Part shown: positions 1 to 64,000 of the stretch, one piece after another
Numbering within the stretch: the stretch's first letter is position 1
Layout of the letters: every line of letters starts with the position of its first letter
Origin: an uncultured Anaerolineaceae bacterium
Lineage (GTDB): Bacteria; Chloroflexota; Anaerolineae; Anaerolineales; E44-bin32
DNA length: 64,000 nucleotides
Direction of reading: 5' to 3'
NCBI GenBank assembly: GCA_964575425.1
Contig: CAZNRD010000005.1
Span: 23,851-87,850, forward strand
Position numbers and translations under genes: made by a program
The notes under the pieces: model-generated
Database searches by the model: none
Told to the model about the DNA's origin: nothing
Seen by the model: the letters and a program-made list of their open reading frames with translations, nothing else

Positions 1-850
1 GAGACTTGCCCGCCACGGTCCACGCGGCCTCGAAAAAGCCAGCGTAAGCCAGACCAAGAGTGCGTAGGAACATGGTCCGGACAACCATCACTGCGATGTT
101 GCGGCTGATCCCCGTAAGCAGGAGGTAGCCCGCCACGGAAAGGTAGGTCCGTCCGTCTGCAAGAGCAGCGGACCAAGTCCAGGTCGGGACAGGTGGCAAG
201 ACTCGGGTCGAACGGACGAAACTCCAGGCGGCAACAGCCGCTGTGGCCTCAACGGCGACGAGGATCAGCAACATGGCCAGGGGGCTCCCGTGCCGCGCAG
301 CCATCATGGCGGCCGCTATGCCGACCGACGCTCCAATCGTCCGTACGAGGACTGCCCTGCCGACGGCCAGATTGGCCTTGAGCACTGCAACCAGCCAAGT
401 AGTGCCGACAGCGAGAAACACGGGGACCGACACGAGCCGCAGCGCCCAGACCAGCTCGGGGCTTTGGGACTGGAAGATGGCTTCGCTGAGACACGGAGCA
501 AGCAGCCAGAGCAGTGCGACCTCAACCAGGGTGATAGCCGCCATCAAGGCCCCGATGTTCCACACGTAGCGGGAGATCGTTCCATCGCGACGCCCAGCAC
601 TGATTCCCTGGACCAGGGCCTTGTCGCCATCCGAAGATGCAATGGCAATTCCGGTCAATTCCGTTTGGCGCAGCAGGGAGAACAGGCCCAGAGCCGCTGG
701 CCCGCCAATGACGGCAATGACCTTCGTCAGCAAGGCCATGGCCACAAGGGTGGAAGCCGAGCCAAGGCTGGCCTTTGAGAATGCCAGAATCATCTGGAGG
801 GGTGCAGGAAACATGCTCCCGCTACGAGGGCCGGACGGGTCGACGCTCAT
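1..850 (-). CDS. Wzx/PST-type (MOP superfamily) polysaccharide flippase, N-terminal ~283 codons; gene continues beyond the left edge
   Basis: Not in the ORF track because no stop lies in the window. Hand translation of the minus strand from ATG 850..848 stays open to position 1: MSVDPSGPRSGSMFPAPLQMILAFSKASLGSASTLVAMALLTKVIAVIGGPAALGLFSLLRQTELTGIAIAS...TLGLAYAGFFEAAWTVAGKS. The FSKASLGS...LLTKVIAVxxGPxxLGLFSLL opening and the continuous hydrophobic helices are typical of O-antigen/polysaccharide translocases. Alternative starts are ATG 814 and ATG 793. Confidence 0.55.
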   Translation of the reverse strand, partial: MSVDPSGPRSGSMFPAPLQMILAFSKASLGSASTLVAMALLTKVIAVIGGPAALGLFSLLRQTELTGIAIASSDGDKALVQGISAGRRDGTISRYVWNIGALMAAITLVEVALLWLLAPCLSEAIFQSQSPELVWALRLVSVPVFLAVGTTWLVAVLKANLAVGRAVLVRTIGASVGIAAAMMAARHGSPLAMLLILVAVEATAAVAAWSFVRSTRVLPPVPTWTWSAALADGRTYLSVAGYLLLTGISRNIAVMVVRTMFLRTLGLAYAGFFEAAWTVAGKS

Positions 851-1111
851 GCGGGATTGCTCATATCCTTGCAGTGGAATGACTCTACTCCGTGGTTCTT
901 CCAGAGTGAGGCGCTGGCTGTCCTGGCTCGTGTCCCGTGCATACCCGTTTGGCCTGTCGAGGAGTGTATCATGCTTCGGGAGCGTCCTCGCCAGTGGTAT
1001 CATACGCCTGGCTGCGCTGATGAACCAGGATCGCGTCATGGCAATAGAAGAGATCAGGCCTCGCAGGGGCCTCCGCCAAACGAGATTCCGGAGCGACCTG
1101 AAGTGAGAACA

Positions 1112-3088
1112 ATGACTGCCGTCTCTGGGACCGTGGCCATCCTGGGCCTGTCGTTTGCGGCCGGCATTGACGTTGGGCGAGCAGCCTGGGGAACTGGAGA
1201 CTGGATTGGCCGATTCTCCCTAAGCTGGGGGCTTGGCTTTCTGGCTTTCGCGCTTGTCGTGCTCTTGGTGAATCTGTTGGTCTTGAGCGCTATATGGTTG
1301 CCAGGCCGCCTGGGGGAAGCACTGCTGAAAACGGGCCAGGGGCTCTCTCGCCTTGAGGCGCTCCGCGTGCCCGCCACGACCGCTCTTGTCCTGCTGCCCG
1401 GCTTGCTCGTGTACTACACTCCGGTGGGCAGCCTGTTTCCGAGTCTTTGGGTGCGGGCCTTTCTTCTTGTGGCATGCATCGTGCTGGCGACTCTTCTTGG
1501 CTGTGGAACACAGTCCGAGGCGCGGTTCCCAAGATTCGCGACAGTGGCACTGGGAACCGGTGCTGCCCTTGTCCTGGCCCGTGAGTTCTCAACGGTGACC
1601 GATTACCCATTCTCTCTCAGTTGGTCTGAAGGGAATCGGCTCTGGGACTACTCCCTCATGTTCGGTCGGGATCGCTACATTGTCCGGCCGGGTGAGGAAG
1701 TGTCAGCCTACATCTCGCCCGGGCGGCAAGTTCTTTGGGGATTGGTGTTTCTGGTTCCGGGGGCATCGATCGTCCTGGTGCGCCTGTGGAATGCCTTCCT
1801 GCTAACGGCCCCGTATGCGCTCCTGGGGTGGTTGGCAGTGCGTGGAGAGAAGAGGCCCAGGGATTTCCCCTTGATGATGACCTTTATGGCCTGGAGTCTG
1901 CTCTTTCTGTCTCAGGGCCCCATCTACACACCCTTGATCTTGTGTGCAATCATCGTGGCATTGGCCGTCCGATTGCGACATGCTGGCCTTGGAGCCCTCC
2001 TGGTAGCTGCAGCCTCGTACTATGCATTCGTCTCTCGGTGGACATGGATGCTTGCACCAGGCATTTGGGGAGCCCTGCTGAGCATCTTGCGGGAGCCGCT
2101 CGTGGTGGCTGGGGGTTGGAGATGGAGAGGCTTCAGAAGGGCAGCCGCCTTCGCGCTCGCCGGGGTGGCTGGCGGTTGGGTGGTGCCAGTCACAATTGCC
2201 CAGCTGGGCCAGGGTTCAAGCTCCGCGGTGGTAGATGTGAGTGCTGCGTTGACGCGCCAGCCCCTGCTATGGTACAGGCTGCTTCCCAATCCGACTTACA
2301 GCCCAGGCATTGCCCTGGGGCTGGTCCTGGCAGCTGGCCCGGTGATGGCTGCGTGGACATGGCTGTGGCGGAGAAGGGCGTGGAAACTGGATCTATGGCA
2401 GTTGGCAGCGCTGCTGGCTGTCCTCGTCGGTTTCCTCACGGCGGGCCTTGTTGCCAGCGCAAAAATCGGAGGTGGGAGCAACCTGCACAACCTGGACATG
2501 TTCTTGACGACGGTTGTGCTTGTCGCGGCCACCATTGTGCGGCAGCCGGAAGGCAGGGCTTCGGTCGATCTTCTTCTCAAGGAGCCGACTGGGCGTCGAT
2601 TGACAACTTTGGCGCTGGTCGTGCCAATGCTCCTTGTGATCAGCGGGGGTGGGCCACTGGACCTGCCCAGCCAGGAAGTGGCACAGCAGGCGCTCGCGCT
2701 AATCCGCAAGGAGGTGAGGGAAGCTTCCCGCGCTGGCGAGGTCCTGTTCTATGATCAGCGCCAACTGCTGACCTTCGGATTCGTCCAGGATGTGCCGCTT
2801 GTCCCCGCGTACGAGAAGAAGTACATGGCCGACCAGGCGCTCGCCGGCGACCTAAGCTTCTTTGAGCCGTTCTATACGGACCTGGCGCGACACCGGTTCT
2901 CGTTGATCGTCAGCCCACCTCTGGAGACAACCTGGCAGGAGGACCATCCATTCAGCGAAGAAGACGAAGCTCAGGTGCGGTTCCTCTACCTGCCGATGGC
3001 GGAGCACTACGCACCGGTTGTCCGCCTGGACGCGGTGGGGGTCTGGTTGTTGCGGCCGCGGGGTGGTGAGGGCCAGGAAGGTCCCTGA
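1112..3088 (+). CDS. Large polytopic membrane protein, paralog family B copy 1 (putative GT-C-like glycosyltransferase or polymerase; function unknown)
   Basis: ORF 857..3088 trimmed to ATG 1112 (MTAVSGTVAILGLSF...), where the hydrophobic segments begin. There are many hydrophobic helices followed by a soluble C-terminal part. It shares the blocks DYPFSLSWSEGN, KIGGGSNLHNLD and RFSLIVSPPL...VGVWLLRPR with the next gene. Confidence 0.6.
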   Translation: MTAVSGTVAILGLSFAAGIDVGRAAWGTGDWIGRFSLSWGLGFLAFALVVLLVNLLVLSAIWLPGRLGEALLKTGQGLSRLEALRVPATTALVLLPGLLVYYTPVGSLFPSLWVRAFLLVACIVLATLLGCGTQSEARFPRFATVALGTGAALVLAREFSTVTDYPFSLSWSEGNRLWDYSLMFGRDRYIVRPGEEVSAYISPGRQVLWGLVFLVPGASIVLVRLWNAFLLTAPYALLGWLAVRGEKRPRDFPLMMTFMAWSLLFLSQGPIYTPLILCAIIVALAVRLRHAGLGALLVAAASYYAFVSRWTWMLAPGIWGALLSILREPLVVAGGWRWRGFRRAAAFALAGVAGGWVVPVTIAQLGQGSSSAVVDVSAALTRQPLLWYRLLPNPTYSPGIALGLVLAAGPVMAAWTWLWRRRAWKLDLWQLAALLAVLVGFLTAGLVASAKIGGGSNLHNLDMFLTTVVLVAATIVRQPEGRASVDLLLKEPTGRRLTTLALVVPMLLVISGGGPLDLPSQEVAQQALALIRKEVREASRAGEVLFYDQRQLLTFGFVQDVPLVPAYEKKYMADQALAGDLSFFEPFYTDLARHRFSLIVSPPLETTWQEDHPFSEEDEAQVRFLYLPMAEHYAPVVRLDAVGVWLLRPRGGEGQEGP

Positions 3089-3090
3089 GC

Positions 3091-4851
3091 ATGGACCCGG
3101 CCGGCCTGGTCGTGCGCGGGCGTCTGGTGGAAATCGCCCGAGGATCATTGGCCGGTGCGGCGTTGCTCGCGCCGGCAGCGGCGATTCTCGGCCCAACCCG
3201 CGACTTGCTTCCTGACCTGACGGCCCGTTTGATCCTGGCCCTGGTTTGCGGCTGCACCGGCGGGTTGTTGATGCCCCTGCGGCGGATTCCACCCCTTGCG
3301 AGGGTTTGCCTCGGGGTGCTGCTCGTGACTGCTGTCGTCGCCCTGGGTCAACCGCTCCAGATGTCTGTCGATTACCCCTTCTCCCTGACCTGGTCTGAGG
3401 GAAACCATCTGTGGGCCAGTTCGCTGTACTTCAAACGTGCGCAGTACGACGTTGTCGGCGATTGGGGAATTCCTCCGTATGCCACCTCCGGGCTGTATGT
3501 CTTGGAAGGCCTGCCTTTCCTGATCCCCGGCGTGGGCATCGCCTGGCTTCGTCTCTGGACGGAGGGATTGCTCGTCCTCCCACCCCTTGGCCTGGCAATC
3601 CTGGCCTTCTCTGGACGGGATCTGCGCCTGACGTTTGCTTTCCGAGCTTGCCTTGTCCTGTGGGGTTGCTTGTTTCTGCTCCAACCACGAAGCTACGCGC
3701 CGCTCGTTCTGTCTGCCATGCTTGTGGTCGCCGCAGGCGCTCGAGGCTCCTTTCGCCCCCTCGCCTGGGCAACCGGGATCTCCACGTTCTACCTGGGCCT
3801 CAGCCGGTGGTTCTGGATGGCCGGGCCGCCAGCCTGGGCAGTGACAATACTCCTGTTCCGTGAACCTGGGCTAGACCCTGGCGGTCTCTCGGGTCGATTT
3901 CTCCGCCGCGCGCTGGCGGCGATCGCCGCCGCCGGCCTTGGGTTTCTGGCTGCCGTCGCCTGGGCGGCGCTCGTCGAGCATCGTTCGCTCTTCCTCTACC
4001 TGACCACCCTGCGTCATCCGCTCCTTGGCTATCGCCTGCTGCCAAACGCGACCTCCCCCTACGGGATCCTGCCATGGGTGCTGGTCGCTGTGGCTCCACT
4101 GGCCATGATCTTTGTCTGGATCGCCGCGACCGCCAGGCGGCGCGATTTTCTGCTGAAGCTTGGGCTCGTTGGGGTCTTCCTTGTTGGGTTCCTGGCCATG
4201 GGGCTGGTGGCCAGTGTCAAAATAGGAGGGGGTGACAACCTCCACAACCTGGACTTGCTCTTCGTCCACTTGCTGCTTGTTGCGTCTCTGACCGTCCGGA
4301 GCCCAGCGGGGGACATCCTGGCTCGGCCCCGCGATTGGCCGATGGTAGTGTACCCCCTGATTGCCGCAGCAGGATTCCTCCCGATCCTCCACGTCTTGAA
4401 CGCGGTGAAGCCGATCGATCTCCCAAATGCCTGCGTTGCGGAGCAAAGCCTGCAGGTCGTTGCAGCGGAGGCGACACGGGCGGCCGGCCACGCGCCCGTC
4501 CTCTTTATCGCCCAGCGGCAGCTGCTCGCGTTCGGCCTTGTCCCCAGCGTCCCGCTGGTCATGGACCATGAGCTGGTGGACCTGATGGATCGGGCCATGG
4601 CGAATGATCAGGAGTACCTTCAGCAGTTCTACGCGGAGCTGGAGGCGGGTCGATACAGTCTCATCATCAGCGATCCCTTGCCCGTCGTTTGGCGTGGGCG
4701 TGCCTATGCCTTTGGAGAGGAGAATGATGCCTGGGTGGAGCGCGTGACGCTCCCGGTCTTGCAGTGGTATGAGCCTGTCCAGCGGCTCGATGAGGTTGGG
4801 GTCTGGCTCCTGCGGCCGCGGCAGACGGCGGCTGTCGGAGGCGCGCCGTAG
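3091..4851 (+). CDS. Large polytopic membrane protein, paralog family B copy 2
   Basis: 586-aa ORF starting 2 nt after the upstream stop. Collinear similarity to 1112..3088 in DYPFSLTWSEGNHLW, KIGGGDNLHNLD and RYSLIISDPL...VGVWLLRPR. Confidence 0.6.
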   Translation: MDPAGLVVRGRLVEIARGSLAGAALLAPAAAILGPTRDLLPDLTARLILALVCGCTGGLLMPLRRIPPLARVCLGVLLVTAVVALGQPLQMSVDYPFSLTWSEGNHLWASSLYFKRAQYDVVGDWGIPPYATSGLYVLEGLPFLIPGVGIAWLRLWTEGLLVLPPLGLAILAFSGRDLRLTFAFRACLVLWGCLFLLQPRSYAPLVLSAMLVVAAGARGSFRPLAWATGISTFYLGLSRWFWMAGPPAWAVTILLFREPGLDPGGLSGRFLRRALAAIAAAGLGFLAAVAWAALVEHRSLFLYLTTLRHPLLGYRLLPNATSPYGILPWVLVAVAPLAMIFVWIAATARRRDFLLKLGLVGVFLVGFLAMGLVASVKIGGGDNLHNLDLLFVHLLLVASLTVRSPAGDILARPRDWPMVVYPLIAAAGFLPILHVLNAVKPIDLPNACVAEQSLQVVAAEATRAAGHAPVLFIAQRQLLAFGLVPSVPLVMDHELVDLMDRAMANDQEYLQQFYAELEAGRYSLIISDPLPVVWRGRAYAFGEENDAWVERVTLPVLQWYEPVQRLDEVGVWLLRPRQTAAVGGAP

Positions 4852-5098
4852 ACACGACGGACGATCATCTGACCCCCAGTCGGGATTCAGGTGTCTGCCC
4901 GTATGCGGCCCAGCGGACGCTGGCAGGCGAGGCATTGCACCGTGGCTTCTGGGATCGCAGTCCTCCGCCCGTCCGTCTACCGAGTCTGGCGGCAGCGCCG
5001 TCGCCCCAGCCGCTGTGGGTGCTGTCCCCTTTCGGCAGCGCGCCCTGGCTGCTCAGCGCTGAGATCCGGTCCCACCTTGACCGGGGGCCGGAAGCCCC

Positions 5099-5953
5099 GT
5101 GAACTGGTCCTACGTCGGTCTGCGGCTCGTGCGCCGCCTGCTGCCCAGGGCGTTAGCACGCCAGATGCTCGACGTCGGGTTCGTGCTCAAGCCCGGCCTC
5201 GAGACCGCCGAGCCGGCGCAGGCAGTCGAGCGCTATCGGGCGGCCCTGGGGGCAGCGGGCGTGTCACTTGCCGGAAAGGCCGTCCTGGTGTTCGGCTACG
5301 GTGGCGGATTTGGGGTGGGCGTGCTGCTGTTGCTCGCCGGGGCTGCGTCGGTGACGCTCTGTGACCGGTTTGCCAGGCCGAGCCGCCGCCGCAACCGACA
5401 TTGGGTCGAAACGGCTCCGGAGTACTTTCACCCTAAGGAAGGGACGGTCTGTCCAGACCCAGATCGGCTCGAGCTGCTCCATGGGGACATACGCGAGATC
5501 GCCGGTGAGAAGGAGGCCAGGTTCGATATCGTCCTGTCCTCATCGGTCTTCGAGCACCTCGACGACGTGGACGGGGTCTGCGCAGCGTTGGCCGCTCTGA
5601 CGCGCCGCAGCGGAGTTCATCTGCACTACATTGACGTTCGGGACCACTACTTCCGCTGCCCGTTCGAGATGCTGACCTTCTCGGAATCAGTCTGGCGTCG
5701 TTTCCTGAACCCGGGGAGCAACCTGAACCGGCTGCGCCCCTGGGAGTATCGCTCGATCTTCGAACACTTGTTCGAGAGGGTGCGGCTTGAGGTTGTTCAC
5801 TCCGAATGGGAGGCATTCCGGCATGCTCGTGCCCGGATACGGCCCGAGTATCTCAGCGGGGATGAGGTCCTGGATGCGGCCGGCGTCGTCCAGGTCACGG
5901 CCTCGGGCCCTCGGAGCGAGGCGCCCTTGACCGGTCCTGTTCTGGGGTTATAA
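5099..5953 (+). CDS. Class I SAM-dependent methyltransferase
   Basis: 284-aa ORF with a GTG start (in-frame ATG alternative at 5165). Glycine-rich SAM loop VLVFGYGGGFGVG, acidic residue after beta-2 (TLCDRF), and FDIVLSSSVFEHL. Confidence 0.65.
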   Translation: MNWSYVGLRLVRRLLPRALARQMLDVGFVLKPGLETAEPAQAVERYRAALGAAGVSLAGKAVLVFGYGGGFGVGVLLLLAGAASVTLCDRFARPSRRRNRHWVETAPEYFHPKEGTVCPDPDRLELLHGDIREIAGEKEARFDIVLSSSVFEHLDDVDGVCAALAALTRRSGVHLHYIDVRDHYFRCPFEMLTFSESVWRRFLNPGSNLNRLRPWEYRSIFEHLFERVRLEVVHSEWEAFRHARARIRPEYLSGDEVLDAAGVVQVTASGPRSEAPLTGPVLGL

Positions 5954-5954
5954 T
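5927..5954 (+). promoter_or_regulatory. Sigma70-like promoter candidate for the regulator gene and downstream genes
   Basis: TTGACC (5927..5932), a 16-nt spacer, then a perfect TATAAT (5949..5954). It lies in the 3' end of the methyltransferase gene, 27 nt upstream of ATG 5981. This is the only AT-rich patch in the neighbourhood. Confidence 0.45.
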
Positions 5955-5967
5955 TCAGCCACTGAAT
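5953..5967. promoter_or_regulatory. Perfect 6-bp inverted repeat ATTCAG-CCA-CTGAAT (operator candidate)
   Basis: Read directly from the sequence. The repeat overlaps the -10 hexamer and the predicted transcription start, 14 nt upstream of the wHTH regulator start codon. Confidence 0.35.
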
Positions 5968-5980
5968 ATTAGAGGCAGGG

Positions 5981-6469
5981 ATGGGCGATCCGGGAATTGA
6001 GGCGCGGGACCTCGGTCTCCTGAATGAGATCGAACGGGACCCAGACACAACCCAGGCCACGCTGGCCACCCAGCTTGGTGTTGCCGTTGGCACCGTCAAC
6101 TGGCATCTCAAGCGGCTGATTGCCAAGGGCTACGTCAAGGTCAGGAGGGCTGAGCGCAGGAAACTGCGCTACATCCTTACGCCAGCCGGGATTGCGCTCA
6201 GGGCCAGGCTGACGGTGCAGTACGTGGATCGATCGATGGCGCTATACCGCCGGGTCCGGCAAGATGCACGGAAAGCGCTTTTGGCTGCGCGCCGTAAAGG
6301 CTACAACTCCATTCAGATCGATGGGCAGGGCGACGTTGCAGATGTCTGCCGTCTGACATGCCTGGAGCAGAGCATGCGGATCGTCGGGGATGGTCGAGAG
6401 CCGAACGTGGCGGTCATCGAAGTGCGCGGTGACACTGTCCTGCTGCGCGAGCCGGAAGGGCCTGCTTGA
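5981..6469 (+). CDS. Winged-helix (MarR-like) transcriptional regulator of the EPS-associated type
   Basis: 162 aa. LLNEIERDPDTTQATLATQLGVAVGTVNWHLKRLIAKGYVKVRRAERRKLRYILTPAGIALRARL forms an HTH plus wing and matches my recollection of the EPS-associated MarR family. SD AGAGG lies 5 nt upstream. The C-terminal ~60 aa extension is not typical. Confidence 0.65.
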   Translation: MGDPGIEARDLGLLNEIERDPDTTQATLATQLGVAVGTVNWHLKRLIAKGYVKVRRAERRKLRYILTPAGIALRARLTVQYVDRSMALYRRVRQDARKALLAARRKGYNSIQIDGQGDVADVCRLTCLEQSMRIVGDGREPNVAVIEVRGDTVLLREPEGPA

Positions 6470-8334
<1,865 letters not shown>

Positions 8335-8341
8335 TTCCTGG

Positions 8342-9625
8342 ATGGGTCCAGTGAGCGGCGTCGCCATTCGAGCGCAAGACCTGGGAAAGCGATATCGGAT
8401 CGGACAGGCAATCCGTCGATACCGTACGCTGCGCGACGCGCTGGTCGAGAATGCCGGGAGGGCCGTCCGTCGCCTGCGTGGGGCGGGGATCGATCGTGAG
8501 GGCACAATCTGGGCACTGAGGCACGCGACCTTTGAAGTGCGACAGGGCCAAGTCCTCGGCGTGATCGGCCGAAACGGGGCTGGCAAGAGCACCCTTCTCA
8601 AACTCCTCGCCCGGATCACGGAGCCTACGGAGGGGATGGCTGAAATCCACGGTCGGGTGGGCTCGCTGCTTGAGGTTGGCACCGGCTTTCACCCTGAGCT
8701 CACCGGGCGGGAGAACATCTACTTGAACGGCGCCATTCTGGGAATGCGGCGGGGGGAGATCAGCCGAAAGTTTGACGAGATCGTGTCGTTTGCTGAAGTC
8801 GAGAAGTTCGTCGACACCCCGGTGAAACGCTACTCAAGCGGCATGTACCTGAGGCTGGCCTTTGCCGTCGCAGCACACCTCGAGCCGGAAATCCTGCTCG
8901 TCGACGAAGTTCTTGCAGTCGGTGACGCCGAATTCCAGCGCAAGTGCCTGGGTAAGATGAGCGCCGTTGCCCATGAAGGCCGGACTGTGCTGTTTGTGAG
9001 CCACAACATGTCGGCCATCGCGCGCCTGACGGAAGAGACGGTCGTGCTTGACGGGGGTCAGATTGTGATGCGTGCGCCCAGCAGCCAGGCCGTGGACTTC
9101 TACATGACCTCTGGGCTGGGGAGGGAAGGGGAACGGTTGTGGCACGAGGATGAGAGGGCGGCCCTGCTGGGGCCTTTTCGCCCGCTGGCCCTTCGCGTGC
9201 GGGATGGGAAAGGCCAGGCGACGGACCAGGTCGCATCGGCACGGCCATTCGACATCGAGTTTGAGTACATGCTTGAGCAGGACCTGGTCGGTCTGCGCGT
9301 GGGACTGTACCTGATGACCGGGCGTGGGGAGCCGGTGTTCACTTCCTTTGACACGGACGATGCGACGAGATTCGAGAAGCTGCCGCAGCGCTCGGCGGGC
9401 CGCTACATCAGTCGCTGCCGCATCCCGCCAAACCTGCTGAACGAGGGCCGCTTCGTGCTGGGCGTCAACGCCAGTTCGTATCGGATGACGTCCTACTTTA
9501 CGGAAGAGCAGGCGCTGACCTTCAACGTCGATGGTACGGGCGCGCCCGGGAGCCACTGGCCGGAGCTGCGCCAGGGCCCAATCCGCCCGGCCCTGGAATG
9601 GGAAATCGAGGAGCTCGATCGATGA
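8342..9625 (+). CDS. wzt: ABC polysaccharide exporter ATPase with ~180-aa C-terminal extension (Wzt-type)
   Basis: ORF 8318..9625; ATG 8342 is preferred (alternatives TTG 8318 and ATG 8324). Walker A GVIGRNGAGKST, signature YSSGMYLRLAFAVA, Walker B ILLVDEVLAVGD. After about residue 250 comes a non-NBD domain (RPFDIEFEYMLEQDLVGLRVGLYLMTGRGEPVF...GRFVLGVNASS), beta-rich like the Wzt C-terminal glycan-binding domain. Confidence 0.8.
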   Translation: MGPVSGVAIRAQDLGKRYRIGQAIRRYRTLRDALVENAGRAVRRLRGAGIDREGTIWALRHATFEVRQGQVLGVIGRNGAGKSTLLKLLARITEPTEGMAEIHGRVGSLLEVGTGFHPELTGRENIYLNGAILGMRRGEISRKFDEIVSFAEVEKFVDTPVKRYSSGMYLRLAFAVAAHLEPEILLVDEVLAVGDAEFQRKCLGKMSAVAHEGRTVLFVSHNMSAIARLTEETVVLDGGQIVMRAPSSQAVDFYMTSGLGREGERLWHEDERAALLGPFRPLALRVRDGKGQATDQVASARPFDIEFEYMLEQDLVGLRVGLYLMTGRGEPVFTSFDTDDATRFEKLPQRSAGRYISRCRIPPNLLNEGRFVLGVNASSYRMTSYFTEEQALTFNVDGTGAPGSHWPELRQGPIRPALEWEIEELDR

Positions 9626-11292
9626 GCAGCACGGCCCGTTCCCTGGCGAAGGAGATCCTGGGATGCATTCCACTGGCAGCGGACGCGGCTCAGAAACTGA
9701 AGCCGAATGGGCCAGTGCCCATCTCGGGTTACTCCCTCGACAGGCTTGCCGGGCTCCTGCCGTCCTGGAAGGAGGCTACACTGCGTTTCCGCCGCAGGGT
9801 CGAAGGGCAGGAGCCGCGCCGGATCCTGGTGTTTGGGTATCTGCGATGGTGGTTGGAATGCTCATGCGCCATCAGCTTGCTCCTCGCGGCGGAAGGGCAC
9901 CGGGTTGACCTCGCGTTTCTGCCCTACCGGCGGTGGACTGAGAGGATGCCCAGGTTCGACACACAGCGGCAGAGCATCTACATGCGGGGCGTATTGGCCG
10001 CTCTCGAACCGGTTGTGCGGATCCTTCCGCTGAGAGCGGGAACCGACCGGGTGCTGAAGCCCGAACTTGAGAGAGCCTTGGAACGGCTCAGCCGGATCGA
10101 CGTGCAGTACACGGAGATGCGCGAGAAGCTTGACCTTGGCCCAACAGGCCGGGACACGCCCTTGCTGCGTCTGCGCCTTGCACGCAACCGGGCCGCCGCG
10201 CGCGCTGCTCAGCGACGGCTGCGCGCCGAGCCCTACGACACGGTTGTTGTCCCGAATGGCGCCATCCTGGAGTTCGGTGCCGTCTATCACGCTGCCCGCA
10301 GCCTGGGCCTGCGCGTTGTGACGTACGAGTTTGGCGAACAGCGGGAACGAGTCTGGCTGTCGCAGGAGGCGGAGGTGATGCGCCTGGACATCACGCCTCT
10401 CTGGGATGTTCGCGGTCAAGACCCCCTCACGCCGGGCGAAATGGAGGCTGTTCGTCGACTACACCGGGCTCGTCGTGGCGCGCGCCTGTGGGCCCACTTT
10501 GGGCGGCAATGGCAGGTGGGCGAAAGCAGCGGCGCGCAAAATGCCCGGAGCCAGCTCGGCCTCGACGCGCGCCATCCGGTGGTTCTCCTGTGCACCAATG
10601 TCGTTGGCGACAGCCTGTCTCTCGGACGGCAGGTGTTCACCGACGGGATGGCGGCCTGGCTGGCTCTTACCGTTCAGTATTTCGCCAGCCGCCCAGAGGC
10701 ACAGCTGATCGTCCGGATTCACCCCGGGGAGTCCTATGGGACCGGTCATCCCTCGGCCGAAATCGTTCGTCAGGCCATGCCAGTCCTTCCCGCCCATGTG
10801 AAAGTTGTCCCGCCCGATTCGGCGATCAACACCTATGATCTGATCGAGCTCGCGCACTTCGGCGTGGTGTACACATCGACCTCGGGGCTGGAGATGGCGA
10901 TGAGCGGTGTCCCGGTTGTCGTCTGTGGCGCCACGCACTATCGCGGCAAGGGATTCACGTACGAACCAGCCTCAGAAAGAGCCTATGTCAGCTTGCTCGA
11001 CGAGCTACTGCGCCAGCCCCTCGGTCGACGGCTGGAGAAGGAGATCGTCGAGAAAGCCTGGCGCTATGCTCACCGGTTCTTCTTTGAGTTCCCGTTTCCG
11101 TTCCCCTGGCACATTGAGCACTTCTGGGAAGACATTGCGGCACGGCCGTTCGAGGAGGTCGTCTCGGAGGCAGGGCGCGCATGCTATCGGTCGACCCTGG
11201 ACGCCATCGCAGGCTGGCCGATTGACTGGCGGGAACGGGCGCGTGAGAGCCAGCAGGCGACGGCGGATGTGATGGCTGAGGCATTCCGGTGA
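9622..11292 (+). CDS. KpsC/KpsS-like (Capsule_synth-type, GT-B) transferase, paralog 1
   Basis: ORF trimmed to ATG 9622 (ATGA overlap with the wzt stop). The blocks LIVRIHPGESYG and VVYTSTSGLEMAMSGVPVVVCGATHYRGKGFT resemble the VKVHPD and VVTSQYGFEALLAGKPV blocks that I recall from E. coli KpsC. Collinear paralog at 31826..33442. Confidence 0.5.
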   Translation: MSSTARSLAKEILGCIPLAADAAQKLKPNGPVPISGYSLDRLAGLLPSWKEATLRFRRRVEGQEPRRILVFGYLRWWLECSCAISLLLAAEGHRVDLAFLPYRRWTERMPRFDTQRQSIYMRGVLAALEPVVRILPLRAGTDRVLKPELERALERLSRIDVQYTEMREKLDLGPTGRDTPLLRLRLARNRAAARAAQRRLRAEPYDTVVVPNGAILEFGAVYHAARSLGLRVVTYEFGEQRERVWLSQEAEVMRLDITPLWDVRGQDPLTPGEMEAVRRLHRARRGARLWAHFGRQWQVGESSGAQNARSQLGLDARHPVVLLCTNVVGDSLSLGRQVFTDGMAAWLALTVQYFASRPEAQLIVRIHPGESYGTGHPSAEIVRQAMPVLPAHVKVVPPDSAINTYDLIELAHFGVVYTSTSGLEMAMSGVPVVVCGATHYRGKGFTYEPASERAYVSLLDELLRQPLGRRLEKEIVEKAWRYAHRFFFEFPFPFPWHIEHFWEDIAARPFEEVVSEAGRACYRSTLDAIAGWPIDWRERARESQQATADVMAEAFR

Positions 11293-12182
11293 ACGCGCCC
11301 CGTGATATTCGGGCCGAAGTGAAGGCCTTCTACGAGGAGGTCGGCTGGCGGGAGATCGGCGAGGGTCTCTATCAGAATGCTCGTTATGAGGACCTGCGTC
11401 CGGTCGCACGGCAGTACATCCGCCGGTGCCACCTCCGCGTGAGTCGGCATCTGCCCGCGCAGGGAAAGAGGTTGCTGGATGCGGGCTCTGGCCCGATTCA
11501 GTATCCGGAGTACCTGGAGTACTCGCGGAAGCATGGCGAAAGGGTATGCCTGGACCTTTCACGCCGGGCCCTGCTCGAGGCGCGCCGCCGCATCGGAGCG
11601 CATGGCCGTTTTGTCGTCGGCGATATCGCCGCGCTCCCCTTTGTGGGAGGAGCATTCGACGGCCTGGTGTCCCTTCACACCCTGCATCATCTTCCCGGCA
11701 GTGAACAGCCCCGGGCCCTTGCCGAAATGGTTCGGGTGTTGGCTCCCGACGGCAGGGGAGTTGCAGTCTACAGTTGGGGCGATCATTCGCCGCTGATGCG
11801 GTTGACGCACTTGCCGATAAGGGTGGCTCTTGGAATCCTTCGCTGGCTCCGCCGTCTCCGCCTGGCCCGTCCTGCCAACCCAGCCCTCGCCGGACAGGGG
11901 GACCAGGCGCCCACGGGGACTTTCACCTGCCAGGTGCCCTATCGCGAACTACGGAAGGCGCTGGGGTTCGTCCCTGGCCTAGAATTTGTCGTGTGGCGCA
12001 CTGTCAGCACATCCTTCCTGCGGGCCTTCATTCACCGTCGCCTGGGCGGGGTCATCTGGCTTCGACTGCTGTACGCGCTCGAGGAGCTCTTCCCGCATGT
12101 GCTGGGGCGTATCGGCCAGTATGCCATGATTGTGTTTCACCGCCCAGGCTTGGGCAGCCCAAGACACGAAGGGACAAGCTAG
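11289..12182 (+). CDS. Class I SAM-dependent methyltransferase (type 11-like)
   Basis: 297 aa with a GTGA overlap on the upstream stop. Motifs: LLDAGSGPIQYPEYL, FVVGDIAALPFVGGAFDGLVSLHTLHHL, LAPDGRGVAVY. Confidence 0.7.
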   Translation: MNAPRDIRAEVKAFYEEVGWREIGEGLYQNARYEDLRPVARQYIRRCHLRVSRHLPAQGKRLLDAGSGPIQYPEYLEYSRKHGERVCLDLSRRALLEARRRIGAHGRFVVGDIAALPFVGGAFDGLVSLHTLHHLPGSEQPRALAEMVRVLAPDGRGVAVYSWGDHSPLMRLTHLPIRVALGILRWLRRLRLARPANPALAGQGDQAPTGTFTCQVPYRELRKALGFVPGLEFVVWRTVSTSFLRAFIHRRLGGVIWLRLLYALEELFPHVLGRIGQYAMIVFHRPGLGSPRHEGTS

Positions 12183-13178
12183 ATGGACTGGACAGGGAAA
12201 GTTGTGCTGGTCACGGGCGGAACGGGATCCTTCGGCCGAAAGTTCGTTGAGATCATGCTGCAGGAGTACCATCCGGCCAAGCTGATCGTGTTCAGCAGAG
12301 ATGAGCTCAAGCAACATGAGATGCGAGTAGCTGGCCTTGAGCACCCGAGCCTGCGCTATTTCATCGGGGATGTGCGTGACTGCGATCGGCTGCGTCGGGC
12401 GATGCACGGGGTTCACATTGTTGTCCACGCGGCTGCGATGAAGCAGGTCCCGGCCTGCGAGTACAACCCGATTGAAGCGATCATGACGAACATCATGGGT
12501 GGCCGCAATGTGGTCGAAGCGGCGCTGGACACACGTGTGGAACGGGTGATGGCCATCAGCACCGACAAGGCCGTCAATCCGGTGAATCTGTACGGGGCCA
12601 CGAAACTGGCGGCGGAGAAGCTGTTCGTGCAGTCCAACTCCTACGCCGGGTCTACGGGGACTCGGTTCTCCTGCGTCCGGTATGGGAATGTGATCGGCAG
12701 CCGCGGCAGTGTTGTCCCCGTCTTCTTGCATCAGCGACACAGCGGGACGATCACGCTCACTGACGATCGCATGACTCGCTTCTGGCTGACGCTGGAGCAG
12801 GGAGTTCGCTTCACCATCCGCTGCATCGCCGAGATGCGGGGCGGGGAGGTGTTCGTGCCGAAGATCCCCAGCATGCGGGTGATCGACCTGGCCCGGGCCA
12901 TTGCTCCCGAAAGTCGGATCGAGCGCATTGGGATACGGCCAGGGGAGAAGCTGCACGAGGTGCTCGTCTCGGAGGACGAAGCGCGCCACACGGTGGAACT
13001 GGGGGATATGTTCGTGGTTCAGCCGCCGGAGGGATTCTGGTTTGGGCGCGAGTGGAGTGAGCGCGGAAGAGCGCTGCCAGAGGGTTTCCTCTACGCCAGT
13101 GATACGAACGATCGGTGGCTGACTCTCGAGGATATCCAGACCCTGGCGCTACCGGTTGAGGGCCGGGAGCGCGAGTAG
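12183..13178 (+). CDS. pseB: UDP-N-acetylglucosamine 4,6-dehydratase (inverting), PseB/FlaA1 type
   Basis: 331 aa. Motifs: VLVTGGTGSFGRKF, FSRDELKQHEM, YFIGDVRDCDRL, HAAAMKQVPACEYNPIEAIMTNIMG, STDKAVNPVNLYGATKLAAEKLF, RFSCVRYGNVIGSRGSVVP, RMTRFWLTLEQGV, GIRPGEKLHEVL. This is near-collinear with the PseB consensus rather than CapE/FnlA. Confidence 0.85.
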   Translation: MDWTGKVVLVTGGTGSFGRKFVEIMLQEYHPAKLIVFSRDELKQHEMRVAGLEHPSLRYFIGDVRDCDRLRRAMHGVHIVVHAAAMKQVPACEYNPIEAIMTNIMGGRNVVEAALDTRVERVMAISTDKAVNPVNLYGATKLAAEKLFVQSNSYAGSTGTRFSCVRYGNVIGSRGSVVPVFLHQRHSGTITLTDDRMTRFWLTLEQGVRFTIRCIAEMRGGEVFVPKIPSMRVIDLARAIAPESRIERIGIRPGEKLHEVLVSEDEARHTVELGDMFVVQPPEGFWFGREWSERGRALPEGFLYASDTNDRWLTLEDIQTLALPVEGRERE

Positions 13179-13188
13179 GTGATCAGCC

Positions 13189-14139
13189 GTGGCTCGAGTG
13201 ATGATCACCGGTGCCAGCGGCCTGCTGGGCGCCAATCTAGTCCTGGACGCCCTGGGAGCAGGCCATCAGGTGATCGCCGTGTCCTTTCGGCATGCTGTGC
13301 GGCATCCGAAGGTTGAGTCAGTGGCGGCTGATCTGAGCTGCCCGGGCGAGGCCCGAAGGATCCTGGGCGATTGGCGACCACAGTGGGTGGTGCACTGCGC
13401 GGCAGCCACCGACGTTGATGCCTGCGAGGCAGAGCCGGTCAAGGCCTTCCGCCTCAACCGAGACATGGCGGGGCAGGTGGCGATGGCGGCGCGCGCCGTT
13501 GGTGCCCGCTTGGTGCACATCTCGACAGATGCGGTCTTTGACGGAGAGAGAGGCGATTACACGGAGGACGACGAACCCCATCCGATCAACGTGTACGGGG
13601 AGAGCAAACTCGAGGGCGAGCGGGTTGCCCGCCATGAGCATCCGGAGGCGCTGATCGTGAGGACCAACATCTATGGCTGGAATGCCCAGCCCAAACAGTG
13701 CCTGTCGGAATGGTTCCTCTCCAGACTTCGGGCTGGCCGGGAGTCCCCCGGCTTCGTGGATGCATGGTTCTCGCCGATCCTGGCGAAGGACCTCGGGGCG
13801 ATCCTGTTGCGACTCCTGAGCGAGGGGAGAGTCGGAGTCTGGCATGTTGGAGGCCGGGACTGCCTGAGCAAGTTCGACTTCGGGGTCTTGATCGCCCAGG
13901 TGTTTGGGCACAATTCCCACCTGATCAAGCCCGAGGCGATGCAGGACAGCCGGCTCCGGGCGCGCCGGGGGAGGCGCCTCTGCCTTCAGTCAAGCCGTAT
14001 GCCGACCCTGGACGGGGTTCAGCTTCCACACGTGTACGAGGGATTGAGACGCTGGAAACGACAGGAGAGAGAGGGCACGACCGTGGAGCTTCGTCGCCTC
14101 GTGACTTCGGAGGGAGAGGCCTGTAACCGGGATGTATGA
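13189..14139 (+). CDS. RmlD-like NAD(P)-dependent sugar 4-ketoreductase (dTDP-4-dehydrorhamnose reductase family)
   Basis: 316 aa from GTG 13189; ATG 13201, giving MITGASGLLGANL, is an equally good start. Motifs: VVHCAAATDVDACEAEP, LVHISTDAVFDGERGDYTEDDEPHPINVYGESKLEGE. Confidence 0.7.
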   Translation: MARVMITGASGLLGANLVLDALGAGHQVIAVSFRHAVRHPKVESVAADLSCPGEARRILGDWRPQWVVHCAAATDVDACEAEPVKAFRLNRDMAGQVAMAARAVGARLVHISTDAVFDGERGDYTEDDEPHPINVYGESKLEGERVARHEHPEALIVRTNIYGWNAQPKQCLSEWFLSRLRAGRESPGFVDAWFSPILAKDLGAILLRLLSEGRVGVWHVGGRDCLSKFDFGVLIAQVFGHNSHLIKPEAMQDSRLRARRGRRLCLQSSRMPTLDGVQLPHVYEGLRRWKRQEREGTTVELRRLVTSEGEACNRDV

Positions 14140-14956
14140 AGTACTCGAGGTCTCCCTGGGAGACACCCCCCGACTGTTCCGGTATCACCAGGACGGCGTC
14201 TATGGCGCGCAGTTCAATCTGAAGGGCTTCGCCTACCCATGGCTGGTGTCCTCAAGGTCGTGGTCGAAAGCCGAACGCGTGCTTGATGTCGGCGGCGGCT
14301 ACTCGGACCTGCCAGTCTACCTTGCCAATGCATTTGGCTGCGAAGTGTGGGTAGTGGATGACTTTGGCATGGCCAGCGGCGAACCCTTCTGGAAGCGACG
14401 TCGTGATCCTTGTGAGCATGCCCGCGCTCATCCTGAGGTCCGCTTTACTTTCGAGCGGCTCGGAGACCCCCGCCTATCGAGCCTGCCTGCCGGGGGCTTC
14501 GACTGTGTCTACAGCCTATCGACGCTTGAACATGTGCCGGCCGAGAAGACCGCGGATGTCTGGAGCCACATGGATCATCTCCTTCGCCCGGGCGGTGAGA
14601 TGCTGCATTCGGTGGACCTGGGATTTCCTGTGAAACGCGGGATGGCATCGGTTCTCAAGGCCATCGCAATCGACGCGGTGTTCGGAGCGATACCGGCAAC
14701 CATGAGACGCAGATACATCTTTCACACACCGCGGGCCTATGCGCGCTTCGTCGTTTGCTCGGTGCTCAGGGCACCGTTGCGGCAAGACGTCCAACTTGCG
14801 GTGAGCCGAATGGTCTTCGACCCCGAGGTTGTCGCCGAATCGATGGAGAACACGTACAACAGGATGATCAAGGACGGCGTGACCCATGTGCGCCACGGCA
14901 AGACCGGGACACTGTTGCTTCGACTGCGAAAGCTGGAGGAGAGGAGCTTGCCATGA
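14132..14956 (+). CDS. Class I SAM-dependent methyltransferase
   Basis: 274 aa with an 8-nt overlap on the upstream gene. Motifs: RVLDVGGGYSDLPVYLANAFGCEVWVVDDF, FDCVYSLSTLEHV, LRPGGEMLHSVDL. Confidence 0.65.
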   Translation: MYEVLEVSLGDTPRLFRYHQDGVYGAQFNLKGFAYPWLVSSRSWSKAERVLDVGGGYSDLPVYLANAFGCEVWVVDDFGMASGEPFWKRRRDPCEHARAHPEVRFTFERLGDPRLSSLPAGGFDCVYSLSTLEHVPAEKTADVWSHMDHLLRPGGEMLHSVDLGFPVKRGMASVLKAIAIDAVFGAIPATMRRRYIFHTPRAYARFVVCSVLRAPLRQDVQLAVSRMVFDPEVVAESMENTYNRMIKDGVTHVRHGKTGTLLLRLRKLEERSLP

Positions 14957-16026
14957 GCGGAGAAATCCGGATCCTGGACCGTTGGATCGGAGCAGGCCAC
15001 CCAACCTACTTCATTGCAGACATCTCGGCGAATCATGATGGCGACCTGAGCCGTGCGAAGCGGCTGATCCATCTCGCCGCTGAGGCCGGCGCGGACGCGG
15101 CCAAGTTCCAGAACTTCCGGGCCCCAAAGATCGTCAGCGACTACGGTTTCCGCACGATGGGCTTGCAGGTTTCCCACCAGGCGGGCTGGAAGAAGTCGGT
15201 CTATGAGGTCTACGCCGATGCATCCATCCCCTTCGAATGGACACCGGAACTGAAGGTCACCTGCGCCGAGGCCGGCATCCACTACTTCTCGTCGCCCTAC
15301 GACTTTGAAGCGGTCGATGTGTTGGACCCTCATGTGCCGGCTCACAAGATCGGCTCGGGCGATATCACCTGGCTGGAGATCATTCGTTACATTGCAGGCA
15401 AGGGGAAGCCGGTGTTTCTGGCCACGGGAGCCTCGGAGATCGGCGATGTTCAGCGTGCCGTTCATGCGGTGCTGGAGATCAACCCTCAATTGGTCCTGAT
15501 GCAGTGCAACACCAACTACACTGCCAGTCCAGACAACTTTGACGACATGCACCTGAATGTGCTCAAGACCTATGGAACCATGTTCCCGGAAGTGGTGCTG
15601 GGCCTGTCCGACCACACCCCTGGGCACGCGACGGTTCTGGGAGCCGTTGCCCTCGGGGCGCGCGTTATCGAGAAGCACTTCACGGATGACAACCGGCGAA
15701 TCGGCCCCGATCATCCCTTTTCCATGACCCCCGAGACCTGGCGGGAAATGGTTGACCGGACACGCGAGCTGGAGAAGGCCTTGGGATCTGCCGACAAACG
15801 CGTGGCAGATAACGAGAGGGAGACAGTTGTGATTCAGCGCCGCTGCCTGCGGGCGGCGCGCGACATCTGCTCCGGGGAGGTGCTCACCCGAGGCATGATC
15901 GATGTCCTGCGACCGGCCGCCGCAGGAGCCATTCCGCCGTTTGAGATCGAGTCCGTTGTGGGCACGCGAGCGCTTGTGGATATCCCGGCTGGCGAGGTGC
16001 TGCGCTGGACGATGCTGGGATCGTGA
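14953..16026 (+). CDS. NeuB-family nonulosonic acid synthase (PseI/LegI/NeuB-like) with C-terminal SAF domain
   Basis: ORF 14755..16026 trimmed to ATG 14953 (ATGA overlap). The N-terminus IGAGHPTYFIADISANHDGDLSRAKRLIHLAAEAGADAAKFQNF is the NeuB TIM-barrel opening. The C-terminus RRCLRAARDICSGEVLTRGMIDVLRP...IPAGEVLRWTML is SAF-like. Confidence 0.85.
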   Translation: MSGEIRILDRWIGAGHPTYFIADISANHDGDLSRAKRLIHLAAEAGADAAKFQNFRAPKIVSDYGFRTMGLQVSHQAGWKKSVYEVYADASIPFEWTPELKVTCAEAGIHYFSSPYDFEAVDVLDPHVPAHKIGSGDITWLEIIRYIAGKGKPVFLATGASEIGDVQRAVHAVLEINPQLVLMQCNTNYTASPDNFDDMHLNVLKTYGTMFPEVVLGLSDHTPGHATVLGAVALGARVIEKHFTDDNRRIGPDHPFSMTPETWREMVDRTRELEKALGSADKRVADNERETVVIQRRCLRAARDICSGEVLTRGMIDVLRPAAAGAIPPFEIESVVGTRALVDIPAGEVLRWTMLGS

Positions 16027-16047
16027 GCATCGGGGAGCGAGGACAGG

Positions 16048-16299
16048 TTGAGCCAACAGAACGATCGCTTCCGGCAGGAAGTCAAGGACCTGATCAGTGA
16101 GGTCTTCAATCTGCCGCGAGAGACAGTGAGCGATCAGCTTGCCTTTGGGGAGATCTCGGAGTGGGATTCCCTGGGCCACATGGACCTGCTCATGGCTCTT
16201 GAGTCCCGCTACGACATCCCGCTGGATGAGGAGCTGATCACCAGGCTTGTATCCGTGGAAGCCATCTGCACGTATCTGCGGGAGCGGGATCATGCATGA
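16048..16299 (+). CDS. Acyl/aminoacyl carrier protein (phosphopantetheine-binding)
   Basis: 83 aa from a TTG start, with SD GGGGAG/GAGGA 4-11 nt upstream. FGEISEWDSLGHMDLLMALESRYDI contains the DSL-type attachment serine context of carrier proteins. Confidence 0.75.
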   Translation: MSQQNDRFRQEVKDLISEVFNLPRETVSDQLAFGEISEWDSLGHMDLLMALESRYDIPLDEELITRLVSVEAICTYLRERDHA

Positions 16300-17491
16300 G
16301 TACACCATTCACCTGGGGGAGGCAATGCGCATCCCAGACTTCCTGGTTGGCGATGTGCAGTCGCGGCTGGCCTACGTGGATGAGGCCATCGCAACCGTGG
16401 CAGTGGCGGCGGATGGCATGAGCATTCGCTTGAGCGCGCAACAAGAACTGGTCCCAGGCCATCTTGCAGAGATCGAGTCGAAGGTCGGACGCGTTATCCG
16501 GGCGATGGTGCCTGGGGCGGTGAGGCCGCGTCAGAAGGTGCTGGAGGATCAGCTCGACCGGCCGGTGCCCAACGCGCAGGATCCCCTTCCGAACCTGGTA
16601 GAGAGAGGGGAGGTGGTACAGGAGGGATCGGGCATTGTCGTTCTAGGCCCCACGATGAGTGCCCTGATCGACTTTTTTGAGAGGCACTTTGTGGAGCTCG
16701 CCCATTCTTTTGGGGCAGTTGGCTACCGGTTCCCGGCACTCATTTCGCCGGAACTCCTGGAGCGGGTCGACTACTTCCGATCCTTCCCGCACTCGCTCAG
16801 CTTCGTGTGCCACATGCGGGAAGACCTGGACGCAATCGAGAAGTTCTCGCAAGAGGCTCGTTGTGATCGTGGTCATCTGCAGATGGACCGGGCGGCGCTC
16901 TCGGCAGTGAGCGCGCTGCTCTCCCCAGCAGTCTGTTTCCATTGCTACGGCGCCCTTGCCGGGAGGCGCCTGCGAGGGGGTCTGTGTGCGACAGCAGTTG
17001 GCAGCTGCTTTCGCTATGAGTCCAGCAACATGGCCGGGGTGGAAAGGTTGTGGAACTTCAGCATGAGGGAGATCATCTTCGTAGGTCCTAAGGATTTCGT
17101 TCTTGAGAGCCGTGAGGCAGCGCGCAAGAAAGTGGCCGACCTGTTGATGGCCTGGGGGTTTGCATACCGGGTCGAAGGCGCGAGCGATCCGTTCTTCGTT
17201 GGCGATTTCAAGAAGCAGGTTGCCTTTCAGAGTGCCTTTCAGCTCAAGTATGAGATCCGGGCTTCCATACCGCACCGGGCCGGGACGCTGGCCGTCGGCT
17301 CCTTCAACTTCCACCAGGACTTCTTTGGGCGTCACCTAGACATCAGCCTGGACGATGGTTCGCCGGCCTTCACAGGCTGTGTGGCGTTCGGCCTTGAGCG
17401 CATGGCGTATGCCTTCGTGGCGCAGTACGGTCTTGCCTCATCCAACTGGCCCGACGCCGTGCGCCATGGGCTGGCAAGCCCGTGGGCGTGA
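16292..17491 (+). CDS. Amino acid--[acyl-carrier-protein] ligase (class-II aaRS catalytic-core homolog, methanogen-type SerRS-like)
   Basis: ORF trimmed to ATG 16292, with an 8-nt overlap on the ACP stop. Motifs: RFPALISPELLERVDYFRSFPHSLSFVCHM, AVCFHCYGAL, GSCFRYES (motif 2-like), ASDPFF, GSFNFHQDFFG, GCVAFGLERMAYAF (motif 3-like). No coiled-coil tRNA-binding arm or anticodon domain is visible. Confidence 0.7.
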   Translation: MHEYTIHLGEAMRIPDFLVGDVQSRLAYVDEAIATVAVAADGMSIRLSAQQELVPGHLAEIESKVGRVIRAMVPGAVRPRQKVLEDQLDRPVPNAQDPLPNLVERGEVVQEGSGIVVLGPTMSALIDFFERHFVELAHSFGAVGYRFPALISPELLERVDYFRSFPHSLSFVCHMREDLDAIEKFSQEARCDRGHLQMDRAALSAVSALLSPAVCFHCYGALAGRRLRGGLCATAVGSCFRYESSNMAGVERLWNFSMREIIFVGPKDFVLESREAARKKVADLLMAWGFAYRVEGASDPFFVGDFKKQVAFQSAFQLKYEIRASIPHRAGTLAVGSFNFHQDFFGRHLDISLDDGSPAFTGCVAFGLERMAYAFVAQYGLASSNWPDAVRHGLASPWA

Positions 17492-17514
17492 GGCCGCTGT
17501 GAGCGGATGGTTCA

Positions 17515-18309
17515 ATGAAAGAAGTGACCCTGGCCCAGGTAATCGATAGTCTAGAAGCCGTCGGCGTCGGCCGAGGAGACGGGGTGCTTGTGCATTCGGC
17601 CATCCAGTACTTTGGCCGGCCTGTCAGCGGGGTTCCGATGTACTGGAAGGCCTTCGAGGTGGTCCTTGGCCCGGAGGGGACACTGGCCGTTCCGGCGTTC
17701 AATTTCGGATTTGCCCGGGGCGAGCCCTTTGACGCGCGGCACACACCCTCCGACCAGATGGGTCTGCTGGCTGAGTACATCCGGTGCCTGCCCAATGCCA
17801 GGCGCAGCCCGCACCCCCTGCAATCTGTGGCCGTCGTCGGTCGCTGGGCCGCGGATATTGCGGCGCGTGATACACCGTCTGCCTTTGATCCGGGTTCAGG
17901 GTTTGAGAGGATGCTCGAGCTCGATTTCCTCATGGTCCTCCTGGGGGCCAGCATCCAGGTCGCCTCGATTGTCCACTACAGCGAACAGAAGGCGCGGGTG
18001 CCGTATCGGTATTGGAAGACTTTTCACGGCACGGTGGTGCGGGGCGGCGCTGCAGTAGTGGCAGAATACCGGATGTTCGCTCGAGATCTGGCACTGGACC
18101 CGCAAAACGACTTCGGGCCCGTACAGACTTGGCTGGAAGGACGAGGACTGTGGCGGCAGGCCCGACTCAACTACGGGCATGTGGCTGCCTGCCGGCTGCG
18201 CGATGTTGTTGCCGCCGCGGATGACCTGTTGGCCCACAATCCATGGGCATTGGTCAAGGATGGCGAGAGGATGAGGGAGCTGGCGGCGGGGATGAGTCGT
18301 GACGTATAA
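17515..18309 (+). CDS. AAC(3)/Antibiotic_NAT-fold N-acyltransferase homolog
   Basis: 264 aa. GVGRGDGVLVHSAIQYFGRPVSGVPMYWKAFEVVLGPEGTLAVPAFNFGF...PSDQMGLLAEYIRCLPNARRSPHPLQSVAVVG is the aminoglycoside 3-N-acetyltransferase family pattern. Confidence 0.7.
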   Translation: MKEVTLAQVIDSLEAVGVGRGDGVLVHSAIQYFGRPVSGVPMYWKAFEVVLGPEGTLAVPAFNFGFARGEPFDARHTPSDQMGLLAEYIRCLPNARRSPHPLQSVAVVGRWAADIAARDTPSAFDPGSGFERMLELDFLMVLLGASIQVASIVHYSEQKARVPYRYWKTFHGTVVRGGAAVVAEYRMFARDLALDPQNDFGPVQTWLEGRGLWRQARLNYGHVAACRLRDVVAAADDLLAHNPWALVKDGERMRELAAGMSRDV

Positions 18310-19450
18310 GGACGGAATGGACGAGCGCGTCAGGGTCCTCTATGTCTCGCAAGGCTACACGCCGCACGACTACCGTTTCCTTTCCGGGCTGGCCAGCTCG
18401 GGGCACGAAGTGTTTCACCTGCGATTCAACGCAGCCGCGTGTAGCGAGACCCGTCCGCTTCCGGCCGGCGTGGGCCCTGTGGATTGGAAGGCCAATCGGC
18501 CGCGCCCTCGTGTCTGGAATGTGCCGTTCCTGGCGCGCCGCCTGGCCAGTGTTCTGGCGCGCATCCGGCCGGATCTGGTCCACGCGGGGCCGATCCAGCA
18601 GGGAGCTGCCCTTGCCGCGCTGAGTGGCTTTCGCCCCATCGTGGCCATGTCGTGGGGTTCGGACCTACTGATCGAGGGCGCTTCGGGGCTTGGCCGACTG
18701 ATCGCCCGCTACGCCTTGCAGCGGTCTGCTGCCCTCCTTTGTGACTGCCAGGCGGTGCGCATGGCGGCCGAGCGCCTTGGTTTTGCGAGTGACCGAATCG
18801 TTGTCTTTCCATGGGGGGTGGACCTGGTGCATTTCCGTCCGGGTGATGACGCAGGGCTTCGTGCCCGCCTGGGGTGGAGCGACGGCATCGTCGTGCTGTC
18901 AACTCGTTCGTGGGAGAGCGCCTACGGGATTCCCGAGCTGGTGGAAGGGTTCATCCAGGCTGGCGCCGACATCCCGCAACTGCGCCTGCTGATGTTGGGG
19001 GGAGGCTCTCTCGGAGATACGATGCAGAGACGCCTGAAAGCGGCGGGGATGATGAACCGAGTGCATCTGGCCGGGTGGGTCTCCTACCAGGAACTGCCTC
19101 ACTACTACTGTGCAGCGGACATCTACGTCAGCGCCTCTCATGCCGATGGCAGTTCAGTGTCGCTTCTGGAGGCGATGGCCTGCGGGCTCCCGGCCATCGC
19201 TTCCAACATCCCGGGGAATCAGGAGTGGGTTTCTCCTGGGGTGACCGGTTGGCTCTTTCCGGTGGGCAGTGCCGCACACTTGGCGGAGGCCATTCGGCAG
19301 GCGGTCGAAGGCCAAACGCAATGGTCGGCACTAGGTGCCCGGGCGCGTCAGCAAGCCGTCGAGCGGGCGGACTGGGCGCGCAATTTCCCCCGCATCCACG
19401 AGGCCTATCGGATGGCGTTGATGGCCAGGGGGACCAGTGCCCGCAGCTAA
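18299..19450 (+). CDS. Glycosyltransferase family 4 (GT-B)
   Basis: 383 aa from GTG 18299 (ATG 18317 alternative, with AAGGA upstream). RVLYVSQGYTPHDYRF at the N-terminus; C-terminal E-x7-E region YCAADIYVSASHADGSSVSLLEAMACGLPAIASNIPGNQEWV. Confidence 0.8.
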   Translation: MTYKDGMDERVRVLYVSQGYTPHDYRFLSGLASSGHEVFHLRFNAAACSETRPLPAGVGPVDWKANRPRPRVWNVPFLARRLASVLARIRPDLVHAGPIQQGAALAALSGFRPIVAMSWGSDLLIEGASGLGRLIARYALQRSAALLCDCQAVRMAAERLGFASDRIVVFPWGVDLVHFRPGDDAGLRARLGWSDGIVVLSTRSWESAYGIPELVEGFIQAGADIPQLRLLMLGGGSLGDTMQRRLKAAGMMNRVHLAGWVSYQELPHYYCAADIYVSASHADGSSVSLLEAMACGLPAIASNIPGNQEWVSPGVTGWLFPVGSAAHLAEAIRQAVEGQTQWSALGARARQQAVERADWARNFPRIHEAYRMALMARGTSARS

Positions 19451-20195
19451 GCGGCCGATCCTGGCCATCATTCAGGCGCGCATGGGCTCGACACGGCTCC
19501 CCGGAAAGATATTGGCCGACATCGGGGGCCAGCCGATGCTGGTGCGCGTTGTCGAACGCGCCCGCCGGGCAAGCAGCCTCGACGGCGTGATTGTCGCGAC
19601 TACGACTCAGACAGAGGATGATGTGGTCGAACACCTGTGCGCTCAACGAGGCTACCCATGCCGCCGCGGCCACCCGACCGACGTGCTCGACCGGTACTAT
19701 CGTGTCGCACGAGAGGCAGGGGCAGGTGTGGTCGTTCGACTGACGGCGGACTGCCCCCTGATTGACCCGGCTCTCATTGATCAAGTGGTCGAAGCCTTCC
19801 TGTCGTCTGAGCCGCCCGCCGACTTTGCTGCCAACCGGCTCCCAAGCGAGCGGACTTTCCCGATCGGCCTCGACGTTGAGGTGTGCACGTTTGCTGCTCT
19901 GGCGCGGGCCTGGGCGGAAGCCGAAGAAGCCTACCAACGTGAGCATGTCATGCCCTATCTCTATGAGCGGCCAGGTCGCTTTCGCGTCCTTCTGTTCCGC
20001 TGCGAGCGTGATCTCAGCCATCTCCGATGGACAGTCGACACGGCCGCAGATCTGGAATTGGTGCGCAGGATCTATGCCCATTTCGGGGAGCGGGACGATT
20101 TCGCCTGGCAGGAAGTGCTTAGCTTGGTTGAGCGGAATCCATCCTTAAGTGAAATCAACGCTGACGTCCGCCAGCGAACGCTCGGAGGGATGTGA
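19437..20195 (+). CDS. SpsF/PseF-like cytidylyltransferase (CTP_transf_3 family)
   Basis: 252 aa with a GTG start. Motifs: ILAIIQARMGSTRLPGKILADIGGQPMLVRVVERA, VIVATTTQTEDDVV, VVRLTADCPLIDPALIDQVV. Confidence 0.75.
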   Translation: MPAAKRPILAIIQARMGSTRLPGKILADIGGQPMLVRVVERARRASSLDGVIVATTTQTEDDVVEHLCAQRGYPCRRGHPTDVLDRYYRVAREAGAGVVVRLTADCPLIDPALIDQVVEAFLSSEPPADFAANRLPSERTFPIGLDVEVCTFAALARAWAEAEEAYQREHVMPYLYERPGRFRVLLFRCERDLSHLRWTVDTAADLELVRRIYAHFGERDDFAWQEVLSLVERNPSLSEINADVRQRTLGGM

Positions 20196-21658
20196 TGATT
20201 GGTCGATCCCGCTGGCAGCTGCGCCCTCTTCGCGCCATTCCTCGTGGATACGTCTCTCGTTCACTGGATTGGCACGAACTGGCCGCAGAAGCTGGCGAGG
20301 AGTTCGAACGTCTTCTTCCCATCCGCCGCAGCCTGACGGGAGAGGGTGTACGCCAGACGCTTGAATACCTGAAATCGGTGTCCCCCTTCGACATCAAGGA
20401 GATTCCGTCGGGCACGCGCTGCTACGACTGGGAGGTGCCGCAAGAATGGAGCATCCGCGACGCGTATGTGGCCACGCTGGACGGTCGAAGGGTGATCGAT
20501 CTTCAGCGCAGCAACCTGCACGTCGTCGGACACAGTCTGCCGATTGACGCGGAGATGTCCTTTGACGAGCTCGACTCTCACTTGCACACCCTGCCTGCGG
20601 AGCCGAAGGCGATCCCGTATCGGACAAGCTACTACCAGGCCAACTGGGGTTTCTGCCTGACACACGAAGCGTATCAGCAGTTGGACCGCCGTGCGCGCTA
20701 CAGGGTGGTTATTGATTCCACCCTGCGGCCCGGCTCGCTCACCTATGGCGAAGCACGCCTCGCGGGCTGCTCGGGGCGGGAGTTCCTGGTTTCCACGTAT
20801 TGCTGTCATCCGTCCATGGTCAATGACAACCTGTCTGGAATGGTGCTTTGGAGCCTGTTGCTTCGAGAGCTGAGAAGGCAGCCAACCTGGCATACCTATC
20901 GGTTTGTGATCGTGCCTGAGACGATAGGCGCGATTGCCTATCTGCACCGCAACGAGCGCGCAATGCGCCGGCTCGAAGCAGCTCTGGTCGTGGCGACCGT
21001 CGCCGGGCCAGGGCCACTGGGCTACAAGCAGTCCTTCTTGGGGACCCACCTCATTGATCGGGCCATTCGCCGAAGCTTCGCGGAACTCGGGATCGAGCCG
21101 CTGACGTATCCATTTGACGTGAACGGGAGCGATGAGCGCCAGTTTTCCTCGCCATATTTCCGCATCCCCTGCGCCACCATCTGCAAGGACAAGTACCACG
21201 AGTACCGGTACTATCACACATCCTTGGATGACCTGGCTTTTGCGCGACCGGAATACCTCGTGGAAACGCTGAGGCTCTATCTCCTCACGATCGAAAAACT
21301 CGAAGCGGACCGGGCCTATCGCTCGGTGGTCTTGCGCGGGGAGCCGATGCTGGGGAAGCGGGGATTGTACCCGCAGACCGGGGGTTCGATACGGCAGAAG
21401 GCGGCAGCTCTAGACGGGGGTCGGGGCGAGCAGGGCGATCTGCCCAGCGGGAACGACATTGCGCGTGGCGATGAGCTGGACGCGATGCGGTGGTTGATGT
21501 TCTGGGGAGATGGCCGGACGACCTTGTTCGAGATTGGAGAGCGCATCGGCCTGCCGGTGGGGCAGCTGGTGCGGACGGCTGAGCGCCTGGTGCAGCACGG
21601 ACTCCTTGAGCCAGTCCCTGATCGACGCCGATCGGGCCCGGTCTGGCGGGCGAAGTGA
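20192..21658 (+). CDS. Aminopeptidase-like (M28-fold, DUF4910/COG4310-type) polysaccharide-biosynthesis protein with C-terminal winged helix
   Basis: 488 aa with a GTGA overlap. LPIRRSLTGEGVRQTLEYLKSVSPFDIKEIPSGTRCYDWEVPQEWSIRDAYV matches my recollection of this family. The C-terminal LFEIGERIGLPVGQLVRTAERLVQHGLL is wHTH-like. Confidence 0.55.
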   Translation: MMIGRSRWQLRPLRAIPRGYVSRSLDWHELAAEAGEEFERLLPIRRSLTGEGVRQTLEYLKSVSPFDIKEIPSGTRCYDWEVPQEWSIRDAYVATLDGRRVIDLQRSNLHVVGHSLPIDAEMSFDELDSHLHTLPAEPKAIPYRTSYYQANWGFCLTHEAYQQLDRRARYRVVIDSTLRPGSLTYGEARLAGCSGREFLVSTYCCHPSMVNDNLSGMVLWSLLLRELRRQPTWHTYRFVIVPETIGAIAYLHRNERAMRRLEAALVVATVAGPGPLGYKQSFLGTHLIDRAIRRSFAELGIEPLTYPFDVNGSDERQFSSPYFRIPCATICKDKYHEYRYYHTSLDDLAFARPEYLVETLRLYLLTIEKLEADRAYRSVVLRGEPMLGKRGLYPQTGGSIRQKAAALDGGRGEQGDLPSGNDIARGDELDAMRWLMFWGDGRTTLFEIGERIGLPVGQLVRTAERLVQHGLLEPVPDRRRSGPVWRAK

Positions 21659-22605
21659 TCACCATCTTCTCTGCGCCCAAGCCCTTTCGCGGGCATGTCG
21701 CCACGATCCAGCACAACGCCCTGGCCTCCTGGACAGCCCTCGGCAATGGTGTGCAGGTGCTGCTACTCGGGGATGAGGTCGGTGTGGCAGAGGCAGCCGC
21801 GGAGGCTGGGGTCCGGCACTTGCCATCGGTCGCCCGCAATGAACAGGGCACTCCCCTTCTCAGCTCGATCTTTGAGCTCGCCCATCAGGCGGCAAGCCAC
21901 CATACGCTGTGCTATGTGAATGCCGACATCTTGCTGCTTGATGACTTCCTTGCGGCGGTGCAGAGCGCACGCGACCGGTTCTCTCGCTTTCTGCTCATTG
22001 CCCGTCGCTGGGACCTTGATGTGCGCGAGAGGCTGCGGCTTGATGCGGCGTGGTGTTCTGCGCTCCGGAGCCGAATTGCGGCGGAGGGAACGCTGCATCC
22101 ACCGACGGGCAGTGACATTTTCGTCTTTCCTCGCTGCATGTTCCAACGCCTGCCCGATTTCGCCTTGGGTCGCTCGGGCTGGGACAACTGGATGATTTTC
22201 GCCGCCCGGCGAGCGCGTGTCCCGGTGATCGATGCCACGGAGTCGGTGACCGTTGTGCATCAGCTTCACGACTACAGTCACTTGCCCGGGGGAGAGCCAC
22301 ACTACCGCCTCCCCGAGAGCCGTCGCAATGTCGCCATGGTCGGCGGGCGAGCAGCGGTGTTCACTATCCTGGACGCGTCCTGGCGCCTCGGAGCCGGCGG
22401 CCTGGAGAAGAAACCCTGGAACGCGGCCGGGTGCGGACGCGCCGTAGAGGCGGAGATCTACGCGATCCTGGGCCTGCCCATGCTGATCCGGTGGGCCCGC
22501 CTCGCATTGCACCCATTCGAGACGATCCGCTACTATTCCACTGCTGCCTGGCGCCGGCTGAGAAGGCTGTTGGGCGCAGCTTCGTCGTTGTTGGCAAGGA
22601 GATAG
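21655..22605 (+). CDS. Conserved hypothetical protein, possibly GT-A-fold transferase
   Basis: 316 aa with a GTGA overlap. The opening ITIFSAPKPFRGHVATIQHNALASWTAL...VLLLGDEVG...ARNEQGTPLL...LCYVNADILLLDDF resembles an uncharacterised family that I have seen annotated as hypothetical or glycosyltransferase. No canonical motif could be confirmed. Confidence 0.35.
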   Translation: MITIFSAPKPFRGHVATIQHNALASWTALGNGVQVLLLGDEVGVAEAAAEAGVRHLPSVARNEQGTPLLSSIFELAHQAASHHTLCYVNADILLLDDFLAAVQSARDRFSRFLLIARRWDLDVRERLRLDAAWCSALRSRIAAEGTLHPPTGSDIFVFPRCMFQRLPDFALGRSGWDNWMIFAARRARVPVIDATESVTVVHQLHDYSHLPGGEPHYRLPESRRNVAMVGGRAAVFTILDASWRLGAGGLEKKPWNAAGCGRAVEAEIYAILGLPMLIRWARLALHPFETIRYYSTAAWRRLRRLLGAASSLLARR

Positions 22606-22609
22606 CCCT

Positions 22610-23650
22610 ATGGCGCGCGTTGGGATCAACCCTGCTCGCAATCGGGTAACGACCTATCGTCCGGCACGGGTCACAGTGGCGATGCTTGTCTACGTGCCAC
22701 ACCTGGAGGGCTATTTCCAGGATCGCCTGGAGGTCCTGAAGCTGTCCCTGGCATCGCTGATCAAGCACACGCACGGGCCCTACGACCTGATGGTGATGGA
22801 CAACGGCAGCTGCGCTGAGGCAAAAGCCTACCTGCAATCGCTGCAAGAGTTGGGCGCGCTTCGCTACCTGGTCACGGCCATGGAGAACATAGGGAAGATC
22901 GGCGCGCTGAAGATCCTGTTCCGTGCCGCGCCGGGTGACGTCATCGCCTACTCGGATGACGACATCTTCTTCTACCCTGGCTGGCTGCAAGAACATCTCC
23001 GCCTGCTGGACGGCTATCCGAACGTGGGCATGGTCAGTGGATGTGCTGTGCGGACGCTCTTCGATCACGGCACCGCCTCAAATCTTGCCTTCGCCACGGC
23101 GAACAGCGAGGCAAGCCTGCAGCGCGGTCAGCGCATCCCTGAGCAGTGGGAAATCGAATGGGCAGAGTCCTATGGGCGCGACGTAGAAGCCCACCTGGCT
23201 GCCATCCGCTCGCTCGACGACCTGATCTTGTCCTACCGAGGCCTTGAAGCCTACGCTGTAGCCAATCACAATCAGTTCGTCTCGCCCAAGCAGGTGATCC
23301 TGAAATTCCTGCCGGAAACGTGGAGTGGACGCCTGATGGGCGAGATGAACGAGTTGGACAACGCTGTCGCCGATGGGGGCTATCTCCGCTTGTCGACCGT
23401 GCGGCGCACCACAAGGCACATTGGGAACACGATCAGCCCTGCCGTGGCCGAAGAAGCCTCGCGGTTCTCGATTGACACAAGACAGGTGAGCGGACGCAGC
23501 CTCGGACTCCCTCGCCGCACATTGGGCCAGGCACTGCTCTCCTGGAGCCCCGTCCGTTGGCTGCTGCAGGGCACCTACAACCGCTTGTTCTGGATCCTGA
23601 GCGGCCAGACCGGGGACTGGTATCGTCGGGGCGGAGACAAAGCGCGATGA
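22610..23650 (+). CDS. Glycosyltransferase family 2 (GT-A), paralog 1
   Basis: 346 aa, with SD AAGGAG 8 nt upstream. Motifs: VAMLVYVPHLEGYFQDRLEVLKLSLASL, LMVMDNGSCAEAKAYL, AYSDDDIFFYPGWL. Collinear with 24542..25567. Confidence 0.7.
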   Translation: MARVGINPARNRVTTYRPARVTVAMLVYVPHLEGYFQDRLEVLKLSLASLIKHTHGPYDLMVMDNGSCAEAKAYLQSLQELGALRYLVTAMENIGKIGALKILFRAAPGDVIAYSDDDIFFYPGWLQEHLRLLDGYPNVGMVSGCAVRTLFDHGTASNLAFATANSEASLQRGQRIPEQWEIEWAESYGRDVEAHLAAIRSLDDLILSYRGLEAYAVANHNQFVSPKQVILKFLPETWSGRLMGEMNELDNAVADGGYLRLSTVRRTTRHIGNTISPAVAEEASRFSIDTRQVSGRSLGLPRRTLGQALLSWSPVRWLLQGTYNRLFWILSGQTGDWYRRGGDKAR

Positions 23651-24549
23651 GTACTGTGGTCGAGCGGTGCCCGCTGTGCGGTCGGTCAACCTTCGAGTTG
23701 TTCGAGCGGCAGCGGAAGGCAGATGGGGAGCTGACGTATGTGCTGTGCCGCACCTGCGGCATGGTTGTGCAGTCGCCGCGCATGAGCGATGAGGAGCTCG
23801 GCGCTTTCTATGTCGCCGGATATCGTCAGACAGTGCAGGCGACAGAAGCTCCGACCGACAAGGACTTGCGCGTGCAGGCTGGCCGCGCCCGCCACCTGGT
23901 CCGCCTGTGCCGCTCCGTCGTGCCGGAGATCACACGGCATCTTGATATCGGCAGCTCGAGCGGCGCCCTGCTGCGCGCCTTCCGTCGCGCCTACGGCGCG
24001 CAGGGGATCGGGATCGAACCCGGCGCCGGCTACCGGCAAGAGGCTCTGCGCCAGGCCACCGAGACCCTTGCCTCATTGGACGAGATCGATCCGGCGCACA
24101 GGAACGGTTTCGATCTGATATCCGTGATCCACCTGCTTGAACACATCCCCGACCCGGTGGACTATCTTCTCGCTTTGCGTGAGAAGTGGCTGGCGCCGCA
24201 CGGATGGCTGCTCGTGGAGGTGCCAAACCTGTTCGGCCATCGCGGGACGGAGCTCTCGCATCTCTCGATCTTCAGTCCCAGGACGCTTCGTCAGACGCTG
24301 GATCTCGCGGGGTTCCGGGTGATAAGGCTGCGGGCCCACGGGGCGCCGCGCTCACCAGTCCTGCAGCTCTATCTGACCGCGATCGCACGGGCCAGGCTCC
24401 ATTCGAAATTGCCCCACCGCTTTCGCTTCGCCAGCCGAGGTACCCGCTTCCGACGTCGCCTGGGTATGATGCTGTATGACTGGTGGACAGTCCACTTCCC
24501 GAACTGGGCATGGCAGGAGTTCCCGGCGCCGGAGGACGGGGATGGCTGA
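23647..24549 (+). CDS. Class I SAM-dependent methyltransferase with N-terminal CxxC...CxxC zinc-ribbon
   Basis: ORF trimmed to ATG 23647 (ATGA overlap). Motifs: ERCPLCGRS...YVLCRTCGMV, HLDIGSSSGALLRAF, FDLISVIHLLEHIPDP. Confidence 0.7.
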   Translation: MSTVVERCPLCGRSTFELFERQRKADGELTYVLCRTCGMVVQSPRMSDEELGAFYVAGYRQTVQATEAPTDKDLRVQAGRARHLVRLCRSVVPEITRHLDIGSSSGALLRAFRRAYGAQGIGIEPGAGYRQEALRQATETLASLDEIDPAHRNGFDLISVIHLLEHIPDPVDYLLALREKWLAPHGWLLVEVPNLFGHRGTELSHLSIFSPRTLRQTLDLAGFRVIRLRAHGAPRSPVLQLYLTAIARARLHSKLPHRFRFASRGTRFRRRLGMMLYDWWTVHFPNWAWQEFPAPEDGDG

Positions 24550-25567
24550 AGAGGGGACCCCTCGGGCTGTTGCAGCCGCCGACGTCGTGGCTGCTGTCAT
24601 TGTTTACGTCCCTCACCTGCGCGGCTACTTCACCAACCGCCTGGCGGTGGTTGGTTTGAGCTTGCAGAGCCTGATTCGGCACAAGCCGTCCCAATCCAGG
24701 CTTGTCGTCTTCGACAATGGCAGCTGCGAGGAAGTGCGCTCCATGCTCGCGGCCCACGTACAGCGGGGGGAAATCGACCTTCTCGTACGCAGCTGGACAA
24801 ACATTGGCACCCCTGCGGCGCTGCGCATCATCTTGAGCATGGGGCTGCGGCCGTTGGTCGCCTACGGCGATGACGACGTGTTCTACTATCCAGGCTGGCT
24901 CGAGGCAGAGCTGGCGGTCTGGTCGGCCTTCCCTCGCGTCGGGATGGTCTCAGGCGTTGCCACCCTGGATGGAGCTGACCATGCCGTCGGGGCGACCCTC
25001 GGCGCGGCAGAGAGTGACCCTTCCATCCGGCTGGAGAACGAGGCCCACATCGCGGTTGAATGGGAGGCGGACTGGGCACGCAGCACAGGGAGGGATCCTA
25101 AGGCGCGCGCCGACCACGCGCGCCGCCGGCCCGTGGCGCTCCTTGAGCGCCAGGGTGTGCAGGCCTTTGCTGGGGCCACCCATTTTCAGTACCTCGGCCG
25201 AGCCAGCGAGCTGCTCGCGGCTCTCCCCCTAGACAGGCCGACCTCACTGATGGGCAACATGCGCCTCCTGGATGAGGGCATCGACCGCATGGGGCGAATG
25301 CGTCTCTCCACGACCAAACGGGTTGTGCGTCACATGGGCAATGCCGTTGCGGAGGAGCTCCGACAAGAGGCGGCTGCGATGGGCCTTGACGTGGCACCGA
25401 CTCGCAGGCCGCCGCGAGTGACACCCCTCGAAACACTGCTGGAAAGGAACCGTTGGGTTCATGGCAAGATGTGGGTTGCCTACCGTCGCATTGGGCGCGT
25501 GCTGGACGGCGAGGGCATTGTCCCCGATTCCGTCATGGAGGTCGATCGAGAGGTGCCAGCCCAATGA
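24542..25567 (+). CDS. Glycosyltransferase family 2 (GT-A), paralog 2
   Basis: ORF trimmed to ATG 24542 (8-nt overlap). Motifs: VAAVIVYVPHLRGYFTNRLAVVGLSLQSL, LVVFDNGSCEEVRSML, AYGDDDVFYYPGWL. Confidence 0.7.
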   Translation: MAEEGTPRAVAAADVVAAVIVYVPHLRGYFTNRLAVVGLSLQSLIRHKPSQSRLVVFDNGSCEEVRSMLAAHVQRGEIDLLVRSWTNIGTPAALRIILSMGLRPLVAYGDDDVFYYPGWLEAELAVWSAFPRVGMVSGVATLDGADHAVGATLGAAESDPSIRLENEAHIAVEWEADWARSTGRDPKARADHARRRPVALLERQGVQAFAGATHFQYLGRASELLAALPLDRPTSLMGNMRLLDEGIDRMGRMRLSTTKRVVRHMGNAVAEELRQEAAAMGLDVAPTRRPPRVTPLETLLERNRWVHGKMWVAYRRIGRVLDGEGIVPDSVMEVDREVPAQ

Positions 25568-26577
25568 CGCGCTTCCTGATCTGCGGCTTGGGATCCATCG
25601 GCCGCCGCCATCTCCGCAATCTCCGCGCCCTGGGTCAGGAGGATATCGTTCTGCTTCGCAGCGGGAGAAGCACGCTTCCAGACGAGGAGCTGGCGGGCCT
25701 GCCCGTTGAGCGCGAGATCGACGTCGCGCTCAATCGATGGAGACCTCAGGCTGTCATCGTGGCCACGCCGACCGCTTTGCATCTCGAGGCAGCCATCCCC
25801 GCCGCACGCGCCGGGTGCCACATTCTCCTGGAGAAGCCGATCTCGCACAGCCTGAACGGCATTGATGACCTTCGAGCAGCGGTGGCGCAGCGGGGGAGCC
25901 GGGCGCTGGTTGGCTTCCAGTTCCGCTTCCACCCGGGGCTGCAGCGTGTCAAAACGCTGCTCGATGGTGGGGCCATTGGCCGGCCAACGGCGGTGCGGGC
26001 GCACTGGGGCGAGTATCTGCCAGACTGGCATCCGTGGGAGGACTACAGGTATGGCTACAGCGCGCGCTCCAACCTGGGAGGTGGAGTCGTGCTGACCCTG
26101 TGCCACCCATTTGACTATCTCCGCTGGCTCTTCGGCCAACCCTGCTCGCTCTGGGCGCGCGCGGCGCGCTTGAGTGACCTGGAGCTCGATGTGGAGGACA
26201 CGGCGGATGTGCTGTTGTCCTTCATTTCAGGCCTCACGGCCAGCCTGCATCTCGACTTCATCCAGCGCCCCCCGCAGCATCGTTTGACGATCGTCGGCAC
26301 GGAAGGGACGATGGAGTGGGATGGACTTGAAGGATCGGTGCGGCTGTATTCGGCTCGGGCGGACGGGTGGCAGACGATACCGCCCCCGGACGGGTTCGAG
26401 CGGAACGCTCTGTTCCTCGACGAGATGCGTCACTTCCTTCACCTGACTGCCGCCGATGTTCGGCCAGCCTGTTCGCTTGAGGAGGGGATCCTCGCGCTGC
26501 GCCTATCACTGGCCGCCCTGGAGTCATCGAAGACGGGGCGCGCCGTCGCCCTGGAAGATGGAACACAGCCGGAGTGA
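25564..26577 (+). CDS. Gfo/Idh/MocA-family NAD(P)-dependent oxidoreductase
   Basis: ORF trimmed to ATG 25564 (ATGA overlap). Motifs: MTRFLICGLGSIGRRHLRNL, AVIVATPTALHLEAAIPAARAGCHILLEKP. Confidence 0.8.
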   Translation: MTRFLICGLGSIGRRHLRNLRALGQEDIVLLRSGRSTLPDEELAGLPVEREIDVALNRWRPQAVIVATPTALHLEAAIPAARAGCHILLEKPISHSLNGIDDLRAAVAQRGSRALVGFQFRFHPGLQRVKTLLDGGAIGRPTAVRAHWGEYLPDWHPWEDYRYGYSARSNLGGGVVLTLCHPFDYLRWLFGQPCSLWARAARLSDLELDVEDTADVLLSFISGLTASLHLDFIQRPPQHRLTIVGTEGTMEWDGLEGSVRLYSARADGWQTIPPPDGFERNALFLDEMRHFLHLTAADVRPACSLEEGILALRLSLAALESSKTGRAVALEDGTQPE

Positions 26578-26581
26578 GAGC

Positions 26582-27709
26582 ATGGAGATCCGAGGCGGCC
26601 GGCTAGGCGATGCGCTCGACAACCAGCCACGTGGTAGGAGGGGCCTGCTGGCCTCGCCTGGCCTCTGGTTGGGGCTTCTCCTGAGCGCAGTCTGCTTATG
26701 GCTGGCCTTCCGCCAGGTCCCGTTCCGTGCTCTGGGCGAGACACTGTCTGGAGCAACGTATGGGTGGCTGGTGCCGGCAATCGGACTGCACCTCCTGGCT
26801 GTCTGGGCGCGAGCGGCGCGTTGGCAGGCGCTGCTGGACGCGCGAGGAATCTTGGCAGATGCATTCTGGGCACAAGGGGTTGGCTTCCTGTTCACCAATG
26901 CCTTCCCGCTGCGCATGGGGGAGCCTGCCCGGGTGGTGACGCTTGCAGGGCGGTGTCGCCTGCCTATCCTGCGTGTGGCGACCTCAGCGGTTGTCGAACG
27001 GGCGCTGGACGTAGGCACAATCCTGGGCATTCTGGCGCTGGTCCTTCCGTGGATGCACGTTCCACCGCTGGTCCTGCGGGCCAGCCAAACCTTTGCAGCA
27101 CTGCTGCTGGTGGCCGTGGGTTTGATGGCAATCCTGCTGCACATGCGCGAGCGGGCGGAGGCCGTGCTGCGGCGTCTCCTTGGACGGCTGCGGCTGCCCG
27201 CCGATGGCCTGATGCAGCGATGGCGGGAACTGCTCGAGGGGCTGCAAGCGCTTCTCCACCGTGGGGTAGCGCTGCGCGGGCTGGGCTGGTCGCTTGCGGT
27301 GTGGGCGCTGTACGTCGGTTTCTACTGGTGCGTCTTGCGCGGCTTCCGCACCGACCCGACCCTGGTCGAGGCGGGCTTCATGGTGGTGGCGCTCGCACTT
27401 GCGATCTCCGTGCCGTCCAGCCCCGGTTTCGTTGGGGTGTATCAGCTTGCCGGGCAGCAGGCGCTGAGCCTGCCATTCGGCGACCGTTACGACCCGGGCA
27501 TTGCGCTGGCGATCACGCTGGTGTCACACGTGGCGTACTTTCTGCTCACCTCGCTGCTGGGCGCGATCGGTTTGGCGCGAATGGGGGTGACGTTTGGTGA
27601 CCTGGTGGGGAGGATCATGAACCGCAGGCCAGGTGTCACCGGCCGGACCCTGGACGCGCCGGCCGGCCCCGATAGCGGCGGCGGTTCAGCGCCAAAGGGA
27701 TTGGCGTGA
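26582..27709 (+). CDS. Flippase-like domain membrane protein (LPG_synthase_TM/UPF0104, MprF-flippase related)
   Basis: ORF trimmed to ATG 26582. LLLSAVCLWLAFRQVPFRALGETLSGATYGWLVPAIGLHLLAVWARAARWQALL is the typical opening of this family; about 8 hydrophobic helices. Confidence 0.6.
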   Translation: MEIRGGRLGDALDNQPRGRRGLLASPGLWLGLLLSAVCLWLAFRQVPFRALGETLSGATYGWLVPAIGLHLLAVWARAARWQALLDARGILADAFWAQGVGFLFTNAFPLRMGEPARVVTLAGRCRLPILRVATSAVVERALDVGTILGILALVLPWMHVPPLVLRASQTFAALLLVAVGLMAILLHMRERAEAVLRRLLGRLRLPADGLMQRWRELLEGLQALLHRGVALRGLGWSLAVWALYVGFYWCVLRGFRTDPTLVEAGFMVVALALAISVPSSPGFVGVYQLAGQQALSLPFGDRYDPGIALAITLVSHVAYFLLTSLLGAIGLARMGVTFGDLVGRIMNRRPGVTGRTLDAPAGPDSGGGSAPKGLA

Positions 27710-27738
27710 GAAGCGAGCCCGCCCAGACCGACCTGGAG

Positions 27739-27754
27739 CGGTGTGCTGCCACAC
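27739..27754 (+). terminator. GC-rich hairpin without U-tract (weak terminator candidate)
   Basis: GGTGTG-ctgc-CACACC, 30 nt after the stop at 27709, inside a 106-bp gap. No T-run follows, so function is uncertain. Confidence 0.2.
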
Positions 27755-27815
27755 CCTCGGTCAGAACTGCCCATCGGCGGGACGTTGGCGGCCAGGGCGC
27801 TGGAGGAGGCCGGAT

Positions 27816-28640
27816 ATGGATGTGGACCAGAGGAACGTCTTGGACGCGTTTCGCCTGACGGGCAGGGTAGCGCTGGTGACGGGGGGCGCGGGACTTCTGG
27901 GGGCCGAGTTCTGCCGCACCCTGGCCGGGGCGGGCGCGTCGGTCGGTGTCGCCGATCTGGCTGTCCACAAGGCGGCCGCAGTCGCCAAGGGGCTGCCCGG
28001 GGCGGCTCGCCCTGTCGAGATGGATGTCACGGGGCCCGAATCGGTCCAGAGGGCGGTGGACGACGTCGTCGCCGCGTTCGGGCGGCTTGACATCCTGGTG
28101 AACAGCGCTGCGCTCGACCCGAAGTTCGACCCAAGTCAGACGGGCCAGCACGCGAGCGCCTTCGAAGACTACCCGCTCGAGAGCTGGAACCAGGCGCTGG
28201 CTGTCAACCTGACCGGCGTCTTCCTGTGCTCCCAGATGGCGGCCAGGCAGATGCTCAGGCAGGGTAGTGGCGTGATCGTCAACATCTGCTCCACCTACGG
28301 CCTGGTGGGCCCAGATCAGCGTATCTACGAACAGCCAGGACAACCGGCGCAGTTCAAGCCGGCGTACTACTCGGTCACCAAAGCCGGCATTCTGGGAATG
28401 ACCCGTTACCTGGCGACCTACTTTGCCGGGAGGAACATCCGCGTGAACGCGCTGACGCCAGGCGGGGTGTACAACGACCACGACGAGGCGTTCGTCCGGA
28501 ACTACTCCGCGCGGACAGTCCTTGGGCGGATGGCTCGGAAAGACGAGATGAATGGTGCCTTGCTGTTCCTGGCGTCGGACGCCTCCTCGTACATGACGGG
28601 AGCAAATCTTGTGGTCGACGGAGGCTGGACGGCGTGGTAA
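27816..28640 (+). CDS. Short-chain dehydrogenase/reductase (classical SDR)
   Basis: ORF trimmed to ATG 27816, with SD GGAGGAGG upstream. Motifs: GRVALVTGGAGLLGAEF, VNSAAL, YYSVTKAGILGMTRYLA, IRVNALTPGGV. Confidence 0.8.
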   Translation: MDVDQRNVLDAFRLTGRVALVTGGAGLLGAEFCRTLAGAGASVGVADLAVHKAAAVAKGLPGAARPVEMDVTGPESVQRAVDDVVAAFGRLDILVNSAALDPKFDPSQTGQHASAFEDYPLESWNQALAVNLTGVFLCSQMAARQMLRQGSGVIVNICSTYGLVGPDQRIYEQPGQPAQFKPAYYSVTKAGILGMTRYLATYFAGRNIRVNALTPGGVYNDHDEAFVRNYSARTVLGRMARKDEMNGALLFLASDASSYMTGANLVVDGGWTAW

Positions 28641-29869
28641 GCCCGGCGAAGGTCCTCGCCATCGTCCCGGCGCGCGGCGGATCGAAGTCGATCCCACGCA
28701 AGAACATCCGCCTGTTCGCCGGTCACCCTCTCCTAGCGTACAGCATCGCCGCCGGGCTGCAGGCGAAATCGGTCGATCGAGTTCTCGTTTCGACCGACGA
28801 CGCCGAGATCGCCGAGGTCGCCCGACGCTACGGCGCCGAGGTGCCCTTCCTGCGGCCGGCTGCGTTGGCGCAAGATGATACGCCGGACCTCCCGGTCTTC
28901 GAGCATGCGCTGAAATGGCTGGATTCCCATGAGGGCGACCGGCCGGAAGTGATCGTGCAGCTGCGCCCGACCTCGCCGCTGCGCCCGCCGGATTGCGTCG
29001 ACCGGGCGGTTCAGATCCTGGCCGACAATCCGCAGGCCGACTCGGTGCGTGGGGTAGTTCCGGCCAGTCAGAACCCCTACAAGATGTGGCGAATCGGGGA
29101 CGACGGGCAGATGCAGCCGCTGCTGCGCGAGGGCTTCGACGAGCCGTACAACATGCCGCGCCAGTCGCTGCCCACGACGTACTGGCAGACAGGCCACATC
29201 GACGTCATTCGGACAGCAGCCATTCTAGAGAAGGGCTCGATGAGCGGGAACATCATCTTGCCTCTGCTCCTTGACCCGGCCTACGCTGTCGACATTGATA
29301 CCCTGCGCGATTGGGAGAAAGCGGAGGCCGTGGTCCGCGATGGCAAGCTGCCCGTCGTCCGCCCCGGCCGCGCGCCTCGGCCGCTTCCGGATCGGATTGA
29401 GCTAGTCGTCCTCGACTTCGACGGTGTCCTGACGGACAACCGTGTCTGGGTCGATGGTGAGGGACGCGAGAGCATCGCCGCGCATCGCGGCGACGGCTGG
29501 GGGGTGGCTCGGCTCCGCGAGCATGGCGTCGAGGTGATGGTGCTCTCGGCTGAGAAGGACCCGGTGGTGGCCGCGCGCTGCCGCAAGCTGGGCGTGCCGG
29601 CGATCCAGGGGGTGGTGGAGAAGGCCGAGGCGCTCCGAGGGCTCCTTGCCGAGCGCGGCACGGATCCGGCACGCGTGGTCTATCTTGGCAACGATGTCAA
29701 CGATGTGCCTTGCTTTGGCGTTGTTGGCTGCGCCGTCGTCGTCGCCGACGCCCACCCGGCGGCCGCGGCCGAAGCCGATAGGGTGCTGCGAACCTCCGGC
29801 GGACATGGTGCCGTGCGGGAGTTGTGTGACCTGATCCTCCAACACCTGAGGGAGAGACCGAATGGCTAG
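28634..29869 (+). CDS. Bifunctional NeuA-like acylneuraminate cytidylyltransferase / KdsC-type HAD-IIIA sugar-acid phosphatase
   Basis: 411 aa with a GTG start. The N-terminal half has VLAIVPARGGSKSIPRKNIRLFAGHPLLAYSI and VIVQLRPTSPLR. The C-terminal ~160 aa has LVVLDFDGVLTDNRVWVDGEG, SAEKDPVVAARCRKLG and YLGNDVNDVPCF. Confidence 0.8.
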   Translation: MVSPAKVLAIVPARGGSKSIPRKNIRLFAGHPLLAYSIAAGLQAKSVDRVLVSTDDAEIAEVARRYGAEVPFLRPAALAQDDTPDLPVFEHALKWLDSHEGDRPEVIVQLRPTSPLRPPDCVDRAVQILADNPQADSVRGVVPASQNPYKMWRIGDDGQMQPLLREGFDEPYNMPRQSLPTTYWQTGHIDVIRTAAILEKGSMSGNIILPLLLDPAYAVDIDTLRDWEKAEAVVRDGKLPVVRPGRAPRPLPDRIELVVLDFDGVLTDNRVWVDGEGRESIAAHRGDGWGVARLREHGVEVMVLSAEKDPVVAARCRKLGVPAIQGVVEKAEALRGLLAERGTDPARVVYLGNDVNDVPCFGVVGCAVVVADAHPAAAAEADRVLRTSGGHGAVRELCDLILQHLRERPNG

Positions 29870-30737
29870 GGAGATTCGCTTCGGTGGCCGCCTGGTCGGG
29901 GATGGGCATCCAACCTGCATCGTGGCTGAGATCGGCATCAATCACAATGGAGACCTGGGCATCGCCCGGCAATTGATCGACGCTGCGGTGCACGCTGGTG
30001 TGGACGCGGTCAAGTTCCAGAAGCGCACGCCGGAGCTGTGCATCCCGGTTGAGCAGCGTGACCTGATGCGCGACACGCCCTGGGGCTACATCTCGTATCT
30101 CGAGTATCGGAGGCGAGTCGAATTCGGCTACGACGAGTTTGTCGAGATTGACCGCCACTGCCGTTCCCGTGGTGTCCCGTGGTTTGCTTCCGTCTGGGAC
30201 GAACCGTCGGTGGATTTCCTGGAGCCGTTCGAGCCGATCGGCTACAAGATTCCCTCGGCCGCACTCACAGACCAGAACCTGCTGCGGCATGCGCGCGCCA
30301 CCGATCGCCCGATCGTGCTCTCCACGGGCATGTCGACGATGGAGCAGATCCGGCAGGCAGTGCAAGCCATAGGCGAGGACAATCTCATACTGCTGCACAC
30401 GACAAGCACCTACCCCTGCGATCCCGATGAGCTGAACCTCACGATGATCCAGACCCTCCGCCGTGAGTTTCCGTGCCCGATAGGGTACTCTGGGCACGAG
30501 GTCGGGTTGGTGCCGTCGGTGGTGGCTGTCGCCTTGGGGGCATGCATGGTTGAGCGGCACATCACCCTCGACCGGGCGATGTGGGGCAGCGACCAGGCGG
30601 CCTCCGTCGAGCCGGGAGGATTTGAGCGGCTCGTGAAGTACATCCGCGTCACCGAGAAGGCGTTGGGAGACGGCATCAAGCGGGTGTATCGGAGCGAACT
30701 GCCGTCACTGCGGAAGCTGCGCCGTGTTGCCAACTGA
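29862..30737 (+). CDS. NeuB-family sugar-acid synthase homolog lacking the SAF domain
   Basis: 291 aa with an 8-nt overlap. Motifs: VGDGHPTCIVAEIGINHNGDLGIARQLIDAAVHAGVDAVKFQKR, IGYKIPSAALTD, PIVLSTGMSTMEQI. It ends right after the barrel; no SAF-like tail. Confidence 0.75.
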   Translation: MAREIRFGGRLVGDGHPTCIVAEIGINHNGDLGIARQLIDAAVHAGVDAVKFQKRTPELCIPVEQRDLMRDTPWGYISYLEYRRRVEFGYDEFVEIDRHCRSRGVPWFASVWDEPSVDFLEPFEPIGYKIPSAALTDQNLLRHARATDRPIVLSTGMSTMEQIRQAVQAIGEDNLILLHTTSTYPCDPDELNLTMIQTLRREFPCPIGYSGHEVGLVPSVVAVALGACMVERHITLDRAMWGSDQAASVEPGGFERLVKYIRVTEKALGDGIKRVYRSELPSLRKLRRVAN

Positions 30738-30768
30738 CCAGGGGCGTTGCCTGAAACGGAGGGCGGCG

Positions 30769-31821
30769 ATGATGGCCAACAGCCGACGGTCCATCGTCGT
30801 GTTGATCGGGGCGAGTGTGCTCGTCTTGAGCCTGATCGGGGTGTACTTCCAGGGAGGCAAGCTGGGAGTTGAGTACCTTCGGACGGAGCAGCTCCGCCGG
30901 CATTTGGAGATCCTGGAGGGTCATGCTGGCAGCCCCACGCAGTACCGGCTTCTGTCGGAGTGGCTGGTCGAGGCATGGGTGCAGGCTCTGGCGCGGTTGG
31001 GAGTGTCGGAAGCCATCGTCGTTGGCTTTCTCTCCTTCCGCGTCGTGCAGAACATGATCATCCTGTCTTTGGCTGCGACCTTCTATCGCCGCCTGGGACT
31101 CCGAAACCCGGCCGTGCTGGCCTCGCTGGCTGTCGTCACCTGGAGCATGACGCACAGCCTGTATGACAGCGACCTTTCCTTCAATCTCTATGGAGACCTC
31201 ATCTTCTACCTGGCTGCTGGCGTGTTGACATACAGCCGGCGAGACCCCTGGATTGTGCTGCTCATGGGATTGGCTGCGGCAAACCGAGAGACAAGCGGGC
31301 TGATCCTCGCGCTGTTCCTCCTGGCGCGCTACCGCAGCGGCCTGAAATGGGATCGGCGAACCATCGTGATCGCGCTTGCTGCACTGGTCGCGTTCCTGGC
31401 AGGCTATCTGGCGGTTCGCTGGGCTCTGGGCCCACGGCCGGTCACGCTTCCCCATGGGCGGACGCCAGGACTGGATTTGCTCGATTACAACCTGTTCCGC
31501 CGCCAGACCTGGGTCCACCTGGCTGCCTGCTGGAGCGTGTTCCCGGTGATTGCATTGCTGGGGGTGCGGCGCCTGCCCCAGACGCTGCGGCGATGGCTGA
31601 TCGCGGTTCCGCCCGTATGGCTGGCCGTCCATTTCACCCTGGCCGTTGCAGCCGAAGTGCGGCTGATGCTCATGCCGCAGCTGATGATCTTCGTGCCGGC
31701 TGCGTTCCTGACGATCCAGAACGCCTCCGGGCCGGTGCATCAAGGGACTGACGGTGACGGGAATGGTGCGGCTGCTCAGACGGAGGGTCGCCAGAAGCAG
31801 GGCGACATCGGTGGCAGGTAG
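30769..31821 (+). CDS. Polytopic membrane protein, function unknown
   Basis: ORF trimmed to ATG 30769; ~350 aa with about 9-10 hydrophobic helices. No WecA/WbaP motifs. AAANRETSGLILALFLL is faintly reminiscent of Wzy/O-antigen-ligase loops, but this is not diagnostic. Confidence 0.4.
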   Translation: MMANSRRSIVVLIGASVLVLSLIGVYFQGGKLGVEYLRTEQLRRHLEILEGHAGSPTQYRLLSEWLVEAWVQALARLGVSEAIVVGFLSFRVVQNMIILSLAATFYRRLGLRNPAVLASLAVVTWSMTHSLYDSDLSFNLYGDLIFYLAAGVLTYSRRDPWIVLLMGLAAANRETSGLILALFLLARYRSGLKWDRRTIVIALAALVAFLAGYLAVRWALGPRPVTLPHGRTPGLDLLDYNLFRRQTWVHLAACWSVFPVIALLGVRRLPQTLRRWLIAVPPVWLAVHFTLAVAAEVRLMLMPQLMIFVPAAFLTIQNASGPVHQGTDGDGNGAAAQTEGRQKQGDIGGR

Positions 31822-31825
31822 GGCG

Positions 31826-33442
31826 ATGCGAGGTTTGCGTCTGCCCAAGCCGCGCAGCGCGTGGGTGCGCCTGCTGTGGCTTCTGACAGACCGGGCCAAC
31901 CGCCGGCAGGTGCGGCGGGTCGAGCGATTCCTGCGCGGGGTGCGCACGGCTGACGATGACAGGCGGGTGCTGGTCTTCAACGCCTCGACTCGGATCGGCA
32001 GGCCGAGCCTGAATGCAGGCTTCAGCCTGTTGGCATCCTGGGCGCTGCGAGCGTCGGGCGTGCCAGTCCGCTATGTGGTCTGTGTCCGCGGCCTTGCCCC
32101 ATGCGTCCTGGGGACGAATCGGGAGGATTATCGTGCCGCACCGCCGTGCCGGCCCTGCCTGCGGCTCAGCCGCGACCTGTTCCCCCTTGGTCTGACGATC
32201 GGGTTGGAGTTCGACTCGGTTGCGGCGCAAACCGCGGAGGTTGCGATCCGCGACCTTGGGATGGCCGACCTCGAAGCCTGGGCGTTTGACGGGTTGCCGC
32301 TCGGACAGCTGTGCCTGCCCGGGCTGCGCTGGGCGCTGCGGCGCCATCATCTTCCCGACGACGAGCCCACGCGAGGGCTCTATCGGCGTTACCTGTCCTC
32401 GGCGGCGAGCCTGGCGAGGCAATTCGGCCAAATCCTGGATCGAGAGAAGCCTCAGGCGCTGGTAGTCTTCAATGGAATCATGTACCCCGAGGCGGTCGCC
32501 CGGGAGCTCGCCCTGCGGCGCTCCATTCGGGTGGTGACGCATGAGGTCGGCCTGCGGCCGTTCTCGGCCTTCTTCTCCCATGGGCACGCGACGTTCCGAG
32601 AGGTCGAGCTTCCGGAGGGCTTTGAGTTGAATGACGAGGAAGACCGGCGATTGGACGGGTATCTGTCGCAGCGGTTTCGTGGCAAGTTCACAATGGCTGG
32701 GATCCGGTTCTGGCCGGAGATGGATCCGCTGCCCGCCGATCTGCTCGAGCGGATCGGCCGACACCGCCAGACGGCTGCGGTCTTCACCAACGTCATCTTC
32801 GACACCAGCCAGGTCCATGCCAATACGCTGTATCCAGACATGTTTGCTTGGCTCGACGACGTGCGGGAGGTGGCAGCCAGGCATCGCGAAACGTTGTTCG
32901 TCTTCCGCGCGCATCCGGACGAGGACCGACCGGGGAAGGAGAGTCGCGAAACCGTGGCGGAGTGGGCCCGCGAACGAAGCCTGCAGGACCTGCCCAATGT
33001 GGCTTTCTTCGGGCCGTCGGACTACGTCAGCTCATACGAGCTGATTTGCCGGGCAAAGCTGGTGTTGGTCTACAACTCGTCAATCGGGCTGGAGGCATCG
33101 ATCCTGGGCGCGCCGGTCCTGTGCGCCGGGCGGGCGCGCTACACCCAGCTGCCGACGGTGTTCTTCCCTGAGAGCCGGGAGGCCCATCTCAGCCTGATGC
33201 GTGAGTTCCTGGCCGCCCCTTCCATCACCGTTCCCCCGGAGTTTGCCAAGAACGCCCGGAGGTTCCTGCACTTTGAGCTGCATCACGCCTCGCTTGACCT
33301 TTCCCGTTTCCTGGGGCCGTATCCTATGCAGCCAGGCATGGTGACGTTTGAGCGAGCCGATCCCGATGCAATTCGGTCATCCTCCGAACTTGCGCGGATC
33401 AGGGCGGGCATTCTCACAGGCTGTGGATTTGGAGTGTCGTGA
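31826..33442 (+). CDS. KpsC/KpsS-like (Capsule_synth-type, GT-B) transferase, paralog 2
   Basis: ORF trimmed to ATG 31826. Collinear with 9622..11292 in VFNGIMYPEAVARELALRRSIRVVTHEVG, VFRAHPDEDRPGK and LVLVYNSSIGLEASILGAPVLCAGRARY. Confidence 0.5.
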   Translation: MRGLRLPKPRSAWVRLLWLLTDRANRRQVRRVERFLRGVRTADDDRRVLVFNASTRIGRPSLNAGFSLLASWALRASGVPVRYVVCVRGLAPCVLGTNREDYRAAPPCRPCLRLSRDLFPLGLTIGLEFDSVAAQTAEVAIRDLGMADLEAWAFDGLPLGQLCLPGLRWALRRHHLPDDEPTRGLYRRYLSSAASLARQFGQILDREKPQALVVFNGIMYPEAVARELALRRSIRVVTHEVGLRPFSAFFSHGHATFREVELPEGFELNDEEDRRLDGYLSQRFRGKFTMAGIRFWPEMDPLPADLLERIGRHRQTAAVFTNVIFDTSQVHANTLYPDMFAWLDDVREVAARHRETLFVFRAHPDEDRPGKESRETVAEWARERSLQDLPNVAFFGPSDYVSSYELICRAKLVLVYNSSIGLEASILGAPVLCAGRARYTQLPTVFFPESREAHLSLMREFLAAPSITVPPEFAKNARRFLHFELHHASLDLSRFLGPYPMQPGMVTFERADPDAIRSSSELARIRAGILTGCGFGVS

Positions 33443-33449
33443 GACGGCG

Positions 33450-35198
33450 ATGAGCGCGAACAGTCCAGTGCAGGCCAGCCAGAATGCAAAGCGCTCTGCA
33501 CCCGTCGCAGGCATGGTTGTCGCGATCTTGCTCCTGGGGATGCTTCTGGCCCTTGCTCGTTTCTGGCACAGCGGCCAGATGGGCTTCTACGAAGACGACT
33601 ACACCCTCGTCACCCGCGCCATGGCTGCCTCCTGGCCGGAGGTGCGCGACTTCGTCTCTTCCTTGCTGCTGAGCTTCGGAGGCCAGGGGCGGCCGCTGCA
33701 GCACAGCGTCTTGTATCTGCTCTCCTACCTCGCCGGCAGACTGGGGGGACTCCCGGAGGCCTACTGGCTCGGCTGGGTGATCCTCACCCTGAACGCGGTC
33801 CTGGCCTATGCCCTGCTGCGGCGGCTGTTCGCCCCCACCGCCTCGCTGGCTGGCGGGCTGGCCTTTGCCCTGTTCGGCGGTGACACCACACAGGCCTTCC
33901 TCTACCACTCATTCGGCCTTCAGCAGTCCCTCACTTACCTGCTCGTGGCCCTGCACCTGTATCTGTCCGACCGACGGGTCTTCTCGTACTTCGTGGTCCT
34001 TGGATCGCTGCTGAGCTACGAGACGGCATATCCCGTTTTCCTGGCCGCGCCGCTGCTGGGCGAGCGGCGCGGCGGTGACCTGATGCGCGAGATGATCCGC
34101 CACAGCGCAGTTCTCGGCGCCCTGTTCCTGGCTGTCCTTGCCCTGCGGATTGCTGTTGGCGAAGCGCGCGTCGTGGGGCTTGGATTTCCCGAGCTGGTGA
34201 CTGTGCCGCTGCTGCACATGGTCCAGGGGCCGGCCGTCAGCCTGGGGACGTATCTCTACCGCCCGCTCCAGGCGATTCAGGCGCTCGATGGCGAGATGAT
34301 CGTCGTCCTCCTCGCCTCGTCGATGGGCCTGAGCGCGGCACTCTGGCTGACGAAGGGCGAGGGCCGGGCCGCGCCATCGGAGTTCCTCGCAGCTCTCCGA
34401 ACGAAGTCCGCAGTCCACATTGGGGAAGCCAACCGACGGGTGCTCCGACTGCTCGGTGCCGGGCTGGTGATGCTTGCGCTTGCCTATGCGCTGACCTTCA
34501 CGATCCGGGCCTACGCCATCAGTGGTCGAGACACCCGCGTCCACTTCGCAGCCGTCGTCGGAGCAGCGATCGTCTGGGCCTGCCTGGCCGAGGTGGCCTA
34601 CGGGTCTGCGGCGACACCGCGCCGGAAGCGCCTGGTCTCGCTGGCCCTGGCGGCATATTTCGCCTCGATGGTCGGCTTCGGTTTCGTCGTTCAGCGCAGC
34701 TACGTGCGGGCCTGGGAGCTGCAAAGGGCCTTCTGGACGGACGTCCTGAAGTTGTGTCCCGATCTCGACGACGGCGTGGTGATCCTGATCGAGCCGAGTG
34801 GCCTGGAGGATCCGCGCTTCATCTACGCCAATCACTGGAACCTGCCGCGCGTGCTGGACCAGATACTCGGATTTCCTGACGATTGGCATGTGCCGCCGCG
34901 GGTCTACCGGCTGCTGCCGGACTGGCAGACGCACCTCGTGGCCGAAGGCGGGCAGTTCCGGCTGGACGGGCTGACCGTGCTGGCACCGCCGTCCCTATAT
35001 GGGAAGACTGAGAGTCGCCACGTCATCTTCCTGGAGACGGCCGGCGGCAGTTTGCGGCGCATCGGCGGCGAACTCACCGTGGACGGCAGGAGCTACCCGA
35101 TCCGTGATCTCCCCCGCGGGCCCCAGCAAGTGTTCCCACACGGCTTCCTCTACGACCAGTTGATCAGCAAGAACCCATCGGGAGGCTCCGACTCATGA
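33450..35198 (+). CDS. Large polytopic membrane protein (GT-C-like candidate, singleton)
   Basis: ORF trimmed to ATG 33450; ~582 aa. The first loop carries the acidic motif GFYEDDYTLVTRAM. Many helices, and a soluble C-terminal ~130 aa. Confidence 0.45.
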   Translation: MSANSPVQASQNAKRSAPVAGMVVAILLLGMLLALARFWHSGQMGFYEDDYTLVTRAMAASWPEVRDFVSSLLLSFGGQGRPLQHSVLYLLSYLAGRLGGLPEAYWLGWVILTLNAVLAYALLRRLFAPTASLAGGLAFALFGGDTTQAFLYHSFGLQQSLTYLLVALHLYLSDRRVFSYFVVLGSLLSYETAYPVFLAAPLLGERRGGDLMREMIRHSAVLGALFLAVLALRIAVGEARVVGLGFPELVTVPLLHMVQGPAVSLGTYLYRPLQAIQALDGEMIVVLLASSMGLSAALWLTKGEGRAAPSEFLAALRTKSAVHIGEANRRVLRLLGAGLVMLALAYALTFTIRAYAISGRDTRVHFAAVVGAAIVWACLAEVAYGSAATPRRKRLVSLALAAYFASMVGFGFVVQRSYVRAWELQRAFWTDVLKLCPDLDDGVVILIEPSGLEDPRFIYANHWNLPRVLDQILGFPDDWHVPPRVYRLLPDWQTHLVAEGGQFRLDGLTVLAPPSLYGKTESRHVIFLETAGGSLRRIGGELTVDGRSYPIRDLPRGPQQVFPHGFLYDQLISKNPSGGSDS

Positions 35199-35226
35199 CG
35201 AGCGCATCCGGTCTGAGGACTCTGGC

Positions 35227-36588
35227 ATGACAGCAGCGCCGGCCCCATGGGGCAACACAGATCGCCGCGCGAAATGGAGCGCAGTCTGGATCGCTCTGAT
35301 CCTGGCGCTGTGTGCGCCGCGTCTGCTCCTCGTCTGGAACGCGTTCACCTCTCCGGAGCGCACCCTCCTGACGGATTCAGCCGGCTATCTGGAGTTGGCC
35401 GCCAGTCTGCGCCTCGAGGGGCGCTTCCAGGCGTCGGAGCATGAGGAGAGTCTGCGCACGCCGGGCTACCCCGCCTTTCTAGCATTGATTCAATCCGCGT
35501 TTGGCGAGCAACCAGGCTTTGTCGTTGCGGCTCAGGTGATACTGACTCTGCTCACCGCCTGGCTTGTGCACCGCGGGGCTGGGCGGCTGGGAGGGCCAAG
35601 GGCGGCTCTGGGCGCAGTCTGGCTGTACGCCCTCAGCCCGAACGCGCTGTTTTGGGCCGGGACGGTGATGACCGAGACGCTCTTTGCCTTCTGGCTGGCG
35701 CTCGCGCTGGTCTTGCTGGCCGAAGGGTTGCGGCGAAAGGCCGGATGGTGGTGCGCGGCCAGCGGCCTGGCAATTGGTCTTGGAGTGCTGACGCGTCCGA
35801 TTGGACTGTACCTGATACCCCTGTGGGCGCTGGCCGCGCTGCTGGCAGCGTGGAGCGCGACGCGGCGGAAGCAGGCGTTCGCCCTCCCCGCACTGTTCCT
35901 GCTCGCTGCGCTGGTTCCCGTCCTGGCCTGGCAGACGCGCAATCTGATCGTTCACGACACCTTTCGCCTGACGGCCAGCTTCCGCACCGTCTTCATCGAC
36001 TACACCGCTGCGTCGGCGGTCGGGGATGCGCTGGGCATCAGCCGCGATGAGGCCGCCACCCGCCTGCGCCAGTCGCCGGATGCCTTCCGCGCCGCGCTCG
36101 ACGCCGTCCGCCGTCATCCGGCCAGCCTTGTGCGCGTGTCGCTGCAAGGCATTTCCCGGACGGCGCTTGGGACCGAGGCCGGCACTTGGCTGGCGATCGT
36201 CAGTGGGAAGCCCTATCGGCCGTCGGGCCTGCTTGAGGCGATCCTCCGCGGCGATCTGCGGGCGTTCGGTGAGGCGCTCGACCTCCGCCTCGAGGCAAGT
36301 TCGGAACGCGCTGGGACCGCACTGCTGCTGTGGGGTCTGCTCTACTCAATCGTCGTGTACCTGCTGAGCTTCTTTGCCCTATTGCGGTTGCGTTGCATTC
36401 CGTCAGTCCCGTTTCGTTGGACAGCGATCATCCTGATCCTCTCCACCGCTTACCTGACGACCATGCCTCTGACCATCGGGGATGCGCGCTTCCGCGTTCC
36501 GGTTGAGCCATTCCTGGCGATCCTGGGTGGCATGGCCCTGGTGACAAGGCCTCCCGCGCCCGTCCTGCAGCCGGAGCAGCAGGGTTGA
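35227..36588 (+). CDS. Glycosyltransferase family 39 / PMT_2-type (ArnT-like) GT-C
   Basis: 453 aa. TDSAGYLELAASLRLEGRFQ...RTPGYPAFLALIQSAFG is the first-loop pattern of PMT_2/GT39 proteins; about 11 helices. Confidence 0.6.
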   Translation: MTAAPAPWGNTDRRAKWSAVWIALILALCAPRLLLVWNAFTSPERTLLTDSAGYLELAASLRLEGRFQASEHEESLRTPGYPAFLALIQSAFGEQPGFVVAAQVILTLLTAWLVHRGAGRLGGPRAALGAVWLYALSPNALFWAGTVMTETLFAFWLALALVLLAEGLRRKAGWWCAASGLAIGLGVLTRPIGLYLIPLWALAALLAAWSATRRKQAFALPALFLLAALVPVLAWQTRNLIVHDTFRLTASFRTVFIDYTAASAVGDALGISRDEAATRLRQSPDAFRAALDAVRRHPASLVRVSLQGISRTALGTEAGTWLAIVSGKPYRPSGLLEAILRGDLRAFGEALDLRLEASSERAGTALLLWGLLYSIVVYLLSFFALLRLRCIPSVPFRWTAIILILSTAYLTTMPLTIGDARFRVPVEPFLAILGGMALVTRPPAPVLQPEQQG

Positions 36589-36592
36589 GCCG

Positions 36593-37645
36593 ATGAACCG
36601 GGGTCCGGGCTGCGCGGTGGTGATCCGCGCCTTCGATGAGGAAGAGCACATCGGCCGCCTGTTGTCTGGGATCCTGGCGCAGACGGTGGAGCCGGCGGAG
36701 GTCTTTCTGGTTGACTCGGGATCGACGGACGCGACCTTGGCCATTGCTTCCCGGTTCCCGGTGCGGGTCCTGTCCATTTCGCCGGAGGAGTTCTCCTTTG
36801 GACGGTCCCTCAACATGGGCTGCCGGGCGGCTCGAAGCGAGTTCCTCGTCTTGGCCAGCGCCCATGTCTATCCGGTGTATCCGGACTGGCTGGAACAGCT
36901 CCTGCGGCCCTTCGCCGATCCCACGATCGCGCTGGTCTACGGCAGGCAGCGCGCCGCCCCGTCGTCGCGATTCAGTGAGCACCAAATCCTGGCGAAATGG
37001 TTCCCCGATGTCCCCAACGGCAGGCAGACTCACCCGTTCTGCAACAACGCCAATGCGGCCATTCGCCGCAGCCTTTGGGAGCAAAGACCATACGACGAGG
37101 CCCTGCCTGGACTTGAGGATGTGGACTGGGCGACCTGGGCTCTGTCCAAGGGCTTTGCCCTGTACTACAGCGCCGCAGCCGAAGTGGTGCATGTGCATAA
37201 TGAGCGGCCGCGCGCGGTCTTCAACCGCTACCGGCGAGAAGCCATGGCGCTGAAGACAATTCGGCCGCAGGAGCAGTTCCGGCTGTGGGACTTGATACGC
37301 CTGTTCCTATCAAATGTCCTATCGGACGCGTGGCACGCAATGCGTGAGGGGCAGGCCTCACACGTGATGTGGGAAATCGTCTGGTTTCGGTGGATGCAAT
37401 TCTGGGGCACCTACCGCGGGTTCCGGCAAGCAGGGCCGCTAACGGCGTCGCTCAAGCAAGCCTTCTACTATCCGCGAAGTCTTGAGTCGCATCGTTCTGA
37501 CACGCGCCGGGCCATCGCGCCGATCCAGTACGGGCACTCGCTGATTTTCCCCCGCGAGCCACAGGCCATGGATGCTCGAGCCGCGCTGGAGAAGCGGGAG
37601 AGCCCGGTCCACACTGCTGTTGGACGCGGAAGCTCATCGAGGTGA
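36593..37645 (+). CDS. Glycosyltransferase family 2-like (GT-A)
   Basis: 350 aa. Motifs: CAVVIRAFDEEEHIGRLLSGILAQTV, VFLVDSGSTDATLAIA, FCNNANAAIRRSLWEQRPYDEALPGLEDVDWA. Confidence 0.6.
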   Translation: MNRGPGCAVVIRAFDEEEHIGRLLSGILAQTVEPAEVFLVDSGSTDATLAIASRFPVRVLSISPEEFSFGRSLNMGCRAARSEFLVLASAHVYPVYPDWLEQLLRPFADPTIALVYGRQRAAPSSRFSEHQILAKWFPDVPNGRQTHPFCNNANAAIRRSLWEQRPYDEALPGLEDVDWATWALSKGFALYYSAAAEVVHVHNERPRAVFNRYRREAMALKTIRPQEQFRLWDLIRLFLSNVLSDAWHAMREGQASHVMWEIVWFRWMQFWGTYRGFRQAGPLTASLKQAFYYPRSLESHRSDTRRAIAPIQYGHSLIFPREPQAMDARAALEKRESPVHTAVGRGSSSR

Positions 37646-39195
37646 ACGTGGGTTGGCGAGCGATTCTACGATCAACCTGGCCCCTCCTGCTGCTGGGAAT
37701 ACTGGCGGCAGGGCTGCTGCTCTATGCAACCCCGTGGGGTCTGGGGTTGGGCGGCGACAGCTACTACTACGTCAGCGGGGCGCGCGGTCTGCTGGCGGGC
37801 CAGGGTTTCAGCCGCCCCGCGGCAGACGGCAGCATCCGCCTCATCACGCACTATCCACCGGGGTACTCAATCATGCTGGCGGCGATCACGGCCATGGGGC
37901 TGGACACCCTCGTCGCGGCGCGGTGGCTGGCGGCGGCCCTATTCGGCGTGAACGTGACCCTGGCAGGAAGCCTGGTCTACCGGGTCACGCGCTCGGTTTG
38001 GCCCGCCTGCCTGACTGCGCTGCTCGTGCTCGCCACACCTGCTCTGCTTGTCACACACACCTGGTTGTTGTCCGAGGCCATGTTTCTCACGATTACCCTG
38101 CTCATGCTTCTGGCCCTCGGTCGCTCAGCGGAGCGTGCAACGGCCTGGCGAGTGGCGAGTGCAGGAGCGCTGGGGAGCCTGGCGTACCTGACCCGCTACG
38201 TCGGCCTGGCGATGATCGCGGCTGGGGGTCTGGCCATGCTCCTCTTCTCGGATGGCAAGTGGTGCCGCCGGCTGGCCGCGGCGATCGGATTCGGTGTGGG
38301 AGCGGCGGTTGGGCCCCTGCTGTGGTCGCTGCGCAATCTGGCGGTGGGTGGGAGCGTGGCCTACCGGGCACAGGCCATCCACTTTCCAACGATGGACCGC
38401 TTGTACGAGGCGGTTGAGACCGTGTCCTTGTGGCTGCTTCCCAGCCGCGTCCCTTCTGAACTCCGCCAGGCGCTTGCTCTCATCACACTACTTCTTCTCG
38501 TGGCCCTCGCCATTCGAATCCTGGTTCGAGGCCCGTTCCACGAGGCCCGTCCCGGGTTTGCCGAGCAGATCGGGGTCCTCGTGTCGCTCATGGCTGCGTA
38601 CCCGTTGACTCTGGCAGCGGCCATCACCATCGCGGGGTCTTCCGTTCCCCTGGACCACCGGATCCTGTCGCCGCTGCTTGTTGTTCTGCTGATCCTAGGG
38701 GTTCTGGTAGTTTGGGATCTGCAGCAGAGGGCCAAGAGCAGCAGAGTGCCACGCATCGCTCTGACGTTGGCCGGGGTCGCCTTTCTGGCGCTGACGCTGG
38801 TTCGAGGGGCGGGCACGGTCCGGCGGTTGCAGGCCGATGGTCAGGGTGGAGCGGCGCGCGCCTGGCAGGAGTCGGCCCTCGTCGACTGGGTGCGGGGACG
38901 GCCGGCCGAGACTGCGATCTTCAGCAACGAGCTCGATATCCTGTATCTCTACACGGGGCGCCAGGCATATCAAGTGCCCATTCGCTGGGACCCGGTGTGG
39001 GAGACCGAGCGGGAGGACTACCCCGAACAACTGGCGCGCATGCGCGAGGACATCCTGCGCCGAGGAGCCGTGCTGGTCCTGTTCGATACCATCGATGGGC
39101 AGCAAGCGTTCTTCGCTCCGAGGGAGGAACTCACTTGGGGACTGACCGAGTGGCTGCGGACGGACGATGGTGGCGTGTATGGAGCCCCGCGATGA
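37642..39195 (+). CDS. Polytopic GT-C-like membrane protein, paralog family C copy 1
   Basis: 517 aa with a GTGA overlap. The first loop is GGDSYYYVSGARGLLAGQGF...THYPPGYSIMLAAI (the D-x-x-Y pattern of PMT_2-like enzymes). Soluble C-terminal domain. Confidence 0.55.
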   Translation: MNVGWRAILRSTWPLLLLGILAAGLLLYATPWGLGLGGDSYYYVSGARGLLAGQGFSRPAADGSIRLITHYPPGYSIMLAAITAMGLDTLVAARWLAAALFGVNVTLAGSLVYRVTRSVWPACLTALLVLATPALLVTHTWLLSEAMFLTITLLMLLALGRSAERATAWRVASAGALGSLAYLTRYVGLAMIAAGGLAMLLFSDGKWCRRLAAAIGFGVGAAVGPLLWSLRNLAVGGSVAYRAQAIHFPTMDRLYEAVETVSLWLLPSRVPSELRQALALITLLLLVALAIRILVRGPFHEARPGFAEQIGVLVSLMAAYPLTLAAAITIAGSSVPLDHRILSPLLVVLLILGVLVVWDLQQRAKSSRVPRIALTLAGVAFLALTLVRGAGTVRRLQADGQGGAARAWQESALVDWVRGRPAETAIFSNELDILYLYTGRQAYQVPIRWDPVWETEREDYPEQLARMREDILRRGAVLVLFDTIDGQQAFFAPREELTWGLTEWLRTDDGGVYGAPR

Positions 39196-40862
39196 AAGCG
39201 GGAGATGATCGAGCCGGTGCTGTGAGCCTGACCGGCGGATCGGGCCTGGGCGGTGGGAGCAAACGCAGGCCGCGCGCCGAGCGCCTGGCCGCAGGTCTGC
39301 TTGCTGGCGGGAGCGTCGTGTTCGCGCTGATCTGCAGCCGCCATGGCGCGGCCATCGGCGGCGATGGTGTTGGATACGTGATGGCGGCGCGCAATCTGCT
39401 CTCTGGTTATGGATTGAGCTGGGTTGGCGCTGCCGGGGACGTCCGGCCGATGACGATCTTCGGCCCCCTCTTTCCGCTTCTCCTCAGCGCCCTGGGCTTG
39501 TTTGGGGTCGACCCTCTGGCGGGAGCCCGGGCGTTGAACTCTGTCTTGTTCGGCGTCAACACGCTGCTGGTGATTGCCATCTTGCGGGAGAACAGCCGAG
39601 CTGCCTGGCTATCCCTGTTAGGCGGGCTGCTCTTCATGTTCTACCCGCCGCTCCTCGGGCTGCACGCCGGAGTGCAATCGGAACCCATCTTCCTGACCCT
39701 GCTGCTCCTTGAAGTTCTCTTCTTGGCACGAGCTTTTCGGTCTGGCTTCGGTCGGTGGCTGGTGCTGGCCGCAGGGTCAGCGGGCCTGGCATACCTGGCC
39801 CGTTACGCGGGCTTGGCCTTCATCGCCTCCGGGCTGGCGACAATCATCGGCCACCAAAGCCGTGAAGGATGGCAACACCGCATGCGACAGGCACTGCTAT
39901 TCGGCTTGGTGGCCGCTCTGCCGGTGGCGGGTTGGATGCTCAGGAATACCATGGTTGCAGGTGGCCCCATGGAGCGGTCCGTCAGCTTCCAGCCATTCTC
40001 GGCCGCGATGGCTGTGCAAGCCGTCGACCTAGTCAGCTTCTGGTTTCTGCCCGACCTCGTCCCCCTCCTGGTGAGGGCATTGAGCACGATCGTGGGCGCG
40101 GGTCTGGTGAAGGCGGCGTGGGTGCGGGCACGTCGTCGCGGCGAAACCCCTGCCCACGAGCAGGATTCCGGTTCGGTCGGGACCTTGTTTCCTGTCCTGG
40201 TCTGGGGCATGGCTGCGTATTGGGGGCTGATCCTGGGGGCGCGAGCCTTGTTTGAGCCGCGCATCAGCTTCGACCAGCGAATCCTGCTGCCAGTCTGGCT
40301 GCTCTCGATCCTGCTGCTCCTGATCTTTGCCGACGAGATCCATTGGCGGGCTGGACGAGCGGTGGCCTCGCTCGTCACTGCGGCCGTCATCTTGCTGACA
40401 GCCTCCTACTTGGTCCGAGGATCGCTCCGGGCCGTTGAGCTCCAGGTCGACGGAGTGGGTTTCGCCAGCCGGGCATGGCGGACCTCGCCGCTCATCAACG
40501 CCATGTCGCTCCTGCCGCTAGATACACCGATCTACACGAATGAGGTCGAGGCCGTCGTCCTGCTGACCGGCCGGCGGGTCTACCGCCTGCCGACAGGCTG
40601 CCTGCCTGTGGACGCCCTGGTGGTCGTCGAGCCAGGTATCGAATGCCGCACACCCGAGTACGAGAGGTGGGCGGCTAACATGCGTCGGGCGCTGGAACAC
40701 GACAGGGCGGTTGTAGCAGTGTTCAACACGTACGTCGAGTTTCCCTACTACGCCCCCCTGGTCCCGGAGCTTGTGGCCGGATTGGATGTACTGACTTCGC
40801 AAGGAGATGGGAGGCTGTACGTTTATGATCGAGGCGAATGGCCTGAGAGCCCCCACTGGTGA
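39192..40862 (+). CDS. Polytopic GT-C-like membrane protein, paralog family C copy 2
   Basis: ORF 38712..40862 trimmed to ATG 39192 (ATGA overlap). GGDGVGYVMAARNLLSGYGLS...IFGPLFPLLLSAL parallels copy 1. Confidence 0.55.
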   Translation: MKAGDDRAGAVSLTGGSGLGGGSKRRPRAERLAAGLLAGGSVVFALICSRHGAAIGGDGVGYVMAARNLLSGYGLSWVGAAGDVRPMTIFGPLFPLLLSALGLFGVDPLAGARALNSVLFGVNTLLVIAILRENSRAAWLSLLGGLLFMFYPPLLGLHAGVQSEPIFLTLLLLEVLFLARAFRSGFGRWLVLAAGSAGLAYLARYAGLAFIASGLATIIGHQSREGWQHRMRQALLFGLVAALPVAGWMLRNTMVAGGPMERSVSFQPFSAAMAVQAVDLVSFWFLPDLVPLLVRALSTIVGAGLVKAAWVRARRRGETPAHEQDSGSVGTLFPVLVWGMAAYWGLILGARALFEPRISFDQRILLPVWLLSILLLLIFADEIHWRAGRAVASLVTAAVILLTASYLVRGSLRAVELQVDGVGFASRAWRTSPLINAMSLLPLDTPIYTNEVEAVVLLTGRRVYRLPTGCLPVDALVVVEPGIECRTPEYERWAANMRRALEHDRAVVAVFNTYVEFPYYAPLVPELVAGLDVLTSQGDGRLYVYDRGEWPESPHW

Positions 40863-42100
40863 AGCAGTTTCAGCCGGAAGGTCGTCGGATGGCGCGTAAG
40901 GTCTTCTTTGCTCTCCTATACGCCGTCCTGCTGGCCTATGCGTTGGGCCTGATCGTGGACCTCTGGCTCCATCCGGAGAGGTACCAGTGGGACTTCACTA
41001 CCTACTACTATGCCGGTCGTGCGCTGCAGGCTGGCCTGAATCCGTACGAGCTTGACTCGCTCAGCGCAGTCGCCGGAACCGAGATCGGATTTCCCTTTCT
41101 CTACTCGCCGATCGTGCTGCCGGTCTTTTCACTGCTTTCGCGATTGGAATTCCTCTGGGCGTATCGACTCTACCTGCTGCTGAAAGTGCTGAGCCTTGGA
41201 GTGGTCCTTTGCCTGTGGAGCTCATGGTTCCTTCGGGCCAGGGCCGATCCGGCTTTCTATCTGGTGTGCTTGTTCGGGTTTGGGGGTGCGATCTATTCCG
41301 ACCTGGCGGCGGGGAACGTATCGATCTTCGAGCAGCTGTGGCTTTGGCTGGCCTTCGCCGCGCTGATCAAGCATCGGCCAGTCGGCTTCAGCCTCATGGT
41401 GCTCGTCGCCAGCCTGTTCAAACTGACGCCCATCGCCTTCCTGCTGCTGTTGCTCATGAATCCGACAGATCGCAATCGACGCATCCTTGCGTGCGCCCTG
41501 GTCGTCTTCGCCGCGGTGAACGGGCTGACCTACCTGGTGGGCCCTGCTCTCTATCGCGATTTCCTCTCGGTGGCTGCTCAGCTTGACGACCGGGGTGCCA
41601 TCAATCCCTCAACACTGGCTCTCGTTCGGGACATCGGTGACATCCTGACCCGCAAGGGTCTTCCGGTCTGGGCCACGGCCGAGGCAGCGGCCTATGGTGT
41701 GTTTGTGAGCATCGTCCTGGCGCTTACGGTTCTTGCTCTGGCGCGAGCGGGCCGCGGGGCTCCGCGGGGTTCGGTCTTCCTTGCCTGCCTGGCATTTGCT
41801 CTTGTTGCCCCGCGTTTCAAGAACTATGCGTACATCCTGTTGATCCCACCCGCATACGCCTTTGTGAAGGCCGCGATGAGTCGCGGCCTGCACGTCTTCG
41901 GCCTCCTCCCTCTCGTGCTTTCGCAGAGTCCGCCGGTACCCTTCGGGTTTGGCGGAGCCGTGCGGAACCTCTTCTGGGGTTACTACCCGTGGCTGTTGGC
42001 CCTGCTGCTCTGGGTCGCTGCGGTCACGCAGGCGCTTCGGGGCACTGCGCCACTCGAGACAGGTGCCCCCTCAGGTGCGGGTTTGGAGGCGGAGAAGTGA
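40859..42100 (+). CDS. GT87/DUF2029-type polyprenyl-phosphate-sugar-dependent glycosyltransferase (PimE-like GT-C)
   Basis: GTG 40859 (GTGA overlap), with ATG 40889 as an alternative. Motifs: YQWDFTTYYYAGRALQAGLNPYE, FPFLYSPIVLPVFSLL, GNVSIFEQLWLWLAFAALIKHRPVGFSLMVLVASLFKLTPIAFLLLLL. Confidence 0.7.
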   Translation: MKQFQPEGRRMARKVFFALLYAVLLAYALGLIVDLWLHPERYQWDFTTYYYAGRALQAGLNPYELDSLSAVAGTEIGFPFLYSPIVLPVFSLLSRLEFLWAYRLYLLLKVLSLGVVLCLWSSWFLRARADPAFYLVCLFGFGGAIYSDLAAGNVSIFEQLWLWLAFAALIKHRPVGFSLMVLVASLFKLTPIAFLLLLLMNPTDRNRRILACALVVFAAVNGLTYLVGPALYRDFLSVAAQLDDRGAINPSTLALVRDIGDILTRKGLPVWATAEAAAYGVFVSIVLALTVLALARAGRGAPRGSVFLACLAFALVAPRFKNYAYILLIPPAYAFVKAAMSRGLHVFGLLPLVLSQSPPVPFGFGGAVRNLFWGYYPWLLALLLWVAAVTQALRGTAPLETGAPSGAGLEAEK

Positions 42101-42801
42101 ACGGTGGAGAAGGATCCGAGGCCGGGCGGGGGGGCCTTGTTGCTCTGGTGCCGATGCGGCACCATTCAGAACGCGTACCCGGTAAGAATTACCGCCTGGT
42201 AGCTGGCCGCTCGCTCTATGCCTACATCCTGGAAACGCTCCTTGCTTGCCCGGAGGTCGAGCAGGTGGTCGTCGACACCGACAGCCCCGTGATCTGGGAG
42301 GGCGTGGAACGTCAATTCCCCTCGGTGCGCCTGATCGAACGGGCGGAGCACCTCCGGGGCAGCGACGTGCCCACCAATGATGTAATCGAATACGACATCC
42401 GGGCCGTTCCGTCCCGCTTTTACCTGCAGACGCATTCCACCAACCCCTTGCTACGGCCGGAGACCGTCTCGCGCGGCATTCGGACTTTCCTCGATAGCTA
42501 CCCCGAGCACGATTCCCTGTTTTCCGTTACCCGGCTGCAGAAGCGCCTCTGGGATCGAAGCGGACGCCCGCTGAACCATGACCCGGCGGTGCTGCTCCCG
42601 ACGCAGGATCTCCCACCGCTGTTCGAGGAGAACTCGTGCCTGTACCTGTTCGAACGGGAGACCTTCCTGGCCCGGCACAACCGGCTTGGACACAGCCCAG
42701 CCATGTTCGAGATCCCGGCGGCGGAAGCCTGGGATATTGACGAGGAGCTGGACCTGTGGATTGTCGAAGCGCTGCTGGCGAGACGACGTGCTGCGCGGTG
42801 A
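42097..42801 (+). CDS. NeuA/KdsB-family cytidylyltransferase (CTP_transf_3), third copy in window
   Basis: ORF 41989..42801 trimmed to in-frame GTG 42097 (GTGA overlap). Motifs: LVALVPMRHHSERVPGKNYRLVAGRSLYAYILETL, VVVDTDSPVI, YLQTHSTNPLLRPETV. Confidence 0.65.
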   Translation: MNGGEGSEAGRGGLVALVPMRHHSERVPGKNYRLVAGRSLYAYILETLLACPEVEQVVVDTDSPVIWEGVERQFPSVRLIERAEHLRGSDVPTNDVIEYDIRAVPSRFYLQTHSTNPLLRPETVSRGIRTFLDSYPEHDSLFSVTRLQKRLWDRSGRPLNHDPAVLLPTQDLPPLFEENSCLYLFERETFLARHNRLGHSPAMFEIPAAEAWDIDEELDLWIVEALLARRRAAR

Positions 42802-42879
42802 CCTCTCGCAGGACGGAAGTCCTTGGGACGAGGTTTTCGAGTAGAATCGGGCTTCCTCGTTGGGGAGGAGAACCCAGTC

Positions 42880-43113
42880 ATGCTCAGCGCTGCATACCTG
42901 GCAACTGCTACTTCTGCCTTGGGGGCAAGTACCGTCGTCCATCGTCCTCCGGCCTACCTCGATCCCGGCAGTGGGAGTTTTCTCCTGCAGCTTCTTGTGG
43001 CAGGCATCTTGGGGGGATTGTTCGCCATGCGCGCCTTCTGGGGGCGGCTGAAGAACCGTATCCTTCGCGAGAGGGAAGCCCGAGAAGACGAAACCGAATC
43101 CGAAGGTGAATGA
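42880..43113 (+). CDS. Small single-pass membrane protein with DPGSGS motif, unknown function
   Basis: 77 aa from ATG 42880, with a strong SD GGGGAGGAG 10 nt upstream. YLDPGSGSFLLQLLVAGILGGLFAMRAFW is followed by a charged tail. The stop overlaps the next gene start by 8 nt. Confidence 0.5.
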   Translation: MLSAAYLATATSALGASTVVHRPPAYLDPGSGSFLLQLLVAGILGGLFAMRAFWGRLKNRILREREAREDETESEGE

Positions 43114-44494
43114 GCGGCTGCCGTCCTCGTTCCGAGATCCGAGCGGATTCCTGTTCCGCCGCGATGGCGTCCTGCTGAGGCAGGTCAATCAGGTCTACCG
43201 TGCGGCCTATGACCAGTTCATGGGCTCAGGGCTCTACCCCGCGCTCGTTGACGCTCGTTTCCTGGTGCCGCACGAGGAAGTTTCAGTCGACGCGGCGGTC
43301 GAAGCCGGCGCCTATAGGGTCCTGCGGCCGCAACCGATCCCCTTCGTCAGCCATCCCTTCGAGTGGTGCTTCAGCCAACTCAAGCAGGCCGCGCTGACCA
43401 CGCTTCGTGTCCAGGAGGTGGCCCTCCATCACGGGATGAGCCTCAAAGATGCCAGCGCCTACAACATCCAGTTCGTTGGCAGTCGGCCCGTCTTGATCGA
43501 TACCCTCTCCTTTGAGCCGTACGAGGAGGGGAAGCCATGGGTGGCTTACCGGCAATTCTGCCAGCACTTCCTGGCCCCGCTGGCGCTCATGGCTTGTCGA
43601 GATGTTCGTCTGGGGCAGCTCCTGCGCATTCACCTCGACGGGATTCCGCTCGATCTTGCGGCCAGACTGCTGCCGTCCCGGACTTGGCTCCGCAGCGGCT
43701 TGGCGCTGCACATCCACGTTCATGCTGCGAGCCAGCGACGCTTGGCTCGGGAGCGGCCCGGTGCCATGGCATCCCGCCGGCGGATGAGCCGGGCAGCCTT
43801 CCTCGGATTGCTCGAGTCCCTGCGAGCGACGGTATCGGCGCTCAGATGGCAGCCGGCAGGAACACCCTGGGCGGACTACCAAGGCATGGGCCACTACTCG
43901 GTTGAGGCCGCTGAGGCGAAGAAGGCGCTCGTGGCGCGATACCTGGACGAGGTAGGGCCACAACTGGTCTGGGACCTGGGGGCCAATGTCGGGAGCTACA
44001 GCCGAATTGCCAGCGGCCGGGGGATTCTGACGGTGGCGTTCGACAACGACCTGGCAGCCGTTGAGCAATCTTACCTCCAGGCTTGCCGGGAGGACGATGC
44101 GCATCTTCTCCCGCTTGTACTAGACCTCACGAACCCGACGCCGGCCGCGGGTTGGGCACTACGCGAGAGGGCTTCTCTTCTGCAGCGCGGACCGGCCGAT
44201 CTGGTTATGGCTCTTGCCCTCATTCATCACCTCGTCATTTCCAACAACGTGCCGATGGATCACTTCGCCTCCTTTCTGGCGCAACTGGGGCGTTGGCTGA
44301 TCATCGAGTTTGTGCCCAAGGACGATCCTCGAGTGCAGGAGCTTCTGGCCTGGCGCAAGGATATCTTCGCAGGATACGACGAGCAGGCTTTCGAAGCTGC
44401 GTTCCGACAGGTCTACAGCATACGCGCGTCCTCTGTACTGCCGGACACCCGAAGAAGACTCTACCTGATGGAGAGGACCTCCTCCGCGGCATGA
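43106..44494 (+). CDS. Class I SAM-dependent methyltransferase with N-terminal SFRDPSGF domain
   Basis: 462 aa with a GTG start. The N-terminus is SSFRDPSGFLFRRDGVLLRQVNQVYRAAYDQFMGSGLY. The SAM loop is VWDLGANVGSYSRIA, followed by DLVMALALIHHL. Confidence 0.7.
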   Translation: MNERLPSSFRDPSGFLFRRDGVLLRQVNQVYRAAYDQFMGSGLYPALVDARFLVPHEEVSVDAAVEAGAYRVLRPQPIPFVSHPFEWCFSQLKQAALTTLRVQEVALHHGMSLKDASAYNIQFVGSRPVLIDTLSFEPYEEGKPWVAYRQFCQHFLAPLALMACRDVRLGQLLRIHLDGIPLDLAARLLPSRTWLRSGLALHIHVHAASQRRLARERPGAMASRRRMSRAAFLGLLESLRATVSALRWQPAGTPWADYQGMGHYSVEAAEAKKALVARYLDEVGPQLVWDLGANVGSYSRIASGRGILTVAFDNDLAAVEQSYLQACREDDAHLLPLVLDLTNPTPAAGWALRERASLLQRGPADLVMALALIHHLVISNNVPMDHFASFLAQLGRWLIIEFVPKDDPRVQELLAWRKDIFAGYDEQAFEAAFRQVYSIRASSVLPDTRRRLYLMERTSSAA

Positions 44495-46098
44495 GACGTC
44501 TCCAAGGCATCCATCCCTTTTTGTTTGCGATGTACCCGGTGATGGCCCTTCTGGCCAGCAACCTTGGCCAGCTCTACCCGGTTGAGGCCGCCCGGTCGCT
44601 GGTGGTCGCCCTGATAGGCGCCGCGCTGCTCTTGGCGCTCGGGCGCGCCGTGTTCGGGGATTGGGATCGGTCGGCTCTGGTTGTCTCGATGGCCCTGTTG
44701 GTCTTCTTCACCTATGGCCACTTCTACGATCTGCTCGAGGGTGTCGCGGTGGGCGGGATTCTCATAGGCCGCCATCGATACCTGGTTCCGATGGCGCTGG
44801 GTCTGATCGTTGTCTGGACATGGTGGGCGGCGCGTCGGCTGAGGGAGCCGGAGAAGGCAGGCGTCTTCTCTTGCGTGGTCGGAGTGGGCGCCCTTGCGTT
44901 GCCCGCCTATGCGATCGCTGCGTACTACCTCCTCGCGCCACGGGTGGTTGCTGCGGGGTTGGGGGAACAGGTGCTGAGGTTGCACGAACAGGTGGCGACA
45001 AGCGAAGAGCGGCCCGACATCTACTACATCATCCTGGATGGGTACGGCCGAGAAGACGTTCTCCGAGATCTCTACGATTTCGACAACTCGGAGTTCATCG
45101 AGGCGCTGGAGCAGCGAGGTTTCTTCGTGGCCGGCGAGTCGCGAAGCAACTACATGATGACCGGTCTCTCCCTGGCATCGTCCCTCAACATGGAGTACGT
45201 CGATCAGGTGGCAACTGAGATGGGAGCGGCTTCTGCTGATGGCCGATGGCTGGCCGAGCGCATCGCGCACAGCACCGTGCGCACGTTCCTGGAGAGCCAG
45301 GGATATGAGATGGTCGCCTTCGACAGCGGATGGCCCGTTTCCGACATCCGCGATGCGGATATCTTCCTCTCGCCGGGAGAGGAGCGTGCTTTTTCCGGTT
45401 TGCCTCTCTGGAAGTTGAACGAATTCGAAATTCTGCTGCTGCGCTTATCCCTGATCCGACCCGCGATCGACCGGCTGCAGGTGAAGCTTCAGGGCGAGGA
45501 CAGCCTGCTGGAATGGCCCTACCTGCGTCACCGGGACCGAATACTCTTTGCCCTGGAAACGATGAAGCAGATCCCGACATGGGATGGCGACTACTTTGTC
45601 TTTGCCCACCTGGTGACTCCCCACCCGCCTTTCGTCTTTGGCCCGAATGGGGAACCGATCCCGCACACGCGTCCTTACTCGAGACGAGACGGAAGTGCGT
45701 ACGAGGGATCCCTGCAGGAGTACGAACAACGGTATCGCGACCAGATAACCTACATCAATCGTGCCGTGCTTAGGCTGATTGACCGGCTGCTGATTGGCTC
45801 AGATCCCGACCCGGTCATCATCTTGCAGGCCGATCATGGCCCCCGGGCCCGTGTCGACTGGGGCGACGTAGACGCGTCCAACATGCGAGAGGTCTTCTCT
45901 ATCCTGAACGCGTATCATCTTCCGTGGCAAGCAGGGCCGCAACCCTATGAGGCGATCTCCCCTGTCAACTCCTTCCGCCTCATCCTCAACGGCCTGTTTG
46001 AAGAGCAACTGGACATGATTCCCGACGAGAGCTTCCTGACCGTGAACGTCAACCCCCTCGAGTTGGTCAACGTGACCGAGCGGGCCATTTCGGACTGA
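44491..46098 (+). CDS. Membrane-anchored alkaline-phosphatase-superfamily (sulfatase/LtaS/EptA-like) transferase
   Basis: ORF 44083..46098 trimmed to ATG 44491 (ATGA overlap). About 5 N-terminal helices, then RPDIYYIILDGYGREDVL, SNYMMTGLSLASS, FVFAHLVTPHPPFVF, IILQADHGPR. Confidence 0.6.
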   Translation: MRRLQGIHPFLFAMYPVMALLASNLGQLYPVEAARSLVVALIGAALLLALGRAVFGDWDRSALVVSMALLVFFTYGHFYDLLEGVAVGGILIGRHRYLVPMALGLIVVWTWWAARRLREPEKAGVFSCVVGVGALALPAYAIAAYYLLAPRVVAAGLGEQVLRLHEQVATSEERPDIYYIILDGYGREDVLRDLYDFDNSEFIEALEQRGFFVAGESRSNYMMTGLSLASSLNMEYVDQVATEMGAASADGRWLAERIAHSTVRTFLESQGYEMVAFDSGWPVSDIRDADIFLSPGEERAFSGLPLWKLNEFEILLLRLSLIRPAIDRLQVKLQGEDSLLEWPYLRHRDRILFALETMKQIPTWDGDYFVFAHLVTPHPPFVFGPNGEPIPHTRPYSRRDGSAYEGSLQEYEQRYRDQITYINRAVLRLIDRLLIGSDPDPVIILQADHGPRARVDWGDVDASNMREVFSILNAYHLPWQAGPQPYEAISPVNSFRLILNGLFEEQLDMIPDESFLTVNVNPLELVNVTERAISD

Positions 46099-46144
46099 TC
46101 CACGAGGGCCGGGGGCCGTGGGCGGAAGGTCGAGTGCAGCAACC

Positions 46145-47122
46145 ATGAGCGACAGACTTCAAGTCCTCCTGTCGGCCCCCTATATGATCCCATTCCTGGG
46201 ACGCTTCCGGGCAGTCTTTGAGGCGGCCGGTGTAGAGCTGATCGTCGCCGCTGTGAGGGAACGGCTGTCGGAAGCAGAGTTGATGCGCTACGCGGGTCGC
46301 GTCGACGGCGTGATCTGCGGCGACGACCGCTTCTCGGGGAAGGTCCTCGAGGCCTTCACGCCGCGCCTGAAAGTGATCTCCAAGTGGGGGACCGGAGTCG
46401 ACTCCATCGATCGGGACACGGCCGAGGCCCTCGGGGTAAGAGTCTGCAACACGCCGGATGCATTCACGGAGGCGGTTGCAGACAGCGTGCTGGGGTACAT
46501 CCTGGCGTTCGCCCGACGCCTCCCGTGGATGGATCGGGCGATGAAAGCTGGCCGATGGGAGAAGATCCCCGGCCGGGCCCTGCACGAATGCACGCTGGGC
46601 GTCGTCGGTGTGGGTAGGATCGGGAAGGCGGTGCTGCGCCGGGCGCGAGTTTTCGGGATGGGCCTTCTCGGCAACGACATCGTATCGGTTCCGGCAGAGT
46701 TCGTGGCGCAAGTTGGAGTGGAAATGACGGAGCTGCGAGACCTGCTGCCACGGGTGGACTTCATCAGCCTGAACTGCGATCTCAACCCGACCTCGTTTCA
46801 CCTGATCAACGAGGAGGCCCTGCGCGCCATGCGCCCGACAGCGGTCTTGATCAACACCGCTCGTGGGCCCGTCGTTGACCAGGCTGCTCTTGTGCGCGCC
46901 CTCGAGGAAGGATGGATTGCCGGAGCAGCGCTGGACGTTTTCGAAGAGGAGCCGCTGCCGGCAGAGAGCCCCTTGCGGAAGATGGACAACGTCCTGCTGG
47001 CGCCGCACAACTCCAACAGCAGCCCGACTGCCTGGGAGCGGGTCCATTGGAATACCATCCGCAATCTGTTCCTGGGCCTGGGCCTGCCCCCGCCGTCGGA
47101 GGCAGACGTGCAGATGGAATGA
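46145..47122 (+). CDS. D-isomer-specific 2-hydroxyacid dehydrogenase (phosphoglycerate dehydrogenase-like)
   Basis: ORF trimmed to ATG 46145. Motifs: LGVVGVGRIGKAVLRRA, LINTARGPVVDQAALVRALEEGWIAGAALDVFEEEPL, LLAPHNS. Confidence 0.85.
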   Translation: MSDRLQVLLSAPYMIPFLGRFRAVFEAAGVELIVAAVRERLSEAELMRYAGRVDGVICGDDRFSGKVLEAFTPRLKVISKWGTGVDSIDRDTAEALGVRVCNTPDAFTEAVADSVLGYILAFARRLPWMDRAMKAGRWEKIPGRALHECTLGVVGVGRIGKAVLRRARVFGMGLLGNDIVSVPAEFVAQVGVEMTELRDLLPRVDFISLNCDLNPTSFHLINEEALRAMRPTAVLINTARGPVVDQAALVRALEEGWIAGAALDVFEEEPLPAESPLRKMDNVLLAPHNSNSSPTAWERVHWNTIRNLFLGLGLPPPSEADVQME

Positions 47123-47168
47123 TGAGCATGAGACGTTCTCGGTCGGAGGCAGGGACGTGGAGGCTGTG

Positions 47169-47918
47169 ATGAAGCGAGTGGTGCTGGTCACCGGTGCGGC
47201 CGGGGGCATCGGCCGCGCGACAGTCCAGGTGTTCCACAGCGCCGGCTGGGACACCATCGCAGTTGATCGCCGAGAGGCCTCGGGGTTTCCTTCCGGCGTG
47301 CGCGTACAGCAGGCCGATGTCTCTCTGCCTGATTCCGTGGCCAGTCTGTTCGCCTGGCTGCGGGCTGAGGTGGGAGGGCTGGATGCCCTCGTCAACAACG
47401 CGGCCATCCAAATCTGCAAACCGCTGATTGACACGACTCCTGAGGAATGGGACGAGGTCATGGCATCTAACCTCCGCTCGATCTTCCTCACGGTGCGGGA
47501 GGCCTATCCGCTCTTGAAGGCCTCCGCAGGAGCGGTAGTCAATGTCAGTTCGGTGCATGCTGTGGCGACGTCGACAGACATCGCCGCCTACGCGGCCAGC
47601 AAGGGCGGAGCCCTGGCTCTGACCCGCGCCATGGCGCTTGAGTTTGCGCGCGACGGCGTTCGCGTCAATGTGATCCTGCCCGGTGCTGTCGATACACCAA
47701 TGCTGCATGCCGGCCTGATGCGAGGCCACGTACGCGGCGGTTCGGTTGAGGAAAGGATCGCTGACCTGGGTCGCCGCACGCTCATGGGGCGCGTCGGCAA
47801 GCCGGACGAAATCGCTCGGGCCATCCTTTTCCTGGCCGACGGCGAGCAGTCATCTTTCATGACCGGACAGTCGATGATCGTCGACGGCGGAGCGACCTGC
47901 CGCTTGAGCACAGAGTGA
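47169..47918 (+). CDS. Short-chain dehydrogenase/reductase (classical SDR)
   Basis: ORF trimmed to ATG 47169. Motifs: VVLVTGAAGGIGRA, VNNAAI, VNVSSVHA, YAASKGGALALTRAMALE, VNVILPGAVDTPM. Confidence 0.85.
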   Translation: MKRVVLVTGAAGGIGRATVQVFHSAGWDTIAVDRREASGFPSGVRVQQADVSLPDSVASLFAWLRAEVGGLDALVNNAAIQICKPLIDTTPEEWDEVMASNLRSIFLTVREAYPLLKASAGAVVNVSSVHAVATSTDIAAYAASKGGALALTRAMALEFARDGVRVNVILPGAVDTPMLHAGLMRGHVRGGSVEERIADLGRRTLMGRVGKPDEIARAILFLADGEQSSFMTGQSMIVDGGATCRLSTE

Positions 47919-47928
47919 GCCGGGCCGC

Positions 47929-49836
47929 ATGTTGGGGCTTCTCGTCCCCCTTACCTTCGCCGGCGTCTGGGTCGTTCTACGGCAGCAGAGGCCGGACCTG
48001 GAGTGGCGGCGGGCGTGGCTGCAGGCAGCGGTCCTGACGGCGACGTACCTGGTCGCGGTGACCGAGGGGCTGACCCTGGTCTCTGCCGTCACCCGGCCGG
48101 CGCTGGCAGCCTGCTGGGGAATTCCGGCGGCCGCGCTGTGGATCGTCATCACCCGGCGGTGGGCAAGGTCCGGACCGCCCACGCTCATGCCGCCATGGCC
48201 TGCAGCCTGGCCGGATCGGTTGATCTTGTCGACCGTCGGCCTGATCGTGGTGTTGACGGCGTTGGTTGCCTGGTGCGCCCCCCCGAGCACCTGGGACTCG
48301 TTGAACTACCACGTTGCCCGTGTCGCCCACTGGGCGCAGGACGCCAGCCTGCGCCACTACGCCACCGGCATCGAGATCCAGAACAGCCGCCCGCCGGGCG
48401 CGGAGGTGTGGATCCTGAACCTGTACGTGCTGGGCGGAGGAGACAGTCTGGCGAACTTCGTCGCATGGTCGGCGATGTTGGGCAGCCTGATCGGAGCGAG
48501 TCTCATGGCGGGCCAGTTGGGGGGTGGAACGCGGGCCCAGTTTCTCGCAGCAGGCTGCGCCGCATCAATCCCGATGGGTATCGTGCAGGCTTCCGGCACG
48601 ATGAATGACTACGTGGTGGCGTTTTGGTGCGTCTGCGCAGCCGTTGAGGTCATTGACCTGACGACGCCCCAGCTTGGGCGGAGCACTCCGTGGTTGGCTG
48701 GCTTGGCTGCCGGCCTGGGGGTCTATACCAAACCCACGGCCGTCGCGTTCCTGACACCGTTTGCGGTCCTCGCGGGCCTGGGTCTCTTGCGTCATGCCGG
48801 ATGGAAGACAGCGGTTCGTCATGGGGTGCTGGCCCTGGCAGTGGCTGTGCTTGTCAATGCCGGCCCGTGGATGCGGAACGCAGCGACCTACGGGTCGATC
48901 GCGGACCCGGTCGACATCAGCCGACACGCCAACCAGTGGCATGACCCGCGTGCCTGGCTCTCCAATCTGGTCCGCAACTTGGCACTGCACGCCGGGACTC
49001 CCTGGCCGTATGTCAACAAGGCCACAGGCATGGCAATCCATGGGCTGCATCGCGTGATGGGGGTCGATCCGAATGACCCCCGCACGACGGCGGCCGGCGA
49101 TTTCGGCATTCGCCCGCCGGCGACGCAGGAGGATTGGGTCGCCAATCCGCTGCATGCCCTGCTGACCCTCATCGCTTTCGGCCTTGTGGTTGCAGAGGGC
49201 AGGCGCGCTCCCGCCGTTGCGCGGCCTTACGCGATAGCGGTAGTGGTCGGCTTTGTCCTCTTCTCCATTCTGTACAAGTGGCTGGTCTTCGGCAGCCGCC
49301 TCCAGCTGCCGGCCTTCGTTTTGGCTGCGCCGCTCTGGGGCGTGGCCCTGGAGCGACGTTTCCGTCCTATAGTCGCGGCCGGAATTGCACTCGCCCTGGT
49401 GCTGCTGGCCTGGCCGTGGCTGCTTTCGGTGCGCTCGCGCCCGCTGGTCTCACAGGCCGACTCGACGGTTGGGAGTGTCCTCCTGGAATCTCGGTTGGCT
49501 TTGTACTTCGCCAATGCGGCATACCTGCGGGATCCACTGCTGTCAGTAGGCGGCATGGTCCGGGAGGCTGGCTGTTCAGTGGTCGGAATCGCCCTATCGG
49601 GCAACGCCCCGGAATACTTGCTGTGGGTGGTGATGGGCGCGCCGCGGCCGGACCTGCGGATCGAGTGGATCGTCGGCGGGACGCCGTCGGCGCGCTACGA
49701 GGACCCTTCGTTCGCCCCGTGCGCCGTGATCTGCGACGAGAGCTGCCCGGCGGACTGGACCGCGATCCGCGGCCTGCCGCTCGTGTACGAGCGGGCGGGC
49801 TACCGGTTGTTCATGCCGACCTCCGTGGTACCCTGA
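47929..49836 (+). CDS. Polytopic GT-C-like membrane protein, paralog family A copy 1
   Basis: 635 aa. Family block PPSTWDSLNYHVARVAHWAQDASLRHYATGIEIQNSRPPGAE, then ASGTMNDYVVAFW and YTKPTAVAF. The C-terminal tail is FAPCAVICDESCPADWTAIRGLPLVYERAGYRLFMP. Confidence 0.6.
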   Translation: MLGLLVPLTFAGVWVVLRQQRPDLEWRRAWLQAAVLTATYLVAVTEGLTLVSAVTRPALAACWGIPAAALWIVITRRWARSGPPTLMPPWPAAWPDRLILSTVGLIVVLTALVAWCAPPSTWDSLNYHVARVAHWAQDASLRHYATGIEIQNSRPPGAEVWILNLYVLGGGDSLANFVAWSAMLGSLIGASLMAGQLGGGTRAQFLAAGCAASIPMGIVQASGTMNDYVVAFWCVCAAVEVIDLTTPQLGRSTPWLAGLAAGLGVYTKPTAVAFLTPFAVLAGLGLLRHAGWKTAVRHGVLALAVAVLVNAGPWMRNAATYGSIADPVDISRHANQWHDPRAWLSNLVRNLALHAGTPWPYVNKATGMAIHGLHRVMGVDPNDPRTTAAGDFGIRPPATQEDWVANPLHALLTLIAFGLVVAEGRRAPAVARPYAIAVVVGFVLFSILYKWLVFGSRLQLPAFVLAAPLWGVALERRFRPIVAAGIALALVLLAWPWLLSVRSRPLVSQADSTVGSVLLESRLALYFANAAYLRDPLLSVGGMVREAGCSVVGIALSGNAPEYLLWVVMGAPRPDLRIEWIVGGTPSARYEDPSFAPCAVICDESCPADWTAIRGLPLVYERAGYRLFMPTSVVP

Positions 49837-49871
49837 GCCCGGACGGTCGATGTCGCCTCAAAAAGAGAGCC

Positions 49872-51785
49872 ATGCATCCCTGTTCAATCCTGCTGCTCCC
49901 TCTGACCTTCCTGATCATCTATGTCACGCTGCTGGGCGGCGAGGGGAGCGATACAGAGGCGTGGAGGCGTGCCTTTGTCAAGACGGCCCTTGTCTGCGGC
50001 GCGTTGGTGACCGCGTCGACCGAAGTGCTAAGCGTGTGGCATGCAGTCACGGGCTCAGGCTTGATCCTCTTCTGGTCTCTGGCGCTGTTGGTCGCTGGCG
50101 TGGCCTGCTGGCGCACCGGGGCCGCGGCGAAGGCAAGGCGATGGCTGCGGGCGCGAGTCTGGCAGCAATCCCCGGCCGAGGCTGCGCTGCTGGCTGGGCT
50201 GGGGGTGGTGCTCCTTCTGACGGGCCTGGTGGCCTGGGTGTCGCCGCCGAACACCACTGATTCCCATCTCTACCATATGAGCCGGGTGATGCACTGGGCG
50301 CAGGATGCCAGCTTGAGGCACTATCCGACAAGCTATGAAGTGCAGCTGTGGTTCCCGCCCTGGGCGGAGACAGCGATACTGACACTGCGCCTGCTCTGGG
50401 GGAATGACCAGGTGGCCGCGTTCGTCCAGTGGGGAAGCTATGCTGGCTGCCTGATCCTGGCGGCGGGGATCGCGGGCCTGCTGGGGGCAGGCCGGCGAGG
50501 GCGGGCGCTGGCGATGGCCTTCGGTGCCAGCATTCCGATGGCTGTGCTGCAGGCGACGAGCACACAGAATGATCTCGTCGTTAGCTTCTGGCTGCTCTGC
50601 CTGGGTTATCTGATCCTGAAGGAAGACGCGCAGTCGGGCGGGGGAACGAGGCCCCTGTGGATCGGGGTCGCCATAGGGCTCGGGATCCTCACCAAAGGAA
50701 CTGCCTACATGTACTTCGCCCCCATGGGGGCTTGGTATGCTCTCTCGGGGTGGCGGCGAAACGGACTCGGGGGAGTGCTGCGGCGAGCTCTGTTGCTGGC
50801 CCTCGCTGTAGTGACCCTGAATCTCGGTCACTGGTCTAGGAATCTGGGGACCTATCACTCTGCACTCGGGGTGACGGATGGCAACGGAGGCCTAGTCAGC
50901 CTGCCTCCACTGGCCGGGTGGGCCCTCAACGCAATCGCCCACGTGCTCACGCATTTCGCCTCGCCGGGGGAAGTGCTGACCGCTCGAGTGACCGAAGTGG
51001 TCCAGTGGCTTTCTGGTCAAGTCGGGTATCGCATCCCCGGATTCCACCTTACGTGGGCGTGGAATCATGAGGACCTGGCCGGCAGCCCCATCCATCTCGT
51101 CGCGATCGGCCTGGGCCTCATCGCCCTGTTGGTGCGACGTCGGCGACGGCACTCCCCCGGATTGGTGATCTACGCCGCATCGGGGATGATCGGGCTCGGA
51201 TTCCTGGCGGTTCTGGTAACATGGAACCCCTACGTCGTCCGGCTGCACCTTCCCTTCCTCCTGGCGATGGCCCCGGTGGTGGGGGTGTCCTTCGAGTCCT
51301 GGCTGCGGCCCGGACTCGTCAGCCTGCTGAGCGCTGCGTTCATGGCCTTCAGCCTTCCCTGGGTTCTCCTCAACCAGACCCGGCCGGTCATCAGCCTGCG
51401 CCCACGCACCGCAATCGTTAGCGTGTTTCGGGCGGAGAAAGTCGATATCCTGTTCGCGAACTGGCTCCGGCAGCGAGATGACTTCGTCGCCGCTACCGCT
51501 ATGGTGCGGGATACGGGCTGCACGCAGATCGGGCTGCGCATTGACTCGCATGACCTCGAGTATCCCTACTGGTGGCTGCTTGGGGCGCCGCAGGACGGGA
51601 TGCGCCTGGAGCATGTGGATCCCTATCCGCATTTGGAACGATACATAAGTCCGGACTTCAGGCCGTGCGCTATCCTATGCACAACCTGCGGCGGGCGAAC
51701 ACAGCTCCACGGTTTGGAGATCGCAGGTGAATTCGGAGAGATCGCGGTCTTCGCTGGTGGACGGTTCGAACGGGAAGTGCCATAG
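49872..51785 (+). CDS. Polytopic GT-C-like membrane protein, paralog family A copy 2
   Basis: ORF 49134..51785 trimmed to ATG 49872. Motifs: PPNTTDSHLYHMSRVMHWAQDASLRHYPTSYEVQLWFPPWAE, ATSTQNDLVVSFW, LTKGTAYMYF. C-terminal FRPCAILCTTCGGRTQLHG. Confidence 0.6.
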   Translation: MHPCSILLLPLTFLIIYVTLLGGEGSDTEAWRRAFVKTALVCGALVTASTEVLSVWHAVTGSGLILFWSLALLVAGVACWRTGAAAKARRWLRARVWQQSPAEAALLAGLGVVLLLTGLVAWVSPPNTTDSHLYHMSRVMHWAQDASLRHYPTSYEVQLWFPPWAETAILTLRLLWGNDQVAAFVQWGSYAGCLILAAGIAGLLGAGRRGRALAMAFGASIPMAVLQATSTQNDLVVSFWLLCLGYLILKEDAQSGGGTRPLWIGVAIGLGILTKGTAYMYFAPMGAWYALSGWRRNGLGGVLRRALLLALAVVTLNLGHWSRNLGTYHSALGVTDGNGGLVSLPPLAGWALNAIAHVLTHFASPGEVLTARVTEVVQWLSGQVGYRIPGFHLTWAWNHEDLAGSPIHLVAIGLGLIALLVRRRRRHSPGLVIYAASGMIGLGFLAVLVTWNPYVVRLHLPFLLAMAPVVGVSFESWLRPGLVSLLSAAFMAFSLPWVLLNQTRPVISLRPRTAIVSVFRAEKVDILFANWLRQRDDFVAATAMVRDTGCTQIGLRIDSHDLEYPYWWLLGAPQDGMRLEHVDPYPHLERYISPDFRPCAILCTTCGGRTQLHGLEIAGEFGEIAVFAGGRFEREVP

Positions 51786-52041
51786 GCGCTCGCGCAAGCG
51801 GAGGCCCGTGCCAGGAGGTCCCGCAATGTGTGTTATTCTTTGGAGCTGCGTCGGCTCCGTGGGTGTCGCGGCACGGATGGCATGAGGGGCCTCGTTGCAT
51901 GCAGAGGTTTGGCCGGAAGGACGGATGGCGCTGCGTGGGTTCCGTGGCGGAGCGGGCTGAGCGAGACAAGTCGTCTGGTGAAACCATGGGTCATGCGACC
52001 TGGGAGTGGGCGAACACAGGGTTGTGCAAGGTGGCGAACGG

Positions 52042-53496
52042 ATGAGTTCTCACCTTCTACGGGGGCGGGATCCGGCCGCTGAGGACTACCAGCAGAGCCG
52101 GATCTCCCACTGGGATTCCCTGGCGCGCCAACTGGATACCTGGACGGGCTGTGGCGGGGCCTACCACCGCCGCCTGGCGGAAATCTACCGTTTCCTGGTA
52201 CCGCCGGGGCAGCGTGTCTTGGAGCTTGGGTGCGGTCGCGGCGACTTGCTGGCGGCGCTGCAGCCAGCCTTCGGGCTTGGCGTCGATTTCTCCGCTGAGA
52301 TGGTGCGCCGCGCCCGCCGACGGCATCCCAGTCTGCTCTTCATCCAGGGGGACGCCCATGCCGTGCCGCTTTCGGGGGCGTTTGATGTGATCCTGCTTTC
52401 AGATCTGGTGAACGACTTGTGGGATGTGCAGACAGTGTTTGATGAAGTGGCACGTCTCGCAGGACCGCATACTCGTATCCTGCTGAATGTCTACAGCCGT
52501 CTTTGGGAAGTCCCGCTCGAGGTCACCCGCCGCCTCGGGCTCAGCAAGCCGACGCTCCACGAGAACTGGCTGACCGTTGATGATATCGGCAATCTCTTGA
52601 CATTGGCTGGGCTTGAGAAGATACATTCGTGGCAGGAGATCCTGCTGCCCCTGCCCGTGCCTCTCCTGGCCCCTCTCTGCAACAAGCTCCTCGTGCGCTT
52701 TTGGCCCTTCCGTGAGCTCGGGCTGACGAACTTTGTTGTTGCCAAGCGCGTCGCGCGACCGGTCGAGGCTGACCGAGCACCCACAGTCTCCGTTGTCGTG
52801 CCGGCACGCAATGAAGCGGGCAACATCCCCCAGGTCTTGGCGCGGGTGCCGGAGATGGGCGCGGGCACCGAGCTGATCTTCGTCGAGGGCCACTCGGCGG
52901 ACGACACGTATGCCACCATCGAGAGGGAAATCCAGGGGCATCGCCAACGGCGCTGCCGCCTCTTCCAGCAGACTGGCATCGGCAAGGGGGACGCCGTGCG
53001 GCTCGGGTTCGCCCACGCGACGGGCGAAATCCTGATGATCCTGGATGCAGACCTGACGGTGCCTCCCGAGACGCTGCCCCGGTTCTACGCGGCGCTGGTG
53101 GAGGGGCGGGGCGAATTCATCAATGGTGTCCGGTTGGTCTACCCGATGGAACACCAGGCCATGCGCTTCCTCAACCTGGTCGGCAACAAGCTGTTCAGCC
53201 TTGCCTTCTCATGGCTGCTCGGGCAGCCGGTGAAGGATACGCTCTGCGGAACCAAAGCCTTGTGGCGGCGTGATTACGAGCGGATCGCTGCCGGCCGGTC
53301 CTACTTCGGCGATTTCGACCCCTTCGGAGACTTCGACCTCCTGTTCGGCGCGGCACGGCGGAACCTGAAGATCGTCGACCTGCCAATTCGCTATCGCGAA
53401 AGGACCTATGGCACGACGAACATCCAGCGCTGGAAGCACGGCTGGCTGCTGTTGAGGATGACCTGGTTTGGGTTCTGGAGACTGAAGGCTTTCTAG
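52042..53496 (+). CDS. Bifunctional SAM methyltransferase (N-terminal) / family 2 glycosyltransferase (C-terminal)
   Basis: ORF trimmed to ATG 52042; 256-bp gap upstream. N-terminal half: VLELGCGRGDLLAAL, FDVILLSDLVNDLWD. C-terminal half: VSVVVPARNEAGNIPQVL, LIFVEGHSADDT, LMILDADLTVPPE. Confidence 0.75.
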   Translation: MSSHLLRGRDPAAEDYQQSRISHWDSLARQLDTWTGCGGAYHRRLAEIYRFLVPPGQRVLELGCGRGDLLAALQPAFGLGVDFSAEMVRRARRRHPSLLFIQGDAHAVPLSGAFDVILLSDLVNDLWDVQTVFDEVARLAGPHTRILLNVYSRLWEVPLEVTRRLGLSKPTLHENWLTVDDIGNLLTLAGLEKIHSWQEILLPLPVPLLAPLCNKLLVRFWPFRELGLTNFVVAKRVARPVEADRAPTVSVVVPARNEAGNIPQVLARVPEMGAGTELIFVEGHSADDTYATIEREIQGHRQRRCRLFQQTGIGKGDAVRLGFAHATGEILMILDADLTVPPETLPRFYAALVEGRGEFINGVRLVYPMEHQAMRFLNLVGNKLFSLAFSWLLGQPVKDTLCGTKALWRRDYERIAAGRSYFGDFDPFGDFDLLFGAARRNLKIVDLPIRYRERTYGTTNIQRWKHGWLLLRMTWFGFWRLKAF

Positions 53497-53589
53497 ACCT
53501 CCGACGCCGTTGTCCTATCGGGCGTCAGCAAGCCCGAGTGGCTGCGGCCGCCCGGCCTGGGCCAGAGTGGAGACTGTTGGGGGAGGTCA

Positions 53590-55488
53590 GTGTTGGTCCT
53601 GCTCCCGGGGCTCGTCTTTGTCGGATTGGTGCTGCTCCTGTCGGCGCGGCGGCCCACCTGGGGCTGGCGGCGGAGTTTCGTCCGCGGCGCGATTCTGGCG
53701 GCCTCGGCCGCCATCCTGGGCACGGAGACTCTGAGCCTGGTCGGCGGGGTGACCCGGTCGGGGCTGGCCCTTGCCTGGAGCCTGCTGCTGGCGGCGGAGG
53801 CGGCGTGGTTCGTTGTTGCCATCCGGAGAGGACAGGGGCTTCGCTTTCCGCCGGTGCGGCTGCCTTGCGGCCGGCTTGACCGAGCGCTTCTGCTGGCGGT
53901 TGTCCTGATCGTGCTGGTCGTCGGGGCCGTAGCCTATCTATCCCCGCCCAATACGTGGGATTCACTGAACTACCACATGGCGCGTGTCGCTCATTGGGCG
54001 CAGCTGCGGGCGATCCGCCCCTATGCCACTGGCATCGAGGTGCAGAACGGACACGGGCCGGGAGCCGAGACTCTGGTCCTGCAACTCTACATTCTGGCTT
54101 CCGGCGACCGGTGGGTCAACTTCGTCCAATGGCTGGCGATGGTGACGTGCCTGGTCGCGGCCTCGCGGCTGACAAGCGGTCTGGGAGCGACTCCGCTGGG
54201 CGAAACGCTGGCGACGCTGCTGGTGGCTGCATTACCGATCGGGATCGCGGAGGCTTCCAGCACCATGAACGACTACGTCCTGGCAGCGTGGATCATGGCA
54301 GTCGCCTCGGAGACGCTGGATGTGCTCGCAGGCAGCGAGGATCGCGGCTCGGTGTTTACCCTCAGCCTGGCTGCTGGACTGGCCGCGTCTGTCAAAGTCA
54401 CGGCATTCGTCTACCTTTTGCCCTTTGCCGTGCTGGCTGGGGTAGCCATCATTCGCCGGGAGCCGAAGGCACGCGTGGCTGTGGCGGTTGCCGTAGCCGG
54501 AGCGGCAATGCTGCTGCTCAACCTCGGCCAGTGGAGCCGCAACCTTGCCGTCTTCGGCAATCCGGTCGGGGTGCCTGCGCAGGTGCAACTTCATGCACTC
54601 GAGCTTCGCACCCCTGCTGGATGGATCTCCAACCTCACCCGGCACGCTGGGATGCACGCCTTCACCCCCTGGCGGGCCGTCAACAGGCAAGTGATGCGGG
54701 CTATCAGCAAGATCCATCAGTTGATCGGCGTGGACCTGAACGACCCACGCACGACGGCAATTGGCGAGTTCACCCCGTTCACGCCGATGACCGAGGAAAC
54801 CCGCTCGACCAACTGGTACCATGCCTGGCTCTACCTTCTGTCCGGTGCGCTGATGATCGTCGGCTTCAGACGCTTTCGGTCGCTGGTCTTCGTCTATGCC
54901 GCTGCCGCATTGGCGACCTTTGTGCTGTTCTGCTTCGTTTTCAAATGGCAAGTCTTCAGCAGTCGGTTGCTCCTGCCATTCTTCGTCCTTCTGGCGCCAG
55001 TTGCAGCCCGCGCGGTGACGGCCTGGTTCCCCTCCTGGCTGGTGGGGGTTCTCGGGGCGGCCATCCTTGTCGCCTGCTGGCCATGGCTGACCGGGATCGA
55101 CAATCGGCCGCTCCTGCCGAAAGCAGGAAGCGTGGTCACGATTCTGAACACGCCGAGAGAGGACCTGTATGCCTGGCCCGGCTCTATCGCTCCTCATCAG
55201 GCGGTGGCCGAACGGATCCTCGCCCAAGGATGCTCCACGGTCGGCATAGCCATCTCCGGGGCGGGTGCGGAGTATCCGTTCTGGGCGTTCCTCGGTGCGC
55301 CCCGATCCGACCTGCGAATCGACTGGATTGTTTCAGGGACGCCTTCCGGGAAGTACGAGGATCCCGACTTCGCTCCCTGCGCGGTGATCTGCGACTGGTC
55401 CTGCCCGGCGGACTCGACGACAATTCGCGGGTTGGTCCTGGCCGACACGATCGGCGGCCTGCGCCTCTTCCTGCCGCCGGGGTCGTGA
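53590..55488 (+). CDS. Polytopic GT-C-like membrane protein, paralog family A copy 3
   Basis: 632 aa from GTG 53590 (TTG 53593 alternative), with SD GGGGGAGG upstream. Motifs: PPNTWDSLNYHMARVAHWAQLRAIRPYATGIEVQNGHGPGAE, ASSTMNDYVLAAW. C-terminal FAPCAVICDWSCPADSTTIRGL. Confidence 0.6.
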   Translation: MLVLLPGLVFVGLVLLLSARRPTWGWRRSFVRGAILAASAAILGTETLSLVGGVTRSGLALAWSLLLAAEAAWFVVAIRRGQGLRFPPVRLPCGRLDRALLLAVVLIVLVVGAVAYLSPPNTWDSLNYHMARVAHWAQLRAIRPYATGIEVQNGHGPGAETLVLQLYILASGDRWVNFVQWLAMVTCLVAASRLTSGLGATPLGETLATLLVAALPIGIAEASSTMNDYVLAAWIMAVASETLDVLAGSEDRGSVFTLSLAAGLAASVKVTAFVYLLPFAVLAGVAIIRREPKARVAVAVAVAGAAMLLLNLGQWSRNLAVFGNPVGVPAQVQLHALELRTPAGWISNLTRHAGMHAFTPWRAVNRQVMRAISKIHQLIGVDLNDPRTTAIGEFTPFTPMTEETRSTNWYHAWLYLLSGALMIVGFRRFRSLVFVYAAAALATFVLFCFVFKWQVFSSRLLLPFFVLLAPVAARAVTAWFPSWLVGVLGAAILVACWPWLTGIDNRPLLPKAGSVVTILNTPREDLYAWPGSIAPHQAVAERILAQGCSTVGIAISGAGAEYPFWAFLGAPRSDLRIDWIVSGTPSGKYEDPDFAPCAVICDWSCPADSTTIRGLVLADTIGGLRLFLPPGS

Positions 55489-55902
55489 GGAGATGTCGGC
55501 CAATTCACTCAGGGCGCGTTGGGAGTCGGTTACGTCACGGGATCGGCGCCGGACCGTCAGAGACCGGGCCAGGTACAATCGGCCTGGTCGTCGGCCGCCT
55601 AGGGGTCGGAATGTCACTCCCGGCAGGCCGATTGGGGCGTGGAGAGGAAGCATGCCCTCAAGACAGGGGTCAGGGACAGCCAGCGGCGCGGGCGAGATCA
55701 TTCCCCCGGTGTGCATCGGGGGAGAGGTTGTCGCAGTCCTCGGCCTTTGCCGGATCGGTGTCCTTCTTGCCCTGGGCTCGCCGCCGGCCACCCGGGATGT
55801 CCATAACCGCTCCGGGGGTGGCGGGTTAACCTGCCGCAGAGGTCGGTGGCGTCGGATCGCCCCCGGCGAGGGCCACTTGCGCGGCTTCGGCATTCCCTCT
55901 CG

Positions 55903-56014
55903 GGAGGCACGGCACAACCCGAGGATCGTCGACCCGCCGTTCCATCCCCGCGAGCGGACCCATGTCACGACGAATACCCAGCGCTGGAAGCGCGGTTGGC
56001 TGCTGCCGGTGTAG
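55903..56014 (+). pseudogene. Relic 3' end of a second methyltransferase-GT2 gene (homologous to 53349..53462)
   Basis: Hand alignment without gaps: about 102 nt with about 22 mismatches against the 3' end of 52042..53496. The translated relic ARHNPRIVDPPFHPRERTHVTTNTQRWKRGWLL matches ARRNLKIVDLPIRYRERTYGTTNIQRWKHGWLL. Nothing upstream of it (55489..55900) looks coding. Confidence 0.6.
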
Positions 56015-56039
56015 TATCGTCAACCTGGAGGACTCCATC

Positions 56040-57059
56040 GTGACAGAAAGCGACCAGGGCAGACGTCGTCCGCAGGTGGACATCGTGGTTCCTGTTCACA
56101 ATGAGGAGCAAGCCCTGCCGGCGTTCCACGCCAGGCTGTCTCGCGCACTGGAAAGCCTCCCCTATGAGTTCTGCATCTGCTACGTTGACGACGGGTCGAG
56201 CGACGGGACGGATCAGGTGCTTGCCTCGATCCGCGCCGCGGACCTAAGGGTGGGAGTCCTTCGGCTCAGCCGGAATTTCGGCCACCAGGCGGCTCTCAGC
56301 GCGGGCCTTGACAGGGCCTCCGGTGACGCGGTCATAACGATCGATGGAGACGGCCAGCATCCTCCGGAGCTGATCCCGCAGATGCTGGAGCTCTACGAGG
56401 TGGGCTATCAGGTGGTTCTGACCCAGCGCAGTGCGGATGAGGCCTCGCTGTTCAAACGCTGGAGTTCAACCGCCTTCTATTCGCTGATCAATGCTGTGGC
56501 TGAGACTCGGCTCGTTCCGGGTTCCGCTGATTTCCGTCTCCTATCGCGGCAGGCTGCGGACGCGCTCCGGGGCATGCGGGAATACCACCGGTTCTTGCGC
56601 GGCATGGTTTCCTGGATCGGCTACCGGACGGTGATCCTTCCGTTCAAACCAGGCGCGCGCATGGGCGGCAAGTCCAAGTACAGCCTTCGGAAGATGGTTC
56701 GGCTGGCCATGGACGCCATTTTCTCCTTCTCCCTGATGCCCCTCTATCTCGGCATCGCACTCGGCTTGTTCTTCCTAGCGCTGGCTGCTGTCGAGATTCT
56801 CTACGTGCTCAGTCTATGGCTGTCCAGAGAGACAGCGACCCTGGCACCGGGCTGGAGCTCTCTGATGTTCGTCGTCCTGTTTGTCGGAGCTACCCTCTCG
56901 ATCATCCTGGGGATCGTGGGCCTCTACGTCGGCTACATCTTCCAGGAGGTCAAGCGCAGGCCGCCGTACCTCGTGGAGATGGATGCGCGTGGCAAGCAGG
57001 ACGGAGCGGGAGGAAGGCCGTCGGATGACCGGACCGATGATTTGCCCCGTGCCGGGTGA
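56040..57059 (+). CDS. GtrB/ArnC/DPM1-like polyprenyl-phosphate glycosyltransferase (GT2 with C-terminal TM helices)
   Basis: ORF 55962..57059 trimmed to GTG 56040 (GGAGG 10 nt upstream; ATG 55962 lies inside the relic). Motifs: DIVVPVHNEEQALPAF, YVDDGSSDGTDQVL, LSRNFGHQAALSAGL, ITIDGDGQHPPELIPQM, YHRFLRGMVSWIGYR, then two hydrophobic helices. Confidence 0.8.
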   Translation: MTESDQGRRRPQVDIVVPVHNEEQALPAFHARLSRALESLPYEFCICYVDDGSSDGTDQVLASIRAADLRVGVLRLSRNFGHQAALSAGLDRASGDAVITIDGDGQHPPELIPQMLELYEVGYQVVLTQRSADEASLFKRWSSTAFYSLINAVAETRLVPGSADFRLLSRQAADALRGMREYHRFLRGMVSWIGYRTVILPFKPGARMGGKSKYSLRKMVRLAMDAIFSFSLMPLYLGIALGLFFLALAAVEILYVLSLWLSRETATLAPGWSSLMFVVLFVGATLSIILGIVGLYVGYIFQEVKRRPPYLVEMDARGKQDGAGGRPSDDRTDDLPRAG

Positions 57060-57175
57060 GAGCATCTCCCGTGACCGAGGCTTGCGCATCGAGTTGGACA
57101 GGAGCAATCTGCCTGCTGCGCGGCAGCGTCGTGAGCGTAGGCCCATTGGTCTCCACAAACCATCGGATGTAGAGC

Positions 57176-58840
57176 ATGCGCGGACAGTGTGAGGGGAAGA
57201 CAAACCTCTCCTTCCTCTCCGAGCGCCTGCTGACCTGGTCGCTGGTTGGCATATGCGTGGCGGTCATGATGCCGCGACTTACCTCCGCGCACTTCGGCCT
57301 ATTGGACGATGGCCGAACGGTAGCGATGGCGGAGCAGATGGCGCGCGGCAAGTTCGACCTGGGTTGGGACCGGAACGCGGGCCGTTTCCGGCCAGTGTAC
57401 TGGGCCATCCCTGCCGCCGTCTACGGCGCTGGGGGCGCGCAGCCCCTGTGGTTCTTTGCCGCCAACCTGATCTCCCTCGTGACGACCGTCGTGCTCATCA
57501 TGTGGCTTGTGCGTCGCGCGGGCGGCAGCAGGCTCGCTGCATGGTTGGCAGGCGCGCTGTTTGCCCTGTCCGGCCCCGCGGTGGAGGCCTACTACACACT
57601 TTCCAAGGGGGAGGTGTACCAGGTCCTGCTGCTGGTGGCGGCGCTGACTGTCATGGATAGGCTGTCGACGCGACTTCCCCGGTCGCGCCCGGTCATCACG
57701 GCGGGGCTGACAGCAGCCCTCCTGTTTCTCGCATACAGTGTGAAGGAGACCTCGCTGGCCATGTTGCCCATCAGTCTTGGCTGGTGGCTGGTGGAGCTCC
57801 TTCGCTCGCGCCGCGTCGCGGGTGGAGAGAGACTGAGTGGGCGAGGAGCATTCCTGGTGGCCAATGTCGTTGCGGCCGGGGCGTACTTGACGGCGCGAGC
57901 GGTCTTCCTGGGCGGCGGTCCGGGTGGTGGGGACTACACGTTTCGCTATGCAGTTGGCCTCGACGGCGTGGTTTCCAGTGCAACCCGCTGGGCCGGCTGG
58001 CTGCTGCGGGACTTCCCATATCTCGTTCCCATGGTGCTCGCGGCGGCCTCATTGCAGCCTGGCCGAGGCGTTCTTCTGGCCGGCAGGGAGATGATGGAGG
58101 CTGCACTTTGGATAGTGGGTTGGACTGTGGTCTTCCTTCCGTGGCCGTGGACCGATGAGTATTATCTGCTCCCTTGTGCGGCCGGGGTCGCACGGATGAT
58201 GGCGGCCGTGACCGATGCGGTTCTGGTGGACCTCAGGAGTTTGGCGGCGAGTCGGCGGTGGTTGGCGTCTGTCTTCCTGCTGCTGGCGGCTCTCGGCTTC
58301 ACCGTGACTGTGCCCAATGCTGTGACCTCGGCGCGCATTCAGCTTGCAGTCGACCAGGCCAACGCCGAGATGATCTCATTCCTGGCGAGAGAGCTGCCCG
58401 AGGGTTCGACGCTCCTCGTCAATCTGCAGGTGCCGCGGGAGTACTTCGATCAGATAGGCATTCACCTGCATGACCTCCATGACCGAGCAGACATTCGGGT
58501 CGTGGCCTACCAGGGAGAGGCGCTTGAGGGCTTCGCTACCGGTGCTGGAAAAACCTTCCTGCTCACAGGCTGGATTGAGGGAAAGCCGTATTTCACGGTG
58601 AGGATCGGGGTGAATGAGGCGGATATGCACCGGTGGAATGCCTCCCTCGATGCGAACCTGCCGACGGGAGCCGTGGTGGTCTTCGAAACGAGCCGAGGAT
58701 TTGGCCGGGCAAACCTCGAGATTCCTGCGCTGCTTTGTCCCCTCGCGCCGGGAAAAGCATTCTGTGCCGAGCCAAGGCCGTTCTTCGAAAGGGAACTTTT
58801 CGTTTACGGCTGGAGGCTGTACGCGCTGCCGGGTCCATGA
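57176..58840 (+). CDS. ArnT/PMT-like GT-C glycosyltransferase (GT39/GT83-type)
   Basis: 554 aa. First loop SAHFGLLDDGRTVAMAEQMARGKFDLGWDRNAGRFRPVYW; about 11 helices and a C-terminal soluble domain. It sits directly downstream of the GtrB-like gene. Confidence 0.6.
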   Translation: MRGQCEGKTNLSFLSERLLTWSLVGICVAVMMPRLTSAHFGLLDDGRTVAMAEQMARGKFDLGWDRNAGRFRPVYWAIPAAVYGAGGAQPLWFFAANLISLVTTVVLIMWLVRRAGGSRLAAWLAGALFALSGPAVEAYYTLSKGEVYQVLLLVAALTVMDRLSTRLPRSRPVITAGLTAALLFLAYSVKETSLAMLPISLGWWLVELLRSRRVAGGERLSGRGAFLVANVVAAGAYLTARAVFLGGGPGGGDYTFRYAVGLDGVVSSATRWAGWLLRDFPYLVPMVLAAASLQPGRGVLLAGREMMEAALWIVGWTVVFLPWPWTDEYYLLPCAAGVARMMAAVTDAVLVDLRSLAASRRWLASVFLLLAALGFTVTVPNAVTSARIQLAVDQANAEMISFLARELPEGSTLLVNLQVPREYFDQIGIHLHDLHDRADIRVVAYQGEALEGFATGAGKTFLLTGWIEGKPYFTVRIGVNEADMHRWNASLDANLPTGAVVVFETSRGFGRANLEIPALLCPLAPGKAFCAEPRPFFERELFVYGWRLYALPGP

Positions 58841-59010
58841 GGCCTGCATCGTAGGGACCACCTGCGCCTTACCCCCCGAGCCCTCTCCCTGGGCTCAGAG
58901 CGACGGGGCGTAGTGCCCCTTGGCGCCCATGGGCAGGGATGGGGGGTGTGAGGGCCTCCGCGCAGTGGACGAGATGCGTGCGGCAATTCAACAGTCTCCC
59001 GGATGGCAAG

Positions 59011-59039
59011 TTGACAGGCGCCTACCCTTCCGGCAGAAT
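59011..59039 (+). promoter_or_regulatory. Sigma70-like promoter candidate for the GT4 pair
   Basis: TTGACA (59011..59016), a 17-nt spacer, then CAGAAT (59034..59039; 4 of 6 matches to TATAAT), 35 nt upstream of ATG 59074, in a 233-bp gap. Confidence 0.3.
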
Positions 59040-59073
59040 CCCCGGAAACGGTGTCCGAGGTCACTGGTAAGTC

Positions 59074-60192
59074 ATGACCCTGGCCAGAGGCGCTTGTCCC
59101 GATGTTGCCCTGTTCATTCCCACGCTCCACGGCGGCGGAGCTGAGCGCGTCCTGCTCAATTTAGCGCAGTACCTTCGGGATCGCTCGTGTGGCGTCGATC
59201 TTGTTGCTGCGGGAGCAGTTGGGCCATTGCTGGAAGCAGTGCCGGCAGGGGTCCGGGTAGTCGACCTGGGCTCCTCTCACGTGCTGGGCAGTCTACCGTC
59301 GCTCGTTCGGTATCTGCGCCGCTGCCGCCCGCGAGCGATGCTCTCAGCTCTGGATCATGCCAACCTGGTGGCCATTTGGGCTGGGATGCTTACGAAGGCT
59401 AGGACGAAGGTTTTCGTCAGCGTGCATGTCGCGCAAGGTGCGGCGCCGCGCGCGGCGTGGCGCGGTCGTGACCGGTGGGTGAGGCGGCTGGCGGGGGTCT
59501 CCTACTCTCGGGCCGAGGCGGTTGTGGCCGTCTCAAAGGGAGTGGCCGATGACTTGGTCCATGGAGTTGGGGTGCCTTCGGGCAAGGTTCGGGTGATCCA
59601 CAACCCGGTGGTGCTCCCCGCGGTGGTTGAGGCATCTGCGCTCGACCCCGGGCATCCCTGGCTGGTACGGGGAGGTCCCCCTGTCATTCTTGGAGCGGGG
59701 CGGCTGACTGCGCAGAAGGATTTCGCCACTCTGATCACCGCTTTTGCGAATGTCCGGACGGTGCGTCCTTCCCGTCTTCTCATCCTGGGCGAGGGGGAGG
59801 AGCGGGCGAAGCTTGAGGGTCTGATCAGGGCACTCTCGATTGAGCAAGAGGTTTCGCTATATGGGTTCACTACCAATCCCTATGCCTTCATGAGTCGGGC
59901 GGGTGTGTTCGTGCTCAGCTCGGCCTGGGAGGGCTTCGGGATCGTGCTGGTTGAGGCGATGGCGTGCGGCACGCCGGTGGTGAGCACCGATTGTGTCGCC
60001 GGCCCGGCCGAGATCCTCGAGAATGGCAAGTACGGAAGGCTCGTACCCGTGGGAGACGGGCAAGCGCTTGCGGATGCCATCCTGGCGGCCCTGGACAACC
60101 CGACGGCTCCGGAGGTCCTCCGAGCGCGGGCGGCCGACTTCTCGCTGGAGAAGATCGGGGCCGAGTACCTGGAGCTTCTGTGTCCGAGCTGA
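59074..60192 (+). CDS. Glycosyltransferase family 4 (GT-B)
   Basis: 372 aa. VALFIPTLHGGGAERVLLNLAQYL at the N-terminus; SSAWEGFGIVLVEAMACGTPVVSTDCVAGPAEIL is the E-x7-E region. Confidence 0.8.
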   Translation: MTLARGACPDVALFIPTLHGGGAERVLLNLAQYLRDRSCGVDLVAAGAVGPLLEAVPAGVRVVDLGSSHVLGSLPSLVRYLRRCRPRAMLSALDHANLVAIWAGMLTKARTKVFVSVHVAQGAAPRAAWRGRDRWVRRLAGVSYSRAEAVVAVSKGVADDLVHGVGVPSGKVRVIHNPVVLPAVVEASALDPGHPWLVRGGPPVILGAGRLTAQKDFATLITAFANVRTVRPSRLLILGEGEERAKLEGLIRALSIEQEVSLYGFTTNPYAFMSRAGVFVLSSAWEGFGIVLVEAMACGTPVVSTDCVAGPAEILENGKYGRLVPVGDGQALADAILAALDNPTAPEVLRARAADFSLEKIGAEYLELLCPS

Positions 60193-61367
60193 TGACAGAA
60201 GACAACGGGCTGGCAGAGCATCGCCCCCTGCGAATCCTCCATGTCATCTCGGGTCTCGGCTTGGGGGGCGCCGAGACCATGCTGTTTCGCCTCGTGACGC
60301 GGCTCGCGAGGGAGTCCTTCGCCTGCCATGTGGTCTCAATGACGACCGAGGGCGAATTCGGGCCGCGGCTGCGGTCCTCTGGGATCCCGGTGTCGACTCT
60401 AGGTATGAGACGAGGGATCCCTTCGCCGGCGGGGCTGCTCAAGCTGGTGCGGCTGCTGCGGCGCGAGCGGCCGGCTGTGGTCCAGACATGGATGTACCAT
60501 GCAGACCTCCTCGGAGGCCTGGCGGCTCACTTCGCCGGAAAGCCACCGGTCGTCTGGGGAATCCATCATACCGACCTGCGCCCGGGCAGCGCCCGTCGCC
60601 TGACGAGGCTGACGGCCCGGCTGAACGCGCGCCTTTCATCGTGGCTGCCGGCGAAGATTGTATGCGTCTCGCAGTCTGGCCTCCACCTGCACGAGCAGCA
60701 GGGCCATGAAGCCTCCCGGATGATTGTGATCCCGAATGGCTTCGATCTGGATGCCTTCCGGCCGGACGCTCAGGCGAGGCAGCAAGTGAGAGTCGAACTC
60801 GGCCTTCTGCCCGAGTCGCTGTTGGTCGGGCACATCGCCCGGTTCCATCCCCAAAAGGGCCACCACGCGTTCATCCGGGCGGCTGTCCGCGTGCGCGCAC
60901 AAGTTGGCCAGGCACGTTTCCTCTTGGCGGGCGAGGGCGTGGCGCGAGACAATCAGGAACTGGCTGGCTGGATCCGCGAGGCCGGGCTGGAAAGCGTGGT
61001 GTATCTTCTGGGGAAGCGATTGGACAGCCAGCGGCTGCTCGCGGCACTGGATGTCTTCTGCCTCTCCTCCTCCGGCGAGTCGTTTCCGCTGGCTGTGGGC
61101 GAGGCCATGGCGTGCGGCGTGCCCTGTGTGGTGACCGACGTCGGCGACGCCGCAGCCATCGTTGGTCCGACAGGCCTTGTCGTGCCCTCAAGCGATGTGG
61201 ATCAGCTGGCCGACGCCCTGGTGGAGATGCTTGCCATGCCAGGAGAGGAACGGGCCAGGCTGGGCGAAATGGGGCGCGAGAGAATTCGGGCTCGGTACAG
61301 CCTTGAGGCTGTCGTTGACATGTACGCAAGACTGTATCGCGCGCTGGCCAAGTGCGGCAGAGGGTAG
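60192..61367 (+). CDS. Glycosyltransferase family 4 (GT-B)
   Basis: ORF 59964..61367 trimmed to ATG 60192 (1-nt overlap, TGATG). Motifs: LRILHVISGLGLGGAETMLFRLV, SSSGESFPLAVGEAMACGVPCVVTDVGDAAAIVG. Confidence 0.8.
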   Translation: MTEDNGLAEHRPLRILHVISGLGLGGAETMLFRLVTRLARESFACHVVSMTTEGEFGPRLRSSGIPVSTLGMRRGIPSPAGLLKLVRLLRRERPAVVQTWMYHADLLGGLAAHFAGKPPVVWGIHHTDLRPGSARRLTRLTARLNARLSSWLPAKIVCVSQSGLHLHEQQGHEASRMIVIPNGFDLDAFRPDAQARQQVRVELGLLPESLLVGHIARFHPQKGHHAFIRAAVRVRAQVGQARFLLAGEGVARDNQELAGWIREAGLESVVYLLGKRLDSQRLLAALDVFCLSSSGESFPLAVGEAMACGVPCVVTDVGDAAAIVGPTGLVVPSSDVDQLADALVEMLAMPGEERARLGEMGRERIRARYSLEAVVDMYARLYRALAKCGRG

Positions 61368-61463
61368 CGACTCTTCACGGTGACCGTCTATTGGTCTGGC
61401 TGTTCGACTCATTTGCCGGTCTTCATTTGCGCTAGGCGTACGACACGGCTCCTGGAGTGACCG

Positions 61464-63455
61464 ATGCCTCTGTTCCATGAATTCAACGTGCTGCCGGCAT
61501 TGATGCTGCTCCTCGTCTGGGCAGTGGGCGGCTGGCTCATTGCGCTGCGCTTGTTCGAGCTCGGGAGAGGCGAAAGGCCACTCGTTGGACTTGGCCTCGG
61601 GATGACGCTGAGCACCTGGCTGACCAATTTCGTGGCGCGTGGTCTGGGCATTGGCCTCGCTGCCTGGATTTCGGCTGGCGTTGTGGTGGCCTTCGGCCTG
61701 GCGCTGGCATTTCCTCTGCTGCCTCGCATGCGCCCGCCCTTCGACGTTCGGCCCGGACGCTTGCTCAGTCTCATTATGCTGGCATTGCTCTTCACCCTGG
61801 TCGGGCGAGGCCTGGCCATCTTTGACGACTACCAGAATCTACCGTTCCTCTCCCGCATCGCCGCTGGGGATATTCCGCCGCACTTCCCCTTCGATCCAGA
61901 GATCCGCCTGGGGTATCACTACTTCTTGCTCTTGCTGGCGGCGCAGTGGATCGGCGCGGCGGGTGCGCTCCCGTGGGCGGCTCTTGATCTGGCGCGCGGC
62001 GTGACGATGGCGCTGGCAGTGTTGTTGATCGGGCTGCTGGCCTTCCGGCTGACCCGAAAACCCATGGCGGAAATGGCCGCGGTGGGGTTTGGCGCGCTCG
62101 CCGGAGGCTCTCGCTGGATGCTGCTGTTCCTGCCCGTTGCGCTCGCTGCGCGTCTTTCCAATAGCATAGACTTGCTGGGCTCGGGGGCGAGAACCGGTGA
62201 GAACCTCAGTGAGGCATTGCTCAGACACTGGTCGCTCAATGGGGATGGTCCGATTCCATTTCCCTTTGCCTACGCCAGCGGTGTCTACCCTCCCCGCATC
62301 CTGGCTCTCTCAGGTGTGGGCGTGGCCCCGCTGCTGATCGTCATGCTGCTTGTCCTCACGGCGGACCGGGTGCGAAGTCCCTGGGGCTGGGGTGTGATCG
62401 CCATCCTCCTGGCATCCCTTGCGCTTCTCTCTGAACCCACATACGTTCTCTTGCTCGTAGGGATGCTCGTCGTGGTTGGTACTCGGCTGCTCCTTGGTCG
62501 TTCTCGGTGTCGATCCGCCGTTTCCCTTTGGTGGGCGGCGGCAGCAGTCGTTTCGGTGCTGATGGCCGGAATCCAGGGAGGGATGATGACAGAGGTGGCC
62601 CTGCGACTGGTCAACAGCCCGGCCGGCCGGGGCACATACTACGACGTAACCTTTCAACTGTCCTGGCCCCCGACAGTCATCTCCTCTCATCTGGGGGATC
62701 TCCCCCTGACCAGGTTCTTTGGTCTCTTGTCAGCCTTCTTCGAATTTGGGCCGATGGTGCTGGCCTTTCCGTTGGTGATCGCGCATGGCCTCAGCGCCTG
62801 GAAGGAGGGCCGGCAGGGCGAGGCAGGGTTGGTCCTGGCTGGGCTGCTCAGCCTCGGGATGGTCTTCGTCCGGTATGCGGGAGTTGCCGGGCCGACAGCA
62901 ACCACGCGCCTCTATGGTTTGTTCGGCGATGTGTGCCTCATCTACGCCGTGCCGCTCGTCTGGCGGTGGCTGGAAGGCCGCGGCACAACGGCGCAGGCGG
63001 CAGGGGCCTTGATGGGCCTCGCCGCTGTGTTCAGCGGCCTCGTTCTGCTTGGGATCCAGTTCGTGGCTGTTCCGAAACCGGTGGCCTCGTACTTCCTCGA
63101 CGATCTGGACGCGCAGATGTTTCGACGGCACTGGAATACCCTCCCCTCGGACTCAATGGTTTTCGACCCCTTGCCAGCTCGCGCCGTGACCGTCTTCGGC
63201 CGGGCGATCGAGGCGCAGGTGGATCTGAGTGGCCCGACAGACGAGTACAGGCGTCTGGCGGAAGCCCCGGATCCGAGTCGGCTGCGTGCGGCAGGTTTCG
63301 AATTTGTGTACGCTGACCGGGCGTATTGGCTGCGCCACAGGCACGAGCTGTCGGCGGAGTGTGTGGTGGTCGTGGATGAGGTGCTTGACATTTTGTCAGC
63401 GACCGGAGAAGTTGGGGACTTCCGACGCCTGGCTGATCTCCGTGCGTGCCGCTGA
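61464..63455 (+). CDS. Large polytopic membrane protein (GT-C-like candidate, singleton)
   Basis: 663 aa. Acidic loop AIFDDYQNLPFLSRIAAGDIPPHFPFDPEIRLGYHY; more than 12 helices; soluble C-terminal ~130 aa. Confidence 0.45.
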   Translation: MPLFHEFNVLPALMLLLVWAVGGWLIALRLFELGRGERPLVGLGLGMTLSTWLTNFVARGLGIGLAAWISAGVVVAFGLALAFPLLPRMRPPFDVRPGRLLSLIMLALLFTLVGRGLAIFDDYQNLPFLSRIAAGDIPPHFPFDPEIRLGYHYFLLLLAAQWIGAAGALPWAALDLARGVTMALAVLLIGLLAFRLTRKPMAEMAAVGFGALAGGSRWMLLFLPVALAARLSNSIDLLGSGARTGENLSEALLRHWSLNGDGPIPFPFAYASGVYPPRILALSGVGVAPLLIVMLLVLTADRVRSPWGWGVIAILLASLALLSEPTYVLLLVGMLVVVGTRLLLGRSRCRSAVSLWWAAAAVVSVLMAGIQGGMMTEVALRLVNSPAGRGTYYDVTFQLSWPPTVISSHLGDLPLTRFFGLLSAFFEFGPMVLAFPLVIAHGLSAWKEGRQGEAGLVLAGLLSLGMVFVRYAGVAGPTATTRLYGLFGDVCLIYAVPLVWRWLEGRGTTAQAAGALMGLAAVFSGLVLLGIQFVAVPKPVASYFLDDLDAQMFRRHWNTLPSDSMVFDPLPARAVTVFGRAIEAQVDLSGPTDEYRRLAEAPDPSRLRAAGFEFVYADRAYWLRHRHELSAECVVVVDEVLDILSATGEVGDFRRLADLRACR

Positions 63456-63464
63456 CGCAGGCTG

Positions 63465-63481
63465 GCGCCCGGCGGGGGCGC
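63465..63481 (+). terminator. GC-only hairpin 10 nt after stop (weak, U-tract-less terminator candidate)
   Basis: GCGCCC-ggcgg-GGGCGC read directly, followed by atcgtctct, at the start of a 200-bp gap. Confidence 0.25.
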
Positions 63482-63655
63482 ATCGTCTCTGGCCCCGAGC
63501 ACAGGGCGATCTGAGAGCAGTGGCTCCGACCGCGCTCGCACGAGCCGCAGATGCGATAGCGCTCCGGCTTGAGGCCATCACGAGGAAGCAAGCCGGAGGG
63601 GAATCAGAGCCCGTGTTCCGATCTCCGCGGAGAAGAGGATCGGAGGGGAGAGAGC

Positions 63656-64000
63656 GATGCTAGCCATCCTGCCTCTGGCCGGCTTCGCTCTGCTGTGGCT
63701 TCTCTTGGCGCGGGAAGGCCCTGGCGCGGAGGGCCGACGAGTTGAGTGGAGAGATGCCTTCGGCGCGGCCACGATTGCCTGGGGGTGGATCGTTCTTGGT
63801 ATCACGCTTCTCCTCAGCGTGGTGCATGGACTGACGCAGTTCTGGCTCTCCGCCTATTGGCTCGGGATCGACGGCCTTCTTGTGCTGGCTCTGATGCGCA
63901 ATGCCCCACGAGGGCATTCGGGTCTGGCTTGGCCTCCGCTGCGCGACAGACGCTTGCCGGCGTTCGATCGCTGGGACTTGTCGATTCTGGCGGCAGTCGC
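63656..64000 (+). CDS. Polytopic GT-C-like membrane protein, paralog family A copy 4, N-terminal 115 codons (runs off right edge)
   Basis: Hand translation from ATG 63656 (SD GGAGGGGAG upstream): MLAILPLAGFALLWLLLAREGPGAEGRRVEWRDAFGAATIAWGWIVLGITLLLSVVHGLTQFW... This parallels the N-termini of 47929 (..RQQRPDLEWRRAWLQAAVL..), 49872 (..EAWRRAFVKTAL..) and 53590 (..WGWRRSFVRGAIL..). Confidence 0.5.

Follow-up and report, generated by a model that had tools for sequence, protein, structure and literature searches.

A conserved five-gene cassette for the probable synthesis of a sialic-acid-like nine-carbon sugar via 4-keto reduction

Background

The canonical CMP-pseudaminic acid pathway, which in C. 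jejuni and H. pylori comprises PseB, PseC, PseH, PseG, PseI and PseF, converts a UDP-sugar into a free 6-deoxy-aminohexose, which is condensed with PEP and then activated with CMP. In the 64-kb stretch of DNA analysed here (the window), a block at 12183-20195 shares this logic, the first enzyme (its PseB is ~58% identical to FlaA1) and the families of the synthase (NeuB+SAF) and the cytidylyltransferase (CTP_transf_3), but it lacks PseC, PseH and PseG, in whose stead an RmlD-like reductase and a GT4-family protein are found. The initial annotation, noting the lack of a recognisable aminotransferase and UDP-sugar hydrolase, proposed that either the missing steps are encoded elsewhere or the 4-keto intermediate is reduced rather than aminated. 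Which of the two explains the locus is the question addressed here; no published assignment of this cassette was found in the literature.

Results and discussion

Gene content of the block

According to Pfam and NCBIfam, the block and the two genes that follow it encode the following products:

12183..13178, + strand: PseB, UDP-GlcNAc 4,6-dehydratase of the 5-inverting type (TIGR03589, 480.2 bits; cut-off 407.75)
13189..14139, + strand: RmlD-like extended-SDR reductase (PF04321, 188.7 bits)
14132..14956, + strand: MT2, class I methyltransferase (Pfam)
14953..16026, + strand: NeuB-family nonulosonate synthase with SAF domain (PF03102, 243.6 bits; SAF, 47.3 bits)
16048..16299, + strand: small PP-binding carrier protein (PF00550, 28.4 bits)
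16292..17491, + strand: SerRS-like amino-acid:[carrier-protein] ligase (NF005479, 161.6 bits)
17515..18309, + strand: AAC(3)/Antibiotic_NAT-family acyltransferase (PF02522, 126.4 bits)
18299..19450, + strand: GT4-family GT-B protein (Glycos_transf_1, 102.7 bits)
19437..20195, + strand: CTP_transf_3 (SpsF/PseF-like) cytidylyltransferase (PF02348, 128.2 bits)
20192..21658, + strand: DUF4910/DUF2172/HTH_47 metallopeptidase-like protein of the CA_C2195 family (PF16254, 248 bits)
21655..22605, + strand: conserved 316-aa protein (no Pfam or NCBIfam match)

The dehydratase, reductase, methyltransferase, synthase and cytidylyltransferase described earlier are thus all borne out, except that the start of the NeuB gene is corrected from 14755 to 14953, where its ATGA overlaps the methyltransferase stop. 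The synthase lies below both equivalog cut-offs (NeuB, 269.6 vs 399.65; PseI, 252.6 vs 340.25), as does the cytidylyltransferase for PseF (32.5 vs 205.7), which sets both apart from their canonical counterparts.

The reported absences also hold within the window. Among 51 ORFs on the + strand and the nine longest on the - strand, Pfam found no DegT_DnrJ_EryC1, Glyco_tran_28_C, above-threshold Epimerase_2 or GNAT domain, and the six-frame scans agree: an HMM of 26 DegT/PseC proteins from related loci, run with filters off against all stop-to-stop segments of at least 50 aa, gave a best E-value of 0.34. The longest gaps in the + strand gene map are ~300 nt, the two window ends excepted. As for the acyltransferase, no PseH/GNAT-type enzyme is present, but the AAC(3)-like gene does supply an N-acyltransferase of another type; like the genes for the carrier protein, the ligase and the GT4 protein, it was not listed in the initial annotation. 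These searches covered 64 kb of a 113.6-kb source contig.

The dehydratase and the reductase

PseB contains the motif STDKAVNPVNLYGATK and, among PDB entries, matches FlaA1 of H. pylori best (2GN4, 362.6 bits, against 234 for Pen, 221 for CapE and 129 for PglF). In the adjoining reductase (NCBI places its start 12 nt later, giving 312 aa), the TGxxGxxG motif, S112/D114, Y136 and K140 are unchanged in 29 homologues; the enzyme looks active, its Rossmann motif and catalytic S/Y/K residues being kept. Judged by gene content and score, it is not a rhamnose enzyme, since neither rmlA nor rmlC was detected in the window by Pfam/NCBIfam scans and its TIGR01214 score (197.7) falls under the RmlD equivalog cut-off of 224.05. 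RmlD itself acts on a 4-keto-6-deoxy-L-hexose, the same class of compound as the PseB product, and we propose the RmlD-like SDR as a candidate UDP-4-keto-6-deoxy-HexNAc 4-ketoreductase. Likewise, in the pathways to UDP-2-acetamido-2,6-dideoxy-L-hexoses (CapE/FnlA/WbjB with CapF/FnlB/WbjC; WbvB, WbvR and WbvD), an SDR 4-ketoreductase, RmlD-like in the case of WbvR, acts after a UDP-GlcNAc dehydratase of the 5-inverting kind. Unlike those systems, however, the cassette has a PseB-type dehydratase (229 bits against an FnlA cut-off of 730) and no 2-epimerase, and we propose that its reduced sugar, instead of being transferred as a hexosamine, is set free and lengthened to a nine-carbon acid. Product stereochemistry is not predictable, as Pdeg, a PseB homologue with 46-47% identity to PseB, works without C5 inversion (PMC4514872).

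Conservation of the five-gene cassette

The evidence for reduction comes mainly from synteny. In 50 of the 59 fully flanked related loci (those with at least 8 kb on either side), PseB, reductase, NeuB, GT4 protein and cytidylyltransferase are all present; NeuB lies directly 3' of the reductase in 52/59, and a contiguous reductase-NeuB-GT4 triad, almost invariant in order, occurs in 50/59, while the cytidylyltransferase is found in 54/58. The hosts include Chloroflexota, Acidobacteriota, Elusimicrobiota, Verrucomicrobiota, Nitrospinaceae, Desulfobulbaceae, Methanomicrobiales and others, with two archaeal MAGs among them. DegT is absent within 10 kb from 26/28 fully flanked Chloroflexota loci and from 7/23 Acidobacteriota loci, and tight five-gene operons with no aminotransferase within 10 kb occur in four phyla; in L062, L074, L035 and L067 the operon consists of five tightly packed genes that leave no room for pseC. 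Among the genes that recur around the Chloroflexota loci, there is neither an aminotransferase, whatever its class, nor a known hydrolase. Judged by this gene content and synteny, the product of the five-gene set is probably a nine-carbon sugar resembling sialic acid, formed by 4-keto reduction and not amination.

Coexistence with PseC

Of the two initial proposals, reduction is thus favoured by synteny. A DegT aminotransferase nevertheless lies within 10 kb of the same reductase in 26 of the 84 related loci, including 16/23 fully flanked Acidobacteriota loci, which would also fit a pseC in another part of the genome or a branch pathway. The Acidobacteriota DegT stands directly 3' of PseB in most cases, in company with that reductase, NeuB and the GT4 protein, and by score the version in locus L040 is a genuine PseC equivalog (TIGR03588, 474.6 against a cut-off of 423.5). 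If the reductase replaced amination, it and PseC would compete there for one substrate. In addition, NeuB identity within Acidobacteriota does not track PseC (75% between PseC-positive and PseC-negative loci, 74-77% within a class), and the two classes are phylogenetically intermixed, nearest NeuB neighbours often being of opposite class at 84-89% identity; NeuB may therefore act on one and the same substrate in the two classes, a pattern that also fits a pseC located elsewhere.

It is accordingly conceivable, though we consider it rather unlikely, that the block belongs to a 5,7-diamino pathway of the pseudaminic type, for which the aminotransferase gene, and perhaps that of the N-acetyltransferase, lies in another part of the genome or contig, with the RmlD-like enzyme serving a side branch or an epimer-setting step and the AAC(3)-like enzyme acylating N7 in place of PseH. 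The window, spanning only part of its contig, does hold an N-acyltransferase and an aminoacyl-carrier system; nonulosonates with N-aminoacyl or N-glyceroyl groups are known, and under a 7-hydroxy model there is no obvious free amine for the AAC(3)-like enzyme to acylate. An off-cluster pseC has also been proposed in C. beijerinckii (PMC13317340). Such a pathway would nevertheless need an off-cluster pseC in 26/28 Chloroflexota loci in which regulator, exporter, transferase and the other steps are syntenic, and would leave the one gene constantly attached to NeuB without a role; the scores below the PseI and PseF cut-offs also speak against it. Even the PseC-positive loci depart from canonical Pse clusters, as they show no PseH or PseG that correlates with PseC. 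As weak evidence in the same direction, when a DegT from a Chloroflexota cassette was compared with its 120 closest homologues, none of these sat on a contig matching in length the source contig or the PseC-less cassette contigs of 2.09 Mb, 247 kb, 96 kb and 66 kb.

The GT4-family protein

Reduction in place of amination would still require a hydrolase, for which the GT4 protein is, by elimination and synteny, the candidate PseG analogue; no described example of a GT4-family UDP-sugar hydrolase was found in the literature. Its family has DX7E in place of the canonical EX7E, Asp for the first Glu being invariant (67/67 sequences). On the other hand, the protein has a complete two-domain GT4 architecture and resembles the UDP-GlcNAc-using enzymes BshA (80 bits) and MshA (70 bits), as would be expected if the locus made two products: a UDP-6-deoxy-HexNAc (6-deoxy-L-AltNAc or QuiNAc/FucNAc-like) formed by PseB and the reductase as an ordinary donor for the GT4 enzyme, and an unrelated ulosonic acid formed by NeuB and the cytidylyltransferase from a common sugar. 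Precedents exist, since UDP-QuiNAc synthesis by pairs of PseB-like enzyme and 4-reductase is established (PMC4514872) and L-6dAltNAc is a normal glycan residue in F. nucleatum (PMC13014188). We regard this two-product arrangement as improbable, because it leaves NeuB without a substrate supply, the cassette having neither a NeuC/2-epimerase nor an AGE-type epimerase, and because a separate Kdn/Neu-like set (a cytidylyltransferase-HAD fusion and a short NeuB) already lies at 28634-30737. Moreover, the reductase-NeuB-GT4 order is kept across phyla with wholly different glycan-assembly genes (Wzm/Wzt and KpsC-like in Chloroflexota, other sets in Acidobacteriota), which is the pattern of a precursor-synthesis cassette and not of an acceptor-specific transferase.

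Export and transfer genes upstream

In the Chloroflexota version, the cassette is preceded by the following genes:

5981..6469, + strand: MarR/HTH_24 regulator (Pfam)
6494..7480, + strand: extended-SDR epimerase/dehydratase (PF01370, 182 bits)
7477-8334, + strand: Wzm, ABC-2 permease (Pfam)
8318-9625, + strand: Wzt, ABC ATPase with C-terminal Wzt_C carbohydrate-binding domain (Pfam)
9598..11292, + strand: KpsC/KpsS-like (Capsule_synth) GT-B protein (PF05159, 26.9 bits, cut-off 20)
11289..12182, + strand: MT1, class I SAM methyltransferase (Methyltransf_11, 59.7 bits)

The regulator gene heads the locus and is syntenic in L003, L005-L007 and about 30 more loci, as is the Wzm/Wzt pair in relatives; the SDR epimerase/dehydratase is a Chloroflexota-only accessory outside the five-gene core. 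From the KpsC/S-like gene through the 316-aa ORF, the genes are translationally coupled, with overlaps of 4-14 nt. By homology, Wzm/Wzt is the ABC-transporter export route for the glycan. The 564-aa protein adjoining Wzt is a distant relative of the KpsC/KpsS family and a candidate transferase for the CMP-nonulosonate: KpsS1 (GT118 pseudaminyltransferase), KpsC/KpsS (GT107) and WbbB (GT99 beta-Kdo chain terminator) all transfer ulosonic acids in CMP-activated form, WbbB as a cap for ABC-transporter-dependent O-antigens. The likeness is weak, with KpsC the sole match in a PDB profile search (E 4.5e-4), and donor, linkage and capping role are putative. A paralogue lies at 31754-33442 (hhalign probability between the copies 98.9%).

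Variable decorating modules

The earlier suggestion that the product might be O-methylated or aminoacylated is consistent with the gene content. MT1, directly 5' of PseB in Chloroflexota, was labelled in 38/84 loci, all of them Chloroflexota, and is missing from nine Chloroflexota loci; MT2 is a variable insert between reductase and NeuB, and only about six related loci have one. The carrier protein has a phosphopantetheine site of the DSL type (WDSLGH), and the ATG of the ligase gene overlaps its stop. The ligase has a class II core without a tRNA-binding domain (117 and 94 bits with archaeal-type SerRS models), the same truncated core as the SerRS-like Bll0957-type ligases of Bradyrhizobium/Agrobacterium, which likewise adjoin a small DSL-site carrier protein. 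It differs from them in scoring well below the equivalog cut-off of 357 and in lying within a nonulosonate operon; this setting would suggest that the aminoacyl-carrier protein is used downstream. We propose that the AAC(3)-like enzyme passes the carrier-bound aminoacyl group to the sugar. In Maritalea, an AAC(3)-like domain is fused to an FkbH-like HAD domain and adjoins an ACP. DUF4910 (323 bits with PDB 3K9T) is a partner gene of the AAC(3)-like enzyme, the two adjoining again in at least eight related loci. The CA_C2195 (DUF4910) region of Clostridium acetobutylicum links spsE (NeuB+SAF), an adjoining glycosyltransferase, spsF, an aminosugar N-acetyltransferase and an acyl carrier protein (PMC4000134); unlike the cassette, it forms an island for flagellin glycosylation, Pse being the product predicted later, with an ATP-grasp ligase instead of an aaRS-like one and no RmlD-like gene reported. 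The 316-aa protein lies 3' of the cytidylyltransferase in Chloroflexota loci only (at least 27 homologues among related loci).

A possible aminotransferase-free pathway

Our preferred reading, held tentatively, is that the genes of the block form the core of a pathway, complete in itself, that leads to a 5-acetamido-3,5,9-trideoxy (7-hydroxy) nonulosonic acid in CMP-activated form and in which the GT4 protein serves as hydrolase. PseB, identified by homology, would convert UDP-GlcNAc into UDP-2-acetamido-2,6-dideoxy-hex-4-ulose, and the RmlD-like SDR would use NAD(P)H to reduce this compound at its 4-keto group, forming a UDP-6-deoxy-HexNAc, in the simplest case UDP-6-deoxy-L-AltNAc. The GT4 protein, in PseG's place, would split the UDP-sugar to a free aldose, which NeuB/SAF would condense with PEP to 5-acetamido-3,5,9-trideoxy-non-2-ulosonic acid (C11H19NO8, 293 Da), with a hydroxyl at C7 where pseudaminic acid has NHAc, and the CTP_transf_3 enzyme would form the CMP-sugar. 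In Chloroflexota, the KpsC/KpsS-like transferase would place the sugar on a glycan exported via Wzm/Wzt, perhaps to end the chain with a cap that the C-terminal domain of Wzt reads. The methyltransferases would be variable decorating modules, and the carrier protein, its ligase, the AAC(3)-like enzyme and DUF4910 another.

Conclusions

The only natural 5-amino-3,5,9-trideoxy-nonulosonic acid found in the literature is fusaminic acid of the F. nucleatum ATCC 25586 O-antigen, where it occurs together with L-6dAltNAc, the intermediate predicted for the cassette (PMC13014188). Fusaminic acid, whose N5 carries an acetimidoyl group, is known as a chemical structure, and no gene assignment for it was found in the literature. 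If the proposed pathway is true, the product of the cassette would be a rare 7-hydroxy-9-deoxy nonulosonic acid.

Gene content of the cassette

Every gene that the initial annotation had named, i.e. those of PseB, the RmlD-like reductase, a methyltransferase, a NeuB synthase with a SAF domain and a CTP_transf_3 cytidylyltransferase, was confirmed by HMM scans. Four genes that it had not itemised, encoding a carrier protein, a ligase, an AAC(3)-like enzyme and a GT4 protein, lie between the synthase and cytidylyltransferase genes.

Genes from the dehydratase to the cytidylyltransferase
12183-13178, + strand: PseB; TIGR03589 480.2 bits, above the cut-off of 407.75
13189-14139, + strand: extended SDR reductase (RmlD_sub_bind); TIGR01214 197.7 bits, under the equivalog cut-off of 224.05
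14132-14956, + strand: class I methyltransferase (MT2), by HMM scan
from ATG 14953, overlapping the MT2 stop, + strand: NeuB synthase with SAF domain; PF03102 243.6 bits, PF08666 47.3 bits
16048-16299, + strand: PP-binding carrier protein, 83 aa, with a WDSLGH site
16292-17491, + strand: SerRS-like amino-acid:[carrier-protein] ligase; NF005479 161.6 bits, below the cut-off of 357
17515-18309, + strand: AAC(3)/Antibiotic_NAT acyltransferase, by HMM scan
18299-19450, + strand: GT4 protein, two-domain GT-B, with Glycos_transf_1 and Glyco_transf_4 domains
19437-20195, + strand: cytidylyltransferase; matches the Pfam family CTP_transf_3 but not the PseF equivalog

Against the PDB, the dehydratase scored 362.6 bits with 2GN4 (H. 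pylori FlaA1/PseB), far more than with Pen (234), CapE (221) or PglF (129), and the comparison with 2GN4 shows the D-K...YxxxK motif to be kept. By its sequence, the protein is a PseB equivalog, the first enzyme of the canonical pseudaminic acid pathway, with C5 inversion predicted. A replacement of PseB by Pen/Pal as in B. thuringiensis was ruled out, the dehydratase being FlaA1-like and its match to Pen (6BWC) much the lower; judged by molecule names, none of the reductase's PDB matches up to an E-value of 0.01 was Pal.

The reductase has the fold and the conserved catalytic S/Y/K of its family, with TGxxGxxG, S112/D114, Y136 and K140 all kept, and its relatives reduce 4-keto-6-deoxy-L-hexoses. 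A role as RmlD in dTDP-L-rhamnose synthesis was ruled out by its score under the equivalog cut-off and by the lack of rmlA and rmlC, as neither NTP_transferase (RmlA) nor dTDP_sugar_isom (RmlC) was found among the scanned ORFs of the window. A UDP-L-HexNAc pathway of the FnlA/CapE/WbvB type was likewise ruled out (TIGR04130 229.2 bits against a cut-off of 730, and no UDP-HexNAc 2-epimerase). Neither MT2 nor MT1, the methyltransferase encoded just upstream of PseB, could be taken for the TIGR03587 'Pse-associated methylase', since hhalign gave generic class I methyltransferase similarity only.

The synthase shows the architecture of nonulosonate synthases, a NeuB TIM barrel with a C-terminal SAF domain, and matches SpsE (167 bits), PseI (152) and NmNeuB (152) in the PDB. 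It does not reach the PseI equivalog model (252.6 bits, cut-off 340.25), and the cytidylyltransferase does not reach that of PseF (32.5 bits, cut-off 205.7). In the GT4 protein the EX7E motif reads DX7E, Asp replacing the first Glu in all 67 of the 67 family members, in the context SDG(S/T)S(V/I)SLLEAMA.

Functions not encoded in the window

Pfam scans of 60 ORFs of the window, 51 on the + strand and the nine longest on the - strand, found no DegT_DnrJ_EryC1 aminotransferase (PF01041), no Glyco_tran_28_C domain of the PseG-type, GT28-like hydrolase and no GNAT family member that could be PseH, the AAC(3)/Antibiotic_NAT enzyme being there instead. No Epimerase_2 match was above threshold in the window, the sole one (18.5 bits against 30.6) falling in a second KpsC-like protein. 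When every stop-to-stop segment in the six reading frames of the window was searched, filters off, with a DegT/PseC HMM built from 26 proteins of related loci, the best E-value was 0.34. Therefore, the absence of aminotransferase, hydrolase and GNAT reported by the initial annotation is borne out for the window, i.e. for 64 kb of the 113,627-bp NCBI contig. Rfam and tRNA scans of the window detected no RNA genes.

Conservation of the cassette

Homologues of the reductase at 50-82% identity occur mostly in Chloroflexota/Anaerolineales MAGs. Five annotated contexts share one gene order: a MarR regulator, an SDR epimerase, Wzm, Wzt, a KpsC/S-like protein of ~550 aa, a methyltransferase, PseB, the reductase, NeuB with SAF, GT4 and CTP_transf_3, followed by a ~315-aa protein without family match and a GT2; in none of the five was a PF01041 protein found within 10 kb. 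Scanning by profile, with each GTDB species represented by one genome, added 80 loci (best match 59% identical), which were annotated by BLASTP against the window proteins. Of the related loci, 59 extend for at least 8 kb on either flank; in 50 of these all five genes (PseB, reductase, NeuB, GT4 and cytidylyltransferase) are present, in 52 NeuB lies directly downstream of the reductase, and in 50 reductase, NeuB and GT4 form a contiguous triad.

The hosts include Chloroflexota, Acidobacteriota, Armatimonadota, Elusimicrobiota, Verrucomicrobiota, Nitrospinaceae, Desulfobulbaceae and Omnitrophota, as well as archaeal MAGs of the Methanomicrobiales and Halobacteriales. The glycan-assembly genes around the cassette are completely different from phylum to phylum, and in several loci (L062 and L074 in Acidobacteriota, L035 in Anaerolineae, L067 in Verrucomicrobiota) the operon consists of the five tightly packed genes only. 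Such differing surroundings and compact operons mark, at the level of gene content, a cassette for precursor biosynthesis. A fusion occurs in some Acidobacteriota, where a GFO/IDH/MocA oxidoreductase domain precedes the cytidylyltransferase in a single ORF of ~1050 aa that also has an unassigned C-terminal part of ~440 aa (L047, 6825-9995; L049, 6851-9994; L046, 5604-8690).

As the sole GT-B candidate within the cassette, the GT4 protein is assigned by elimination as the putative UDP-sugar hydrolase; the invariant NeuB-GT4 adjacency backs this assignment, and the DX7E oddity also fits it. That the locus serves two unrelated products, with this protein acting as an ordinary transferase, seems to us improbable, and readings other than the three considered here more so.

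PseC alongside the reductase

Clustering of unassigned ORFs revealed a DegT protein in 24 related loci, and with the DegT HMM 26 of 84 loci proved to have one no more than 10 kb from the reductase. The representative from L040 scores as a genuine PseC equivalog (TIGR03588 474.6 bits, cut-off 423.5). In most Acidobacteriota loci the DegT protein directly follows PseB, and it often precedes a TIGR03587 methylase. Among fully flanked loci, PseC is found in 16 of 23 from Acidobacteriota and 2 of 28 from Chloroflexota, and the reductase is kept with or without it. The NeuB proteins of Acidobacteriota are 74-77% identical within either the PseC-positive or the PseC-negative class and 75% between them, and the reductase, PseB and GT4 are likewise no closer within a class than between classes.

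In the related loci, the presence of PseC is correlated with that of neither an N-acetyltransferase nor a PseG-like gene, so even the PseC-positive loci are not canonical pseudaminic acid clusters. One reading takes PseC as an optional extra that directs the shared 4-keto intermediate into a side branch as well; the PseC-bearing loci L028, L033 and L043, which have a second cytidylyltransferase and also a second GT-B protein, fit two branches. The alternative is that PseC is always required and is encoded elsewhere in organisms with PseC-less loci, as has been proposed for an off-cluster pseC in C. beijerinckii (PMC13317340), in which case the window would belong to a diamino pathway of the pseudaminic type. 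The N-acyltransferase-type enzyme in the window is a mild argument for this pathway, in which a 7-amino group exists; we think the pathway somewhat unlikely. The earlier proposal that the 4-keto intermediate is reduced rather than aminated is the best-supported reading but still a hypothesis.

A predicted reductive route

The most likely mechanism, which we put forward tentatively from protein identities and synteny, would be a reductive five-gene route to a nonulosonate. PseB would make a UDP-4-keto-6-deoxy-HexNAc, the RmlD-like enzyme would reduce it at C4, the GT4 protein would hydrolyse the UDP-sugar, NeuB would condense the free 6-deoxy-HexNAc with PEP, and the cytidylyltransferase would activate the product, predicted to be a 5-acetamido-3,5,9-trideoxy-nonulosonic acid (293 Da). 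Since homologues that share 46-47% identity with PseB can be of the non-inverting type (PMC4514872), no configuration is assigned to this acid. A chemical precedent for this product is the O-antigen of F. nucleatum ATCC 25586, in which L-6dAltNAc and 5-acetimidoylamino-3,5,9-trideoxy-nonulosonic acid are found together (PMC13014188).

In the literature searched, we found no gene assignment for the F. nucleatum sugar, no biosynthesis genes for any trideoxy-nonulosonate, no assigned PseB-reductase-NeuB pathway and no nonulosonates in Chloroflexota. Nonulosonate biosynthesis as such is known; new relative to that literature are the putative replacement of PseC, PseH and PseG by the RmlD-like and GT4 proteins, and the wide distribution of the cassette.

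A putative acylation module

The ligase is a candidate member of a family with a SerRS-like core that lacks a tRNA-binding domain, encoded next to a carrier protein; its neighbour, the PP-binding protein, has a DSL site. Among the examined loci, ligase and carrier protein (16048-17491) lie inside a nonulosonate operon in the window and in L002 only, which would be a rare functional context for the amino-acid:[carrier-protein] ligase family. The AAC(3)-like enzyme and DUF4910 accompany the cassette repeatedly in both Chloroflexota and Acidobacteriota. The DUF4910 protein belongs to the CA_C2195 family (3K9T, 323 bits); a paper of 2014 (PMC4000134) had already pointed out the association of this family with spsE and spsF, and with genes for a glycosyltransferase, an N-acetyltransferase and an ACP.

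On a plasmid of Maritalea myrionectae (NZ_CP021332.1; L088, L089), the AAC(3)-like domain forms one protein with an FkbH-like HAD domain and has as neighbours an SDR-carrier-protein fusion, DUF4910, PseB and a NeuB 54% identical to that of the window; no DegT was found in 30 kb of this locus. This arrangement favours the idea of an AAC(3)-like enzyme that takes its acyl group from a carrier protein. For the window, this would mean an aminoacyl group that the aaRS-like ligase has loaded, and an acceptor that is either a hydroxyl or, once the sugar has been de-N-acetylated, N5. Seven Chloroflexota loci (L007, L011, L020, L021, L022, L025 and L053) encode a PIG-L-family de-N-acetylase together with a methyltransferase ~8 kb downstream of the reductase, a hint that the sugar may be N-deacetylated and then acylated anew. 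The Maritalea locus has a different, 291-aa SDR in place of the RmlD-like reductase, and the same plasmid also carries an AGE epimerase, a sialyltransferase and a second NeuB. This cultured alphaproteobacterium could serve as an experimental model.

KpsC-like proteins and other glycan genes

The 564-aa protein adjoining Wzt matches Capsule_synth (PF05159) weakly, with 26.9 bits against a cut-off of 20, and in a PDB profile search KpsC was its sole match (E-value 4.5e-4); neither this KpsC-like protein nor the 316-aa ORF encoded at 21655-22605 matched any NCBIfam model. By sequence the 564-aa protein appears to be a distant member of the KpsC/KpsS family (GT107/GT118-like) and a candidate ulosonic acid transferase. 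Its paralogue (hhalign 98.9%), encoded at 31754-33442, has a second set of ulosonate genes next to it. Transfer of pseudaminic acid has been proven for KpsS1, and WbbB caps ABC-transporter-dependent O-antigens with beta-Kdo (PMC12887879); in view of this kinship and these precedents, addition of the nonulosonate by the candidate enzyme is a reasonable proposal, and the added residue may be a terminal signal read by the Wzt_C domain.

The second set (25453-33442) resembles pathways of the Kdn/Neu-9-phosphate type and also lies downstream of the cassette in the Chloroflexota loci L059, L064, L070, L080 and L081. A third CTP_transf_3 cytidylyltransferase (41989-42801) without adjoining synthase gene lies amid membrane glycosyltransferases of the GT-C type. 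From 35227 to 51785, polytopic glycosyltransferases of the PMT_2/PMT (GT39/GT83-like) and GT87 families are unusually dense, which suggests extracytoplasmic, polyprenyl-phosphate-sugar-dependent glycan assembly in the Chloroflexota envelope. Seven ORFs of 460-740 aa without Pfam match stand amid recognisable glycan genes, and a 496-aa methyltransferase-GT2 fusion is encoded at 52006-53496. The G+C content of the window is ~64%; credible genes over the 64 kb are all on the + strand, many overlapping by 4-14 nt.

Further glycan genes of the window
from 25453, + strand: GFO/IDH/MocA oxidoreductase, LPG_synthase_TM membrane protein and SDR, first genes of the second set
28634-29869, + strand: CTP_transf_3-HAD phosphatase fusion, second set
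29862-30737, + strand: short NeuB without SAF domain, 291 aa, second set
to 33442, + strand: 365-aa protein without family match and second KpsC/KpsS-like protein (31754-33442), last genes of the second set
35227-36588, 37642-39195, 38712-40862, 40859-42100, 47929-49836 and 49134-51785, + strand: polytopic glycosyltransferases (PMT_2/PMT, GT87)
857-4851, 33348-35198, 43106-46098, 57176-58840 and 61464-63455, + strand: the seven ORFs without Pfam match

Biological implications

Nonulosonic acids such as sialic, legionaminic and pseudaminic acid shape cell-surface recognition, and to our knowledge the characterised bacterial routes to 9-deoxy nonulosonates all pass through a 4-amino sugar. The reductive route, if true, would be a fourth biosynthetic logic for these sugars and would account for how the only known 3,5,9-trideoxy nonulosonate arises; the sugar could then be predicted from genomes by the reductase gene, with or without that of PseC.

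A joint reading, doubtful as a whole, would combine all the modules: the five genes would form a complete, widespread and hitherto unassigned route to CMP-5-acetamido-3,5,9-trideoxy-nonulosonic acid with a recruited DX7E GT4 hydrolase; in Chloroflexota a KpsC/KpsS-like enzyme would add the sugar as a terminal cap read by the carbohydrate-binding domain of Wzt for export; and the carrier protein, aaRS-like ligase, AAC(3)-like enzyme and DUF4910 would aminoacylate it. If true, this would provide the genetic basis of fusaminic-type sugars and a physiological role for amino-acid:carrier-protein ligases. The hosts, Chloroflexota and Acidobacteriota, are abundant, mostly uncultured phyla of soil, sediment and sludge, and most of their glycans, at the cell surface and outside it, are uncharacterised. 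For the protein families concerned, the cassette makes a GT4 subfamily a candidate for a new function, and it offers a biological context for the orphan DUF4910 and for the amino-acid:carrier-protein ligases.

Follow-up and report, generated by a model that had tools for sequence, protein, structure and literature searches.

The window analysed here, a 64,000-nucleotide stretch of a contig from an uncultured Anaerolineaceae bacterium, holds two separate gene sets, each with a NeuB-family synthase, a cytidylyltransferase, and a PF05159-like transferase. The first belongs to a PseB-type module (12183–20195). The second raises the question of what is made by a short synthase whose partner cytidylyltransferase is joined to a phosphatase-like domain. 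We propose, with a probability of roughly 0.6, that the genes at 25564–33442 form a single translationally coupled module, separate from the PseB-type one, that would make and transfer a CMP-activated 3-deoxy-nonulosonic acid of the Kdn type. The kinds of protein involved are already known. We found no literature on nonulosonic acids in Anaerolineae.

Table 1. Genes of the second module, in window coordinates.
Position	Strand	Product	Length	Basis
25564..26577	+	Gfo/Idh/MocA NAD(P) oxidoreductase, ElaA-like	337 aa	PF01408, PF22725, PF02894
26582..27709	+	Flippase-like membrane protein (LPG_synthase_TM family)		PF03706 (E 4e-43), TIGR00374
27816..28640	+	SDR, PtmA/ElaC-like	274 aa	PF13561, PF00106
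28634..29869	+	NeuA/PseF-like CMP-nonulosonate synthetase + KdsC-family phosphatase, putatively bifunctional	411 aa	Domain matches
29862..30737	+	NeuB-family synthase without SAF, proposed Kdn-9-P (nonulosonate-9-P) synthase	291 aa	PF03102 only
30769..31821	+	Multi-pass membrane protein between synthase and transferase		No Pfam or NCBIfam match
31754..33442	+	PF05159 (KpsC/KpsS-like) glycosyltransferase, proposed CMP-sugar transferase		PF05159, 28.8 bits

The cytidylyltransferase–phosphatase fusion

The earlier note had read the central gene of the module as a NeuA domain joined to a HAD-IIIA domain, and this reading holds. The open reading frame begins with GTG and has no internal stops, and its translation contains the motifs quoted at the time (VPARGGSKSIPRKNI, VLDFDGVLTDN, and GNDVNDVP). 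Residues ~1–235 constitute the cytidylyltransferase half and residues ~250–405 the phosphatase half, a C0 HAD domain of the KdsC family. Residues 9–145 match PF02348 (CTP_transf_3, E 5e-21), and residues 8–232 score 171 bits on TIGR03584 (PseF), below its cut-off of 205.7. Residues 254–403 match the KdsC models PRK09484 (123.5 bits) and TIGR01670 (91 bits), both under the equivalog cut-offs, and reach 74 bits on NF058599, the model for BT1713-type Kdn-9-P phosphatases, against a cut-off of 180. No equivalog model reaches its cut-off. The two halves of an AF2 model of the fusion (mean pLDDT 82) were matched separately in a structure search, the N-terminal half by CMP-Pse, CMP-Neu5Ac, and CMP-Kdn synthetases and the C-terminal half by 3mmz/KdsC. 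By sequence, the N-terminal domain is nearest to CMP-pseudaminic acid synthetase (35–36% identity), while the solved CMP-Kdn synthetase 9t4z is 27–28% identical.

That two genes were joined by a sequencing or assembly error, a concern voiced in the earlier note, has a negligible probability, and we found no support for it, although a Streptomyces draft (L084) does have a frameshift within its copy of the fusion. When the genome was assembled independently, the 411-aa protein came out identical and the gene boundaries across the module were the same. A homolog search returned 7994 matches, the best 120 of which span 403–421 aa; homologs of 385–425 aa number in the thousands, and full-length matches occur in 80 genomes. 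Among the best 150 representatives of 50%-identity clusters, 74 are 370–440 aa long, with both HAD motifs in nearly all. On these grounds an artefactual origin was rejected, and the NeuA–HAD fusion is real and old. Brachyspira also carries it, and fusions with the domains in reverse order (HAD–NeuA) are present among the homologs.

The SAF-less synthase

As described earlier, the fusion overlaps by 8 nt (29862–29869) the gene for a NeuB homolog that ends without a SAF domain; the stop of the SDR gene and the start of the fusion overlap by 7 nt. Residues 38–273 of the short NeuB match PF03102 (E 7e-77), and the Pfam search found no SAF domain in the protein. The first NeuB of the window (14953–16026, 357 aa), previously credited with a SAF-like tail, indeed has both PF03102 and the PF08666 SAF domain (E 5e-12). 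The best NCBIfam model for the short NeuB is NeuB_NnaB (254 bits, cut-off 399.65), and PseI gives 207 bits (cut-off 340). Homologs show no variation in the metal-binding residues H212 and H233 or in the KFQKRT motif. The short NeuB shares 62% identity with the Streptomyces SCO4881-type NeuB; with the SAF-containing NeuB of this window the figure is 33%.

Catalytic and specificity residues of the HAD domain

The catalytic residues of a HAD phosphatase are all present in the fusion (DFDGV, Lys330, and GNDxND), including the DxD motif whose absence had been considered. An alignment of fused homologs at 34–58% identity shows no variation at D261, D263, G264, K330, D354, D357, R315, and K318 and at least 90% conservation at E307 and N353; no other part of the protein is conserved as well as the HAD domain. 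E307, R315, and K318 align with the Glu/Arg/Lys triad of BT1713 (E56, R64, and K67), two variants of which, E56A and E56A/K67A, are PDB entries 4hgq and 4hgr; at these positions the KdsC Kdo-8-P phosphatases have R/R/T or R/R/S. Motif IV reads G-N-D, with a conserved Asn in place of the Mg-binding Asp of KdsC and BT1713, a variant shared by 3mmz. We propose, from these residues, that the C-terminal domain is a phosphatase of the Kdn-9-P type.

The domain might instead be a mere tetramerisation scaffold, with the short NeuB taking a non-phosphorylated sugar as in an ordinary bacterial NeuB/NeuA pair. Vertebrate CMAS/CSS supplies the parallel: it has the same domain order, with the cytidylyltransferase first and a KdsC-like HAD domain second, its motif IV likewise starts with G-N (G-N-E in mouse CMAS), placing an Asn at the Mg-ligand position, and its C-terminal domain lacks phosphatase activity in vitro (PMC8636478). 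However, the nucleophile Asp has become Asn in mouse CMAS (N-I-D-G-C), whereas the bacterial domain retains all catalytic residues. The nucleophile Asp, Asp+2, the motif III Lys, and the two motif IV Asp do not vary even in distant homologs, and the substrate-binding triad is equally conserved. Such conservation, strongest in the HAD domain, argues against a scaffold, as does the independent origin of NeuA/HAD fusions in both orders, which points to functional coupling. We consider a purely structural role improbable.

Oxidoreductases, accessory genes, and conservation of the module

The Gfo/Idh/MocA, flippase-like, and SDR families that had been assigned upstream of the fusion were confirmed by Pfam and NCBIfam searches with E-values far beyond chance. 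In NCBIfam, the Gfo/Idh/MocA protein is best matched by inositol and sugar dehydrogenases, and the SDR by NF006619/PRK09186 (181.7 bits, cut-off 255). The best PDB match of the former is 3ezy, and the second-best of the latter is 6uh2. These two structures served as molecular-replacement models for ElaA and ElaC, respectively, which epimerise CMP-legionaminic acid at C8 (PMC13656337). The two oxidoreductases thus resemble the ElaA/ElaC pair of CMP-nonulosonate epimerases, and by analogy we propose a corresponding step and substrate, so that the final sugar may be an epimer of Kdn. The earlier note had included neither this resemblance nor the downstream transferase nor the conservation of the module across Anaerolineae.

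In a sample of 80 Anaerolineae genomes, among them that of the cultured Bellilinea caldifistulae, the fusion is followed within 3 kb by the short NeuB in 69 of 72 loci. Homologs of the SDR (66/77) and of the Gfo/Idh/MocA protein (51/55) are found upstream, the two being immediate neighbours in 22 of 54 loci, and a homolog of the PF05159-like transferase is found downstream in 48 of 53. The module is a conserved Anaerolineae cassette.

The transferase itself scores above the PF05159 cut-off of 20 bits and weakly matches the NF046086 BFO_1060 glycosyltransferase domain; a paralog lies beside the first module (9598–11292). It directly follows NeuB in 49 of 63 loci. The intervening membrane protein, for which Pfam and NCBIfam searches returned no matches, is missing from most related loci and is probably not part of the core. 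The flippase-like gene occupies a variable slot outside the core, filled by a sulfotransferase in two loci (L002 and L003). In more distant cassettes the fusion is still paired with a SAF-less NeuB; one of them also has a GHMP kinase and a SIS-domain protein, another a GT52 transferase. Locus L087 and the Streptomyces loci L084 and L085 lack both oxidoreductases, and L086 keeps the SDR next to the fusion.

Proposed pathway and its alternatives

The product of the cassette is most likely a CMP-activated, Kdn-like acidic nine-carbon sugar made through a phosphorylated intermediate. The SAF-less NeuB would form Kdn-9-P from PEP and a hexose 6-phosphate, for which mannose-6-P is the simplest candidate. 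The HAD domain of the fusion would remove the 9-phosphate, and the N-terminal domain would convert the free acid and CTP to the CMP-sugar. In the least certain step, modelled on the action of ElaA and ElaC on CMP-legionaminic acid, the Gfo/Idh/MocA protein might oxidise one hydroxyl of the CMP-sugar and the SDR reduce it from the other face, giving the epimer. The PF05159-like transferase would then join the sugar to a glycan, for which the Wzm/Wzt ABC transporter of genes 7429–9625 may be the exporter. Pfam and NCBIfam searches found no UDP-GlcNAc 2-epimerase or aminotransferase in the second module. A phosphorylated route alongside the PseB-type one, as the earlier note had suggested, is well supported by sequence, namely by the two separate gene sets, the BT1713-type triad, and the Streptomyces orthologs.

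An animal-like route is unlikely. In it, the short NeuB would combine ManNAc-6-P with PEP, the resulting Neu5Ac-9-P would lose its phosphate to the HAD domain, and the NeuA domain would form CMP-Neu5Ac or a derivative. BT1713-type phosphatases reportedly accept Neu5Ac-9-P as well (Wang/Lu et al.), and NeuB_NnaB is the best model for the synthase, though its score is far under the equivalog cut-off. The Streptomyces cluster encodes a NanE-like putative ManNAc-6-P 2-epimerase (SCO4873), which makes an N-acetylated substrate possible, and a phosphorylated Neu5Ac route has been proposed for Leptospira (PMC3438082), a bacterial precedent. Nevertheless, NanE, NanK, and UDP-GlcNAc 2-epimerase are absent from the module and the window, and where the orthologous pair occurs together with a characterised polymer, the organism produces Kdn rather than Neu5Ac (PMC11481543).

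We also think it unlikely, and marginally more so, that the oxidoreductases act before the synthase, epimerising a hexose 6-phosphate via a keto intermediate; the synthase would then receive an unusual hexose-6-P and form a stereoisomer of Kdn-9-P directly. Their position upstream of the synthase in the operon would suit this order, as would the dehydrogenase matches of the Gfo/Idh/MocA protein and the distant cassette with a SIS-domain protein and a GHMP kinase. However, ElaABC, the sole characterised trio of Gfo/Idh/MocA protein, SDR, and cytidylyltransferase, has the CMP-sugar as its proposed substrate (PMC13656337), and the absence of both enzymes from L084, L085, and L087 fits late tailoring without proving it.

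Comparison with known systems

The synthesis of a Kdn-type sugar proposed here follows the Kdn pathway of Bacteroides thetaiotaomicron (BT1714 synthase, BT1713 phosphatase, and CMP-Kdn synthetase) in its three chemical steps and three protein families, BT1714 being likened by family only. The HAD domain shares with BT1713 the DxD motif, the Lys, the motif IV Asp, and the substrate residues Glu56/Arg64/Lys67. In contrast to BT1713, it is fused to the cytidylyltransferase, has G-N-D instead of G-D-D in motif IV, and scores well below the cut-off of the BT1713 model; two oxidoreductases are additional here.

In ElaA/ElaB/ElaC of Acinetobacter baumannii KL49, also found in Vibrio vulnificus, a Gfo/Idh/MocA protein, an SDR, and a CMP-nonulosonate synthetase are likewise encoded together, and the nearest solved structures (3ezy, 6uh2, and 6ifd) are common to both systems, which were compared by family and PDB neighbour. 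The Ela substrate, however, is a di-N-acetylated 9-deoxy sugar from the Leg pathway, whereas the present module has a SAF-less NeuB as partner synthase and an attached phosphatase.

The best structural match of the short NeuB is a solved SAF-less NeuB of 290 aa from Leptospira borgpetersenii (6ncs), although the two are only 30% identical. In Leptospira interrogans, a NeuB fused to a phosphatase-like domain offers an earlier bacterial case of fused genes taken as a sign of a phosphorylated nonulosonate route (PMC3438082), but there the phosphatase-like domain belongs to a different family and is joined to the synthase rather than to the cytidylyltransferase.

Judged by sequence, Streptomyces has orthologs of both the fusion and the short NeuB in its SCO4880/SCO4881 pair. 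In SCO4879–SCO4881 (NeuE-like, NeuA, and NeuB), the NeuA–HAD protein is 41% identical over residues 169–402, and its gene lies next to that of NeuB, in the order seen here; the 310-aa SAF-less NeuB of the Streptomyces loci is 61–62% identical and has the same KLRR tail. The tie between the Streptomyces genes and Kdn comes in part from a knockout study reported by Ostash et al. 2014. Activated by PhoP, the operon is linked to a wall polymer free of phosphate (PMC3479208), namely the Kdn teichulosonic acid of Streptomyces (PMC11481543, PMC7831098). The Streptomyces locus differs in lacking the Gfo/Idh/MocA and SDR genes and in having a PF07388 polysialyltransferase-like (sialyltransferase-like) enzyme in place of the PF05159-like one, and its product is destined for a Gram-positive wall polymer.

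Gene organization of the locus

The window is overall a glycan locus with many glycosyltransferases. Its G+C content is about 64%, and the + strand carries nearly all genes. The second ulosonic-acid module is built around a 411-residue protein in which a NeuA-like cytidylyltransferase domain is fused to a KdsC-type HAD domain (hereafter the fusion), followed by a short NeuB homolog. The upstream genes (the two oxidoreductases and the flippase-like protein) have stop and start codons that overlap or nearly abut. An independent Logan assembly gives an identical fusion protein and the same gene calls. These data agree with the arrangement described in the earlier note: the cytidylyltransferase and HAD-IIIA domains lie in one uninterrupted ORF matched by PF02348 and KdsC models, the overlapping 291-residue NeuB ends after its barrel and matches PF03102 without SAF, the NeuB of the first module carries both NeuB and SAF domains, and family matches at 25564-28640 identify the Gfo/Idh/MocA oxidoreductase, the flippase-like protein, and the SDR upstream.

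Features of the nonulosonate modules and their surroundings (window coordinates)
Feature	Position	Strand	Remarks
Wzm and Wzt	7429-9625		Wzt with Wzt_C carbohydrate-binding domain; precede the sugar modules
PF05159-like transferase (module 1)	9598-11292		KpsC/KpsS-type
Module 1	12183-21658		PseB equivalog (480 bits), RmlD-like reductase, NeuB+SAF synthase, KdsB-like cytidylyltransferase
Module 1, further genes			class-II aminoacyl-tRNA-synthetase-like amino acid--carrier protein ligase homolog, AAC(3)-like N-acyltransferase, DUF4910/DUF2172 protein
First NeuB	14953-16026		NeuB and SAF domains both matched
Gfo/Idh/MocA oxidoreductase	25564-26577	+	upstream of fusion
Flippase-like membrane protein	26582-27709	+	PF03706/TIGR00374
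SDR	27816-28640	+	upstream of fusion
Fusion	28634-29869	+	411 aa, uninterrupted ORF
Short NeuB	29862-30737	+	291 aa; PF03102 over residues 38-273; SAF absent; 8-nt overlap with fusion
Membrane ORF	30769-31821		about 350 aa, multi-pass, no family match
PF05159-like transferase (second module)	31754-33442		KpsC/KpsS-type
Third cytidylyltransferase	41989-42801		PseF model, 55.8 bits
2-hydroxyacid dehydrogenase and second SDR	46076-47918		near third cytidylyltransferase

A PF05159-like transferase is present for each nonulosonate module. The multi-pass membrane ORF between the short NeuB and the transferase is absent from that position in most related loci. No aminotransferase was found in module 1, and the sugar made by this module may be other than ordinary pseudaminic acid. 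Many related loci have a weak cytidylyltransferase match and an SDR downstream of the transferase, one of them (L003) together with a 2-hydroxyacid dehydrogenase.

A cytidylyltransferase–phosphatase fusion

In the fusion, PF02348 matches residues 9-145 (E 5e-21). The PseF model TIGR03584 matches residues 8-232 at 171.3 bits, below its equivalog cut-off of 205.7 bits, and the NeuA domain is thus not assigned to that equivalog. The P-loop-like PARGGSK(G/S)xxxKN motif of CMP-nonulosonate synthetases is present as VPARGGSKSIPRKNI. The AF2 model of the fusion has a mean pLDDT of 82, and its two halves separately match cytidylyltransferase and 3mmz/KdsC structures; no solved chain spanning both domains was found in a structure search with this model. 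The fold of the NeuA domain matches 9ftb/9ftc, 6ifd, 1eyr, and 9t4z (TMt ~0.8). Neither sequence nor fold searches placed it with the solved CMP-Kdn synthetase 9t4z over CMP-Pse synthetase, and the domain therefore gives no clue to the sugar.

That the fusion might be an assembly artefact joining two genes, a concern raised in the earlier note, is ruled out by the identical protein in the independent assembly and by homologs of the same length in protein libraries and genomes. Searching 5.8 billion proteins gave 7994 matches, the best 120 of which are 403-421 residues long; most of these 120 contain both Pfam domains, and those with a name derive from Anaerolineae/Chloroflexota MAGs. Among the best 150 representatives of a 50%-identity cluster library, 74 have 370-440 residues, nearly all of them with DFDGV and GNDxND motifs. 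Some homologs among these 150 show the reverse domain order, with the HAD domain first, an arrangement that points to independent fusions. One cluster of fusion homologs contains Brachyspira proteins.

Catalytic and specificity residues of the HAD domain

Residues 254-403 match the KdsC models PRK09484 (123.5 bits) and TIGR01670 (91 bits), as well as NF058599 (74.4 bits), in all cases below the equivalog cut-offs. The last model describes Kdn-9-P phosphatases of the type of BT1713 from Bacteroides thetaiotaomicron and has a cut-off of 180 bits; the domain is therefore no BT1713 equivalog and is only predicted to work like this enzyme. The best PDB match is the Streptomyces avermitilis HAD protein 3mmz (154 bits). 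The C-terminal part of the AF2 model adopts the expected capless Rossmann-like fold (~160 residues), superposing on 3mmz with an rmsd of 1.8 Å (TMt 0.86) and on KdsC structures with an rmsd of ~2 Å.

We aligned the domain with 3mmz, BT1713 (3e81), the KdsC enzymes 7t35 and 3mn1, and the C-domain of mouse CMAS (3ewi), and analyzed conservation among 31 fused homologs that are 34-58% identical to the window protein. Motif I (DxDG[TV]) of the KdsC-family (type C0) phosphatases is present as D261-F-D263-G-V, where D261, D263, and G264 align with the D10/D12 motif of BT1713. Nucleophile Asp and Asp+2 are thus retained as in active enzymes, which answers the doubt in the earlier note about a missing DxD. 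The motif II residue S305 and the motif III residue K330 are also found. The invariant columns fall almost wholly within the HAD domain and comprise, besides the three motif I residues, D287, R315, K318, K330, G352, D354, D357, G389, G390, and R395; E307 and N353 are at least 90% conserved.

Motif IV, typically GDDxxD in the KdsC family, here reads G-N-D-V-N-D, with N353 at the position where KdsC and BT1713 have a Mg-binding Asp and where 3mmz has the same Asn. This motif (window 29688-29705, residues 352-357) begins with G-N in the bacterial fused family, 3mmz, and mouse CMAS, and reads G-D-D in stand-alone KdsC and BT1713. Judged from the alignment, the G-N form may be a mark of common descent of the fused proteins.

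E307, R315, and K318 align with E56, R64, and K67 of BT1713, positions occupied by R/R/T in 7t35 and by R/R/S in 3mn1. Glu56 and Lys67, with Arg64, were reportedly studied by Lu (2009) and Daughtry (2013) as discriminators between Kdn-9-P and Kdo-8-P phosphatases. E56A and E56A/K67A variants of BT1713 are deposited as PDB 4hgq and 4hgr, respectively.

A synthase lacking the SAF domain

The TIM-barrel NeuB domain of the short NeuB is matched by PF03102 with an E-value of 7e-77, and the scores lie below the NeuB and PseI equivalog cut-offs. The metal-binding H212 and H233 and the PEP-binding Lys and Ser residues K51, K54, K129, S132, and S210 are invariant in its family. A SAF domain was not found: there is no match to PF08666, and the protein ends 18 residues past the barrel. 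In NeuB, the SAF (antifreeze-like) domain supplies Arg314 (N. meningitidis numbering) to the active site of the partner subunit; PDB 4ipi and 4ipj are R314A and R314K variants of this domain. The short NeuB shares only 33% identity with the SAF-containing NeuB of the window, and its best structural match is the Leptospira NeuB 6ncs, with 290 residues and likewise no SAF domain; its fold also matches 8h2c and 1xuu. Lacking the SAF domain, the short NeuB therefore belongs to a distinct subfamily, shared with Streptomyces and 6ncs. In its AF2 model the pLDDT is below 60 from residue 237 on, a region that covers the conserved basic KLRR tail. From the fused phosphatase and the gene context only, we infer that the short NeuB uses a 6-phosphorylated hexose, as a Kdn-9-P or Neu5Ac-9-P synthase.

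Conservation in Anaerolineae and beyond

A scan of one genome per species yielded at least 592 matching stretches, of which the best 80 were searched with the window proteins. All 80 are from Anaerolineae, among them a cultured strain, Bellilinea caldifistulae GOMI-1. In 69 of 72 loci the short NeuB gene follows downstream of the fusion within 3 kb, and in 58 of 71 the two are direct neighbours. Upstream of the fusion we find the SDR (66/77 loci) and the Gfo/Idh/MocA gene (51/55), and downstream a PF05159-like glycosyltransferase (48/53). Genes of the PseB-type module are located upstream in 27 of 55 loci.

The two oxidoreductase genes are directly adjacent in 22 of 54 loci. The slot beside the Gfo/Idh/MocA gene is variable: in the window the flippase-like protein separates the two oxidoreductases, in a related cassette (L002, 8167-9156) a sulfotransferase occupies this position, and in another (L003, 7112-8137) a sulfotransferase lies just upstream of the Gfo/Idh/MocA gene. 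Four loci (L065, L066, L070, and L072) have a stand-alone NeuA-like ORF, a full-length fusion, and a more divergent short NeuB, in this order, with a divergent Gfo/Idh/MocA gene and SDR downstream, and then further NeuB-type genes; in L065 and L072 these include a close homolog of the window short NeuB. This arrangement suggests module duplication and divergence.

More distant fused homologs (38-41% identity) also adjoin SAF-less NeuB genes, and one such locus contains a GT52 sialyltransferase-like gene. Another of these distant loci (L086, 7008-15448) comprises an SDR, the fusion, a methyltransferase-SIS protein, a 288-residue NeuB (59% identical), an unassigned 572-residue protein, a GT4, and a GHMP kinase. 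The GHMP kinase and the SIS domain of this cassette fit a sugar-phosphate substrate.

Our literature search for nonulosonic acids of Anaerolineae yielded no relevant paper. The parts of the module are of known kinds; neither their combination nor the lineage-wide conservation of it seems to have been described. Anaerolineae, which are filamentous bacteria, are abundant in sediments and wastewater granules, and to our knowledge very little has been established about their surface chemistry. Sialic-acid-like signals have been reported in sludge polymers, for which a lineage-wide, apparently multi-sugar locus offers a testable basis.

Proposed pathway

In the most likely reading of these sequences, to which we assign a probability of roughly 0.6, the module would make CMP-Kdn. 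The short NeuB would condense a hexose-6-P, most simply Man-6-P, with PEP to Kdn-9-P, the HAD domain of the fusion would dephosphorylate this to Kdn, and the NeuA domain would activate it to CMP-Kdn. The Gfo/Idh/MocA protein and the SDR are putative enzymes of an optional epimerization, and the PF05159-like enzyme would transfer the sugar. A possible role of the acidic sugars is to signal the chain end in an ABC-transporter-dependent pathway.

A Kdo-type (8-carbon) route was ruled out: the synthase belongs to the NeuB family and not to KdsA, and the phosphatase has Glu/Lys and not Arg/Thr at the specificity positions. A route through Neu5Ac-9-P is considered less likely than the Kdn route. The oxidoreductases might instead act on a hexose phosphate ahead of the synthase. 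Their genes precede that of the synthase, and a comparable pair in a nonulosonate locus has been modelled to act on the CMP-activated sugar; action ahead of the synthase is the less likely option. A purely structural HAD domain would account for Asn353 in place of the Mg-binding Asp of motif IV, where mouse CMAS has G-N-E. This too is less likely, as the fusion keeps the nucleophile Asp and Asp+2, whereas motif I of mouse CMAS is N-I-D-G-C.

With a Kdn-type module beside the PseB-type module, the locus would therefore encode two or more distinct CMP-activated acidic sugars, in line with the proposal in the earlier note, which is well supported at the level of sequence. The region of the third cytidylyltransferase could be a further such module, and the locus appears to encode two or more, possibly three, of these sugars.

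Comparison with known systems

Proteins homologous to 3mmz come from Streptomyces, and the annotation of many of them is that of a partial cytidylyltransferase. Two Streptomyces genomes have the C-terminal half of a NeuA domain immediately before the HAD region. In one (L085), NeuA-HAD is a single ORF with a continuous junction, broken only by an assembly gap. In the other (Streptomyces microflavus; L084, 9000-10678), a frameshift just after the RRQDRP motif, probably a sequencing error, splits the gene; splitting of NeuA-HAD explains the many entries annotated as partial. The next gene encodes a SAF-less NeuB of 310-312 residues, which shares 61-62% identity and the C-terminal KLRR motif with the short NeuB of the window. 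Genes close by encode a PF07388 polysialyltransferase-like protein and a DUF6716 protein; unlike the window module, these loci contain neither a Gfo/Idh/MocA gene nor an SDR. They match the S. coelicolor operon SCO4879 (NeuE-like), SCO4880 (NeuA), and SCO4881 (NeuB), a region that Ostash et al. in 2014 reportedly tied genetically to the Kdn wall polymer. PhoP activates this operon, whose assigned role is to make a wall polymer free of phosphate (PMC3479208); in Streptomyces the main polymer of the wall is a teichulosonic acid that contains Kdn (PMC11481543, PMC7831098).

The oxidoreductases recall the CMP-legionaminic acid epimerase system of Acinetobacter baumannii KL49, described in 2026, in which ElaA (Gfo/Idh/MocA), ElaB (CTP-transferase), and ElaC (SDR) are all required for a normal capsule (PMC13656337). 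In the proposed model, ElaA oxidizes C8 of CMP-legionaminic acid and ElaC reduces the ketone to give the 8-epimer (PMC13656337). [quoted passage not shown] These entries are the first PDB match of the window Gfo/Idh/MocA protein, the third of the NeuA domain, and the second of the SDR, respectively. As in ElaABC, genes of these three families occur together in a nonulosonate locus. No ElaA- or ElaC-named entry was found among the PDB sequence matches of the window oxidoreductases, and the shared nearest PDB neighbours 3ezy and 6uh2 are the only evidence for their likeness to ElaA and ElaC. The best NCBIfam model of the SDR is PRK09186 (flagellin modification protein A, PtmA). By this evidence, consistent if indirect, the module resembles a Kdn-type synthase and phosphatase to which an Ela-type tailoring trio has been added.

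We know of no function for the C-domain of vertebrate CMP-sialic acid synthetase. That of mouse CMAS has no phosphatase activity in vitro (PMC8636478). The vertebrate C-domain has lost the nucleophile, whereas the HAD domain of the fusion keeps it, and the fusion would be a natural, putatively active counterpart of the two-domain vertebrate synthetase. A bolder and, on balance, improbable proposal is that Anaerolineae make an undescribed Kdn epimer (e.g. 8-epi-Kdn) by Ela-like oxidation and reduction of CMP-Kdn, that the PF05159-like enzyme transfers it to an ABC-exported glycan, and that the fusion is an active bacterial counterpart of the vertebrate enzyme. Should the oxidoreductases epimerize CMP-Kdn, they would yield a sugar new to the nonulosonic acid family; should they not, the module would be another Kdn pathway of the Bacteroides/Streptomyces type.
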